Shown here in pieces: positions 1 through 64,000 of a stretch of 64,000 nucleotides of DNA (position 1 is the first letter of the stretch; every line of letters starts with the position of its first letter). The translations under genes were made by a program, and so were the position numbers. Source of the DNA: Yuukianura sp. NJ FZ-2021 (lineage: Eukaryota); assembly GCA_046563655.1 (NCBI GenBank), contig CM102286.1:14632001-14696000 (forward strand). The letters run 5' to 3'. The notes beneath the pieces are model-generated. The model was not told the DNA's origin and ran no database searches. It saw only the letters and a program-made list of their open reading frames with translations.

Positions 1-55
1 TTAACTTTAATTGACTTGTATTTTAACAATTTTAATAATTTGACAATTACTCCAG

Positions 56-1267
56 GAGATTCATAGCAATCCTAAGTTTTTCAGCGGAAATGGTGTCAAT
101 GGCGTTACTAGGTTCGATGTGAAACAGGGAGACCTAGGTGAAAAATCATCCTGGTTAATCTAATTAGTTAATTAATTTTAATGTTAATTAAAATGATAAT
201 GTTAACTTAACATATTCTTTAGGCGATTGTTGGCTTCTTGCTGCCATTGCCAACTTGACGCTTCACCCTACACTGTTTCATCGTGTAGTGCCTGTAGACA
301 ATGCAGAGGACTTGAAGGACAGGAAGGAATATGCTGGAATCTGCCACTTCAAGTAATCAAAAATTAACTAACTTGTGTTAATTAATTAAATTTGTTAATT
401 AATTAAATTTTCATGATTTTAGCTTCTGTGACGTCAGTGGCAACTGGAGAGAAGTGATCATCGACGACCGTTTGCCTACTGTAGATGGACAACTCGTCTT
501 CATGACCTCTGCAGACGCTGATGAATTCTGGAGTTGCTTATTGGAAAAGGCTTTTGCCAAGTAAAATACCAAAAAAGAACTTTTAGAAAATTTGACCTAT
601 GACATTTGACCTTGGATTTAGATTTAAAGGGGGCTCTTATGGGGACTTGGAAGGGGGCAACCCTGGAGTGGCCATGCACCACTTCACTGGTGGAACTATT
701 GAAAACATTGATTTACAAAGAGGTCACAAGGACGTTACTCTTTCTGCTCTCTTTCAAATGATGGACAGTGCTCTCATGGCGGGAAACTTAATTTCAGCTG
801 CCATTTTACGAATTGTAAGCTTTTTTTTAGTGGTCTTGACCTTTGACCTTTACTTTGTTGACCTTTGACCATTGCATTTTGCTTTCTTTTTAAGCCTGGA
901 GAAAAGGACGGACTATTTGGGGGTCACGCTTACTCGATCACTGGAGTGAAGCGCCTGTTGCTGCAAAGCAGAGGTGCTGTGATGCTGATTCGAATTCGAA
1001 ATCCCTGGGGAACTGGAGATGAATGGACTGGAGAATGGAAAGATGGGTAAGGTCATTGACCTTTGACATTCAGCTTCACTCTTGATTAATTTGAATAATC
1101 AATTAACTTAAATGTCCAGACACCCCTTGTGGAACCAAGTGGACAAGAGGACTCGGAAGGACCTTGAACTCATCTTTGAAGAAGACGGAGAATTTTGGTT
1201 TCCGATGAAGGAATTCAAAAAATATTTTGATCTTCTGGAAATCTGCTACATCAATTCCACCGTCTAA
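56..1267 (+). CDS. Calpain-type cysteine protease, CysPc catalytic domain (5' end outside window)
   Basis: Hand-spliced exons 56-137, 223-352, 423-560, 622-814, 895-1046 and 1120-1267 give [12 protein letters not shown] (catalytic Cys), [27 protein letters not shown] (His), RIRNPWG (Asn) and DGEFW, with stop TAA at 1265-1267. Confidence 0.93.
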
Positions 1268-1757
1268 GGTCACATGTTCCACTCTCTCGGACATTTTAAA
1301 CGCTTTCCGAACGTTTTTATTTTAAAATCTGCCCATCCATACTCCATATTATTTACGTTACAGTTACAATTATTTTAGTTATGGACTTACTTAATTAACT
1401 CAATTTAATTGATGTTGTTACGAAATTTGGTTAATTAAGCGTCATTTCCTTTGATTTGACCTACTGCCCCCGCCATCTAACGACTACAGAATAAAATTAA
1501 ATTGGCGGGAAAAGGTGACAGTGGTTTGAGTGGTAGCTGTTATTAGTGCAACCGCAAAAATAAAAACACACCGCAAAAAAGTTTAATAAATGTGCTTTAT
1601 GATTTTAATTGCAAGCAACTAATCTCGATTAGTTAGTACTTAATTTTTGAAACGATTCATTGATTGTTGCGGTGCGAAGGTCAACTTAATTAATTGCAGC
1701 AACATACTAAAAGCTGCTTTGAATAATCAGCGATTGCCACTGCCTGACACTGAGAGT

Positions 1758-3738
1758 ATGGAGAATGCTGGAGCGAGTTTTGGACGGATGAAGTTGAAGA
1801 ATGCGGTTAACTTGAGGTCAGTTTAATCCTTTAATCGCATTCGTAGTCATGAAATTGATTAGCAAATTATGGATAATTTTTAGAGCAATCGTTTTTATGG
1901 AAAACGTATTTGAATCGTTTCTTCATTCTAGGGAATTTATGGAAACCAGAAGCATGGAATTCGAGTTGGATGCTGATTCTGAAGACATATCCTTTCAAAG
2001 AGATGCGTACTGGCTGGAAGATGATACTGTGGACTGTTCTGATCCGGAGGACCGGAATGACAATGCTAAAAATACAATCAAGGAACTCAATGGGTCGAAG
2101 GGTAGGACGTGGGCTGAGGCTGTTGAACGAAGAAGAACGCCGACCAACCAGCCTGCTGTCGTAACTAAATCGTTACAGTATTTCACTAACATTGCTCAAA
2201 TGAAGGCAGAAGATCAGGAGAGAAGGGAGCAGGAGGCCTTGGCGAAGCAAAATGCAAAACCGAAACGTCGGAGACGAGATGGGTTTGATCCAGTTGTTGC
2301 TGAAGGGAAAGTTCCGATTACTGAGGACGGGCAACTACTCAAAATAGTACATGTTTTATACTAGTATTTTGAATGATGCACAAGTTTTGGTTGATTCTTT
2401 GGTTTTGATTTAGATTCGTCACTCCGGAAATGGAGATAAGCCTCCGATTGGTTCCAGAGTGTGGATCAAGTACATTGTTTTTAGAGAAGATGATCGAGAA
2501 CGCACGACAGAAACAGCGATTGACTTTGGTCACCAGAACCACCCTTACACTTTTGTCCTTTTCGAACACCAAGTCGTTGCTGCTTTGGAATACGGAGTTG
2601 CATCTATGGAAGTTCATGAACATGCGGAGTTCCTCGCCAGTGCACAGTATTCCTATGGACCTCTTGGGGTAACCTTATCCAGTTTTTATCGAATTTCGAT
2701 AACGTTGGGCTTTCGAACTTATAATCTTTTGATTTGCTTTTCAGATGCCAGGAATAGTTGGACCACGTGAGTTAATTTGAAATATGTACTTGATCCATTT
2801 GTACGAAACCTTACTGTATCCGTTTTTTTTTATATATTATTTCAGATACCAATTGCGTTTTTGTCGTGGAATTACTTAAATTTATGGACGTGTCTTCCAC
2901 TGACTTTACCAAGTTGGACCCCGAGGAACAACAGGAGTTTAGTTTTGTTCGTGTAAAGGAAGCAGCGCTTCATCACAAAGAATCCGGGAACATGGGACAC
3001 CAGGAGAAGAAGTGGGAATACGCACTACAACAGTAATACTTGCCAAGTATCCACCACTTTTACAAATTCCTTGACATGTTAACATACCGAACTTATTCGT
3101 GTTTACTTGTTCTTACATAGATATAGAAAGGGAGTAGTGATTTTGGACCGACATTTGACAATTGACAAAGACGAAGATGAAGATCGGAACGAACTTTTGT
3201 TCATTCTGTATAACAATATCGTCCAGACCTACCTGGAAATGGACAATGGACGTAAGGCTCTTTCGTATTGCACGAAGGCACTCGACCTTCCACCGGACAC
3301 AAAAGGAAATCGAGCCAAGCTTACTTTCAGGTTGGTGTGATTCAATAATATTTTATAACTTTAATATTTTGTTATCAATGTATTTATGCTTATTTACTCT
3401 GCTTTTAGACAATCACAGGCATATCTGCTTCTAAACAAACTGGAAGAAGCTCGAGATGCTTGTGCCAAAGTACTCAAGATGGAACCAGGAAACAACTGTG
3501 CCACGGGATTATATGACAAGGTAAACAGCATTCTACTTTTTTTAAGTTTCAAGCAATTTTCTTTAATACTTTGGAAATTGTGAAATTGAAGAAGTTTTCT
3601 CGCTACTTAATTCCAGTTGGATGTTTTTTCTTTCAGATTATGCACCAAATTGGGGAAGAAAAGGCCACAAGTAATGCAGTTTTTGACAAAATAGCCAAAG
3701 TGTACTTTTCTTCTTCTTCTTCTTCAGCATCAAAGTGA
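1758..3738 (+). CDS. shu: FKBP-type PPIase-like domain plus TPR repeats; shutdown/FKBP6-like piRNA-pathway co-chaperone
   Basis: N-terminal LKNAVNLRE..MEFELD motif, a degenerate FKBP domain (ALEYGVASMEVHEHAEFLASAQYSYGPLG) and TPRs (LYNNIVQTYLEM...AKLTFRQSQAYLLL...LKMEPGN). Multiple GT-AG introns; stop TGA at 3736-3738. Confidence 0.8.
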
Positions 3739-4153
3739 ATGAGGTCAGAGGTCACCTTCCCTCCGAGCAACATGCTTCACAATCTCAGCTCTACTTCGAG
3801 TTATGTATTTTTTAAATTTTTTCTACTTTTAGCTGCATGTGCTGCTGGTTTAGTTAATTTTTTTAATTAGTGGATTAAGTCAATCAATTTCGAAACTTAA
3901 AACACAAGATAGAGATGCTAAGACTGTGTTTATTTCCATTTTTGTTAAATTATAATCCTAAATTAAACCATAATTTGGTCGGTCAGAGCATGAAAATGAC
4001 TGAAATTGTTGAATTGAATTCCAAAAGTAAGTAAGTTGCGAATCTAAATCTTAATTACGTAGGTCGGGTCCGGGTAAAAATTATTCTAGAAGCAGAAGTG
4101 TGTAAAATGTTGCAAGTTTTAAAATGCTGGATGCTGGAAGTATTTAGACATAA

Positions 4154-6297
4154 TCAATTCTTAGTTCCCATTTGTTCTTGCAACACTTTTCCAGCAGTTT
4201 CGGGAAGGGTAAGGGACAGAACAGATCCAATGACGCTCATGATCGCGAAAAATACAAACGGAAGGCCTCTCCACCCTGTACAAAAGTAAGTAAAAGTTAA
4301 AAATTTTACTAAAAGTAATTGAAAAATGTTAATTACAATTAATTAATTGTTAATTACATGTGGTTCCTAGGAAAACAATTTGTGGAGCAATGATTCCACC
4401 AATTCCGGCTCCTATTCCAGTAATTCCAAAAGCCATTGTTCGAATAGGCGTTGCAAAAGATTCTCCCGTGAGGAGCCGCATTGATGATCGAGACCCGCCG
4501 AATCCAATTTTGGCCAAAAGACAAATTCCAGCGACGACTAAATCATCCAAAACACAGGTCAAATCCAGCACTGCAAGTATTACTAGCAGTCCAGCGGCAA
4601 ATCCCATGAAAAGTATAAGCGACTTTCGTCTTCCGAATCTAAAAGTAAGAAATCAGTTTCAAAATTTTGATTTTTTAGATTTTGAACTTTTGAATTCTGA
4701 AATTTTGAAAACTACCGATTGTTGAACAGAAGAGCCAGCGGGTATCCGATGGCATCTGACAGCCCCATGAGGAACATGTTGACATACAGATCTCCACTCA
4801 TGTTCTTAACGTTGTAGTTGAGTCCATAGTAAACCATTGAGTAGATGAACCAAATTCCAACCAAAACGAAAGTTTTTCTGCGCAACGCGGGAACTTTGAA
4901 GAAGCTGAGATAAGTGTACTTGGACTGGGCAGAGCCCTGCATCTCCGCTTCTGCCATCAACACCAAAGAGGCGTCGTCTAACTCAAAGTTTTTTACGCCG
5001 TTGATCTTCGCAATTCGCTTGAGAGTGGTACGAGCTTCTTCCAGCTTTCCATTGCGCAGAAGCCATTTCGGACTTTCTGGAATCCAGCTAAGTGACACAA
5101 GTAAAACATGTTAACTTTTGACTAACTTTTAACTATCAATTAAAGTTAACTTTTTAACTTACAACAGAGCCAGTGCTGCTATGAATGGAATGGTGGAGAT
5201 GAGGATGAAAAGTCGCCAGTTGCGTATGAAGTAACCGAGAACTGCAAGGAGCATGATGCCTTCTCCCCACGGACCGACGCTTGCGCAGAGCAGACGCCAT
5301 TTTGGTGTCAGGAATTCCAGGGGATACACAGTAGACATACCCATCAGTCCTAAAATTTTCAAAATTTTGAGAATCAGATTTTAAATCTGAGAAATTTTTG
5401 AAAAAGTTTTGTTGACCTCTGACCTGCAACTCCAATCCCTCCGACAAATCTGGCACATCCGTAGAGAATAGGCGAGTTTGATAGAGCAGAGACGACTTGG
5501 CCAATGACCATCAAGAAACAGACGAACAGATAAGTCACTTTTCTTCCTGACCTTGAAAATTAAAAAAAAAAGCGTTTTAGAATTTGACCTCGTGACCTTA
5601 GCAAGTATGAATTCAAGTTTCAGAATCTAACCAATCGGAAAGCTGCGAAGTAAAAATGGATCCAGTGAGCATTCCCATCATTTGGACAGAGTTCATGAAA
5701 TCGGAAACCCAAGCATCATCACCACGCAGGTCCCACTAGTTAATTGTCAAAATTAAAAATTTTTAAATTTTTGAAAAAGCCGCTAATTTTTTGAAAAGTC
5801 GATGACCTTTGACCTTACCTCAGAGATAATAGTACTTTCTTCAGAAAAAGACAAGGTTCCATTGTTGGAGAAATCAGGATCACACGGAAGATAGTCTTCA
5901 ACGGTGCCATTGGACGATAAGATTGTGATGTTACAGGGATCAGAAGTTGGAAGTTTAGCTTAAACATTAAAATAAGTTTAGTAATTAACAATTTAGTTAA
6001 TTAACTTCAGTTAAGTTTGGGTTAACTTAACTCACCAACGAAAACTGGACCGAAGAGGAGAAATGCTGATGGGATTTCCGGAAAAAGGAGAATGATGAGA
6101 GCAATGACCTGAAATGCTCCAAAGCCACCTACAAAAAAAATTCACCAGAATTTTTTTAAAATTTCGAAATTTTGAAATTAGTTGATTCAATTCTTACCAA
6201 TGGCCTCCAGCGTGTCTTCAAATGATTGACGCTGCAAATTCAGTTTAGTTGGATCTTCCAGTGTAACGGAAGTCTCCCTATGCATCTTGTTGTTCAT
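4154..6297 (-). CDS. SLC22 organic cation transporter-like MFS protein
   Basis: Spliced motifs GGFGAFQ, IISEWDL, LSDW-GRK, WIPESPKWLL, YSMVYYGL, FGRRK, ELFPT-like GESFATPIRT and LPETAGK. Confidence 0.92.
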
Positions 6298-6587
6298 TAA
6301 AAAAAAGTTTTAAACTAAAAATTTCTACAAAAGTTGTTGCGTCTTCCTCGGTCAAATGAAAATTCAAAACTGAATTTTTATGGATTTGGCTTCCACCTTT
6401 TCAAACAAAAGCTTTTTTATTTACTATTTTTTCGTAGTTTTCTCACAGCATTTTACACCGTTAAGGTATTGTCTAGCTAAAAATTATCAGAAAAACCTTC
6501 TAAAAATTTCCAAACAAAAATAGATTTGATAGCGTCCGTGTCACGGGTCAAGGAGAATTTAGTTTTTATGGAAAACCAAGGTAAGGT

Positions 6588-8756
6588 TCACCACCGGACA
6601 GCAGAACCAAGAAGGCCTTCAGTTTTTTCCACAGCATGGTAACTTGTGTACAGGATCTTGTGGAAGAGGTCGGACTCTCCGTGTCCAAGTAATTCATACA
6701 CTCTGGACACATTAAGTTCAATGTCAGAGTCAACTGGAAGTTGGTGATAGTCGTTTTCTAGCTTGGCTGCAAGGTCACGAGATGCTGGACCACCACTTTC
6801 TGGTCTAAGTTGAGCTCCACCATTGAGACAACCTTGGAATTGGAAAAAAACAAAACTTTAGAAATACTTAACTATTTGTAGGATTGATTTTGACAGGAAG
6901 GACTACTCGTTGATCTCGGTCAAAGTGGTAGGTGGTCGGAAAGTGATAGGTGGTCGGAAAATGATAGATGGTCGGAAAGTGATAGGTGGTCGGAAAATGA
7001 TAGATGGTCGGAAAGTAATAGATGGTCGGAAAGTGATAGGTGGTTGGAAAATTGATCAGCGGATTAGCGGAATAGTCCGTCGCGATTTCGATACTTTCCA
7101 AATTCGAGTTCATTTTTTTCAAGTCAGTCATACCTGTGGGACATGCCATAATTTCAATGTAATGCGGTAGTTGTGCTGTCATTAGTTTTTGCTTCAGTTT
7201 GCGTACAATCGTTTGAATGTTTCTGAATCCTGTAGCAATTCCAAACTTGGCCACCACTTTGTCATTTTCGTCACGTAAAGTGGATTCCCAAATGTCAATG
7301 TTCCTAAAGAAAAATGATTTGGATAAACTAATTTGAGGACAAATCGCTCATAATTTTTTGGATTTCTTTACCTCCCCTGCTGCCATGTTACTTTCTCAGG
7401 TACTTTTCCAAAAAGTTTTAGCGAAGTGGCTCTTAGCACAAACTCGGCGTATCCTCCTGACCCAGATCCAAGATGCGACTTAACCTCGGCCCCACCAGAA
7501 ATTCCGAATTCCGAAAACAGGTCTGTCAGATTCCGACGTCGGTAATCTTCTAAACTTTTTCCAAATCTTCGCAGTAGTTCTTCAATTTCAATTGCAGTCA
7601 CCACATGATCAACTTCTCTTGTGCGATAATCGGGCAAGGAGAAGTCGAGTCTGGATGCTTCCAGTTTTCTATCGAAACAGGACATGAGGGTGATGTGAGT
7701 GATTTGGTCTGGACTCAAGTCATGTTTTGGACCATAAATGGATTTGATCAAAGAACCCATGATTTGTTGTGCAGACTTCACTTTTGATATGAACGGAAGA
7801 GACTGTGGATGAAGTTTTTCACTGTAGCATACCCATCCTGTCAAAAATTAATCATGATTTAGGTAATTAGTATCACAATTTATGTATGAACAAGTTCAAA
7901 GCTTACCGGGACAGATTCCAGTAAGAATTGGGAGGGAAGACTGATTTGAGTCGTAAGCTCTTTCAAATTCCCGGTAACTTTCAGCAAGAGACAAATCTTC
8001 CCCGATTGTTCCCATCGTCACAGTATCAGCACCCAAATCGATGAAGAATCCAGCGAGATGTTCAGCAGCAGTTTGCGGATCCAGATTATATTTATGTGCC
8101 ATGGATACAACCGCCTGAACACCAAGTGTCACAATACATACGTCTCCAAGTTCTTCATTTGACAACTGAAATGGACAAGATATTGGACACGTACTTAACA
8201 TAACGATTACCGTTACACGAATTACCTTCTTACTGCGATTCTTCTCCAGTACTCGGATGAGTTCATCTGGACCTTGCTGTGATACCAAAATACTCTCAGC
8301 TGAAGTGATACAACCACTGCATGCTAGACAATCGCTCAATGTGATACTAACTTTCTCCAGTACTTTAACATTTCCCTGGAAAAATACCAAAAAGACACTT
8401 TTAGATTAGCAAAGTTCAGATTGACAATATTCTAATTTCGTCATAATGACGTCGACATTGCAACGACGTCGTTGCTCTTACATCTTGGATCTGACTGTAT
8501 GTTCCGTTTTCTTCTAATTCAACTTTGATTTTGGATATCCTCTCAACAGGAACTTTATCTTTCTTGCTTTCAATTGGTTTAATACATTCCTGCAATTCGT
8601 AATCAAACAGCATAAGCAATTAATCAAACAGAATTGTAACCAATTAACCAAGTAAAGTAACAAATGATTCAACCAAAACTGACAACTGACCTGTCCAGGA
8701 GCAATGAAATCGTCCAGATCTGTCAACTTCAACACACCGCTAAACCCGTTGTCCAT
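6588..8756 (-). CDS. CIAO3: Cytosolic Fe-S cluster assembly factor NARFL/CIAO3 (Nar1)
   Basis: [83 protein letters not shown] and the terminal YHAVEK...VRW*. Confidence 0.96.
6923..7050. repeat. 18-bp minisatellite, about 7 copies, in the last CIAO3 intron
   Basis: Unit AAGTGATAGGTGGTCGGA with variants. It produces the FPTTYH and GGRKVI repeats seen in the ORF track. Confidence 0.9.
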
Positions 8757-9296
8757 GTCAATTCAATCCGTGTCTAATTAAAAATTTTAATTCATTGTAC
8801 AAAATAGAACTTAGTTTTACAATTTTTCCAGGAATTTTATTTACCTTTACTTTTTATTGAAGAAATCAGCTGAGCCGACTAATCAGCTGACAGGGAGAAT
8901 TTAAAATTCGCGCCAATAGAAAACCTTGAAAAATTTTTCAACGCGCCACAATTTGGATTTTGACGTCCTTTGTTCCACTTTAGTTCATGAATCTATTTTG
9001 TACAACTTTTTTGGATTCCCAATTTTCAAAAAATGTTTTTAAAAAACGTCATGACAACGGAACGCTTTGTGAAACGTTTGTATAAAAATAACCAATTTTA
9101 GTTTACTACGATGTGCCGTGTCTGATTTCGCCGCAGCAGCGAGGTACGTGCACGCACGATGAAAATCGTTATCTGTGGGATTACAATTACAGTCTTCGAA
9201 TCTGAAGAAGAAGAAGAATTTTTTTCAAAAGTAATCGATTACATTCCAATTGATTTCCACAAAGTAATCAAGATATTCAGCATTCAGCAAAGTACA

Positions 9297-10559
9297 ATGA
9301 CCGACTTCGACTCTGACTTATTTCTCATTCTGGTCTTCGCATTCTTCTTCTTCGTCCTCCACAAATTTGGACCGGAAATCCGTCAGCGGATGTAAGAATC
9401 ACCGATTTAGCAAATTTTATCATCTTGATTAACTTTTTTAAACTTTTTTAGCATTTCCAAGATGAATCCCAGCATTCCAACTTGTCAGCTCTCAGTCGTC
9501 GTTGTGTCACGGCAGGAGAAACCATACGGAGTTCGTTACACCCTGAAATGCGTTTCGCCTAATTTTGATCTCTTCAAAACTGCAAATATTGACCTTGACA
9601 TGTAATGAAAACCGAAAATGAAATTTTTCAAGCCGCTTTCCATTTACAGTAACAATTGTTGCAATTTTTTAGCGGAGCTGGACAGAAGGTGGGTGAAATG
9701 GCTGGTGGATCAGTGCTAGTCCAATCAGCGACTCTGCGCTTATGGCATACTGGATTCACTATTAACGACGGACAGCTTCGGCTCTACTCGGACCCTCGGA
9801 ATTTGGCATTTCTGGATTCAGTCAAAACAGGGTACGTACTTGCCTCATTTGGTTCGAAATTTTGAAATTTCTGAACTGATTTTTTTTGAAAATTAGTGAA
9901 GTTCTTCGTAAACTGATTCGGAATCATCCAGGACAAGAAGTTCAGTTGATCGTGGAGGATCATCGGCATGGAAACTGTGAACTTCCGAGAGCTCCACGCA
10001 ACCCGTTCAGAGGCCAAAGTCACTTCGTCGAAGTCCACCTCCGACTCTGGTTGTCACGGCCTCAGCAGCTTCGATGACTGCTTCAGATCGTACTGCCCAG
10101 GAAGAAGCCGATCGCAATCAGATCAATCTGTCAGGAGGGGATCCCACCACGAATTTGCAATTCCGTCTGGCCGATGGTACTCGTCTTGCTGCCCGCTTCA
10201 ATCCCACGCACAGGGTCAGTGACCTCCACAACTTCATCAACACGTAAGTTCAAAAAACACAATTTAAAAAAGTTATTTTGAAAAAGATGTATACAGGTTG
10301 TATTTAATTTCGTTTTTAAATTAATTTCAGTGCTCGACCACAGTACGCTTCCGTCAACTACGTCTTGACAGTGTTTCCAAATCGTCATTTGACCGACATG
10401 GAAGTTACACTCAAAGATGCCAAAGTTCTGAACAAAACATTGACCCAAAAGGTCAATCTAACGCAAAAGGTCAATCTGGGATTAACCCGGAAGGTCAATT
10501 CAGGCATACCCCTGAGGGTCAATGGACGCTTAAGCCGGAAGGTCAAGTCCATTGCCTAA
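9297..10559 (+). pseudogene. p47/NSFL1C-like SEP-UBX gene with an internal 1-nt frameshift (pseudogene or base error); 5' end uncertain
   Basis: The SEP domain (LRLWHTGFTINDGQLRLYSDPRNLAFLDSV...VEDHR) and SHP-like PFRGQSH are in one frame. The UBX domain (TNLQFRLADGTRLAARFNPTHRVSDL...FPNRHLTD) is in another frame of the same exon, with the shift at about 10030. Confidence 0.78.
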
Positions 10560-10790
10560 CTTTGTTGTCTCCAAAAACTACAAGCCCAATACTAAAGAAA
10601 TTTACATTTTTTGTACGACTGTACTCTGATCAATTCGAACATGTAAAAGAATGGATGAAATTAATTAAACGTAAAACTGTTGCCTAAACAATTAGTTAAT
10701 TGATTGTTTAATTGTTGGCAGTTAATATGTATAAATGCTACACTTTCTCCTGTCACTCCAACAAATTAAACTAAAATTTGAAACTAAGCA

Positions 10791-13478
10791 ATGTTTAGTC
10801 TAACAATAGTGTTGGCAATATTTGGAAATCTACTGAGCAGTATCGTGTCCAGTTCTGGACCACCGGATCACCATGCCAAGCTAATTTTAATTGACGACAA
10901 GTCACAACGATTTGAACTTAGCGGCAGAAAATGTCACGGTGGAGTTTTCTTTACGCAACCAACAAAGTTCAAGTGTGCATGTGCCTTTGGAGTGTAATTT
11001 TGAATTTTCCTGCTTTTAAATTTCCAAAGTTCAAAATCTTGGATTCTTTAATTTTTTACATTTTTAAAAAAATTTAGATGGGGTGTCTATGGAAAATACT
11101 GTGAGCAACCCGTAGCTATTTTAGCGGGACAGAACGAATGTTTCAAAATTCCTGAAGACATGCAGGTAAAGTTTTTGAAAACGAAACTTAAGTTGTACAA
11201 AAAAGTTAAAATTCTGTAAGTTAATTTCTAAATCAAAATTTTGAAAAGATTACGCAGTTTATAATTTTTGGAAATCCGGACTATCCATTTGAGCCAGTGA
11301 TTACACACTTCAGAGAAGACTACACAATATTTACAAATTATTATGCTTCGGACACGAGGGCCCTTGACCTTGACCCCTCCGCGCCCTTCATCACCATCAC
11401 AAGTCACCTTTGGGAGTTAGAAAGTGACACGGGAGAGGCCATTTGCCTTGCAGGTCAAACCGAGGTCACTGACCTCTCCAGTCCAAAGGTCAAGCAGTTC
11501 TGTTATTATCACACTGAGCATTGGGCAGAAGGACAAGACAGTACGTGGAACTTGATTGTCAGCATCAGGAAGGGGTGCAGACCAAGTACTGCCAAGCAGT
11601 ATTCCACAAACTGCGTCGACATTCCGTCCAATCCCGGTAAAAAAAATTTAAAAATTCAACAATTTTCCAAATTTCATCGGATTCCGAATTTTGAAATTTC
11701 CGAATTTCGGAATTCATTTTCCGATCAGATTTCCCCAGGGAAAACGGGCTTGAAGTTTGCAACGGCGCAGAACTACTGTCATTTCCGAACAACACAAGAT
11801 CGGATCCTCCGGTACCAAGGTTCGTAAACAAGAAAATAGTTTTTTCTTTAACAGGTTAGGCAATATGTCAGGTTTTATTGTTTTCCCTCCAAAATTGAAA
11901 AAAATGAAACGACATCACGGCAGCTTTCGTTTCCTTGATGATTTTAGCTCCGGATATATTTTTACTCTTGCAGTTGGATGGAAATTTTTAACTCAAATAA
12001 AATCAGAGTAAAGAAATGCTTGCAGCCACATTTTTGGAGAATGGGCACATTATTGCCGAACCTCTTAAAGATAACTATTTCGTTTCTATAGAAACCTTGC
12101 TCCGGTACCGGAACCGATCCGAAACGGTACGACTCCTGCACCGCTGGTAGACTTCCCCGAACCTTTGCCCAATATGACTTCGACGACACCGAAACCGATG
12201 CCGAATTCCAGCAGTACCGAACCGCCGAAACCGATTTTCATTGACTTTCCGGATCCGACCACTTCCGACATCTCTACAACAACTACCGAAGAGCCGAAAT
12301 TTCCCGACACATGCGCAACCGGGATAAAACGGGAAGATGTGAAAGCTTATTGGTCAAGTGACGAAGTTCGTGAATGTCCAAAAAACATCACAAACGCAGT
12401 TTTTGTCAACCAGTTGCAAAGAATCGCTGCTCAAAAAATGACAAAACTGTTTCCAGAAAAACTAACTTCGTTGATCCAGTTTCGAAAACTTTTGAATTTG
12501 ATTTTGACGCTAATGACAAAAACTTGTCCGGAGCAAGCAGTGAGTGCTGAATTTTTGAACGAAACGGCAGAAGCATTTGAATTTATCGTTGAAGAAGATT
12601 TTTTCTACGGCGTCGAAGAACTTCAACAACAAGTTTTTGAAAGGTTTACAACCGCACTGCAGAATTGCGTTCATAAAGCATCTACTTTCAACTTTTCAAT
12701 GGAAAAACGAGAATGCTCTTTCGAAGTGAGATTTTAAAACAAGTTCCAAAAATTTCGAAATTTTGGATTCAAAATTTCTGGATTAATTCAGATTTGGATT
12801 TTGTAGATTACTGGGAATTTATTGCTGAACGGAACTTTTCAGAAAATTGAAATTCCAGAAACTGAAAATTCTGAAAAATTTGAGCCAGTGATTGAAGCTG
12901 CTTGGAAAATGTTTTTGAATGCCCATGCGTACTGCTACGAAGATTTTCAACCAATCAACGACCATCATCATTTTGCTGTTTTCTTCTTTTCTGTTTTTTC
13001 ACAGTCGATTTATGAACAATGGTAGGAAAATTTTTAACTCTTTTTTTTTTCAGAAACTGAAATTTCGAAATTATGAATTTCAGGAATTCCCCTTTGGAAA
13101 ACACTGAATTGTACAAGTTTGTGCTTCCAAGTGGGAAAAATTTGGAAATGACAATGAAAAATGTTGATTACTGCGTCGGCGCAACGAGTTTGATTTCCAG
13201 TTGTCAAACATGGCTTCAGAGGACTTCAGCTCAAGAAATACTGGACAGGTAGCATTTTGAAACCATAGTTAATTACTTTAATTACTTGTAATTACTTGTA
13301 ATTCGTGTAATTACTTGTAATTCATGTAATTACTAGACCCAAGAGATCTGTTTGGGATGATCACATGACTCGAGCAAGGGATGAATCCAGGATTTGGAAT
13401 GGACTTGGACATTGTTTACACAGTCCTGAAGAACCTGCATTTAAATTAGGCTATGCCAAGTGCTCCCATCCTGTCTAA
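10791..13478 (+). CDS. Secreted protein of unknown family: signal peptide, EGF-like Cys motif, S/T/P-rich linker, Cys-containing C-terminal region
   Basis: Hydrophobic N-terminus and KCHGG...KCACAFG...GVYGKYCE across an intron. A series of GT-AG exons ends at GYAKCSHPV* (13476-13478). TATAAA lies at 10730. Some internal exon joins were not fully verified. Confidence 0.6.
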
Positions 13479-13744
13479 AACTTCAAAGACTAAAAATTTT
13501 TGTTAGACTCTAAAAAATAAACACTCAAATTTTCCATTTTAAAAAAAAATTCTCTCAATCGGTTTGTCTCCATGCCAACGGATGGAGATCACGAAATGAC
13601 AAACAATCCTCCAAATTTTTCTAGAATAGCTTCATTTTCGCTTGTCTTTTTCTTTTGAAATCTTCGCTTTTGCATTGCATTGTGCAGAAATTTTTTTTAG
13701 AACTTTGTGCTAAAAAATATTCCAAGAACGTCAAAACGTTGACG

Positions 13745-13995
13745 ATGTGTGACGCTGTATTTTGGGTTTTGGTTTTGATTGTGTTGCTGCTTGGAGTAAT
13801 TGTGTACCAGATTCACCAAAAGTAAGAAACTTACTGTCCTAATTTTTTGTAACTGACAGAACGTTGTTGACCTTTGACCTGTTGTTTAGCAATCGCCTTC
13901 ATGCTGGCCATGGAGGCAATGGACATGGTGGGGCTGTCCGTGGTGGGGCTGGTATTCCAGGGCGAGTAGCAGTTTCAGGCTCATATTTCTACTAA
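13745..13995 (+). CDS. 60-aa single-TM or signal-anchor microprotein with Gly/His-rich tail
   Basis: Exons 13745-13821 and 13890-13995 (intron GTAAG...TTTAG) give MCDAVFWVLVLIVLLLGVIVYQIHQNNRLHAGHGGNGHGGAVRGGAGIPGRVAVSGSYFY*. Confidence 0.65.
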
Positions 13996-15893
13996 AAGTT
14001 ACTTTTTTGTCCTCGTAAGTTGACCTTTGACATTTGTACTTTTCTGACCCTTGACTTAATCCCTCGTTTTTCTTCTGTTTTTTTTAGAAACGGATGATTT
14101 TTTTTTCAGGTATTATATTGGTTACGTGATTGTACCCCGTTTTGAATCTTGCCAAACAAAAAAAGCGGGAACAATGTGACACTTTTGGACAACAATTCTT
14201 CTCACCTCGTCTCAGTTCATCGGCAAATCGCTTTTGTAAAATGTAAATCGTTTTTGAAAATAAAAAAAGGTGCGGGAAAAATTTTCCTAAGTTTTTTATT
14301 TTGATTAAAATTTGAAAGTCTTTATTTTACATTCGAGTCTCTTGATTTCCTGAAGCTTCTTTTTTTGTGAAAAATTAAAATTAGACTTTACGAGATTTAA
14401 CATCGAACAAGGTGTGTATTACCCGGAGGGCTAAAGAATGATAAAGTGGATTTGGGAGAAGTGACAGGTTGGAAAAAGTTTGTTGGCAGATTTATGGATC
14501 CGTGAGTTCGAGCCCAGCCACCAGCATCTCTCCAAATGTTTTCAAAAAAGACTTGGAAACACAACCACTCACCTGCTAGCACAAATCCAACATCCATCTT
14601 CCACTTTTGTATAAGAATCACTGGAAATTATGGGATTAGACATTAAGTTACTACACTACTCAACATACTCAAAAACTGAAATTTTGAATTTGAAAACATT
14701 GAATTTTAATTTTTAGAATTTTCGAAGTTGATGAGTGAAAGGAGAAAGTAGATGATGATGTCAATTGAAAGTTGACAGAAGAGTGTTGATTGGCTCTGCT
14801 GGAATCCACGATTTCAAATTGAAATTGAGCGCCACAAATCAGCTTCTTTGAAAGCGTCCCTCTGCGACTGCGCGGGAGATTTGAAAGTCATGGCCTCCCG
14901 CCGACATTTGAATTTCCCCCGTCCAGACTCCACTTCCGGTGGGAACTCCATCGACCCACGCAAACTTCGGAGGTGGGAACTTCTGGTTTGAATTTCCTCC
15001 TGCTCAGTTCCAGTCTCAACCTTCCCCAAATCAATCAAAAGACTAACAGAATTTAGTCCCCCCGCGGGAACCAACTTTTATTGGAGGGAATTTCAAAATG
15101 GTTGGAAGTGGATCGGAGTGTCCTTGGTTGTGGTTGGATCCAAGGAATTTCATCTTCCTCTCCCGCATTCCACACAGATCAAAAGTCAACCATCTCCTTC
15201 ATCCTCCCGCTTTGTGGGAAATTCAAAAGTTGCTACTTGTACATTGTGTTTTGGTTATAAGTCTAAGTGTTTCACATGAACATGAGGATGTTTGTGAATT
15301 AATTTGAATTTGAAAGTGGGATGAATTCCCGCTGTCAGATTGAACTCTTGTCCATTCCCGCCTTTTGTCTGCAGATGATGGAGAGCCTGCTTTCCAACAT
15401 CCACCGACTTCTTAACAAAAGTCTTCTCAATTCTTTGAATCTCTCACAAATGGATTTTTAGAATCCTCAGCCAAGATGCAGAGGTCAAAGGTCAACTAAA
15501 AATTCAAATTCAAAGTTACTTATTCTGAGTATTCCGTATGTTATTGTCCTTTTCCGATGTCGAGTACATTCACTTATTATAATTTAACGCTTATTTTTGA
15601 TAGAAGTTCAACCTGTCAATCTTCTCTTTGGGGAAGAACTTTTAATTTTTGAGTTCAGGGAGGTTAACAACATCTTACAATGCACTCAAAGTAAAAAAAT
15701 TGAAAAGTTTTCAAAATTTTAGCACTTTGAAACAATTAGGTTTTAGTAAAAACATTTCTTTTTCGAAACTATAAAATGTTTTGCATGGGGATAAAAAAAA
15801 TTAAACCCGGTTCAGGATTTGTTTTGAAAGTTTTCAATTTTCCGAACTTTTACTAACTGAAGTTGAGTCAAAGTTGAAACTGCAGAAATCAAC

Positions 15894-16296
15894 ATGAGGC
15901 AAGAAGGAAAGTATCAAAAGTGTTTTTAGTAATCGGATTTTTTAACAATGCAAAATTATCTTTTGTTTTAGATTTTTGGTCGTTTGTGTTTTAATTTCCA
16001 TCTTTGGAGTTGCAATTGACGCTTCAGCATTAAGTACTAATGCCCAGAACAATTCTAATTTGGGGTCAACCAGTTTGTCTGGAGAGGTCAAAGGTCATGA
16101 AGAAGCTGACCAAGGTCAACAGAGGAAGCTGACGAACAAGTGCACCAGTCAGACGCAAAGTAGTCAGTGCAATGTCCACTGCAGCAATCGAAGTCCGCCG
16201 TGCCTTGCAGCTTCCTGCAGCAGTGGAAGATGCAAATGCAGACGCTGTTCCAAATCCAAGCCCGAGGAAAATATAGGTAGGATGCTCAAGGGTTGA
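15894..16296 (+). CDS. Secreted 8-Cys CS-alpha-beta defensin-like prepropeptide, copy 1
   Basis: A micro-exon starting at ATG 15894 joins exon 15972-16296. The product has a signal peptide, an acidic pro-region, RK, and then C-x8-C-x3-C-x6-C-x4-C-x4-C-x-C-x2-C. Confidence 0.8.
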
Positions 16297-16890
16297 GCAT
16301 TGAGCATTGAGCAAAATTACGATTTATTTCAAAATTATTTTCAAAATTTTCTGAAAATTGGAAAATAAAATAAACTTGGTATTGAGCAGATTTCTTAAAA
16401 CTAGGACTCACATTAAGTCATCTCAAATGTTTCGCATCCTGAGCCAAGATACAGAGGTCAAAGGTCAACTCAAAATCCAAATTCAGACTTAAACATAACT
16501 TATTCTGAGGATTCCTTATGTTATTGTTCCTCTTCTGATGTCGAGTACATTCACTTATTATAATTTGCTCTCTTTTTTTTTGCTAAAAGTTCAACCTGCC
16601 AATCTTTTCTTCCGTCATGAACTCTTAGTCTTTGAGTTCATGGAGGTTGTTAACATTTTACAATGGCTTCAAACTAAGAAAATTGAAAAGTTGTCAAAAT
16701 TTTATCACTTTGACACAATTAGGTTTTGGTAAAAACATTTTCTTCGAAACTATAAAACTTTTTGTACATGGATAAAAAAAATCAAACTCTGTTCTGGATT
16801 TGATTTGAAACTTTTTAGAACTGTTGAAGTTGGAAAATTTGAACTAAAAGTTGAGTTGAATGCGAAATTTTTTGAGCTCCAGGAATCATA

Positions 16891-17294
16891 ATGAGGTAAA
16901 AAGGGATGTATCAACAGTGTTTTTTTTTAGTTTTTAGATTTTTTTAACATTGCAAAATTCTTTTTGTTCCAGATTAGTGGTCCTTTGCGTTTTAATTTCC
17001 ATGTTGAGAGCTGGAATTGAAGCATCCGCACTAACTAATGATGTCCGGACCAATTCGGATTTGGGGTCAACTCCTGGAGAGGTCAAAGGTCATGAAGAAG
17101 CTGACCAAGATGAGGAGGGTGCTGACCAAGGTCAACCAAGGAAGCTGACCAGCAAGTGCTCAAGTAGCGCACAATATAGTCAGTGCAAGGCCTTCTGCAG
17201 CAATCGAAGTCCGCCGTGCCGTGGAGCTTACTGCAGCCCCGGAAGATGCAAATGCAGACGCTGTTCCAAATCAACCTCCAATATCGGGGCTTAA
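16891..17294 (+). CDS. Secreted 8-Cys CS-alpha-beta defensin-like prepropeptide, copy 2
   Basis: Exon 16891-16895 (ATGAG|GTAAAA) plus exon 16973-17294 gives MRLVVLCVLISML...RKLTSKCSSSAQYSQCKAFCSNRSPPCRGAYCSPGRCKCRRCSKSTSNIGA*. Confidence 0.83.
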
Positions 17295-18890
17295 AAAATT
17301 GAATTCATTGAAATTAGATTTTAAAAAATAAAAGGTTTTCAAAATTTTCTGAAAATGTACAAATAAAGAACAAAGAATTGGCATTTGTTGAGAGTCGTCA
17401 ATAGATGGCGCTCCAATCATCACATCAACATTTTCTCTCCTCTCAAAGGATAAAACACGATTGAAATGTTTCAAAGTTTGTATTTTTCAAATTTCCAAAA
17501 AAAAAAATTTAGAAACGGATTTTTGAATTCACTTGGAAAATTTTAAAATTACTAAAAGTTGGTTTTGACTGGTACGACTCGAGGTCAAACGAATAAATTC
17601 TTTGAAAATGTTACAAATTATGAAACAACTTTCGAAATTTTATTTTTTTGAAACGTAAGGGATTTCCACTAATCTCAGGGCGAAGGGCGAGAGTGAGCCC
17701 TTAAGGGTCCCAGAAGTTAAGTGTCAATGAGCACTATAAATCAAAGAGTGATCATAAAAGTCATAAAACGAAATCATGTTCTGCTTGTTCAAACAAGATT
17801 AAAACAACTTCAAAATTTACTGATTGTTTAATTACTGATCAAATCAACAACTAAATCAAAACCCAGCGAAATTTCTGAAGAGTTTTAATTTTTTCACTTT
17901 TTCAAAATTTTGAAATTTACTCAAAACGGTTAAGTTTATAACCCGGTTTGGGAGGGCATAAAATATTTTTGAGTTTCACTTTTTTGAAGTTGTTGAGTTG
18001 TATCGTTTGAATTTCGAATAGGGGGGCCCTTAAAGTCACCTTTATTGTTGTTGACATTTGAGTGTCTCTGGGAGTCATGTCCAAGGGGAGGGTAGGTACT
18101 TAAGGGCCCTCACTGCTTTTTCAAAAAGATTTTTGAAAAAGTATTTTTCAAAAGAATTTGAAATAAGAGAACAATGAAAAAAACGGGATTTTTATGAGAA
18201 AACGGTTTAAGAGAAATTCAAAGATTTTGTTGTTCAAACGAAACGGGGAGGGAAAGTCAAATCCTGATTTTTTTTGAAAAATTTCAAATTCAAAGGACGA
18301 AAGTTACAAACCGTTTTTCCACGCCCTTTTCAAAAGCGAATTGAAAAAAGAATCTTCGTCTTGTGAGTTCTTTTTTCTTTGTTCAAACACCAAAACTTCC
18401 TTTTTCAACTTTTGTCACATTTTTCGGATACTTTGGCTCCTCTGTTCAAAATCAGTCAGTTGGAAACCAAAAATTCTAAAGTTTCTAACAAGGTTTTTAC
18501 AAAAACGAGGATGAATTCATTAAGTTCTTCTTCTTTTTGAGAAGTTGAACAAAAACAGTTTCTATTTTAGAAAAGCGGAGAATAATTTCCAACATCTGGA
18601 AGCAGTAGCTGTCTAACTTTGTTTACATTTTCAACTTTGTTCTTAGAAAAAAACACTTTTCTTAAAAGAAATACAAAACGGCAGTGTTTAGTCTTAGCCA
18701 AAAAATGTAGTTTTTGAAGTTTTTTTTCAGAATTTTCACAAGTCAGAACAAATTAACAACTATGAAGAATTTGAAGAGGGAGAGCAGAAAATGCTTTCAC
18801 TTTTGAGAATTTCCCTCCTCTCTGGAAGCATCTTTTGCAGAAACTGTCAAGTGGAGTTTAATATCCCAATCCAAAATAATTCCACTCCCG

Positions 18891-18980
18891 CCACGGTAGC
18901 CACCAATCGATGCCACCACTGCAGCCACCAATCGATGCCACCACTGCAGCCACCAATCGATGCCACCAGCGTAGCCACCA
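18891..18980. repeat. 25-bp tandem repeat, about 3.6 copies
   Basis: Unit CCACTGCAGCCACCAATCGATGCCA. Confidence 0.85.
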
Positions 18981-19689
18981 TCCTTAGGATTCCCTTATTG
19001 GGGGATTTAGAGTGTGGTGGATCGAAGTCTGGTTGGAATTGGGGGAAAGTGGAGTGATTTTGAGAAGAAGCGGAGAGTGTCAGTTGCAGTTGACAGATCC
19101 ACCCTCCACTCGGAGTCTGTTTCACATCGACCCACTTCAGACTCAACGCAAGGTCAAAGGTCAACATTAAACACAACTTTATGAAATACTTCAACATCAT
19201 CAATTACAAATGTCACACACAGCCACTGCATCCCAATGGCACAAACAGCCACTGCATCACAATGTCATCCAAGTCAAGAAAAAAAGAAAACGACTCCCTC
19301 TGACATCAATCAAATCGTCATCTTCATTCCACTCGAAAAACAACAAAACTTTTATAGAAAAAGTGAAAAAACTACAAAAAGTTTTCTAGAAACTGTATAT
19401 AACGTGAAAAGCAAGTTTGAAGAAAAGTTTGAACGGCGAGGAACTTTGAAAAAGCTTGAAGTTGAATTACAGGAGAAATTTTTTTCAAAGTTGGGGCAAT
19501 TTGAGTTTTGCAAAAGTTTCTCATAATTTTGTGGTTTGTGTGTGACAGAGTTCTTTGAATTTTGAAAAGCGAAGCCGTGTTTCCTTTGCTGTCTTTTTCA
19601 ATTCAGTTTTGACAGGAGAAAAGTCTGTAATTGGAATTAATGGACATTTGCCATTCTGCAGGTTCAGAAGAGGCAGCGTCAGTACTTGT

Positions 19690-19840
19690 GTGGAAAAGGG
19701 GGCGGAGTCAAGGAGGCAAGGGGGCGGGGTGAAGGGGGCAAACGAGTTGAGGGGGAGGAGCCACGGTGGGTGGCTCCGCCTCCCGCTGAACAGTCGGCGG
19801 ACAAGAGTTGCTTGATTGACGGCCTTTCAGTCAGTCAAAG
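19690..19840 (+). promoter_or_regulatory. Probable hth promoter
   Basis: Local GC-rich island with GC boxes (GGGGCGGAG, GGGGCGGGG, CTCCGCCTCCC), TGATTGACGG and an Inr-like TCAGT, about 200 bp upstream of the hth ATG. Confidence 0.5.
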
Positions 19841-20040
19841 AACGTCAGCGCAACTCATCGCAACTCACGCTAAAAAGACTTTGGTCACCACTGGACACTT
19901 GAGTGACCCAGGTCAAGTCACCTCTTCACTGTGTTGTGTGTGCCAAATTTGCAGTTTACACTTTTGCTAGTCCAGTTTTAGACAGTTTGTGAGTGGAGTG
20001 AAAGTGGGTCAAAGGTCAACTGGAAAATTAATTTCGGATC

Positions 20041-23000
20041 ATGTCACAACCAAGGGTGAGTTTAAAAAAAATCAAAATTTCATCCCCCATTTCACTTCTG
20101 TGCCAAAAGAGCGGGGAAATTCAAAAGTGTGAACAATTCAAATGATTTGTAGTTTTCCATTTGAATGAATTTAAACAGAAATGTCATAAATTACGCCACT
20201 CTTCCTGTGACGAGGTCATTCGAGATTCGAGTGACCTCGGAGGTCAACTTGGACAACTGAAACAGGCAGAATAATTTATGTGGTGTTGGTAGCCTCATCT
20301 CCATAATTCATTGCGACACACGCTGCTCCATTTACGTCAAACACAACTTGACCTCTCACAGAAACCAGACGAAGAGGTCACATTTTTATCAAAAACAGAC
20401 TCAAAGACGCAGAGATTCAAACTTACTTGGCAGTTTGGACAAAAATAGAAATTACATTTCACTTTTTAACTTTGACGCCAATAATCCAAAAAGTAAAAGA
20501 GAGACAGGATCTCTGCATGGGGTGACTAGACAGAGACATTAGACCCCTTAAGGGCCCCCCTCCACAACAATGGACTAAAACAACAATTTCCCAGGAGGTA
20601 AAACACCGTCGTCAACAAAAAGATCATTCGACCAATCAGAGCACTTTTTGTGGACAGTGACTGATTGGCGGTGGATTTCAATTTCAAAACTCAAAGAGTC
20701 AAAAGCTGTCTGGTCACTTAAAAAATCCATCAAAGTCCCGGGGTCCCTTCGGGGTTCACTGAGGCCCTTCAAGGGCTCCTTTGAAAAGCAAAATCCCAAA
20801 TTATCCTCACAGTCGGAACTTTTTTCCAAAAAAAAATAGAAAACAAGAAAATCATTTCCCGAAATGAACAAAATCATCCGATTCCCCTCATTTCGAATTT
20901 CATTTTGTTCGGATTTCCGGAATTTGACTTTGATTTATGAGGGTGGTCCTGAGGGGGCCCTTGGCCAAGGGCCCTTCGACTTTCAGTTTCAGTCGACAGT
21001 CGAATGGTGGCTCTCTGCCAGGCGACATCAAAATAGAAACAACTTTTGAAATTGCAAATTCTGGATTTTGGCACATCAGCACAAATCCTTTGTTTGTGAA
21101 AGTTGATATGAGCTCCATTCAGAACAAAATCCAAGTTTAATCTCTGTTTGATTGTGTCCAGAAGTGTCACTGGACACAAAAAGATATTGTTTGTTCTGTG
21201 GAGTGCTAAGCTGTCGGTGGTTGGCAAACAGATTCGCCACTTCATAAATTGCGCTCCGAAAGCGCGATGAAAAGTGCGAGTGAGTGCGTCGAACAAGTTT
21301 TTACTGGAGTTATCGACGGAGCACACGCAAAGGTTTGCATTTAATTTGTACACAAACCAACTGCCGACCGATGCGTGTCTCCCAAACAGAAATTGTGTTA
21401 AGCGCACCTCGGAAGAAACCGATAATCAGACTCAAATGAACACAAAAAGTTCGTGAGAAACAAAAGAAAAGTGCAGTGCAATTAAACTCCATTTTTCTGC
21501 TTTTTTAAATTTTGTTTTGTGGGAAGATTCAAAAGCTCAGCACGCAAAACACAAAACTATTTTGGAACTCGCAAATTATTTGCACAAAATCTGCGTAATT
21601 GCCACTTTGAACTTGTTCCTGTCAGACGATTTTTTGAAAAACACTTGAAAAACGTTTCAATTCAAAATTTAAAAAAAGTTTCAAGTGTTGAAATTCAAGT
21701 GTGCGTTTCCTCTTTTTCCACGAAAGAAACGAAATGGGTTTGGTTGGATTTTGGGTTGGTTTCGAATTTCACCAAAAATCAACCAACTGCTCCTCAAACT
21801 AAAATTTTCATGTTGAAAAAAATCTCCCCTCTGACACATGGTGGCGTAATTTGAAATGAACATTTCAAATTTGGAAATTCCCGCCATGACACTAAACCTC
21901 CGTAATTAGGAAGTTGGCACTTAAGTTGAATTGTCACTCGGGACAGGATTAGAGTCGTGTGGCTTAAAAAGACAAAATGGAATCTCCAGCCACACGCTCA
22001 AATTCACCCATTTTCAAATTCCCGCTTTTTGAAATCCATTTTGGAGGGATTAAAACTAATTCCGACTTTTAACTTTTCAGTATGACGATGGTTTGGCAGT
22101 GTATCCGAACATGGATGGGATGTATGACCCCCATGGTGGGCACAGGTCACTCCCACCTCTGCCCCACCCCTCGCCCCACATGAACCACAACATGCACCAG
22201 TTCCATGGCAACCACGGTGGCAACCTTGGCAACCACGTCCTAGGGGCAGTGCCCGATGTCCACAAGAGAGACAAAGACGCAATCTACGGGTGAGTAACTT
22301 TTTAAACTTTTCTGAAATTTTGAAAAAGTATCAAAATTCCAATTTTTTGGTTTTGATTTTCAGTCACCCCCTCTTCCCCCTCCTTGCTCTCATTTTTGAA
22401 AAGTGTGAATTGGCGACATGCACCCCACGTGACCCCGGAGTGGCTGGAGGCGACGTCTGTTCGTCCGAATCATTCAACGAAGACATTGCAGTTTTTTCAA
22501 AACAGGTAAAAATAAAAATGAAATTTTGAAATATAAGTTGAATTGTCCATTTCAAGAGATGAAATGGGAGTAGTTTAGTGGGAGTCTGGATGTCTCTGCA
22601 GGGGAGACGACTCTTCCTGCATTTCAATGCGTTGTGTGTCCCTCCATCGCTGTTTCAGTGGCGGCCAGTTTCAAATTCTGTTCAAAATGTTCAGTTCAAG
22701 TGCCTCCATTCAGAGTCCGCCACTGCAGGATTTATCAGTTGAATCTTCATCTCAAAGTGCCCAAGGAAAAACTCTGCTGAATCAGAAGATAAGGGCCCCT
22801 TGCGTGTAGAAACGAAGGGCTCGAGGGGGGACTTACAAACGATCCAGGGTCACTTGGACTCACGATGAAGCTCAATGAATAGCATTATGCCCAACCACGA
22901 CAGCCTCAACGCAACTCAGGAGCACCCGAACTAAGGTCCTTCAAGGGCCCCTGCAAACAACTCTGAATTAAAGTGATCCAGATGCTTGAGCAGACGAAAA

Positions 23001-26000
23001 GGCTCCAAGGGCCCCCTTTTACACAAGCAACAAACAATTCAAAAACTACACAAAAAATCACCATAAAAAGGAAACATTTTGGAAACGGAATCTCTTTTCC
23101 CAGAAAATTTCAAAAAAAGTTTGAACAATGGAGCCCTGCAGCCTTCGTCGTAAAAACCTCAAGACACACGCGGCAGAATCCAAAAATTCTGCTTGGTCAC
23201 TGCGAAGTGAATTTTGAAATGGACTTTCGCGCGAGCAGTTTGCATTCAAAAGTTTTTCATCTCGATTTCATCTTCGTCATCCATCAAATTCACAAAAGAA
23301 AACAAAAGTCCATCGGAACAAGGTTCTTTTGATTCCAAAAAAAGAGCGCCAGAATTTGAATCTCAAAGGAATGCGGAGGTGGTTGCTTTTGAAGGAATTT
23401 TGAAAATCGAGGGCTGAAAAACTCCGTTTGAAGATGCTGGAGGGAAAGAAAGTGATTTACGACATGAACATCAAGGAGATTTACGACCACAAACAAAACT
23501 CATCTTGAAGGAATCCAATTATGCGCAGACGCAGTCCACACTCTCACCTGTCAATCAGCACATGCAGAATCCATGGGAACAGAAAACAGAATTTCCAAAT
23601 TCTGATGCAAAGTTCTCGGATTTTGTTCCACCGAAAAAGTTTTTTGAAAAGCGTTTTGTGTTCCATTATGAAACGAAACCTTCGAATTTTGAACACAAAA
23701 GCCTAAAAAGTGAAACCCTGAATTTGAAGGGACCCTCCAAAGTCCCTCGTTTTGTTCCCAAGGGCCCCCTGTCCCCTTCTCTCTTCCAGACAAAGCGTCA
23801 ATTGAACTGAATTTGAAATTTGGAAAAGAGAAACGTTGATTGGAGCTTTTGTGTTTCAATCAAAAACTTCCCTCGGCTGCAAATGGCCAGCAGAAACTGG
23901 AACAAACCAACAAATGAAAAAAACACAAAGGAATCTGCAGTCGGAATTTGTTGTTTTTGAAATTCACACTTCGATCGGAATCTTAATTGCGATCTGTGAG
24001 AAGACTCGTGTTAAATTTCACAGTGGAGAAATAAATTGTTTGTGCCGCTGCGTGGACAGACAGATTAATGTCTTCATCTGCAAACGAAAATGAAACTCAC
24101 GAGGAAAAAAATCAGTTTGACCTTTGACATTTCAAATTGCGAATCATCTTCCATTGTTTGTCTTTTTTGGTCATTTGCAAAAACTTTCATCTCCACTTGG
24201 ACATTGGCCAACTTGAAATTGACTTTGAAGGTCAATTGTGAATTTCGTGAGTGTGAATAAGTGGTTTTGTTTGGTTGGATAAACAGAGGCTGTTTATCTT
24301 CTGTTTACACTTCGATTGTGTTCAACACTCAACAAACTCAAAAAAGCACAATATTTTCATCAACGTTTGAATTTTCCCACGTTTTAAGTTTTTTAAACAA
24401 TGGTGGAGATTGTTCAAAGCTGGAACACTTTTGTCCCAAAGTGGAACGAATCTAAAAATAACATTTGTTGCTAAAATTTCATTTCGTTTGTGTTGACTTC
24501 GTGTGTGTGTCACCACTTCAGAGATTTCCTGCTTCTGCGCAATCCAAAATCAGAACAAATTGAGTTGCTAGAAGTGAAATGAGATCCTTGTCTTTATGGC
24601 CGTCGCATGTTAAATGAATTCTGAAACTAAATTCTGGTTTTGCATGGACAAAATCAACTTCAAAGTGGATCACCTTCGGACACAACAAAAACAAAAACTG
24701 CACGCTTTTTTTGAATCTCGTAAAGTGATCTTTTAATTAGGATTTTCACTTTACGACCATGTTACGACTGCAGAGAGACAAAAGAACAAAAGAATCTCAT
24801 CTTCAGAGGGGCGGAGATCACTTTGGAAAAACAAAATTTCGAAATTTGGAGGTTGTTTCCAATTAAGAAGAGACTTCGAAGGGCCCTTGGACTTCAACAA
24901 GAGACTTCGAAGGGCCCTTCGACTTTTGCTGATTGACATTCAGACTCCCCACAGTTTTCGAAAAAAGATTTCGAAAAAAAATCTCTTGGTACCTGATTCT
25001 GTCCAAGAATTCGAAAATTCTTCCCTGCTGCGCAGACTCCAAGAGTTTGTGAGGTCCAGCATCTATGGCTGGAAAAGAGAGAGGGAAATTCAAACTTTTT
25101 TTGAAAGGGGGGACTTTTTAAAATTTGGAAGGGAGCCTTAAGTGAAAATCCCGCCGTTCGTTTGAATAATAAATCAAAAGGCGAAATCTAAAAAACAGAA
25201 TTTGAAATGAGGATAATTTCCCCCGTGGTTTCGCTGCTTCAGCGCCTTTTTTCAAAATCTCCCGCCAAAACGGAATTTGAAATTGAATCTCTTTTTGTTT
25301 TTTAGATTCGGCAGGAGAAGCCGTACTACATTGCAGATCCAGAAGTGGACTCTCTCGTAAGTACTCTCCATTCGTCCAAATTTTGAAATTGGTGGGAAGG
25401 GTGAATGATTCTGAAATGCATAAAGCACACCCAAAGGCCAAAAGTAATTGCAGCCTCGATGTGAGTAATCAAAGTAATCGACAAGTAATCACAGTAATCG
25501 AAGTGACCAATCCAAAAGAAACGCAAAGTGAACCATTTGACCTCTCACTTTTCAAAATGGCCGCCATCACGAAAACACTCCGACAGAGATCATGTTTCAA
25601 GAATTTGTTTCCACTCAACGACATGCCCAAAGTGGCTCATTGTGATTCTGCGCATGCGCTGTCTCTACCTGCGTCATTCCTCTGCTGGACAAAAGACAAT
25701 GGATTCTTGAGTGGAAAAATATTTGAAAGCAGAGACTCGTCTGACTCAAAACTAAAAAAAATTCAAGAAGATACGAAACTGGTTTTGGTTGAAGTTCGGC
25801 TCACGTCACAAAAAACTAAAAAAACACAAGTTTGGATTTCATTTTGAGTGGATTTATGGGCCATTCGAGACACCTTTGGACGCACCCTGCCACTCCACCA
25901 CTTCCACCATCACAATTTGTACTCTTGATTTACGACACAACAACAAACGACACGAAAAGTGATTGGAATGTGGCCAATGTTGCAAGTGGGTCAAATGTCA

Positions 26001-29000
26001 ACGTGATGAACAAAAGGAGTTTGTTCTTGTGGCTCCACTTGAACATGACAAGAACCAAGTTCAACTTCTTGTAGCTGTCAATCATCTGCCCTCGGCCATC
26101 TCAAACAAACTTCAATTTCATGTTTTCACTTCCAGAATCATTCCCCCGCCAAACTTTGAATTTAAAAAGATGGAACAAGTTTTAAAAAATGTTTGTTTTC
26201 AGATGGTCCAGGCAATCCAAGTCTTACGATTTCATCTGCTAGAGTTAGAAAAGGTAAAACATTTTCTGAAATTTTGAAAATTCCCAACCATTTCTGAAAT
26301 TTTGAAAATTCCCCCCTGTGGGAGGGGGTGAGAATGCTGGGTGGGGAGGGTGCTGTCAACTGCAGGTGAAGGAGGGAGCTCTCTTTTCAAACATTTTGTG
26401 GTTCTCTTCTGGTGTTTTCAAAAACTTGAAAGTTGAGGGTCGTCGGGGGAAGGGAGCAGAAAAGCCCATTGTGTCCATTGTCACAAACTGGTGTTATGTT
26501 GGGAGCAACTCCAAATGTCGTAGACGAAATGTCGCCTACGACATCCACTTTCACACAAAATGTCGCCTACGACATCCATTCTTACACAAAATGTCGCCTA
26601 CGACATCCACTTTCACACTAAAGTTGGCATTAGGAGACTTTTCAGCAATTTCGCTTTTAATTAATTTCAAACAGAAATTTCTGTAAACTGTTTGCGTTTC
26701 CATCATTAGACTCTGAAAATATTTGAACAGTTTGCACACCCTCCGAAATACCCGCCAGATCTTTTAATCCGAAAATAAACGAAGGGAAGAATAAAGCTTA
26801 GGAAGTCGCTCCATCCTTGATTAAAACCATTAATCACTCCACCAAAATTCCAAAACCATTTCAAAATTATTTTCAAAAACTAAAATTTTGAATTTCGAAA
26901 TTTCAGGTGCACGAGCTGTGTGACAACTTCTGTCACCGCTACATCAGTTGTTTGAAGGGGAAGATGCCGATTGACCTCGTGATTGACGAGAGAGACGGCA
27001 GCAAGTCAGAGTTGACCGGGAACGGAGACGCCCGCTCCTTCGACTCCGTTTCTCTCAAGGACGAATCCAGCACTCCCGACCCCGTAAGTTTATTATTATT
27101 ATTTATTTTATTTATTATTTTATTTATTTATATTTTATTTAACAAAGTGAAGAAAAAGTTCAGAAAGAGGAAGAGGTTTGGTGTTTCGTGCACTCGAACA
27201 GAATCAAATTTCTGTTTTTGGGAAATGTGAGCCCGGGGGGAAACAAAAGTGGACGATCATTGGCCACATCACGCGATACTCCGCAGATACATTTGTACTT
27301 GCCATTACAACACTCAAACACTCTAACATTTCAAATTCCGCGGGCAAAGACTGCGGGCGGTGGTCGCCGTGCTAATTGCGGATGGAGTGATTGCGTTAAT
27401 TACTCTTAAGAATCCAATCAACATCCAACAGCATCCAGCATCAGATTTAGTTGGAGGCAGAATTTGAAATCAAGCAGAATGCATCCCCCATTCGAAGATG
27501 AAAAGATTAGACGGATTAGTCCAACATCCATCGCATCTCACTAATGGAACGAAGGGAAAAGTCTGTTCAAACCCTGTTTGAAATTTAAAACAACATTTTG
27601 AAAAAGTGCGTAGAGGAGGATGGATTTGTGCTGCGCAACAGATGAGGTTGACTTCGTTTATGACTTTGGAATCCCTGGAGGGAGTCTCATAAGACACATC
27701 CAGAGATCAAGGATCTACGTGACGACATGGCAGCAGCACAGAAATTGAATCTCCCGCGTCTTTTCGAATTTCAATCCAAAGACTAATGAAAAACGAACGG
27801 AATTCTAATGGCCTCGCATTCCTTCTTCCCCTACAAAAACATTCGAAACAAGGAGATTATTAGCGTTTAGCAAAATGCCCGGCAATCCGATTCCCAAAGT
27901 CACAAAATCAAAATCCCCCGCCGAGAGACACAAAAAGCACAAAAGCGGATTTGGGAATTCACCCTCTTTCGGATCTCCCGAATTCAAAAACTCCCGCCTC
28001 GAGGTCAGTCGCAGAAAAGAGGAAAAAGTGAATGTTTTACGACCAGAAGCACCTCGTTTGCGGATCTTCAAACTCCCATTGTCCCTCCAAATGAGCGCCA
28101 ACTTCAAAAACTTTGAAACTTTTTGAATGTTGAGCAAGAGTTTTTGGAGGGTTGAAATTGGACCTTGGCGGGCGATTCAAAATCTCATTCAAAAAACAAG
28201 GAAATTGCATTTCATGAGCAACTGCACCCTCGTCACCCTCCGAACATTTGAATCTTCCATCTCATTACACTCCACACTCTCAGAATTATTCAAATTCAAA
28301 ATCAAAAGGCGGCAAAATCCACTCTCTTTTGAAATGCATTGAATGTGTCCCCACTGACCACTGAATCACGATCGAACGGAGAAAGTGAGATGAGGGCGGG
28401 AGATTCAGTTGGCTGAGATGGATGTGACCTTTGACCTTCCATTTCAAAAGTTCCAGAAAAAGTCCATTTGGAGAAGAAAAGACTTGGAAAGGAAGATAAA
28501 TGCCCGCCATTTCCGTTTATCAGGAAAAAGCTTTCGGAATGAGTAAAAATCCGCCTCTTGCAGCATCCCCGCTTTCGCATCTTCTAATTAAATCCAACAT
28601 CTCGACATGATTAATGGGGAGGGGAGTTCAAATCCCCCGCTCTCCAGCCATCCAATCACATTTCAAAAAAAAAGAATTTCATTTCTTCAAATTCACAAAG
28701 TATCACTTTCAAGACTACAACAGACATGAAATTTCAAAATTACGAACAATTTTGAAACATTTCGCCTGGAGAAACGCAGAGAAGTGTCTGATTGGGAAAA
28801 TTGAATTTGCCGCTTTCCGTGTGAAGTGGATTTGGAAAGTTCCCGCTTCGAGGCTTCTGATTTCTGGAAGCAAATTGAGCTTGGCTGTGCTAATTCAATC
28901 GCTCGCTTTGTCTTTTAATCCACTCGACGCTCGAATTTCGTTAAAAGTTCCCGCCAAATTGCATTAAATTTCATCCCCCAAACACATCCGAATGGATTTC

Positions 29001-32000
29001 CATTGTTGCTCTTTTGGATCCATTCTCCGCCTGCAGCATGGATGTCGGGGGATCGAATCCCACTCCAGTTCACTTTTTTTTCAAGAAAGAAGTTGATATT
29101 CGCAGTGACATCAGCAGAATCCACCGGAACATGACGATCCATTTCCACAGTCGCCTTTGAATGTTAAAAAACTTTTGAAAACTGCCGCGTGAATTCAATT
29201 TCAAAATTTCAGCCAAGTCATCGTTTCTCAGAAAATGCAACAAAAACCACACGCGACTGCTTCCTCATGAAATTCAAATGGACGAATCATGCGCTGAATT
29301 AATTTCAAAAAATCCACCCTTCAATGTTAATTTTTTTGAACTTTTGTTTGAATTTTGAAAACAAAAGCATTGTGATGATTGTTGTTTGGGCGGAACCGTT
29401 TTGACAGCCTTGTTGAAAAAAGTGGAATTTTGTTAATTGGGAGAATGACAAAAACCACCCACAAATTACGAAAAAACGAACACAAAAGCCCACTTTTGTC
29501 TTTTTAAATTACAGGACTCTGCTGAGTGGGAAATTAAACGGTGCGGAGGGCGGGAAAAAACTTTTCAAAAAGAACTTTACGATTTCGTGGGAGAAGTTTT
29601 TAATTTTCATTTTTAATAACATATTTTATTTTATATTCACAGAGACCCCCTTCCTCCTCTCTGTCTTACACGGGGCCAGTAAATGACGATGTGAGGTCAC
29701 CTCTGTCCGGTGGGACTCCGGGCCCACTGAGCCACCCACCAAACTCCCACCACAGCAACGACAACCACTCTGACGCAGGTAACACTTTTAACTTTTAACT
29801 TTTGAATTTCCCGGGACTTTTTAAAAGTGATGAAATCGGAGCCAAGTGGAGGGAACTTTTGTTTTTGTTTCTGGCAAACAGACTCTCAAATTCAAAAATA
29901 GAAAAGCGAGGGAGATTTTGAAGTTTGAATTGACAGAGGCTGCTTATGGCTCAATCGAAGGAATTGCTTTTTCTGTTTGTTTTTCTTGTGGTTGGATCTC
30001 ATTTTAGAGGCATCTGGCAGCCAAGGGCACGCAAGGGCCCCCTCCCTCCAAGCATCTCTTGTTGCTAAGGGCCCCCTCCCTCCAAGCATCTCTTGTTGCT
30101 AGGCAACAATCTTGGATTTCCATTTGATTTACGAGACTTCTTACGAGGAACCATAAATTAAAACCACCATAAAACTAACAGACTTCTCACGTCAACTCCA
30201 CACGAATGCAAAAATCTCAAAAAGTGCATTAAAAAACTAACCTTCCGCAAAAGTGCACGAGTCTAAACTGTCACTTTTTGTTACTTTTCGAAAGCAAAGG
30301 ACAAAAAATAGAAAAGTTGGACTGTGGAATGTCGTCTGTTCTATTTCTGTTTGTCATCTGGATTCTCCCTTTGGAATTTCAACTGCCAACGTCAATCACC
30401 TCCACAGAAACACAAATTCCAAAATGAAAAAACATTTCCGGTGGAAGACGCTGTTCAAAATACTTCAAAAGTCAAACATCTTCCCGCCCCTCCCAAAACT
30501 ACAGCGATATTTTTGAACTTTTTCATTTTTGATAAAAAGTTTTTGAAAAATCTCCCTCCTCGGAAACAAAAGGAAAAATTTCATTGTCTTCTTCAGAGAC
30601 TCTGATCAGTTTCTTAATGGATTTTAATGGAAGTGAGACGAAGAGTGAAACCTCGTTATGGAAATACAACAATTTCCATCTCAATGCAAGATCCATTTCA
30701 ACACAAACAAAATTAAACACAAAAGGAAAAGTTCAAAAACTGGTTTTCGAAAAAACATTTCCGACTTTTATGAACTTCTGGAGAAACTCCCCCAGGAATT
30801 TTTGAATCATGAGATTTACACGATTGTTTTGACATTTTCAAAATTTCAAACCGTGTTTATATTTTTGAAAAGTGGAGAGTGGGAAATTTCAACTTGAAAG
30901 TCACAAGCTTATTTGTTGGCTGCGAGTACTTGAAGGGCCCTTGGCCAAAGAGGGCCCTTGACACTCCCGACAAATTCAAACAACGAAAGACAAAGACCAG
31001 ATTCAACTCACAAATTGAACCACTCACGAACATCCGCTTGGAAACAGACGCAGTGCGGTGGGTCATGCGCAGAATCAACCAAACTTCAAATTGAATCCAG
31101 GCGTGTCTCTTGATCTGCGTGTTTTCGTCTCGTTTGTGAGTGACACTCTAATGGGGGATTGATGACATCTTAAGCAGAAGACAATGAGAGTCACATGACA
31201 TGTCAACAACAGTTCCCGCCCATTTCAAAATTCAAAAATTCAAACACACGCCAACTCCCGCAATTCCAAAATTCAATGGCGACTGCACCTCCATTTCCTT
31301 CGTCTTTTGTGTCTTGGATTTGCGTCTAATTGGACAGAAGAGGAAAACTTCCTTTGAATTTGAGTTTCCCGGGGCGACGCTTTTCTTGACTGGATGCTTG
31401 GCACATGCGCAGAAGAACACAATAGAACTCTGATTGGATCCTTACGCTCAGACGCAGCATTTTTCTGCATAATGAACAAGAGACGAACTTCATCATGCGA
31501 TTGTTCTCAAATTCCTTTGTCCCGCCCAATTCAAAACAAGCACAGAAATATGGATCCTATTATCCGCTATTCCTATTAATAGACAGCATCTTTACGCTAG
31601 TCACGTCTAATCCTCTGATTCAGAAGAAAAAGTCAGATGCTCATCAGAGTTATCAGAGGAATCGAAAACCAAAAGGAGTTCCCACACCCGAAAACACTCA
31701 TTTAGTCACAAGCACCTTTTAAACACTTCCGCCCTTTTTCTCAACTCGCCCCGAAAGAAATCGATGATCGTAATTTTGAAAAAGTGCTTCTTCCGCAATT
31801 GAATTTCAGAAAATAGACAGCATTTTCCCCAGAGAGGAAATTTCAAAAGAGAGAAGAGGGGAAAAGTGACCATCAAAATTCGGTCGAGTGGATTGGGACC
31901 ATTTGTCTCTCTGTTTCTGTCCAAACCGACCACACTCTGCTCCACTTCTGCGCATTTGCATTCTGCTCACAGCGTTCAAAGCTCCCGGGCTTTTGAAAGT

Positions 32001-35000
32001 GAAGAAATTGGTGGTTGGAGGTTCAAATTGAACAAAAAAGAGATCTGCGGAGGGTCAGAAGCCCATTAAGCGAAATTGGTCTTAAACGCAGATCCATTAG
32101 AAGCAATTGACTCGGAATCTCAGGGGAGAACATCGCATGTTGTGGCGGGAATTCAAAAACACAACTCAGGTACAAAGTCAAGTGAAACACAGGTCAACGC
32201 GTGTCATTTGGCCACTTCCCGGGATTTGACTCACAAAAATCGGATTTGTGGTTTTCACTCGTGCATTTTGCATTTGGAAATTGTTGGCAGATGGAGAAAT
32301 CCAATTTGAATTTCCCCCTCCGAAAACATTTTGAAATGGACAGTTGTTTTTTCATTTCCCAGGAGAGCAGAGGTCATCAGACGAACATTTTTAATTCCCG
32401 TTCATTGGACAGGAAACAGAGTTTTGGTTGTAATCTTTTTGGATTGTGCGAGTGACAGGTCACGTGACAGTGCGAGTCGCCTCTACGCGGGCGACTTGTC
32501 ACTTCCACACACGTCGCTCTCAGTCTTTTGAATTTCAAAAAAGCGGGAGACGGAAGGGTGCCAGAATCGGATTTCGGTTTTTGTGGAATGGTCCAATCGA
32601 TCCGAATTTCTTTTGTTTTGAACAACCGCAGCAGAAAACAAAAGACGAGATCCGATTGGTCGGTTTTTGTTTCCGGGCGATTGATCGACAGACACTGAAG
32701 GGAGTATTTGAAATTGAAGTTTCCCGGGAAAGAATAAAAGCAACCAAGCGAACTCAGCTGAAAATCGAAATTCAAACTCTTGCAGATTTTCTAAAAAGTT
32801 CTTTTTTTTTTGTTTCAGGAAGCAAGCGTGGATCTCGTTCTGGCGGTTTTGACGTTCAGCAGACAAATCACTCGCGACATTCCTGGGTTCCCTCCTCTCC
32901 GTTTCCATACAGTAAGTCTAATGGCCACTCTCGTCTTTTGCCTTTTGAATTTGGCAAAAATCCAAAAGAAAAAAATCTCAAACCGCCCCTTGCCGGGGAA
33001 TTTGAAATTCCCTCGACTGCCAAACTCTGCTAAAAGCACAAAACAGCTTCTGCAGCTCCGGAATTCGGAAAAAGCCAAGATTAGCTCCTGGAAGTTTGTC
33101 GTTTTTCAGAGGATCAAAAGCACTCGAGTCTCTTAACGGCCAAAAAAATTCAAAAATTCCCGCGTGCACGAGACAGAAAAGTTTCCAGGATTTATGAAAG
33201 TCCACTTGATCCCAGACACACAAAAATCTTTTATGGGCGGAGATTCGGGGGGAAAAGTTTCAAAAACTTTTCACTTTTTTCCTTTTCTTCTATTTTTTTT
33301 TTATCTTGAAATCATTTTATTTTTGGAACAAATGTTTTCGAAATTTGAACAAAGTGGGATTAGTTCTTTTGTCTTTTTCTCAGAATCTTCTTTTTTATTT
33401 CCCTCAAAATGTTTTTTTAATGGACTTGTTAATGGCGGTTTTTTTGTGCTTGGGAGTGGAAACGACTTTCCGTGAATCTCGTTATTCCGCCCCAACGAAT
33501 TTCAAAAAGAAAAAACTCCCGCCTCCACCTAACGACACTTTGATTGTTTGGACGCAAGTCTTAAAATTTTGACTTGATTTTTGCCGTTTTGCTGTGGTTT
33601 TTGACTAATCTTTTGCCGTTGTTTGCTCTTATGGGTCCAGGTGATGCGAGCAATGCAAGCATAGGAAGCGGAGATGGGACGGGCGACGACGACGAAGATT
33701 CCAACGGCAAGAAAAACCAAAAGAAACGCGGAATCTTCCCGAAAGTGGCCACGAACATCCTGAGGGCGTGGCTATTCCAGCATCTCACGGTAAGTACTGC
33801 TCCAGCACATTTCAGTACTGGCAGTATTTCGAACATAAGCACATTTCAGTACTGGCAGTATTTTGAACAGTGTTTCGGAAGTAGTTTTTGTTTCCGGTCG
33901 AGTCGATTTGACTCAAGTTGAAGTTTGCCACAAAAGTTCGGATGGTTCCGAGCCATTAGTGGGAAAGTGGCTGCTGAGTCAGAATTGAGTCCAGAATGCC
34001 CGGATTCGGTTGAATGACTGGACGGAGATAAAACATTTCACTCTCAAAGATAAGCACAAAATACCCGCATTCCGTTTTTATGCTTTCAAATCTCCCGAAT
34101 TTATTTTTGACAAAGTCAAATACAAATTGAACTCAAAAGCTCAAGCCACATAAGCAACTGATTTTTGATTTCCGTTGCTAAATATACTTTTGAAAAAAAA
34201 ATCATTTGACGATTAACTTTTTCATGAAAATTTGAACTCCGTTTTTCGATTTCGAATGAACAAATTACTAGAACGGAGGAATTTGGAAACTGAGCGTTAA
34301 AATAATTTTGCTTTTTAAAATAAAGTTACAACTTTTTCATTTGACTTTTTGCGTTTTCATGAAAATTGTGTTTAGAGTGAAAGTCGTTTTTCGTCGTTTG
34401 AGACTTCCGAGTCATTTCTCGTCATGTGAAACCAAGTGAGGAAATGAAACAGGAAATGAAGAACATTTGCCCAGTGGAACATTTCTCCATTTCCCCCAAA
34501 AGTCAAATGCACTTGCACAGACGCAGCAAACAGAAATTTAGTCTCACTTGGAAGCAAAGTTGAAACGATTAACAGAAAAGCAGAAATTAATTTAAACTGA
34601 ACTTTGTGTTTGGCCCCCTGCAGAGTTCAGTTTCAAAAGTAGAGATTTGCATGGAAATGCGTTGTGCGCATCCCTCCTGCGCAGAGTCGTCGTTTGGTTG
34701 ATCTCGTCCTCCAGACGCACATTTGAGTGCAAGTCAACCAATTTCCAGAAGATCCAACGACGTCGTTTGCGTCTCCCTCCGCCATCAATCGTCGTAATGA
34801 ACTTCGGGGGACTCCTACAGAAGTCCAATTTCAATTTCCACAAAAGTCACTTTTGAATTTTACATGAAAGTTCCCGCTCTTTTGACTATGCATGAGACAC
34901 ACTTGACATTTGACATGGAACCAACTGAGACACGGCAACTTTTGACATTTTTCGAAATTTCGAAAAGAAAATGTCCAGAGTTGACACTTTTTCTGGAAAT

Positions 35001-38000
35001 TGAGAGAGTGAGTGATGCGTCCATTTGACTTTCTCCATTTCACGATGTAATTAATCCACAGTTCGAAAGAGAGAAAGTCGGAAAAGCACTCGACAAAAAA
35101 AGTGGAAGGAGACGCCATTAATCCTCGGAATTGGCGACAGCCCATTCCAACACAAAAAAACATTCTGCAGAAGCAACGAAAAACTCCACACAAAACTTCT
35201 TAGAAAACGACACTCAGGGGAAGAGACACGAAAATTAACAGGCAAAAAATTGTCTCTAAAATTACCCGCGAAAATCACAACCCACAAAACATTTTCTAAA
35301 CACAAGCAAACTATTTTTAGAAAAAGAAACTGAAAGTCACGTGTTAAAAAGCAGACTTTTATGAAGTTTCACTTTTTATGATTTGCGGTTGTCGTGATTT
35401 GAAATGGACCATCCAACAGACACTCCCAGCATTTCAGTGCCACTAAAAGACACTTTCCTCGTCATTTCTTTTTTTACGACGGAAACACAAAAGAGGAATT
35501 CCGGAAGGAAGAAACTTCCATCCTGAAATTGGCAATAACAAAAGTGAATTGTGGCAATTTCTGCCACTGCGCAAAGTTAAGAGTGGCTTCGGATCATGTC
35601 GGTTGAAAGTCAGCTCGATTTGTACTTTGGACATCGCGTGCCGAAGTGCCACGCCTTCTGTGTCGTCCTTGTTAGCACAAACTCCCTACTTAACGACCTG
35701 TCATCAGAACTACAATTTGCTCAAATCAAAAGTCGCTCTCCGCCCACACACGCAGCGAACGGCGACTGGCGACGACGTCGCCTCAAGGTTGGAAAATCAC
35801 ATAAAATAATTTCTGCTTTTGTTTGAATTTGCAGCATCCGTATCCATCAGAGGATCAAAAGAAACAACTCGCCCAAGACACGGGACTCACCATTCTGCAA
35901 GTCAACAACTGGTGAGTAATTTCAAAATTTCAAAATTCCCGCCCTTTTCCTTTGAATTTCGAAACTAAGCTTACGATCGTAAGAGGGAGAGATTAAGTCA
36001 AAAGAAACGACGCACAGGGGACTCATTTTCCCCTGAAATTACCGAGGATTGAGCCATTAGGAACTTTCACTTTTAATTGGACTGACCAACACAATTCAAA
36101 CTTTCCCTCCAGAAGTTAGTTGGATGGTCACATGATTTAGTGGGGAGGGGAGCAATGAGGAGATTAGAAAGTGTTTCAGTCTCTTTTGAGAAGACGCTGA
36201 TTGATCGCTGCTCCAGGAAACGCTCAGATCCACCCCAAAATGAGTGCGCAGAGAGAAGATTTTGCGGCTGAAGGGCGGATTCCTCCGAGGAATCTGAAAG
36301 ATGCGCCCCAATTTAAAAAACAGAAGCCACACACGTCGCTTTTTTAATTTTAACGAAGCGGAATTCAAACGAAACACACAAAGATCAGATGAAATCAGCG
36401 ATGAAATTCAATCCAACACAAAACACACACGGTGGCCTTCGTTAAAAATTCAAAAGAGCTTTTCATCCATCAACCCACGTGACACTTCTTGTCAATTAAT
36501 TTTTGATTTTAACATTTCAGCAGAAAGTTTGAATTCTTTGACCATTGGACAATCAAGCATGTTTGAACACAGAACGTGTCTCTTTTTGTATTCTAAAAAA
36601 GTAAAACAATTTTCAAACTTTAGGTTAACAAAAGAAAGTGAGTCATTGTATGCATAATTCAGAGAATCTGAAGCTCTTTTGTCATTTTGAAAAACACTTT
36701 CACCTTTCACTCGAATTTGGACGCACTTTGGATAATTCGACGAAAGTTTCTTCGTCTTTTGTTGAGCAGATCGATCGGAAGGAGGATTTTGATTAGGGAA
36801 ATTCAGCAGAAAGCATTCAGGCCATGTTCACAATAACAATGTTAACCTAATGTGTTTATCCATGTAATTTACACTACACAAACAACATACACTGTGCATT
36901 TCACATGTCGTAGCAAAAGATCCAAGTAAAGTGGAGGTCAAAGGTCACAGGAGAGACGCAATTAAGTTAATCGATTTCCATACTTTCAAATCTCCCGCTG
37001 AGAAGCAGACTCCACAAAACGCCGCCAAAGCAGAACATAAATTTGAAATTGCTAAACGCCCAGTTCATACCTTTAAAAAAATTCGTTTGTTTAGAAAATG
37101 TTTTGGTGAGAATGTTGATGAAGAAAGTCAATTAGATTTGAATCGATAAGGCACTTTGCCGCCATTTTGAAACTCACAACTCCCCTTCTCACTTGACAGG
37201 CTCATTTTTCAAAGGGCCCACAAAAAGGCTTCCCACTTCCATTAGCTCCGTAAAAAGAAGAAAAGTGTCTCACTTTCCCCCGGGGAAAGTCGGAGACAAT
37301 TCGGCGGGAAAATGGAAATTCAAATGAAGTCCACATGTGAAAGTCTCCCAGGAAATCAAAAGAATTAAACGCCTTGATTTACGACACAATCCCACTTTTC
37401 TTATCAACTCACGTCCAGCAGCCTTTCAAATTTTGAGCGGGAGGGTGTGAATTGAGTTTGAATTTTCATAAAGTCCCGCCGAATTGATGGGGGCAGCAGA
37501 TGACGCAAAGTGGGGAGAGCAAAGGTCATTCGCATCCCGCAGCAGCTTGGCTTAATGCTCACTTTCATCTAATTGGCCATCCGAATTCTGCCGCCACGCT
37601 CAAAGTGGACGTGCAACGGCTGGGAATTGGTCAATTCACACTTTTAACACTGACCAATCACAAATCAAAGAAAGTGAAAGCAAAGTTTGAAATTCCCACA
37701 CTTCTGCTTTGCATTTGGGTGGCATTGAGTCATTGTCGTTGACTTTTGCTCCCCTCCGCCCTGAAATGGAAAATACCCGGGTGATTATGGGAGATTGTGA
37801 TCCGATAGTGAAATTGGAGTTTCCCGCTTTCTCCTGAAACGAGGATGGTAATGGGCTGAAGACGCCGATTCAAATTTCCTGTTTACTTTCACTTCAAATT
37901 CTCCCGCTCAAACCATTCATCTCGCAAGGTATTGGCCATAAACACAATCCCACACGCGCCAAATTCACACTTTCCACATTCAAGTAATTCCGAAATGGAT

Positions 38001-39485
38001 CCATCCACAAATTGGATTCTGCCGCAACACGCAACTTTTTCTAGAAAATTACAAATTGAAATTTCCTGAGATGCCTCTGTGCATTTATGAGTTGAAGTTA
38101 ATTTATTTTCTTATCACTTTCAAACCTTCCGCCTAATTCCACAAACATTACAAAATCACACGTTCAAAAATTCTGGAAGCGACGATGCTTAAATTTTGAA
38201 TTTCATTTTTGAATTTCAGGTTCATAAATGCGAGGAGGCGAATAGTTCAGCCACTGATCGACCAGTCAAACAGAGCAGGAGGAGCCGGTAAAAAACCAAC
38301 ACAAACATTTTTGAATTTTGCCGCTTTTAGCTTCTGTTTGAATGAGAGTGTGATTGACATTGTGAAACAAAATCCCACCAACATTCGGTTCGTTAGAAAA
38401 GAAACGGAAGGAGCATCTGATACTTGTGATATCACTCGCTTTCTCCATTCAAGAAACAAGATACTTCTTCTGTGGTTTCCCGCCAGAGGGAGAAAGGCGG
38501 GAGTTTTAATTAGGACTCATTTGTCACTCTAATGGAAAAACCTCCGTGAATTCACTGGAATCACTTTCTCTTTTCCTAATTACAAACAAAGAGAAAGTCC
38601 CCGGAGAAGGAAAACAAGAATTGGATTTCAGAATTGGATTTTTGTGCTTCGGAATCCACCAATTACTTTCCCCCCTTCGATCCGAATTCGGATTGTTTTG
38701 AAAGAGTCCCTTCTGCTCTCTGGATTTTGTGGAATTGGTTCCAGCGGGAGAAACTGAAAAAGCGGGAGATTCAAAAGTTGGATGAAATTCGCATCTTATC
38801 GTCCTGCCCTCATCAATCACTTGGTTCCTGTCACTTTCAAAGGAGCTTTTCTGCGGTGGCTCAAAAACTCCCGCTCCACTGCTCTTCCATCCACTCTTTT
38901 CTCCCGGGAATTTCAAATGATCTTCGCACGAAGGAGGTTCCAGAGTGCTAATTGTCTCATTACCAACACTTCCACTCTCTCCTGGATTAAAATCAAATGA
39001 AAACTTTCCCCTGAAACTTCCATTTTCTAAAATTTTGAATTTCCCTCCATTTCCTAAAAGATTGAGAAATGTGTCCGGAGGGTGCCATGCATCTTCTCCC
39101 TCAACTTTCCAATCGGAAAATCCCTCCTTCTCGTCCATTCCACTGGACTTTTGGTTTGAATGGATTGTGGATTATGGATTGTGGAATGCTTGCAGTTGCT
39201 TCCCTGAGTCACGTNNNNNNNNNNNNNNNNNNNNNNNNNNNNNNNNNNNNNNNNNNNNNNNNNNNNNNNNNNNNNNNNNNNNNNNNNNNNNNNNNNNNNN
39301 NNNNNNNNNNNNNNGAGTCACGTGGTGTAATTTGTACAGTGTTTCCCCCCACGGTAGGTGGGGCGTACTCCCCAGAGGGGTCCATGGGGTACATGATGGA
39401 TGGGCAGCAAATGGTCCATAGGCCTGATGCAGCTTTCCATGGAGATGGCTACTACACTCCACAGTATTATCCACACCATCTCTAG
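20041..39485 (+). CDS. hth: Homothorax / Meis TALE homeodomain transcription factor, copy A (complete)
   Basis: Exons 20041-20055 (MSQPR), 22081-22289, 22364-22505, 25306-25356, 26203-26253, 26907-27083, 29643-29778, [32819-32911], 33641-33789, 35835-35911, 38220-38287 and 39340-39485. They encode the HM domain ([56 protein letters not shown]) and a TALE homeodomain ([29 protein letters not shown]...[15 protein letters not shown]). The protein ends [14 protein letters not shown]. Confidence 0.97.
23453..23557. promoter_or_regulatory. Candidate intronic enhancer: Exd/Pbx-Hox and Pbx-Meis site cluster
   Basis: TGATTTACGAC at 23453, AGATTTACGAC at 23477 and CTGTCAATCA (reverse complement TGATTGACAG) at 23548. 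Confidence 0.5.
25926..26084. promoter_or_regulatory. Second candidate intronic enhancer with the same motif pair
   Basis: TGATTTACGAC at 25926 and CTGTCAATCA at 26075. Confidence 0.45.
26528..26620. repeat. 31-bp tandem repeat, 3 copies (2 copies in the mirror arm, ~59065-59125)
   Basis: Unit AAATGTCGCCTACGACATCCACTTTCACACA. Confidence 0.85.
32819..32911 (+). CDS. hth: Putative frame-preserving 93-nt cassette exon of hth (mirror copy at 52754-52846, minus strand)
   Basis: Poly-pyrimidine TTTCAG acceptor and GTAAGT donor, phase 1-1, no stop codon ([31 protein letters not shown]). Lies between the HM domain and the homeodomain. Confidence 0.6.
33805..33870. repeat. Tandem repeat of about 33 bp just after an hth splice donor, 2 copies (3 copies in the mirror arm, ~51762-51861)
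   Basis: Unit AGCACATTTCAGTACTGGCAGTATTTCGAACATA. Confidence 0.8.
39215..39314. other. Assembly gap of 100 N (placeholder)
   Basis: Both flanks carry GAGTCACGT, and the paralogous site near 46550-46572 is contiguous. The true gap is therefore probably zero or a small overlap. Confidence 0.95.
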
Positions 39486-39709
39486 CACAGAGGTCACTCC
39501 AGCTCAACTCCAATCCATGAAACAATCTGAACAACAAGCCAAAGGTAATGCTGAACAAAAACTATCTGAACTTTATTTTTCAAGAAAGTTAATTTTTTGA
39601 ATTATTTTCCAACAGGGTCAAGGCTGTTCAACTTCAATCTAATCATCTCATTTGTGCCAGTGAAAGTAGGGGTGAGGCTAATCAGCTGAATAGCGGATTA
39701 CTCCGCTTT

Positions 39710-40689
39710 TTATTGCTCAGCCTGCATACTTTCTTCTCCAGAAATTCGTGACCTTGGTGCAGTTGGAATATTAGTACTGAGGCGGCAATTTTGGAAATGC
39801 CAATGTAGATAGCATGATCTTAAGTTAAGCCTAGAATCATCACATAAGTAATTAATGCGTTCATAATTCGAGTCTTCAGAATAACAATTTCGTAATAAAC
39901 TCAAATCGCAACTGATTTTAAATATTTTTTATTTGACCTTTGACCTTACACCAGCGATGGATCTGGAAATCTGTCGAAACAAGTTGGCGCCAAAATGAAC
40001 GATTTGATAATATCTGGAGAAAGTCCTGTTCGGTGTGGAATGTTATCAAAAACGGCACCCACTATTCCTCGGATATTCGGAGCTTCTAGACAGTACTCCA
40101 GTCCATTGTAGTAAGTCTTCGTGAAAAGGCGAACAGCTGATTGGGTCCCCGTGAGGACCAATGAGGTGACGTTTCCGTCGAATTCAGCGACATGTCGAAA
40201 ATATGGTCCATTCGGCTCTCCTAAAAACTCGTCTTGCTCGTAAAATGTCACCGACGGCTGGAAAATGTCTGACAAATTGCCATGGCCACGCGCAGACGCA
40301 ATTCCGCCTGGAAAAGATGCACAACGGACGTGGTCGTATGGACTGTAGCCTTTGAAACTTCCACTAAATTTCTTCTCAGAGTAAAACGTCCACCTTAAAT
40401 TACGACAAAACTAAAAAATTTGCCAATTTCCAAAATTCAAAAATTAGCGTTTTCAAAAAATTGCAAAATTTTCAAATTTAGCTTACACTCCCGTTGCACA
40501 TTCTGCAAACGGAACAAAAGTGTTGACCTCTGACACGGAGGTGCCACTGGACAAATAAAGCGGACTTTCGTCAAACAAATTTGCTTCTTGAGAATTGAAC
40601 AAATACACGCGTGCTCTTCTGCCTAGAGATCCACACTGCACTGAAATCACAATCACAAAGGAATACAAACCAACGTACAATGGGTTCAT
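39710..40689 (-). CDS. Secreted beta/gamma-crystallin (Greek-key)-like protein
   Basis: Exons 40689-40487 and 40393-39950, plus a possible third exon 39911-39710 (otherwise the stop is at 39946). A signal peptide is followed by repeated motifs CATGVWTFYSEKKFSG, SVTFYEQDEFLG and SLVLTG...VRLFTKTYYNGLEYCL. Confidence 0.7.
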
Positions 40690-43600
40690 AGTAACTTTGT
40701 TTTTCTGAAAAATGTCAAATTTTGAACTTTTTTGAAAAACTTTTTGGAAAAGTACTTTTTCGATTGTAGTTTAGGAAAGTGAGACGTTGGTCCGAGTGAT
40801 AATGTCCCCTGAGGAGCCGTGTGTCACAGACTGAACATGATCTGTGTGCCTAACAGCAGCTTTTGGCTTTATCTTCTATTTGTTCAAATGGTGTTCCTAA
40901 GCTTCCACACCAAAAATCCTTTTGTTTGAACAGGACTTTTCAAAAAAAAGATTTTCAAAAAAGAGGGAAGAAACAGAAAAAGCACAAAAACTACCCTAGG
41001 TTCTCAAATATTTACAATCCTACAAACGGGGTAACAAACAGGGTTAAGGTCAAGCTTTTCAAAAGTGAGTTTCTATTACCCAATAGGCTAAATTCAAAAT
41101 TTCAAAACAAAAATAAAGAAGAAATTTTCATTTTTGGTTTTTCGAAACTGTGTTTTCATTTTCAGGAATCCATTAGGTGTGAAGAAGAAAACTTTCGAAA
41201 AAATAAATTAGAAAAAAACTAATTTTCTCTCTCCAAATTACTTTTTTCATGTGGCGCCTATCTCAGAACTTTATTTTCCGAAATGTACAGCATGATCCTA
41301 CTTTTCCTTTTCTCCGAAAACCAAAAACTTTTAGTTTTTCAAAAGTTGTTTAGTTGTGCAACCCTGAGTCTGACACGCTGATAAATCGGTTTTGATGGTT
41401 CATACGATCTTATTAAAGTTCCCCTAACCTTTCCCCGCCCCCGCTACCCTCCCCGCCCACCCTAACTTAGGGTCCTGAATAATGGAACACAGCATTCCCC
41501 AACCAGAACTACGGCGGGCCAGCACTACTTCCAATTTATTCAATTACTCTTTTCTGTTCGACGTGTCTAACGTCACACGAGAGACTCGTCATATCCACCA
41601 GATCCAGTTCCAGGGCTATCCTGAGTCCATTATGTTCTACTTAATTCATGAGAGCCATGTTCAAACATGTTCAAACAGTAATTCAAGGCACACACACCCC
41701 CGTCTCAAGGGCCCTTCACACATATTTAGACTCCTGCACCACCCTTCAAACATCTTTAGACTCCTGCACCCCCATTCAACATTTTTGTCTTTTCTAAAAA
41801 GTAGCAACTAAAAAGTAAAATTCTAACCACGTTTTTCCCCCCACACTTTTCGCTTTCTTTTCTAATCAACCGAAAAAAGTCAACAAAATTAAAGTTCAAT
41901 TTACTTTCTCCCAAGTTGTTTTTTTCCGAATGGGCAAACAAAGGAGCCTCTTGTTTACTGTTCTGTCACTCACGGGGGGAATAGAGTGAAAGTAAAGTTG
42001 TAATTAGGCTAAAAACATAACATTAGGCTAAAACCTAACGTTAGGCTACACCTTAACCTAACAACCTAACTTTGTGCTGGAAACCTAACGTATTCTTTGT
42101 TCTGGGAAGATAAGCGAATTAGACTTTTCGGAGCTGACAAAGGAGAAAGCGTAATGGGGAGTGATGGTGAAAGTGGAGATTGGTTTTGTGTTGTTGTTGG
42201 GAGATCATTCCCATAACTCCTCATAAATAAGTTCACTTGACAGGTCATTCTGCTGGAGTTACTGGAGGATGCTGGATGCTGGATGCTGGGCAAGTATCCT
42301 CTGTCTGCAGCTGCTTTCAGTCCCAACGGCCTCACCGAACCGAAACACCTCTGGAAAGTGGAAGTGTGAGAAAGCGTAAGAGCCTCAAGTGTGAAATCTT
42401 TGGTGTTAGGAGCTTTGTTTCTCCAGCACTTTCCTACTACTCTCCAGGGACTGCTGGAAAACTGCTGGAGTCTCCAGGAAAGAGGATTTCATGGTGGGAA
42501 AATTCAAAGACTTCTCATAACTTCCCATTTCATGCCAAAAACGCCGTCTTCACTATCACAATCAACCATCTTGAAACTCCCACTTTCTTCATCCCATGGC
42601 TCTCCACTTCGAAATTTCAGTTTTCAAAAAAAGAAAAAAAAGTTTCAAAAAAAAATTCAGAAAAAAATTTTTCGGGAAGCTACAGAATCCAAGCAGGACA
42701 CATCTGCCCTTGTCACATTTTTTTAAAAACTTCTTTTTTTTATAAAAAGTTCCGGTTTTCAATTTTTACTCAATGGAAAATTTCTTCTTTTTTTCTTTAC
42801 ATTTCTGTGTGTTTTCCGTTTAGTTGAGTCGTTCCGGTATAAAATACATGAAGTAGAAAATTTTATGTCGTCACATTTTCTTTGAAACTTTCGCTTAAGT
42901 TGATCCTGTTTATGCAAAAACTGGTGACAAAGAGACGAGGTCTCGAACCCAGAACCCCTCTTTTCCTTCCCTGCGCCTTATCCATTCCCCTGCTCCATCA
43001 TCATTTCAAATGAAGCATCTGAAATGCACTGGGGCAGAATTTCATTGGTCCTAAAGAGACACACACAGTGTCATTGTAATGGACCAACTTTTACACTAGT
43101 CTTGACACCCTTCCAGCACATTGGACTCTCGTTGTCATGACAATGTCTTCCAGAAGCAGCTTAACGCCCAAATAGCCCACTATCTTCCCATTGACTCCGT
43201 CTATTGTCCCATTTCTACCAAAAGAGTAGTAAATGGAACCATAATTTTATGCTAAACAATTTCGGCTTTCTTTTTCAAAAGATTCGGACTCGTCCATTAG
43301 ACTCCGAATGAGTGGACGGAATCTTTTGTTGCTTGAGCTTCATTGTTGTTCGGAAGGAAGTGGATTGGATGCGGTTCTGACAAGACGTCAAGAATTTTTT
43401 CCAAACTTTTTTTTTTGAAAATTTCTTTTGTGCATAAAGTACTTTTGTAACAAAAGGTGCTTTGGTGTACTTAATTCTGACAAAAGGAACAGGAAGATGT
43501 TCGGAATAAAAGTTTCGTGTTGATGGAATTGTGAACTGACTATCATTAGAGTCAATCACTACTTGTACAAATCCTATTTTAAGTTGAAGAGTGACTATTC

Positions 43601-46396
43601 CCCTGACTCTGCCTAAACTTCTGAAATGAATCTTTTCTGACTTGTCTGAGGAAGCGTCAGACGCTGCATGAGCATCAAGAGTTGCTGACTCGGCAGAAAT
43701 TGAATCTTTCAAATTCGAACCGCAGCCACCACGCCCCTTTCTTCTCCCGTTTCATCAACTAAGTCTAATGATGTGCTTACTTTCATAAAGTGAAGGTTCC
43801 AACTCACTCTATTGTTCACATAATAACATATTTTATGTTATATTATATGCATTTTTTATAATATATTTTTATACCAACTCATTTCTTGGTGTACAAATCT
43901 AAGAGTTGGTCGTTTTGTTTGAATTTAACAGCAGAGCGTGGATTTTTATCATCCCGATTTTTTTGCGGCGCGGACTTTGGGATTGTATAGCGTTGATTTT
44001 TTGAAACACAAAACTTACTGGGAAATACCAGTTTTTGGGGGGTATTGGAACCATTTTTCAAAAAATTTCAGAAAAAAATGCTGTTTTTTTTCGTTTTTTT
44101 TTTTGAAAACAGAAAGTAATAGGAAATGTACAGTGTGATTTTCCATGTCACTGTTCAATCCTTGAAGAGGCTTCATTTCATTTACTTTTTTTGACAGAAC
44201 ATGACACCTCACAAAATGAACTCTATCCGGCACAGAGGAGGGAGTTTTTGAAAAGCTTTTCATTTTTTGAAATTTCCCGCTTCGAGTACAATGGGGATGA
44301 TGACTTGGCCACTCGGGAACACCAACCCTTTACACTGTAATAAGTATTGTCCAATGAGCACATGCCATCCTCACATGAACAACGTCACACTAACAACCGT
44401 TCACTTTTTTACTTTAGAAACTGGTGGCTGAAATGTCTGACAAGTCAGAGGAAAAGTCACGCTTTGGGAAATTCAAACATTCCTTTTGTAAACGGTTTCC
44501 ATGTTGAGCTGCTGACATGAGCTTGATTGAAAAGGAAGTTTAGGCATGACGACAGTTCGGTGACATGTTCCCACATGCGCATCAGACATGCAGACATGTT
44601 GGACAGTGCACGATTTGCACGAACAATCAAACACAACTGCTACTGCCGGAAGTAACCATTTTCTACTGGGCTTAATAACACACCAATTTACTAAAAAAAA
44701 GAATTTCAAAATTTCCTTTTCCCAAAAAAAAAAGAGTTAACAATGGAAACAGAATTTTGATTTTATTATCGCTATTTTGGCCTGGCTGGCTGAAACGTTT
44801 TAGCCGGCAGAAACCTTTTTTTCCCACCGGTAATTACGGAAATTACCATGCTAATCACAAACCTGAAAATTTCAACAGAGCTCATAAAATTTTAACATTT
44901 CACAAGAAAACTTTCTCCAACTTTCTCTTTTACCTTAAAAAGCTTCCGGAGGATCGATATCCGACTACTCCGAGTTTTAGTCGGTTCCTTCCGCCGTTGA
45001 GTGAGCCTCAGGTGCACTTTGCCTAATTGAAATTGTATTTGAATGTGGTTTTGCCTTCGTAAAAAGACGATGAAGCAGAAGGGGTCCCTCTGCCCCTCTT
45101 CTAAGGGCTTGTCCTGGGGGGCCTTCATTAGAAGGTGTTTCTGGCCCCATTTCGGAGACCATTAGACGGAGAGTAAATGGGTCTGCAGGGACTCATTTCA
45201 GAGGGGAAGCCAAGGGTATTAGCCCCCTCCACCCCCTAATCCCCTTTCAAATTATTCTCCAGACCCCCCCCCCTTCTCCAGAGAGGGGGGGGGGTTAGAG
45301 AGAGACTCCTCATCATTCCCGTTTACTTCCATCCCATTTCCTCTGGCTTCAAATCCCTTTCTCCCGCTTTCTCTTTCCCGCTCGACGTGGAGCGAAGCTC
45401 CTTTCCAGCCAAGCGAAAAGACTTTAGTGAAAGTGGCAGTTAGCATTTAGCCTCCCTCCACTCCCTCATCCTCCGAAAGCGGATTACTCTCCCTCCTTTT
45501 TTTAAAAGAGACAAACAACCAAACAAATACAAGTCCACTTTCTCTTTTCTTACTTCAACAAACATTTATTTTTGTACGGTAGACATGCTAAGGAAGCGTT
45601 AGGTTACACTTAACGTTAGTTTTTAAATCAAACGCTTTTTAATTTTTAACTTATTTAAGTTAGTTTTAGCCTAAATCATGAGCCTTGCAACGGAACATTG
45701 CATTTGGGGGAAATTAGTCTTGAGAGCATCCAGATCCTTGAACCGGAAGATGTTTCTGCGGAAGGGGGGGGGGGGTTAGCATGACGAAAGGATTGGGTTT
45801 CCATGGGGGGGGGGGGGTTCTGGGTTGTCATGTCATCTTGTGCTGGTTCCCCACTTGAAGAAAGTTGCCGCCAAAATACAATTTCCGTTATTACCCTGTC
45901 ACGGCTAGAAATTGCTTTTTCGGGAATTACATTTCTGGTCTTCCGCTTCACTGGCGTTCCGCTTGGTTCGACTTTAAAAGGATCCGGTGGATATCCGGAT
46001 GCTGGACATTTTGTGGAAGAGATGAGGATTTGAGGATGATTGACTGTTAGTATTTGACTCAAGTGTAGATGATCATGATTGCAAAGGATACGAATTTCAA
46101 TGGCTCCACCTTCACTCAGCCCCACCAATAATCACATCAGAGCTTTACGACTTTAACTCTGAAAAAAGAGCAGAATTAGACACAAAGACACTCGAGTTCC
46201 ACCCATTGTGACCCTAACATGCAATTTGAGTTGCCCACAATTCCCACGCGGCGGCCATTAGAGGCCCCTCGAGGGTGGGCCCTCACCCGCCCCCTTCTGA
46301 ATTACTTCAAACACGAAACTATGTAATTTGTAACTCACCTGGATTGAGTCAGGGCTGGATTGAACTGGAGTCACCCCCGGTTCACACCCGCCCCCT

Positions 46397-49300
46397 TCAG
46401 AGGTGAGGGTAGTACTGCGGCGGGTAATGGTAGCCATCTCCATGGAAAGCTGCATCAGGCCTATGGACCATTTGCTGCCCATCCATCATGTACCCCATGG
46501 ACCCCTCTGGGGAGTACGCCCCACCTACCGTGGGGGGAAACACTGTACAAATTACACCACGTGACTCAGGGAAGCAACTGCAAGCATTCCACAATCCATA
46601 ATCCACAATCCATTCAACCCAAAAGTCCAGTGGAATGGACGAGAAGGAGGGATTTTCCGATTGGAAAGTTGAGGGAGAAGATGCATGGCACCCTCCGGAC
46701 ACATTTCTCAATCTTTTAGGAAATGGACGGAAATTCAAAATTTTAGAAAATGGAAGTTCCAGAAGAGAGTTTTCATTTGATTTTAATCCAGGAGAGAGTG
46801 GAAGTGTTGGTAATGAGACAATTAGCACTCTGGAACCTCCTTCGTGCGAAGATCATTTGAAATTCCCGGGAGAAAAGAGTGGATGGAAGAGCAGTGGAGC
46901 GGGAGTTTTTGAGCCACCGCAGAAAAGCTCCTTTGAAAGTGACAGGAACCAAGTGATTGATGAGGGCAGGACGATAAGATGCGAATTTCATCCAACTTTT
47001 GAATCTCCCGCTTTTTCAGTTTCTCCCGCTGGAACCAATTCCACAAAATCCAGAGAGCAGAAGGGACTCTTTCAAAACAATCCGAATTCGGATCGAAGGG
47101 GGGAAAGTAATTGGTGGATTCCGAAGCAGAAAAATCCAATTCTGAAATCCAATTCTTGTTTTCCTTCTCCGGGGACTTTCTCTTTGTTTGTAATTAGGAA
47201 AAGAGAAAGTGATTCAGTGAATTCACGGAGGTTTTTCCATTAGAGTGACAAATGAGTCCTAATTAAAACTCCCGCCTTTCTCCCTCTGGCGGGAAACCAC
47301 AGAAGAAGTATCTTGTTTCTTGAATGGAGAAAGCGAGTGATATCACAAGTATCAGATGCTCCTTCCGTTTCTTTTCTAACGAACCGAATTTGGGTGGGAT
47401 TTTGTTTCACAATGTCAATCACACTCTCATTCAAACAGAAGCTAAAAAGCGGCAAAATTCAAAAATGTTTGTGTTGTTTTTTTACCGGCTCCTCCTGCTC
47501 TGTTTGACTGGTCGATCAGTGGCTGAACTATTCGCCTCCTCGCATTTATGAACCTGAAATTCAAAAATCAAAATTTAAGCATCGTCGCTTCCAGAATTTT
47601 TGAACGTGGGATTTTGTAATGTTTGTGGAATTAGGCGGAAGGTTTGAAAGTGATAAGAAAATAAATTAACTTCAACTCATAAATGCACAGAAGCATCTCA
47701 GGAAATTTCAATTTGTAATTTTCGGAAAAAGTTGCGTGTTGTGGCAGAATCCAATTTGTGGATGGATCCATTTCGGAATTACTTGAATGTGGAAAGTGTG
47801 AATTTGGCGCGTGTGGGATTGTGTTTATGGCCAATACCTTGCGAGATGAATGGTTTGAGCGGGAGAATTTGAAGTGAAAGTAAACAGGAAATTTGAATCG
47901 GCGTCTTCAGCCCATTACCATCCTCGTTTCAGGAGAAAGCGGGAAACTCCAATTTCACTATCGGATCACAATCTCCCATAATCACCCGGGTATTTTCCAT
48001 TTCAGGGCGGAGGGGAGCAAAAGTCAACGACAATGACTCAATGCCACCCAAATGCAAAGCAGAAGTGTGGGAATTTCAAACTTTGCTTTCACTTTCTTTG
48101 ATTTGTGATTGGTCAGTGTTAAAAGTGTGAATTGACCAATTCCCAGCCGTTGCACGTCCAGTTTGAGCGTGGCGGCAGAATTCGGATGGCCAATTAGATG
48201 AAAGTGAGCATTAAGCCAAGCTGCTGCGGGATGCGAATGACCTTTGCTCTCCCCACTTTGCGTCATCTGCTGCCCCCATCAATTCGGCGGGACTTTATGA
48301 AAATTCAAACTCAATTCACACCCTCCCGCTCGAAATTTGAAAAGCTGCTGGACGTGAGTTGATAAGAAAAGTGCGAGTGTGTCGTAAATCAAGGCGTTTA
48401 ATTCTTTTGATTTCCTGGGAGACTTTCACATGTGGACTTCATTTGAATTTCCATTTTCCCGCCGAATTGTCTCCGACTTTCCCCGGGGGAAAGTGAGACA
48501 CGTTTCTTCTTCTTTTACGGAGCTAATGGAAGTGGGAAGCCTTTTTGTGGGCCCTTTGAAAAATGAGCCTGTCAAGTGAGAAGGGGAGTTTGGAGTTTCA
48601 AAATGGCGGCAAAGTGCCTTATCGATTCAAATCTAATTGACTTTCTTCATCAACATTCTCACCAAAACATTTTCTAAACAAACGAATTTTTTAAAGGTAT
48701 GAACTGGGCGTTTAGCAATTTCAAATTTATGTTTTCCTTTGGCGGCATTTTGTGGAGTCTGCTTCTCAGCGGGAGATTTAAAAGTATGGAAATCGATTAA
48801 CTTAATTGCGTCTCTCCTGTGACCTTTGACCTCCACTTTACTTGGATCTTTTGCTACGACATGTGAAATGCACAGTGTATGTTGTTTGTGTAGTGTGAAT
48901 TACATGGATAAACACATTAGGTTAACATTGTTAGGGTGAACATGGCCTGAATGCTTTCTGCTGAATTTCCCTAATCAAAATCCTCCTTCCGATCGATCTG
49001 CTCAACAAAAGACGAAGAAACTTTCGTCGAATTATCCAAAGTGCGTCCAAATTCGAGTGAAAGGTGAAAGTGTTTTTGAAAATGACAAAAGAGCTTCAGA
49101 TTCTCTGAATTATGCATACAATGACTCACTTTCTTTTGTTAACGTTTGTTTGAAAATTGTTTCACTTTTTTAGAATTGAAAAGTTCTGTGTTCAAACGTG
49201 TTTGAATGTCCAACGGTCAAAGAATTCAAACTTTTTGTTGAAATTTGGAAATCAAAAATTAATTGACAAGAACTGTCACGTGGGTTGATGGATGAAAAGC

Positions 49301-52300
49301 TCTTTTGAATTTTTAACGAAGGCCACCGTGTGTGTTTTGTGTTGGATTGAATTTCATCGCTGATTTCATCTGATCTTTGTGTGTTTCGTTTGAATTCCGC
49401 TTCGTTAAAATTAAAAAAGCGACGTGTGTGGCTTCTGTTTTTTAAATTGGGGCGCATCTTTCAGATTCCTCGGAGGAATCCGCCCTTCAGCCGCAAAATC
49501 TTCTCTCTGCGCACTCATTTTGGGGTGGATCTGTGCGTTTTGCTGCAGCGATCAATCAGCGTCTTCTCAAAAGAGACTGAAATGCACTTTCTAATCTCTT
49601 CACTGCTCCCCTCCCCACTAAATCATGTGACCATCCAACTAACTTCTGGAGGGAAAGTTTGAATTGTGTTGGTCAGTCCAATTAAAAGTGAAAGTTCCTA
49701 ATGGCTCAATCCTCGGTAATTTCAGGGGAAAATGAGTCCCCTGTGCGTCGTTTCTTTTGACTTAATCTCTCCCTCTTACGATAAGTGTAATTTCGGAATT
49801 TTGAAAGGAAAAAGGCGGGAAATTTGAAATTTTGAAATTACTCACCAGTTGTTGACTTGCAGAATGGTGAGTCCCGTGTCTTGGGCGAGTTGTTTCTTTT
49901 GATCCTCGGATGGATACGGATGCTGCAAATTCAAACAAAAGCAGAAATTATTTTATGTGATTTTCCAACCTTGAGGCGACGTCGTCGCCAGTCGCCGTTC
50001 GCTGCGTGTGTGGGCGGGAAGCGACTTTTGATTTGAGCAAATTGTAGTTCTGATGACAGGTCGTTAAGTAGGGAGTTTGTGCTAACAAGGACGACACAGA
50101 AGGCGTGGCACTTCGGCACGCGATGTCCAAAGTACAAATCGAGCTGACTTTCAACCGACATGATCCGAAGCCACTCTTAACTTTGCGCAGTGGCAGAAAT
50201 TGCCACAATTCACTTTTGTTATTGCCAATTTCAGGATGGAAGTTTCTTCCTTCCGGAATTCCTCTTTTGTGTTTCCGTCGTAAAAAAAGAAATGACGAGG
50301 AAAGTGTCTTTTAGTGGCACTGAAATGCTGGGAGTGTCTGTTGGATGGTCCATTTCAAATCACGACAACCGCAAATCATAAAAAGTGAAACTTCATAAAA
50401 GTCTGCTTTTAGCGTCACGTGACTTTCAATTTCTTTTTCTAAAAATAGTTTGCTTGTGTCTAAAAATGTTTTGTGGGTTGTGATTTTCGCGGGTAATTTT
50501 AGAGACAATTTTTTGCCTGTTAATTTTCGTGTCTCTTCCCCTGAGTGTCGTTTTCTAAGAAGTTTTGTGTGGAGTTTTTCGTTGCTTCTGCAGAATGTTT
50601 TTTTTTGTGTTGGAATGGGCTGTCGCCAATTCCGAGGATTAATGGCGTCTCCTTCCACTTTTTTTGTCGAGTGCTTTTCCGACTTTCTCTCTTTCGAACT
50701 GTGGATTAATTACATCGTGAAATGGAGAAAGTCAAATGGACGCATCACTCACTCTCTCAATTTCCAGAAAAAGTGTCAACTCTGGACATTTTCTTTTCGA
50801 AATTTCGAAAAATGTCAAAAGTTGGCGTGTCCCAGTTGGTTCCATGTCAAATGTCAAGAGTGTCTCATGCATAGTCAAAAGAGCGGGAACTTTCATGTAA
50901 AATTCAAAAGTGACTTTTGTGGAAATTGAAATTGGACTTCTGTAGGAGTCCCCCGAAGTTCATTACGACGATTGATGGCGGAGGGAGACGCAAACGACGT
51001 CGTTGGATCTTCTGGAAATTGGTTGACTTGCACTCAAATGTGCGTCTGGAGGACGAGATCAACCAAACGACGACTCTGCGCAGGAGGGATGCGCACAACG
51101 CATTTCCATGCAAATCTCTACTTTTGAAACTGAACTCTGCAGGGGGCCAAACACAAAGTTCAGTTTAAATTAATTTCTGTTTTTCTGTTAATCGTTTCAA
51201 CTTTGCTTCCAAGTGAGACTAAATTTCTGTTTTCTGCGTCTGTGCAATGCATTTGACTTTTGGGGGAAATGGAGAAATGTTCCACTGGGCAAATGTTCTT
51301 CATTTCCTCTTTCATTTCCTCACTTGGTTTCACATGACGTGAAATGACTCGGAAGTTGCAAACGACGAAAAACGACTTTCATTTGAAACACGAAATTCGA
51401 ATTTTCATGAAGAAGTTAATCGTCAAATGATTTTTATTTCAAAAGTATATTTAGCAACAGAAATCAAAATCAGTTGCTTATGTGGCATGAGCTTTTGAGT
51501 TCAATTTGTGTTTGGTTTTGTCCAAATAAATTCGGGGAGATTTGAAAGCATAAAAACCGAATGCGGGTATTTTGTGCTTATCTTTGAGAGTGAAATGTTT
51601 TATCTCCGTCCAGTCATTCAACCGAATCCGGGCATTCTGGACTCAATTCTGACTCAGCAGCCACTTTCCCACTAATGGCTCGGAACCATCCGAACTTTTG
51701 TGGCAAACTTCAACTTGAGTCAAATGGACTCGACCGGAAACAAAAACTACTTCCGAAACACTGTTCAAAATACTGCCAGTACTGAAATGTGCTTATGTTC
51801 AAAATACTGCCAGTGGTGAAATGTGCTTATGTTGGAAATACTGCCAATACTCAAATGTGCTGGAGCAGTACTTACCGTGAGATGCTGGAATAGCCACGCC
51901 CTCAGGATGTTCGTGGCCACTTTCGGGAAGATTCCGCGTTTCTTTTGGTTTTTCTTGCCGTTGGAATCTTCGTCGTCGTCGCCCGTCCCATCTCCACTGC
52001 CTATGCTTGCATTGCTCGCATCACCTGGACCCATAAGAGCAAACAAGGCAAAAGATTAGTCAAAATCACGTCAAAACGGCAAAAATCAAGTCAAAATTTT
52101 AAAAGACTTGCGTCAAAACAATCAAAGTGTCGTTAGCTGGAGGCGGGAGTTTTTTCTTTTTGAAATTCGTTGGGGCGGAATAACGAGATTCACGGAAAGT
52201 CGTTTCCACTCCCAAGCACAAAAAAACCGCCATTAACAAGTCCATTAAAAAAACATTTTGAGGGAAATAAAAAAGAAGATTCTGAGAAAAAGACAAAAGA

Positions 52301-55300
52301 ACTAATCCCACTTTGTTCAAATTTCGAAAACATTTGTTCCAAAAATAAAATGATTTCAAGATAAAAAAAAAGTAGAAGAAAAGAAAAAAAAAGTGAAAAC
52401 TTTTTGAAACTTTCCCTCCCGAATCTCCGCCCATAAAAGATTTTTGTGTGTCTGGGATCAAGTGGACTTTCATAAATCCTGGAAACTTTCTGTCTCGTGC
52501 ACGCGGGAATTTTTGAATTTTTTTGGCCGTTAAGAGACTCGAGTGCTTTTGATCCTCTGAAAAAAGACGAACTTCCAGAAGCTAATCTTGGCTTTTTCGA
52601 ATTCCGGAGCTGCAGAAGCTGTTTTGTGCTTTTAGCAGAGTTTGGCAGTCGAGGGAATTTCAAATTCCCCGGGAAGGGGCGGTTTGAGATTTTTTTCTTT
52701 TGGATTTTTGCCAAATTCAAAAGGCAAAAGTAGAAAGTGGCCATTAGACTTACTGTATGGAAACGGAGAGGAGGGAACCCAGGAATGTCGCGAGTGATTT
52801 GTCTGCTGAACGTCAAAACCGCCAGAACGAGATCCACGCTTGCTTCCTGAAACGAAAAAAAAGAAGAAAAAAAAAGATTTTTAGAAAATCTGCAAGAGTT
52901 TGAATTTCGATTTTCGGCTGAGTTCGCTTGGTTGCTTTTATTCTTTCCCGGGAAACTTCAATTTCAAACTCTCCCTTCAGTGTCTGTCGATCAATCGCCC
53001 GGAAACAAAAACCGACCAATCGGATCTCGTCTTTTGTTTTCTGCTGCGGTTGTTCAAAACAAAAGAAATTCGGATCGATTGGACCATTCCACAAAAACCG
53101 AAATCCGATTCTGGCACCCTTCCGTCTCCCGCTTTTTTGAAATTCAAAAGACTGAGAGCGACGTGTGTGGAAGTGACAAGTCGCCCGCGTAGAGGCGACT
53201 CGCACTGTCACGTGACCTGTCACTCGCACAATCCAAAAAGATTACAACCAAAACTCTGTTTCCTGTCCAATGAACGGGAATTAAAAATGTTCGTCTGATG
53301 ACCTCTGCTCTCCTGGGAAATGAAAAAACAACTGTCCATTTGAGAATCTTTTCAGAGGGGGAAATTCAAATTGGATTTCTCCATCTGCCAACAATTTCCA
53401 AATGCAAAATGCACAAGTCAAAACCACAAATCCGATTTTTGTGAGTCAAATCCCGGGAAGTGGCCAAATGACACGCGTTGACCTGTGTTTCACTTGACTT
53501 TGTACCTGCGTTGTGTTTTGAAATTCCCGCCACAACATGCGATGTTCTCCCCTGAGATTCCGAGTCAATTGCTTCTAATGGATCTGCGTTTAAGACCAAT
53601 TTCGCTTAATGGGCTTCTGACCCTCCGCAGATCTCTTTTTTGTTCAATTTGAACCTCCAACCACCAATTTCTTCACTTTCAAAAGCCCGGGAGCTTTGAA
53701 CGCTGTGAGCAGAATGCAAATGCGCAGAAGTGGAGCAGAGTGTGGTCGGTTTGGACAGAAACAGAGAGACAAATGGTCCCAATCCACTCGACCGAATTTT
53801 GATGGTCACTTTTCCCCTCTTTTCTTTTTTGAAGTTTCCTCTCTGGGGAAAATGCTGTCTATTTTCTGAAATTCAATTGCGGAAGAAGCACTTTTTCAAA
53901 ATTACGATCATCGATTTCTTTCGGGGCGAGTTGAGAAAAAGGGCGGAAGTGTTTAAAAGGTGCTTGTGACTAAATGAGTGTTTTCGGGTGTGGGAACTCC
54001 TTTTGGTTTTCGATTCCTCTGATAACTCTGATGAGCATCTGACTTTTTCTTCTGAATCAGAGGATTAGACGTGACTAGCGTAAAGATGCTGTCTATTAAT
54101 AGGAATAGCGGATAATAGGATCCATATTTCTGTGCTTGTTTTGAATTGGGCGGGACAAAGGAATTTGAGAACAATCGCATGATGAAGTTCGTCTCTTGTT
54201 CATTATGCAGAAAAATGCTGCGTCTGAGCGTAAGGATCCAATCAGAGTTCTATTGTGTTCTTCTGCGCATGTGCCAAGCATCCAGTCAAGAAAAGCGTCG
54301 CCCCGGGAAACACAAATTCAAAGGAAGTTTTCCTCTTCTGTCCAATTAGACGCAAATCCAAGACACAAAAGACGAAGGAAATGGAGGTGCAGCAGCCATT
54401 GAATTTTGAATTGCGGGAGTTGGCGTGTGTTTGAATTTTTGAATTTTGAAATGGGCGGGAACTGTTGTTGACATGTCATGTGACTCTCATTGTCTTCTGC
54501 TTAAGATGTCATCAATCCCCCATTAGAGTGTCACTCACAAACGAGACGAAAACACGCAGATCAAGAGACACGCCTGGATTCAATTTGAAGTTTGGTTGAT
54601 TCTGCGCATGACCCACCGCACTGCGTCTGTTTCCAAGCGGATGTTCGTGAGTGGTTCAATTTGTGAGTTGAATCTGGTCTTTGTCTTTCGTTGTTTGAAT
54701 TTGTCGGGAGTGTCAAGGGCCCTCTTTGGCCAAGGGCCCTTCAAGTACTCGCATCCAACAAATAAGCTTGTGAGTTTCAAGTTGAAATTTCCCACTCTCC
54801 ACTTTTTGAAAGTATAAACAATGGTTTGAAATTTTGGAAATGTCAAAACAATCGTGTAAATCTCCGAACATGATTCAAAAATTCCTGGGGGAGTTTCTCC
54901 AGAAGTTCATAAAAGTCGAAAATGTTTTTTTGAAAACCAGTTTTTGAACTTTTCCTTTTGTGTTTAATTTTGTTTGTGTTGAAATGGATCTTGCATTGAG
55001 ATGGAAATTGTTGTATTTCCATAACGAGGTTTCACTCTTCGTCTCACTTCCATTAAAATCCATTAAGAAACTGATCAGAGTCTCAAAGAAGACAATGAAA
55101 TTTTTCCTTTTGTTTCCGAGGAGGGAGATTTTTCAAAAACTTTTTATCAAAAATGAAAAAGTTCAAAAATATCGCTGTAGTTTTGGGAGGGGCGGGAAGA
55201 TGTTTGACTTTTGAAGTATTTTGAACAGCGTCTTCCACCGGAAATGTTTTTTCATTTTGGAATTTGTGTTTCTGTGGAGGTGATTGACGTTGGCAGTTGA

Positions 55301-58300
55301 AATTCCAAAGGGAGAATCCAGATGACAAACAGAAATAGAACAGACGACATTCCACAGTCCAACTTTTCTATTTTTTGTCTTGGATTTCGAAAAGTAACAA
55401 AAAGTGACAGTTTAGACTCGTGCACTTTTGTGCAAGGTTAGTTTTTTAGTGCACTTTTTAAATTTTTGCAGTCGTGTGGAGTTGACGTGAGAAGCCTGTT
55501 AGTTTTATGGTGGTTTTAATTTATGGTTCCTCGTAAGAAGTCTCGTAAATCAAATGGAAATCCAAGATTGTTGCCTAGCAACAGAAGATGCTTAGAGAGA
55601 GGGGGGCCCTTAGCAAGAAGAGATGCTTGGAGGGAGGGGGGCCCTTGCGTGCCCTTGGCTGCCAGATGCCTCTAGAATGAGATCCAACCACAAGAAAAAC
55701 AAACAGAAAAAGCAATTCCTTCGATTGAGCCATAAGCAGCCTCTGTCAATTCAAACTTCAAAATCTCCCTCGCTTTTCTATTTTTGAATTTGAGAGTCTG
55801 TTTGCCAGAAACAAAAACAAAAGTTCCCTCCACTTGGCTCCGATTTCATCACTTTTAAAAAGTCCCGGGAAATTCAAAAGTTAAAAGTTAAAAGTGTTAC
55901 CTGCGTCAGAGTGGTTGTCGTTGCTGTGGTGGGAGTTTGGTGGGTGGCTCAGTGGGCCCGGAGTCCCACCGGACAGAGGTGACCTCACATCGTCATTTAC
56001 TGGCCCCGTGTAAGACAGAGAGGAGGAAGGGGGTCTCTGTGAAAAAATAAAATATATTATTAAAAATGAAAATTAAAAACTTCTCCCACGAAATCGTAAA
56101 GTTCTTTTTGAAAAGTTTTTTCCCGCCCTCCGCACCGTTTAATTTCCCACTCAGCAGAGTCCTGTAATTTAAAAAGACAAAAGTGGGCTTTTGTGTTCGT
56201 TTTTTCGTAATTTGTGGGTGGTTTTTGTCATTCTCCCAATTAACAAAATTCCACTTTTTTCAACAAGGCTGTCAAAACGGTTCCGCCCAAACAACAATCA
56301 TCACAATGCTTTTGTTTTCAAAATCCAAACAAAAGTTCAAAGGAATTAACATTGGAGGGTGGATTTTTGGAAATTAATTCAGCGCATGATTCGTCCATTT
56401 GAATTTCATGAGGAAGCAGTCGCGTGTGGTTTTTGTTGCATTTTCTGAGAAACGATGACTTGGCTGAAATTTTGAAATTGAATTCACGCGGCAGTTTTCA
56501 AAAGTTTTTTAACATTCAAAGGCGACTGTGGAAATGGATCGTCATGTTCCGGTGGATTCTGCTGATGTCACTGCGAATATCAACTTCTTTCTTGAAAAAA
56601 AAAGTGAACTGGAGTGGGATTCGATCCCCCGACATCAATGCTGCAGGCGGAGAATGGATCCAAAAGAGCAACAATGGAAATCCATTCGGATGAGTTTGGG
56701 GGATGAAATTTAATGCAATTTGGTGGAACTTTTAACGAAATTCGAGCGTCGAGTGGATTAAAAGACAAAGCGAGCGATTGAATTAGCGCAGCCAAGCTCA
56801 ATTTGCTTCCAGAAATCAGAAGCCTCGAAGCGGGAACTTTCCAAATCCACTTCACACGGAAAGCGGCAAATTTAATTTTCCCAATCAGACACTTCTTCAT
56901 TTCTCTCCAGGCGAAATGTTTCAAAATTGTTCGTAATTTTGAAATTTCATGTCTGTTGTAGTCTTGAAAGTGATACTTTGTGAATTTGAAGAAATTCTTT
57001 TTTTTTTGAAATGTGATTGGATGGCTGGAGAGCGGGGGATTTGAACTCCCCTCCCCATTAATCATGTCGAGATGTTGGATTTAATTAGAAGATGCGAAAG
57101 CGGGGATGCTGCAAGAGGCGGATTTTTACTCATTCCGAAAGCTTTTTCCTGATAAACGGAAATGGCGGGCATTTATCTTCCTTTCCAAGTCTTTTCTTCT
57201 CCAAATGGACTTTTTCTGGAACTTTTGAAATGGAAGGTCAAAGGTCACATCCATCTCAGCCAACTGAATCTCCCGCCCTCATCTCACTTTCTCCGTTCGA
57301 TCGTGATTCAGTGGTCAGTGGGGACACATTCAATGCATTTCAAAAGAGAGTGGATTTTGCCGCCTTTTGATTTTGAATTTGAATAATTCTGAGAGTGTGG
57401 AGTGTAATGAGATGGAAGATTCAAATGTTCGGAGGGTGACGAGGGTGCAGTTGCTCATGAAATGCAATTTCCTTGTTTTTTGAATGAGATTTTGAATCGC
57501 CCGCCAAGGTCCAATTTCAACCCTCCAAAAACTCTTGCTCAACATTCAAAAAGTTTCAAAGTTTTTGAAGTTGGCGCTCATTTGGGGGGACAATGGGAGT
57601 TTGAAGATCCGCAAACGAGGTGCTTCTGGTCGTAAAACATTCACTTTTTCTTCTTTTCTGCGACTGACCTCGAGGCGGGAGTTTTTGAATTCGGAGATCC
57701 GAAAGAGGGTGAATTCCCAAATCCGCTTTTGTGCTTTTTGTGTCTCTCGGCGGGGGATTTTGATTTTGTGACTTTGGGAATCGGATTGCCGGGCATTTTG
57801 CTAAACGCTAATAATCTCCTTGTTTCGAATGTTTTTGTAGGGGAAGAAGGAATGCGAGGCCATTAGAATTCCGTTCGTTTTTCATTAGTCTTTGGATTGA
57901 AATTCGAAAAGACGCGGGAGATTCAATTTCTGTGCTGCTGCCATGTCGTCACGTAGATCCTTGATCTCTGGATGTGTCTTATGAGACTCCCTCCAGGGAT
58001 TCCAAAGTCATAAACGAAGTCAACCTCATCTGTTGCGCAGCACAAATCCATCCTCCTCTACGCACTTTTTCAAAATGTTGTTTTAAATTTCAAACAGGGT
58101 TTGAACAGACTTTTCCCTTCGTTCCATTAGTGAGATGCGATGGATGTTGGACTAATCCGTCTAATCTTTTCATCTTCGAATGGGGGATGCATTCTGCTTG
58201 ATTTCAAATTCTGCCTCCAACCAAATGTGATGCTGGATGCTGTTGGATGTTGATTGGATTCTTAAAGAGTAATTAACGCAATCACTCCATCCGCAATTAG

Positions 58301-61300
58301 CAGGCAACCGCCCGTGGTCCTTGCCCGCGGAATTTGAAATGTTAAGAGTGTTTGAGTGTTGTAATGGCAAGTACAAATGTATCTGCGGAGTATCGCGTGA
58401 TGTGGCCAATGATCGTCCACTTTTGTTTCCCCCCGGGCTCACATTTCCCAAAAACAGAAATTTGATTCTCTCAAGTGCACGAAACACCAAACCTCTTCTA
58501 CTTTTACAGCAGGAACTTTTTCTTACTTTGTTAAATTGAATATAAATAAATAAAATAATAAATAAAATAAATAATAATAATAAACTTACGGGGTCGGGAG
58601 TGCTGGATTCGTCCTTGAGAGAAACGGAGTCGAAGGAGCGGGCGTCTCCGTTCCCGGTCAACTCTGACTTGCTGCCGTCTCTCTCGTCAATCACGAGGTC
58701 AATCGGCATCTTCCCCTTCAAACAACTGATGTAGCGGTGACAGAAGTTGTCACACAGCTCGTGCACCTGAAATTTCAAAATTTCAAATTTAGTTTTTGAA
58801 AATAATTTGGAAATGTTTTTGGAATTTTGGTGAAAGTGATTAATGGTTTTAATCAAGGAAGCGACGTTGCTAAGCTTTATTCTTTTCTTTGTTTATTTTT
58901 GGATTAAAAGATCTGGCAGGTTTTTGGAATTCGGAGGGTGAGGAAACTGTTCAAATATTTTCAGAGTCTAATGATGGAAACGCAAACAGTTTACAGAAAT
59001 TTCTGTTTGAAATTAATTAAAAGTGTGGAAATAGCTGAAATGTCTCCCAATGCCAACTTTAGTGTTAAAGTGAATGTCGTAGGCGACATTTTGTGTGAAA
59101 GTGAATGTCGTAGGCGACATTTCGTCTACGACATTTGGAGTTGCTCCCAACATAACACCAGTTTGTGACAATGGACACAATGGGCTTTTCTGCTCCCTTC
59201 CCCCGACGACCCTCAACTTTCAAGTTTTTGAAAACACCAGAAGAGAACCACAAAATGTTTGAAAAGAGAGCTCCCTTCTTCACCTGCAGTTGACAGCACC
59301 CTCCCCACCCAGCATTCTCACCCCCTCCCACAGGGGGGAATTTTCAAAATTTCAGAAATGGTTGGGAATTTTAAAATTTCAAAAATGTTTTACCTTTTCT
59401 AACTCTAGTAGATGAAATCGTAAGACTTGGATTGCCTGGACCATCTGAAAACAAACATTTTTTAAAACTTGTTCAATCATTTTAAAAACTTTGGCGGGTG
59501 AAGAATGATTCTGGAAGTGAAACATGAAATTCAAGTTTTGTTTGAGATGGCCGAGGGCAGATGATTGACAGCTACAAGAAGTTGAACTTGGTTCTTGTCA
59601 TGTTCAAGTGGAGCCACAAGAACAAACTCCTTTTGTTGATCACGTTGACATTTGACCCACTTCCAACATTGGCCACATTCCAATCACTTTTCGTGTCGTT
59701 TGTTGTTGTGTCGTAAATCACGAGTACAAATTGTGATGGTGGAAGTGGTGGAGTGGCAGGGTGCGTCCAAAGGTGTCTCGAATGGCCCATAAATCCACTC
59801 AAAATGAAATCCAAACTTGTGTTTTTTTTTAGTTTTTTGTGACATGAGCCGAACTTCAACCAAAACCAGTTTCGTATCTTCTTGAATTTTTTTAGTTTGA
59901 GTCAGACGAGTCTCTGCTTTCAAATATTTTTCCACTCAAGAATCCATTGTCTTTTGTCCAGCAGAGGAATGACGCAGGTAGAGACAGCGCATGCGCAGAA
60001 TCACAATGAGCCACTTTGGGCATGTCGTTGAGTGGAAACAAATTCTTGAAACATGATCTCTGTCGGAGTGTTTTCGTGATGGCGGCCATTTTGAAAAGTG
60101 AGAGGTCAAATGGTTCACTTTGCGTTTCTTTTGGATTGGTCACTTCGATTACTGTGATTACTTGTCGATTACTTTGATTACTCACATCGAGGCTGCAATT
60201 ACTTTTGGCCTTTGGGTGTGCTTTATGCATTTCAGAATCATTCACCCTTCCCACCAATTTCAAAATTTGGACGAATGGAAAGTACTTACGAGTGAGTCCA
60301 CTTCTGGATCTGCAATGTAGTACGGCTTCTCCTGCCGAATCTAAAAAACAAAAAGAGATTCAATTTCAAATTCCGTTTTGGCGGGAGATTTTGAAAAAAG
60401 GCGCTGAAGCAGCGAAACCACGGGGGAAATTATCCTCATTTCAAATTCTGTTTTTTAGATTTCGCCTTTTGATTTATTATTCAAACGAACGGCGGGATTT
60501 TCACTTAAGGCTCCCTTCCAAATTTTAAAAAGTCCCCCCTTTCAAAAAAAGTTTGAATTTCCCTCTCTCTTTTCCAGCCTGACTGGACCTCACAAACTCT
60601 TGGAGTCTGCGCAGCAGGGAAGAATTTTCGAATTCTTGGACAGAATCAGGTACCAAGGAAGCTTTTTTTTTCGAAATCTTTTTTTGAAAACTGCGGGGAG
60701 TCTGAATGTCAATCAGCAAAAGTCGAAGGGCCCTTCAAGGGCCCTTCGAAGTCTCTTCTTAATTGGAAACAACCTCCAAATTTCGAAATTTTGTTTTTCC
60801 AAAGTGATCTCCGCCCCTCTGAAGATGAGATTCTTTTGTTCTTTTGTCTCTCTGCAGTCGTAACATGGTCGTAAAGTGAAAATCCTAATTAAAAGATCAC
60901 TTTACGAGATTCAAAGAAAAAAGCGTGCAGTTTTTGTTTTTCTTGTGTCCGAAGGTGATCCACTTCCAAAGTGGATTTTGTCCATGCAAAACCAGAATTT
61001 AGTTTCAGAATTCATTTAACATGCGACGGCCATAAAGACAAGGATCTCATTTCACTTCTAGCAACTCAATTTGTTCTGATTTAGGATTGCGCAGAAGCAG
61101 GAAATTTCAGAAGTGGTGACACAGACGAGGTCAACACAAATGAAATGAAATTTTAGCAACAAATGTTATTTTTAGATTTGTTCCACTTTTGGACAAAAGT
61201 GTTCCAGTTCTGAACAATCTCCACCATTGTTTAAAAAACTAAAAACGTGGGAAAATTCAAAAGTTGATGAAAATATTGTGCTTTTTTGAGTTTGTTGAGT

Positions 61301-63553
61301 GTTGAACACAATCGAAGTGTAAACAGAAGATAAACAGCCTCTGTTTATCCAACCAAACAAAACCACTTATTCACACTCACGAAATTCACAATTGACCTTC
61401 AAAGTCAATTTCAAGTTGGCCAATGTCCAAGTAGAGATGAAAGTTTTTGCAAATGACCAAAAAAGACAAACAATGGAAGATGATTCGCAATTTGAAATGT
61501 CAAAGGTCAAACTGATTTTTTTCCTCGTGAGTTTCATTTTCGTTTGCAGATGAAGACATTAATCTGTCTGTCCACGCAGCGGCACAAACAATTTATTTCT
61601 CCACTGTGAAATTTAACACGAGTCTTCTCACAGATCGCAATTAAGATTCCGATCGAAGTGTGAATTTCAAAAACAACAAATTCCGACTGCAGATTCCTTT
61701 GTGTTTTTTTCATTTGTTGGTTTGTTCCAGTTTCTGCTGGCCATTTGCAGCCGAGGGAAGTTTTTGATTGAAACACAAAAGCTCCAATCAACGTTTCTCT
61801 TTTCCAAATTTCAAATTCAGTTCAATTGACGCTTTGTCTGGAAGAGAGAAGGGGACAGGGGGCCCTTGGGAACAAAACGAGGGACTTTGGAGGGTCCCTT
61901 CAAATTCAGGGTTTCACTTTTTAGGCTTTTGTGTTCAAAATTCGAAGGTTTCGTTTCATAATGGAACACAAAACGCTTTTCAAAAAACTTTTCGGTGGAA
62001 CAAAATCCGAGGAACTTTGCATCAGAATTTGGAAATTTTGTTTCCCATTCCCAGGGATTCTGCATGTGCTGATTGACAGGTGAGAGTGTGGACTGCGTCT
62101 GCGCATAATTGGATTCCTTCAAGATGAGTTTTGTTTGTGGTCGTAAATCTCCTTGATGTTCATGTCGTAAATCACTTTCTTTCCCTCCAGCATCTTCAAA
62201 CGGAGTTTTTCAGCCCTCGATTTTCAAAATTCCTTCCAAAGCAACCACCTCCGCATTCCTTTGAGATTCAAATTCTGGCGCTCTTTTTTTTGGAATCAAA
62301 AGAACCTTGTTCCGATGGACTTTTGTTTTCTTTTGTGAATTTGATGGATGACGAAGGTGAAATGGAGATGAAAAACTTTTGAATTCAAACTGCTCGCGCG
62401 AAAGTCCATTTGAAAATTCACTTCGCAGTGACCAAGCAGAAATTTTTGGATTCTGCCGCGTGTGTCTTGAGGTTTTTACGACGAAGGCTGCAGGGCTCCA
62501 TTGTTCAAACTTTTTTTGAAATTTTCTGGGAAAAGAGATTCCGTTTCCAAAATGTTTCCTTTTTATGGTGATTTTTTGTGAGTTTTTGAATTGTTTGTTG
62601 CCTGTGTAAAAGGGGGGCCCTTGGAGCCTTTTCGTCTGCTCAAGCATCTGGATCACTTTAATTCAGAGTTGTTTGCAGGGGCCCTTGAAGGACCTTAGTT
62701 CGGGTGCTCCTGAGTTGCGTTGAGGCTGTCGTGGTTGGGCATAATGCTATTCATTGAGCTTCATCGTGAGTCCAAGTGACCCTGGATCGTTTGTAAGTCC
62801 CCCCTCGAGCCCTTCGTTTCTACACGCAAGGGGCCCTTATCTTCTGATTCAGCAGAGTTTTTCCTTGGGCACTTTGAGATGAAGATTCAACTGATAAATC
62901 CTGCAGTGGCGGACTCTGAATGGAGGCACTTGAACTGAACATTTTGAACAGAATTTGAAACTGGCCGCCACTGAAACAGCGATGGAGGGACACACAACGC
63001 ATTGAAATGCAGGAAGAGTCGTCTCCCCTGCAGAGACATCCAGACTCCCACAAAACTACTCCCATTTCATCTCGAAATGGACAATTCAACTTATATTTCA
63101 AAATTTCATTTTTATTTTTACCTGTTTTGAAAAAACTGCAATGTCTTCGTTGAATGATTCGGACGAACAGACGTCGCCTCCAGCCACTCCGGGGTCACGT
63201 GGGGTGCATGTCGCCAATTCACACTTTTCAAAAATGAGAGCAAGGAGGGGGAACAGGGGGTGACTGAAAATGAAAAACCGAAAAAATATGAATTTTGAAT
63301 ACTTTATAAAATTTCAAAATCTTGATTTTGAAAGCTAAACTGACCCGTAGATTGCGTCTTTGTCTCTCTTGTGGACATCGGGCACTGCCCCTAGGACGTG
63401 GTTGCCAAGGTTGCCACCGTGGTTGCCATGGAACTGGTGCATGTTGTGGTTCATGTGGGGCGAGGGGTGGGGCAGAGGGGGGAGTGACCTGTGCCCCCCA
63501 TGGGGGTCATACATCCCATCCATGTTCGGATACACTGCCAAACCATCGTCATA
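46397..63553 (-). CDS. hth: Homothorax / Meis copy B (exon 1 would lie beyond the window)
   Basis: Exons 63553-63345, 63263-63122, 60340-60290, 59444-59394, 58766-58590, 56036-55901, [52846-52754], 52024-51876, 49922-49846, 47553-47486 and 46542-46397. All have the same lengths as in copy A and intact splice sites. The protein ends [14 protein letters not shown]. Confidence 0.96.
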
Positions 63554-64000
63554 CTGAAAAGTTAAAAGTCGGAATTAGTTTTAATCCCTCCAAAATGGAT
63601 TTCAAAAGAGCGGGAATTTGAAAATGGGTGAATTTGAGCGTGTGGCTGGAGATTCCATTTTGTCTTTTTAAGCCACACGACTCTAATCCTGTCCCGAGTG
63701 ACAATTCAACTTAAGTGCCAACTTCCTAATTACGGAGGTTTAGTGTCATGGCGGGAATTTCCAAATTTGAAATGTTCATTTCAAATTACGCCACCATGTG
63801 TCAGAGGGGAGATTTTTTCAACATGAAAATTTTAGTTGGAAGAGCAGTTGGTTGATTTTTGGTGAAATTCGAAACCAACCCAAAATCCCACAAAATGCAG
63901 TTGGTTTCTTTCGTGGAAAAAGAGGAAACGCACACTTGAATTTCAACACTTGAAACTTTTTTTAAATTTTGAATTGAAACATTTTTCAAGTGTTTTTCAA
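46430..64000 (-). repeat. Right arm of the giant inverted repeat (runs off the window)
   Basis: Mirror of 21634-39452 with scattered substitutions and small indels. Confidence 0.97.

Follow-up and report, generated by a model that had tools for sequence, protein, structure and literature searches.

The window analysed here, 64,000 nucleotides of Yuukianura sp. NJ FZ-2021 (assembly GCA_046563655.1, contig CM102286.1), carries two homothorax (hth/Meis) genes arranged tail-to-tail (Table 1). The same 10 exons were recovered in both by tblastn with three Hth proteins, with AG at 10 of 10 acceptors, GT at the 9 of 9 donors of exons e2 to e11, and 401-codon frames that stay open. On single exons, the MEIS N-terminal (MH) domain was detected in copy A (Pfam PF16493, Meis_PKNOX_N, E=1.1e-21, 22365-22505, plus strand) and likewise in copy B (63122-63262, minus strand), and the TALE homeodomain at 35835-35909 (PF05920, Homeobox_KN, E=5.5e-10); the end of the homeodomain, FINARRR, is encoded by exons 38220-38287 of copy A and 47553-47486 of copy B. 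A search for protein relatives returned 1,796 at E<=0.001, the named ones being homothorax/Meis. The short first ATG exon of copy A was not found in the window, and the first exon of copy B lies outside it. The sole MAQ-start match upstream of 22081, at 19236, was rejected as unlike an hth first exon. Both genes are presumably expressed.

Table 1. Coordinates of the hth genes, the inverted repeat and neighbouring features in the window
Feature	Position	Strand	Remarks
Arm A of inverted repeat	21634..39452	+	includes 100-N gap; blastn and MAFFT against reverse complement of arm B
hth/Meis copy A	22081..39485	+	10 coding exons, 401 codons and stop; tblastn with Hth proteins P0136, P0143, P0123
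Copy A exons, first five of 10	22081-22289, 22364-22505, 25306-25356, 26203-26253, 26907-27083	+	
Copy A exons, last five of 10	29643-29778, 33641-33789, 35835-35911, 38220-38287, 39340-39485	+	
100-N scaffold gap, last intron of hth copy A	39215..39314	.	flanks overlap 9 nt when placed on arm B
Last coding exon A	39340-39485	+	146 nt, AG before; same frame as exon B
Exon A stretch identical to copy B	39340..39452	+	113 nt
Tail A	39453..39485	+	10 codons and TAG
3' untranslated continuation of exon A	39486..39546	+	to donor-like AAAG/GTAA, GT at 39545-39546
Unique spacer, both tails included	39453..46429	.	6,977 nt; 10 collinear blocks match L001
Conserved ORF, terminal coding exon, possibly beta/gamma-crystallin-like	39946..40410	-	tail-to-tail with hth A
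3' untranslated continuation of exon B	46337..46396	-	to donor-like CCAG/GTGAG, GT at 46338-46337
Tail B	46397..46429	-	10 codons and TGA
Exon B stretch identical to copy A	46430..46542	-	113 nt
Last coding exon B	46542-46397	-	146 nt, AG before; same frame as exon A
hth/Meis copy B	46397..63553	-	10 coding exons in view; same tblastn with three Hth proteins
Copy B exons, first five of 10	63553-63345, 63263-63122, 60340-60290, 59444-59394, 58766-58590	-	
Copy B exons, last five of 10	56036-55901, 52024-51876, 49922-49846, 47553-47486, 46542-46397	-	
Arm B of inverted repeat	46430..64000	-	carries hth copy B; runs off window end

The two genes form the arms, at least 17.8 kb long, of an inverted repeat around the unique spacer. 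Within arm A, hth copy A is covered from coding exon e2 through the first 113 nt of its last coding exon; the arm may be longer than given because its partner is cut by the end of the window. Introns included, the arms differ by 310 mismatches in 17,332 aligned bases (1.79%) and by 76 gap events. This divergence is patchy: the number of mismatches in a kb varies between 2 and 44 (dispersion 6.2, p=6e-14), and perfect runs of up to 587 nt can be observed against a mean mismatch spacing of 46 nt. The 391 shared codons show 8 differences, all of them synonymous and at third positions (binomial p=1.5e-4), and the two proteins are identical apart from their last 10 residues. At the inner boundary stands a perfect inverted repeat of 138 nt, composed of the 113 nt of exon and the 25 nt of intron upstream; deeper in the spacer, a search for inverted self-similarity gave low-complexity matches only.

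The boundary falls inside the coding sequence. As an earlier reading of the sequence alone had described, the two last exons have the same length and are identical up to position 39453/46429, where the first difference occurs, and then continue into divergent peptides closed by different stop codons; the scaffold gap is to the left of both tails, which share a contig. A codon alignment of the tails has 9 sense codons in common, with 5 substitutions at third positions and 1 at a first position (6 in all), two one-codon indels and a different stop, a divergence that far exceeds the 1.79% of the arms, again as first proposed. They are nevertheless more similar than chance would allow, with z = 4.5 over 33 nt and z = 7.4 over 120 nt (global alignment against 300 shuffles). 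Three long, repetitive, low-identity matches (P0002, P0005 and P0022) were excluded before C-termini were compared, and P0031, a cluster mate of P0004, was dropped as an unrelated bacterial-type protein. The C-termini of 27 relatives mostly read HYP[PA][QE]YYGHHL; copy B is the closer to them at HYPPQYY, and copy A at HHL.

Beyond the stops, the residual similarity between A and B fades near the donor-like site that ends the continuation of exon B. The corresponding motifs are kept in a related species, contig L001 described below, GCCAAAG/GTAA in type A, 44 nt past the stop, and AATCCAG/GTGAG in type B. Lying 59 and 58 nt past the stops, the GT sites may serve as donors of an intron in the 3' UTR. 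This role is suggested by the gene layout given for Pancrustacea in Irimia 2011 (PMC3140891), in which the Meis/hth stop lies within an extension of exon 11 and is followed by an untranslated exon.

L001 is an independent metagenome contig of 7,066 nt with the same layout as the window: a B-type exon at 505-651 (+), a spacer collinear over 10 blocks and an A-type exon at 6959-6813 (-), with hth intron sequence preceding both last exons (107 nt on the A side, 504 nt on the B side). Across intron and exon up to the boundary, the two copies differ at 0 of 138 positions in the window and at 4 of 144 in L001, whereas between species 30-32 differences in 138 are counted, together with a 6-nt indel common to both L001 copies. 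Upstream of the boundary, the sequences thus group by species, as read from these difference counts and not from a tree; an IQ-TREE analysis of the exon body (126 columns, 8 outgroup loci included) left 0 of 8 inner branches well supported. The tails and the DNA downstream of them group instead by type. In both species, the two codon indels and the Thr/Pro difference follow the type, and in the 400 nt past the stop same-type matches reach z=16.2 and 19.1, with cross-type z at most 2.9. Substitution distances over the 27-30 nt of the tails amount to 4-7 for every pair, with no split by type, and the tail grouping is therefore read from the three characters and the downstream DNA. The boundary positions of the two species coincide to within a few bases. 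No second inverted last exon is present at L006 (10 kb downstream) and L015 (6.7 kb downstream), the only two of the 16 loci L002-L017 with more than 6 kb downstream.

Between the two species, tail A has changed by 7 synonymous and 0 non-synonymous substitutions and tail B by 6 and 0, pooled 13 to 0 (p about 8e-10). The grouping of the bodies by species, the grouping of the tails by type and the synonymous character of all tail changes argue together for an old duplication with both tails under selection and a homogenisation proper to each lineage. The locus is thus very probably made of two complete convergent hth genes homogenised by interlocus gene conversion, with tails that stay separate under purifying selection. 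This is a known process in clean form, and most probably no DNA switch. The duplication would be older than the split from the L001 species, since when each lineage would independently have seen repeated copying between the two gene bodies, introns included. Copying would end sharply, so that the last 33 coding nucleotides (10 codons and the stop) and the 3' untranslated parts escape and evolve as two orthologous types under purifying selection. Direct evidence of such concerted evolution covers the innermost 138-251 nt of the arms, the part that L001 allows to be compared, and the process would presumably extend over the remainder. The mechanism of copying is presumably recombinational conversion; what holds its boundary may be the two codon indels together with the high density of mismatches in the tails, selection to keep both tails, or a combination of these. 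Among the proposals of the sequence-only reading, an old duplication with both ends selected and the bodies evolving in concert is the one that the related species bears out, through the separate comparison of tail and body that this reading had recommended.

The same grouping of the arms by species, with a junction inside old homology, would also be expected if a single re-duplication had occurred in each lineage. A full hth gene would then have stood beside an old inverted 3' copy or remnant, and fold-back or break-induced replication, primed in the homologous last exon, would have rebuilt the second body, with no need for repeated conversion; a length of 17.8 kb is indeed considerable next to ordinary conversion tracts. 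This scenario is nonetheless quite improbable. Two lineages would both have had to undergo the event at almost the same base, the synonymous changes of tail B between species indicate that this tail was coding throughout, and the patchy divergence of the arms fits many tracts of differing age.

The scaffold gap calls for a second alternative, in which the contig to its left would be no more than arm B of the other haplotype, inverted during scaffolding and set next to a short inverted last-exon copy. The 100-N join stands 125 nt before exon A, and alleles, too, could show an arm divergence of 1.8% and synonymous changes at 8 of 8 exon differences. The flanks of the gap, however, share a 9-nt overlap that reproduces arm B exactly, and L001 likewise has hth intron sequence before both exons. 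Moreover, purifying selection on tail A in two species implies that upstream hth exons are needed on its own strand. Short-read contigs add to this evidence. The junction of tail A is present in sample S1 in a contig of run X2 (record 9, spanning 39423-39819), and that of tail B in contigs of three runs of S1 (X1 record 4, X2 record 13, X3 record 17) ending at 46459-46463. In X4, from another organism and study, one contig (record 25) joins tail A to 507 nt of arm across the site of the gap. Its depth of 223 is probably inflated by an intron repeat; in every run, several contigs cover position 46741. In X1, the k-mer depth of contigs is 407-490 for the arms (4 listed records) and 180-235 for the spacer (4 listed records), about twofold, with the reservation that contig depth is no copy number; under the same reservation, and with few records, X2 gives a ratio of about 1.5-2 and X3 one of about 4. 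The listed X4 records would fit the artefact, with arms (4.8-6) no deeper than spacer (5-7), about 1:1, and cover in this run is near nil at 45318-46429, on the tail-B side, and at 41316-42649; its contig depth of only about 5x is too low for these observations to carry weight. Taken as a whole, a scaffolding error appears highly improbable. At the level of single bases, the reads show the arm-A state or one near it at 10 of 12 listed indel places, and at 7 of the 12 the arm-B state was not seen in X1; because the reads favour the arm-A state, some of the 76 arm indel differences may be assembly errors.

The sequence-only reading had also considered an invertible switch, in which a single hth body faces a 7-kb cassette that flips between inverted last-exon repeats, the two arms being haplotypes of opposite orientation. 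Flipping could also satisfy selection on both tails, and inverted repeats of this length can recombine. The assembly nevertheless contains two full gene bodies, each arm bearing the whole hth exon set; the arm to spacer depth in X1 is about 2:1 where the switch predicts 1:1; and within at least 17.8 kb of arm neither an outer repeat boundary nor a non-hth flank is seen. None of the short-read contigs shows the outer end of a short repeat. Bacterial shufflons and invertases exchange the 3' end of a gene by DNA inversion; in them a single unchanging gene body goes with short repeats and a recombinase dedicated to the switch. The hth locus shares with them inverted repeats within a coding region and alternative C-terminal segments between these, but differs by its two bodies and its arms of at least 17.8 kb. 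A Pfam search of 7 spacer ORFs (>=115 aa) gave 0 of 7 matches at E<=0.01, and none of the seven is therefore recognisable as a recombinase. The switch is thus scarcely credible, and this part of the reading is not supported.

One of the spacer ORFs is the "crystallin gene" that had been placed beside tail A. It is a real conserved ORF, 78.5% identical to its L001 counterpart over 149 residues, to a shared stop, with a family that is weakly indicated: at E<=10 Pfam returns Inhibitor_I36 alone (E=0.24, not significant), and a similarity of 0.90 to crystallin clusters in ESM Atlas features serves as a lead only.

Conversion between two genes, the preferred explanation, leaves room for inversion of the spacer: a crossover between inverted arms of at least 17.8 kb would reverse it and swap the modules of tail and 3' UTR between the bodies, as an evolutionarily recurrent, population-polymorphic and unprogrammed event; that it occurs is rather unlikely. 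If it does, the tail modules would be exchanged relative to upstream control regions beyond the arms, and each tail would be kept for some context.

A close parallel is offered by the primate Y- and X-chromosome palindromes, whose large arms are kept uniform by arm-to-arm gene conversion. Both combine gene-bearing inverted arms of tens of kb with a unique spacer that meets them at a sharp boundary; the structure recurs across species, and the two arms of one species resemble each other more than they do those of another. Primate arms, however, differ by a few hundredths of a percent and those of hth by 1.8%, the palindromes carry a testis gene family and the hth pair a developmental TALE homeobox factor, and the hth boundary lies inside a coding exon, so that the copies keep distinct C-termini and 3' UTRs. 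Concerted evolution with a defined conversion boundary is also known in the human fetal globin pair and in the inverted Amy and Hsp70 pairs of Drosophila, where, as here, homogenisation is partial, an older divergence appears past a sharp boundary, and crossing that boundary changes the grouping from species to copy. Unlike in these pairs, the converted part of hth takes in all introns (at least 17.8 kb) and spares only 33 coding nucleotides and the 3' end, and the position of its boundary matches within a few bases in two species.

According to Irimia et al. 2011 (PMC3140891), most invertebrates studied have one Meis/hth gene, and the alternative C-termini described arise by alternative splicing within one gene. 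The C-terminal region is evolutionarily active there as it is here, and the exon 11 stop layout fits the GT sites, but the two C-termini of the present locus are encoded by two gene copies and not by splicing. Homothorax duplicates are likewise retained in spiders, where hth-1 and hth-2 have diversified in expression pattern; the accessible part of that report (PMC5513375) gives no sign of an inverted pair or of concerted evolution. Among the papers listed by full-text search, none was seen to describe an hth pair that is inverted or evolves in concert.

In practical terms, an inverted repeat of 17.8 kb beside a scaffold gap is in this case not to be purged as a haplotype duplicate. The locus also offers a compact and well-marked case in which to ask what holds a conversion boundary in place. 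This lineage retains two copies of homothorax, a core Hox cofactor, and the difference between them, in ten C-terminal residues and in 3' ends that are wholly unlike, is preserved by purifying selection in two species while copying erases all else. The locus constitutes in this respect a natural experiment on the roles of the extreme C-terminus and of the 3' UTR of Hth.

The last exons of the two convergent homothorax (hth)/Meis genes, copy A on the forward strand and copy B on the reverse strand, form the inward-facing ends of a very large inverted repeat. Since arm B extends off the window, the arm length of 17.8 kb is a minimum. The description of two 146-nt last exons with differing ends, made in the sequence-only reading, was confirmed: their first 113 nt are identical and the first mismatch falls at 39453/46429. 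From this boundary onward, the last 10 codons and the stop form two distinct tails, A and B. Both tails belong, as had been stated, to the right-hand contig, because the single N run of the window lies at 39215-39314. The similarity between the tails exceeds chance (z = 4.5 over 33 nt and z = 7.4 over 120 nt, 300 shuffles) and persists faintly for about 60 nt past the stops, up to a donor-like site on each side. In the Meis/hth genes of Pancrustacea, according to Irimia et al. (PMC3140891), the stop falls within an extended part of exon 11, after which comes an untranslated exon. By analogy with this pattern, the two GT dinucleotides are probably donors of a 3'-UTR intron.

Coordinates of the features of the hth inverted repeat and of its counterpart in the related contig L001
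Feature	Position	Strand	Remark
Arm A	21634-39452	+	inverted repeat, inner end is exon A
Arm B	64000-46430	-	inverted repeat, inner end is exon B
Spacer	39453-46429		unique sequence
Exon A (last coding exon, copy A)	39340-39485	+	146 nt, preceded by AG
Exon B (last coding exon, copy B)	46542-46397	-	146 nt, preceded by AG
Donor-like site, exon A side	GT at 39545	+	AAAG/GTAA, end of residual A/B similarity
Donor-like site, exon B side	GT at 46338	-	CCAG/GTGAG, end of residual A/B similarity
Spacer ORF beside tail A, terminal coding exon	39946-40410	-	conserved in L001
Same ORF in L001	5913-6359	+
L001 B-type last exon	505-651	+
L001 A-type last exon	6959-6813	-	inverted relative to B-type exon

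Both arms bear a complete homothorax/Meis gene body: tblastn with three Hth proteins recovered the same set of 10 coding exons in each, with AG at 10/10 acceptors and GT at 9/9 donors of e2-e11, and reading frames of 401 codons are open in both copies. The only missing piece is the short first ATG exon, which was searched for and not found. On single exons, Pfam reports Meis_PKNOX_N in both arms (E=1.1e-21) and Homeobox_KN (E=5.5e-10), and the best named relatives are insect homothorax proteins. Over the 391 codons shared by the copies, all 8 differing sites are synonymous third positions (p=1.5e-4); the two proteins therefore differ in their last 10 residues only. In another genome, the predicted 142-aa protein P0039 contains two slightly differing tandem copies of the MEIS-domain exon, which may reflect a tandem exon duplication in the hth/Meis gene of that animal.

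Of the 17,332 bases that MAFFT aligned between the arms, 310 (1.79%) are mismatched; there are 76 gap events, 40 of them of one base. Mismatches are spread very unevenly along the arms, from 2 to 44 per kb (dispersion 6.2, p=6e-14), and perfect runs reach up to 587 nt, as would be given by many conversion tracts of differing age. The most diverged kilobases are 26609-27592 (44 mismatches per kb) and 33569-34535 (33 per kb), which adjoin near-identical ones (2 per kb at 27592-28592). Tandem repeats are present at 59058-59122 and 51762-51861.

The assembly was compared with the five DNA sequencing runs covering this stretch, four from sample S1 and one, X4, from a different organism and study. 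The 9 bases preceding the 100-N gap are repeated after it (39200-39330) and occur once, uninterrupted, in arm B (46552-46590), so that the join has essentially no gap. Starting in the spacer, S1 contigs pass through tail A as far as 39423 (X2 record 9) and, on the other side, through tail B to 46459-46463 (X1 record 4, X2 record 13, X3 record 17); they break off 30 nt inside the shared exon, which is how a k=31 graph behaves at a repeat. One X4 contig, 1,051 nt long, goes further: it combines 507 nt of arm (intron and exon) with tail A, continues to 39960 and crosses the gap position. Among the records listed, X1 k-mer depth, a contig depth and not a copy number, is 407-490 in the arm (n=4) and 180-235 in the spacer (n=4). 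Two arms per spacer would give this 2:1 ratio; the picture in X2 and X3 is less clear. The sequence-only reading had also considered a single gene body facing an invertible cassette. This possibility is not supported: two complete gene bodies are present, the X1 depth ratio speaks against it, and no outer end of the repeat is seen within 17.8 kb.

Of the 12 indel places listed for the arm, 10 show in the reads the arm-A state or one near it, and 7 lack the arm-B state in X1, so part of the indel divergence may be assembly error. The 8/8 synonymous pattern indicates that the substitutions are real. At arm B positions such as 47214, 48511, 48686 and 57692, run contigs have only the arm-A state, at double depth; these single-base or homopolymer indels look like errors in the arm B assembly or polymorphisms. 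At 47700 (arm-A partner near 38067), both assembled arms agree and all four runs have another letter at full depth, hence the S1 runs are not letter-for-letter the assembled sequence. Many contigs break, join elsewhere or pile up at about 40745-41117, 43391-43431, 44084-44109, 46741 and 58770-58790, which are probably ends of dispersed repeats.

Searching metagenome contigs with aligned Hth C-termini produced 17 loci, among them L001, a 7,066-nt contig of a related species whose exon is about 78% identical to the window at the nucleotide level. Its B-type last exon and its inverted A-type last exon are separated by 10 blocks, the ORF beside tail A included, that are collinear with the window spacer. 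The tail/spacer layout is therefore conserved in a second species, assembled independently. The spacer ORF shows 78.5% amino-acid identity over 149 residues, with a stop common to both species; it has no significant Pfam match and falls near beta/gamma-crystallin clusters in the ESM Atlas (score 0.90, a lead only). Seven short non-coding spacer blocks (45879-45934, 45297-45494, 45122-45198, 44997-45052, 44166-44218, 42169-42250 and 41624-41662) keep their order at 78-93% identity, and may be downstream, untranslated exons of one or the other hth copy, or else regulatory elements.

Comparison of the two species separates the gene body from the tails. Up to the boundary (25 nt of intron plus exon), sequences group by species: the window copies show 0 differences in 138 and the L001 copies 4 in 144, against 30-32 in 138 between species, plus a 6-nt indel common to both L001 copies. 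Past the boundary, both one-codon indels and a Thr/Pro replacement follow tail type across species. In the 400 nt following the stop, sequences match within type (z=16.2 for A-A, 19.1 for B-B) and show no cross-type match (z at most 2.9). All changes between species, 7 in tail A and 6 in tail B, are synonymous (p about 8e-10), and both tails have been coding throughout. The comparison of tail and gene body in a related species, suggested at the outset, thus upholds concerted evolution, of which such a species/type pattern is the standard signature. The Pro of YYPH, common to both tail types, is found in 0/27 relatives' proteins and 0/16 of loci L002-L017. L006 and L015, the only others among these loci whose downstream sequence exceeds 6 kb, have no second exon; the duplication is therefore specific to the clade of the two species.

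Two other explanations can be weighed against these data. That one arm is a haplotig assembled upside down fits poorly with the overlap of the gap flanks, the X4 contig bridging the gap position, the L001 layout and the purifying selection on tail A, which requires upstream exons on its own strand. A single re-duplication in each lineage would need the identical junction twice.

In the favoured reading, concerted evolution, the gene bodies of an old inverted duplication have overwritten each other separately in each lineage, as far as a boundary whose position agrees to within a few bases in the two species. What holds this boundary would be the codon indel that begins at that very point, the closely spaced mismatches that follow it, selection maintaining the two tails, or a combination of these. 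Crossing-over between the arms may occasionally flip the spacer, a putative event that would swap the two 3' modules.

Large palindromes maintained by conversion are present on sex chromosomes, and classic converted gene pairs possess a boundary. The hth locus would work in the same way as both. The literature searched yielded no account of an hth pair of this kind, and the spider hth duplicates (PMC5513375) are a different case. The pair is real and well supported, and the process behind it is of a known kind. What sets the locus apart from both known systems is its boundary, which falls within the last coding exon of a developmental regulator and is conserved in the two species.
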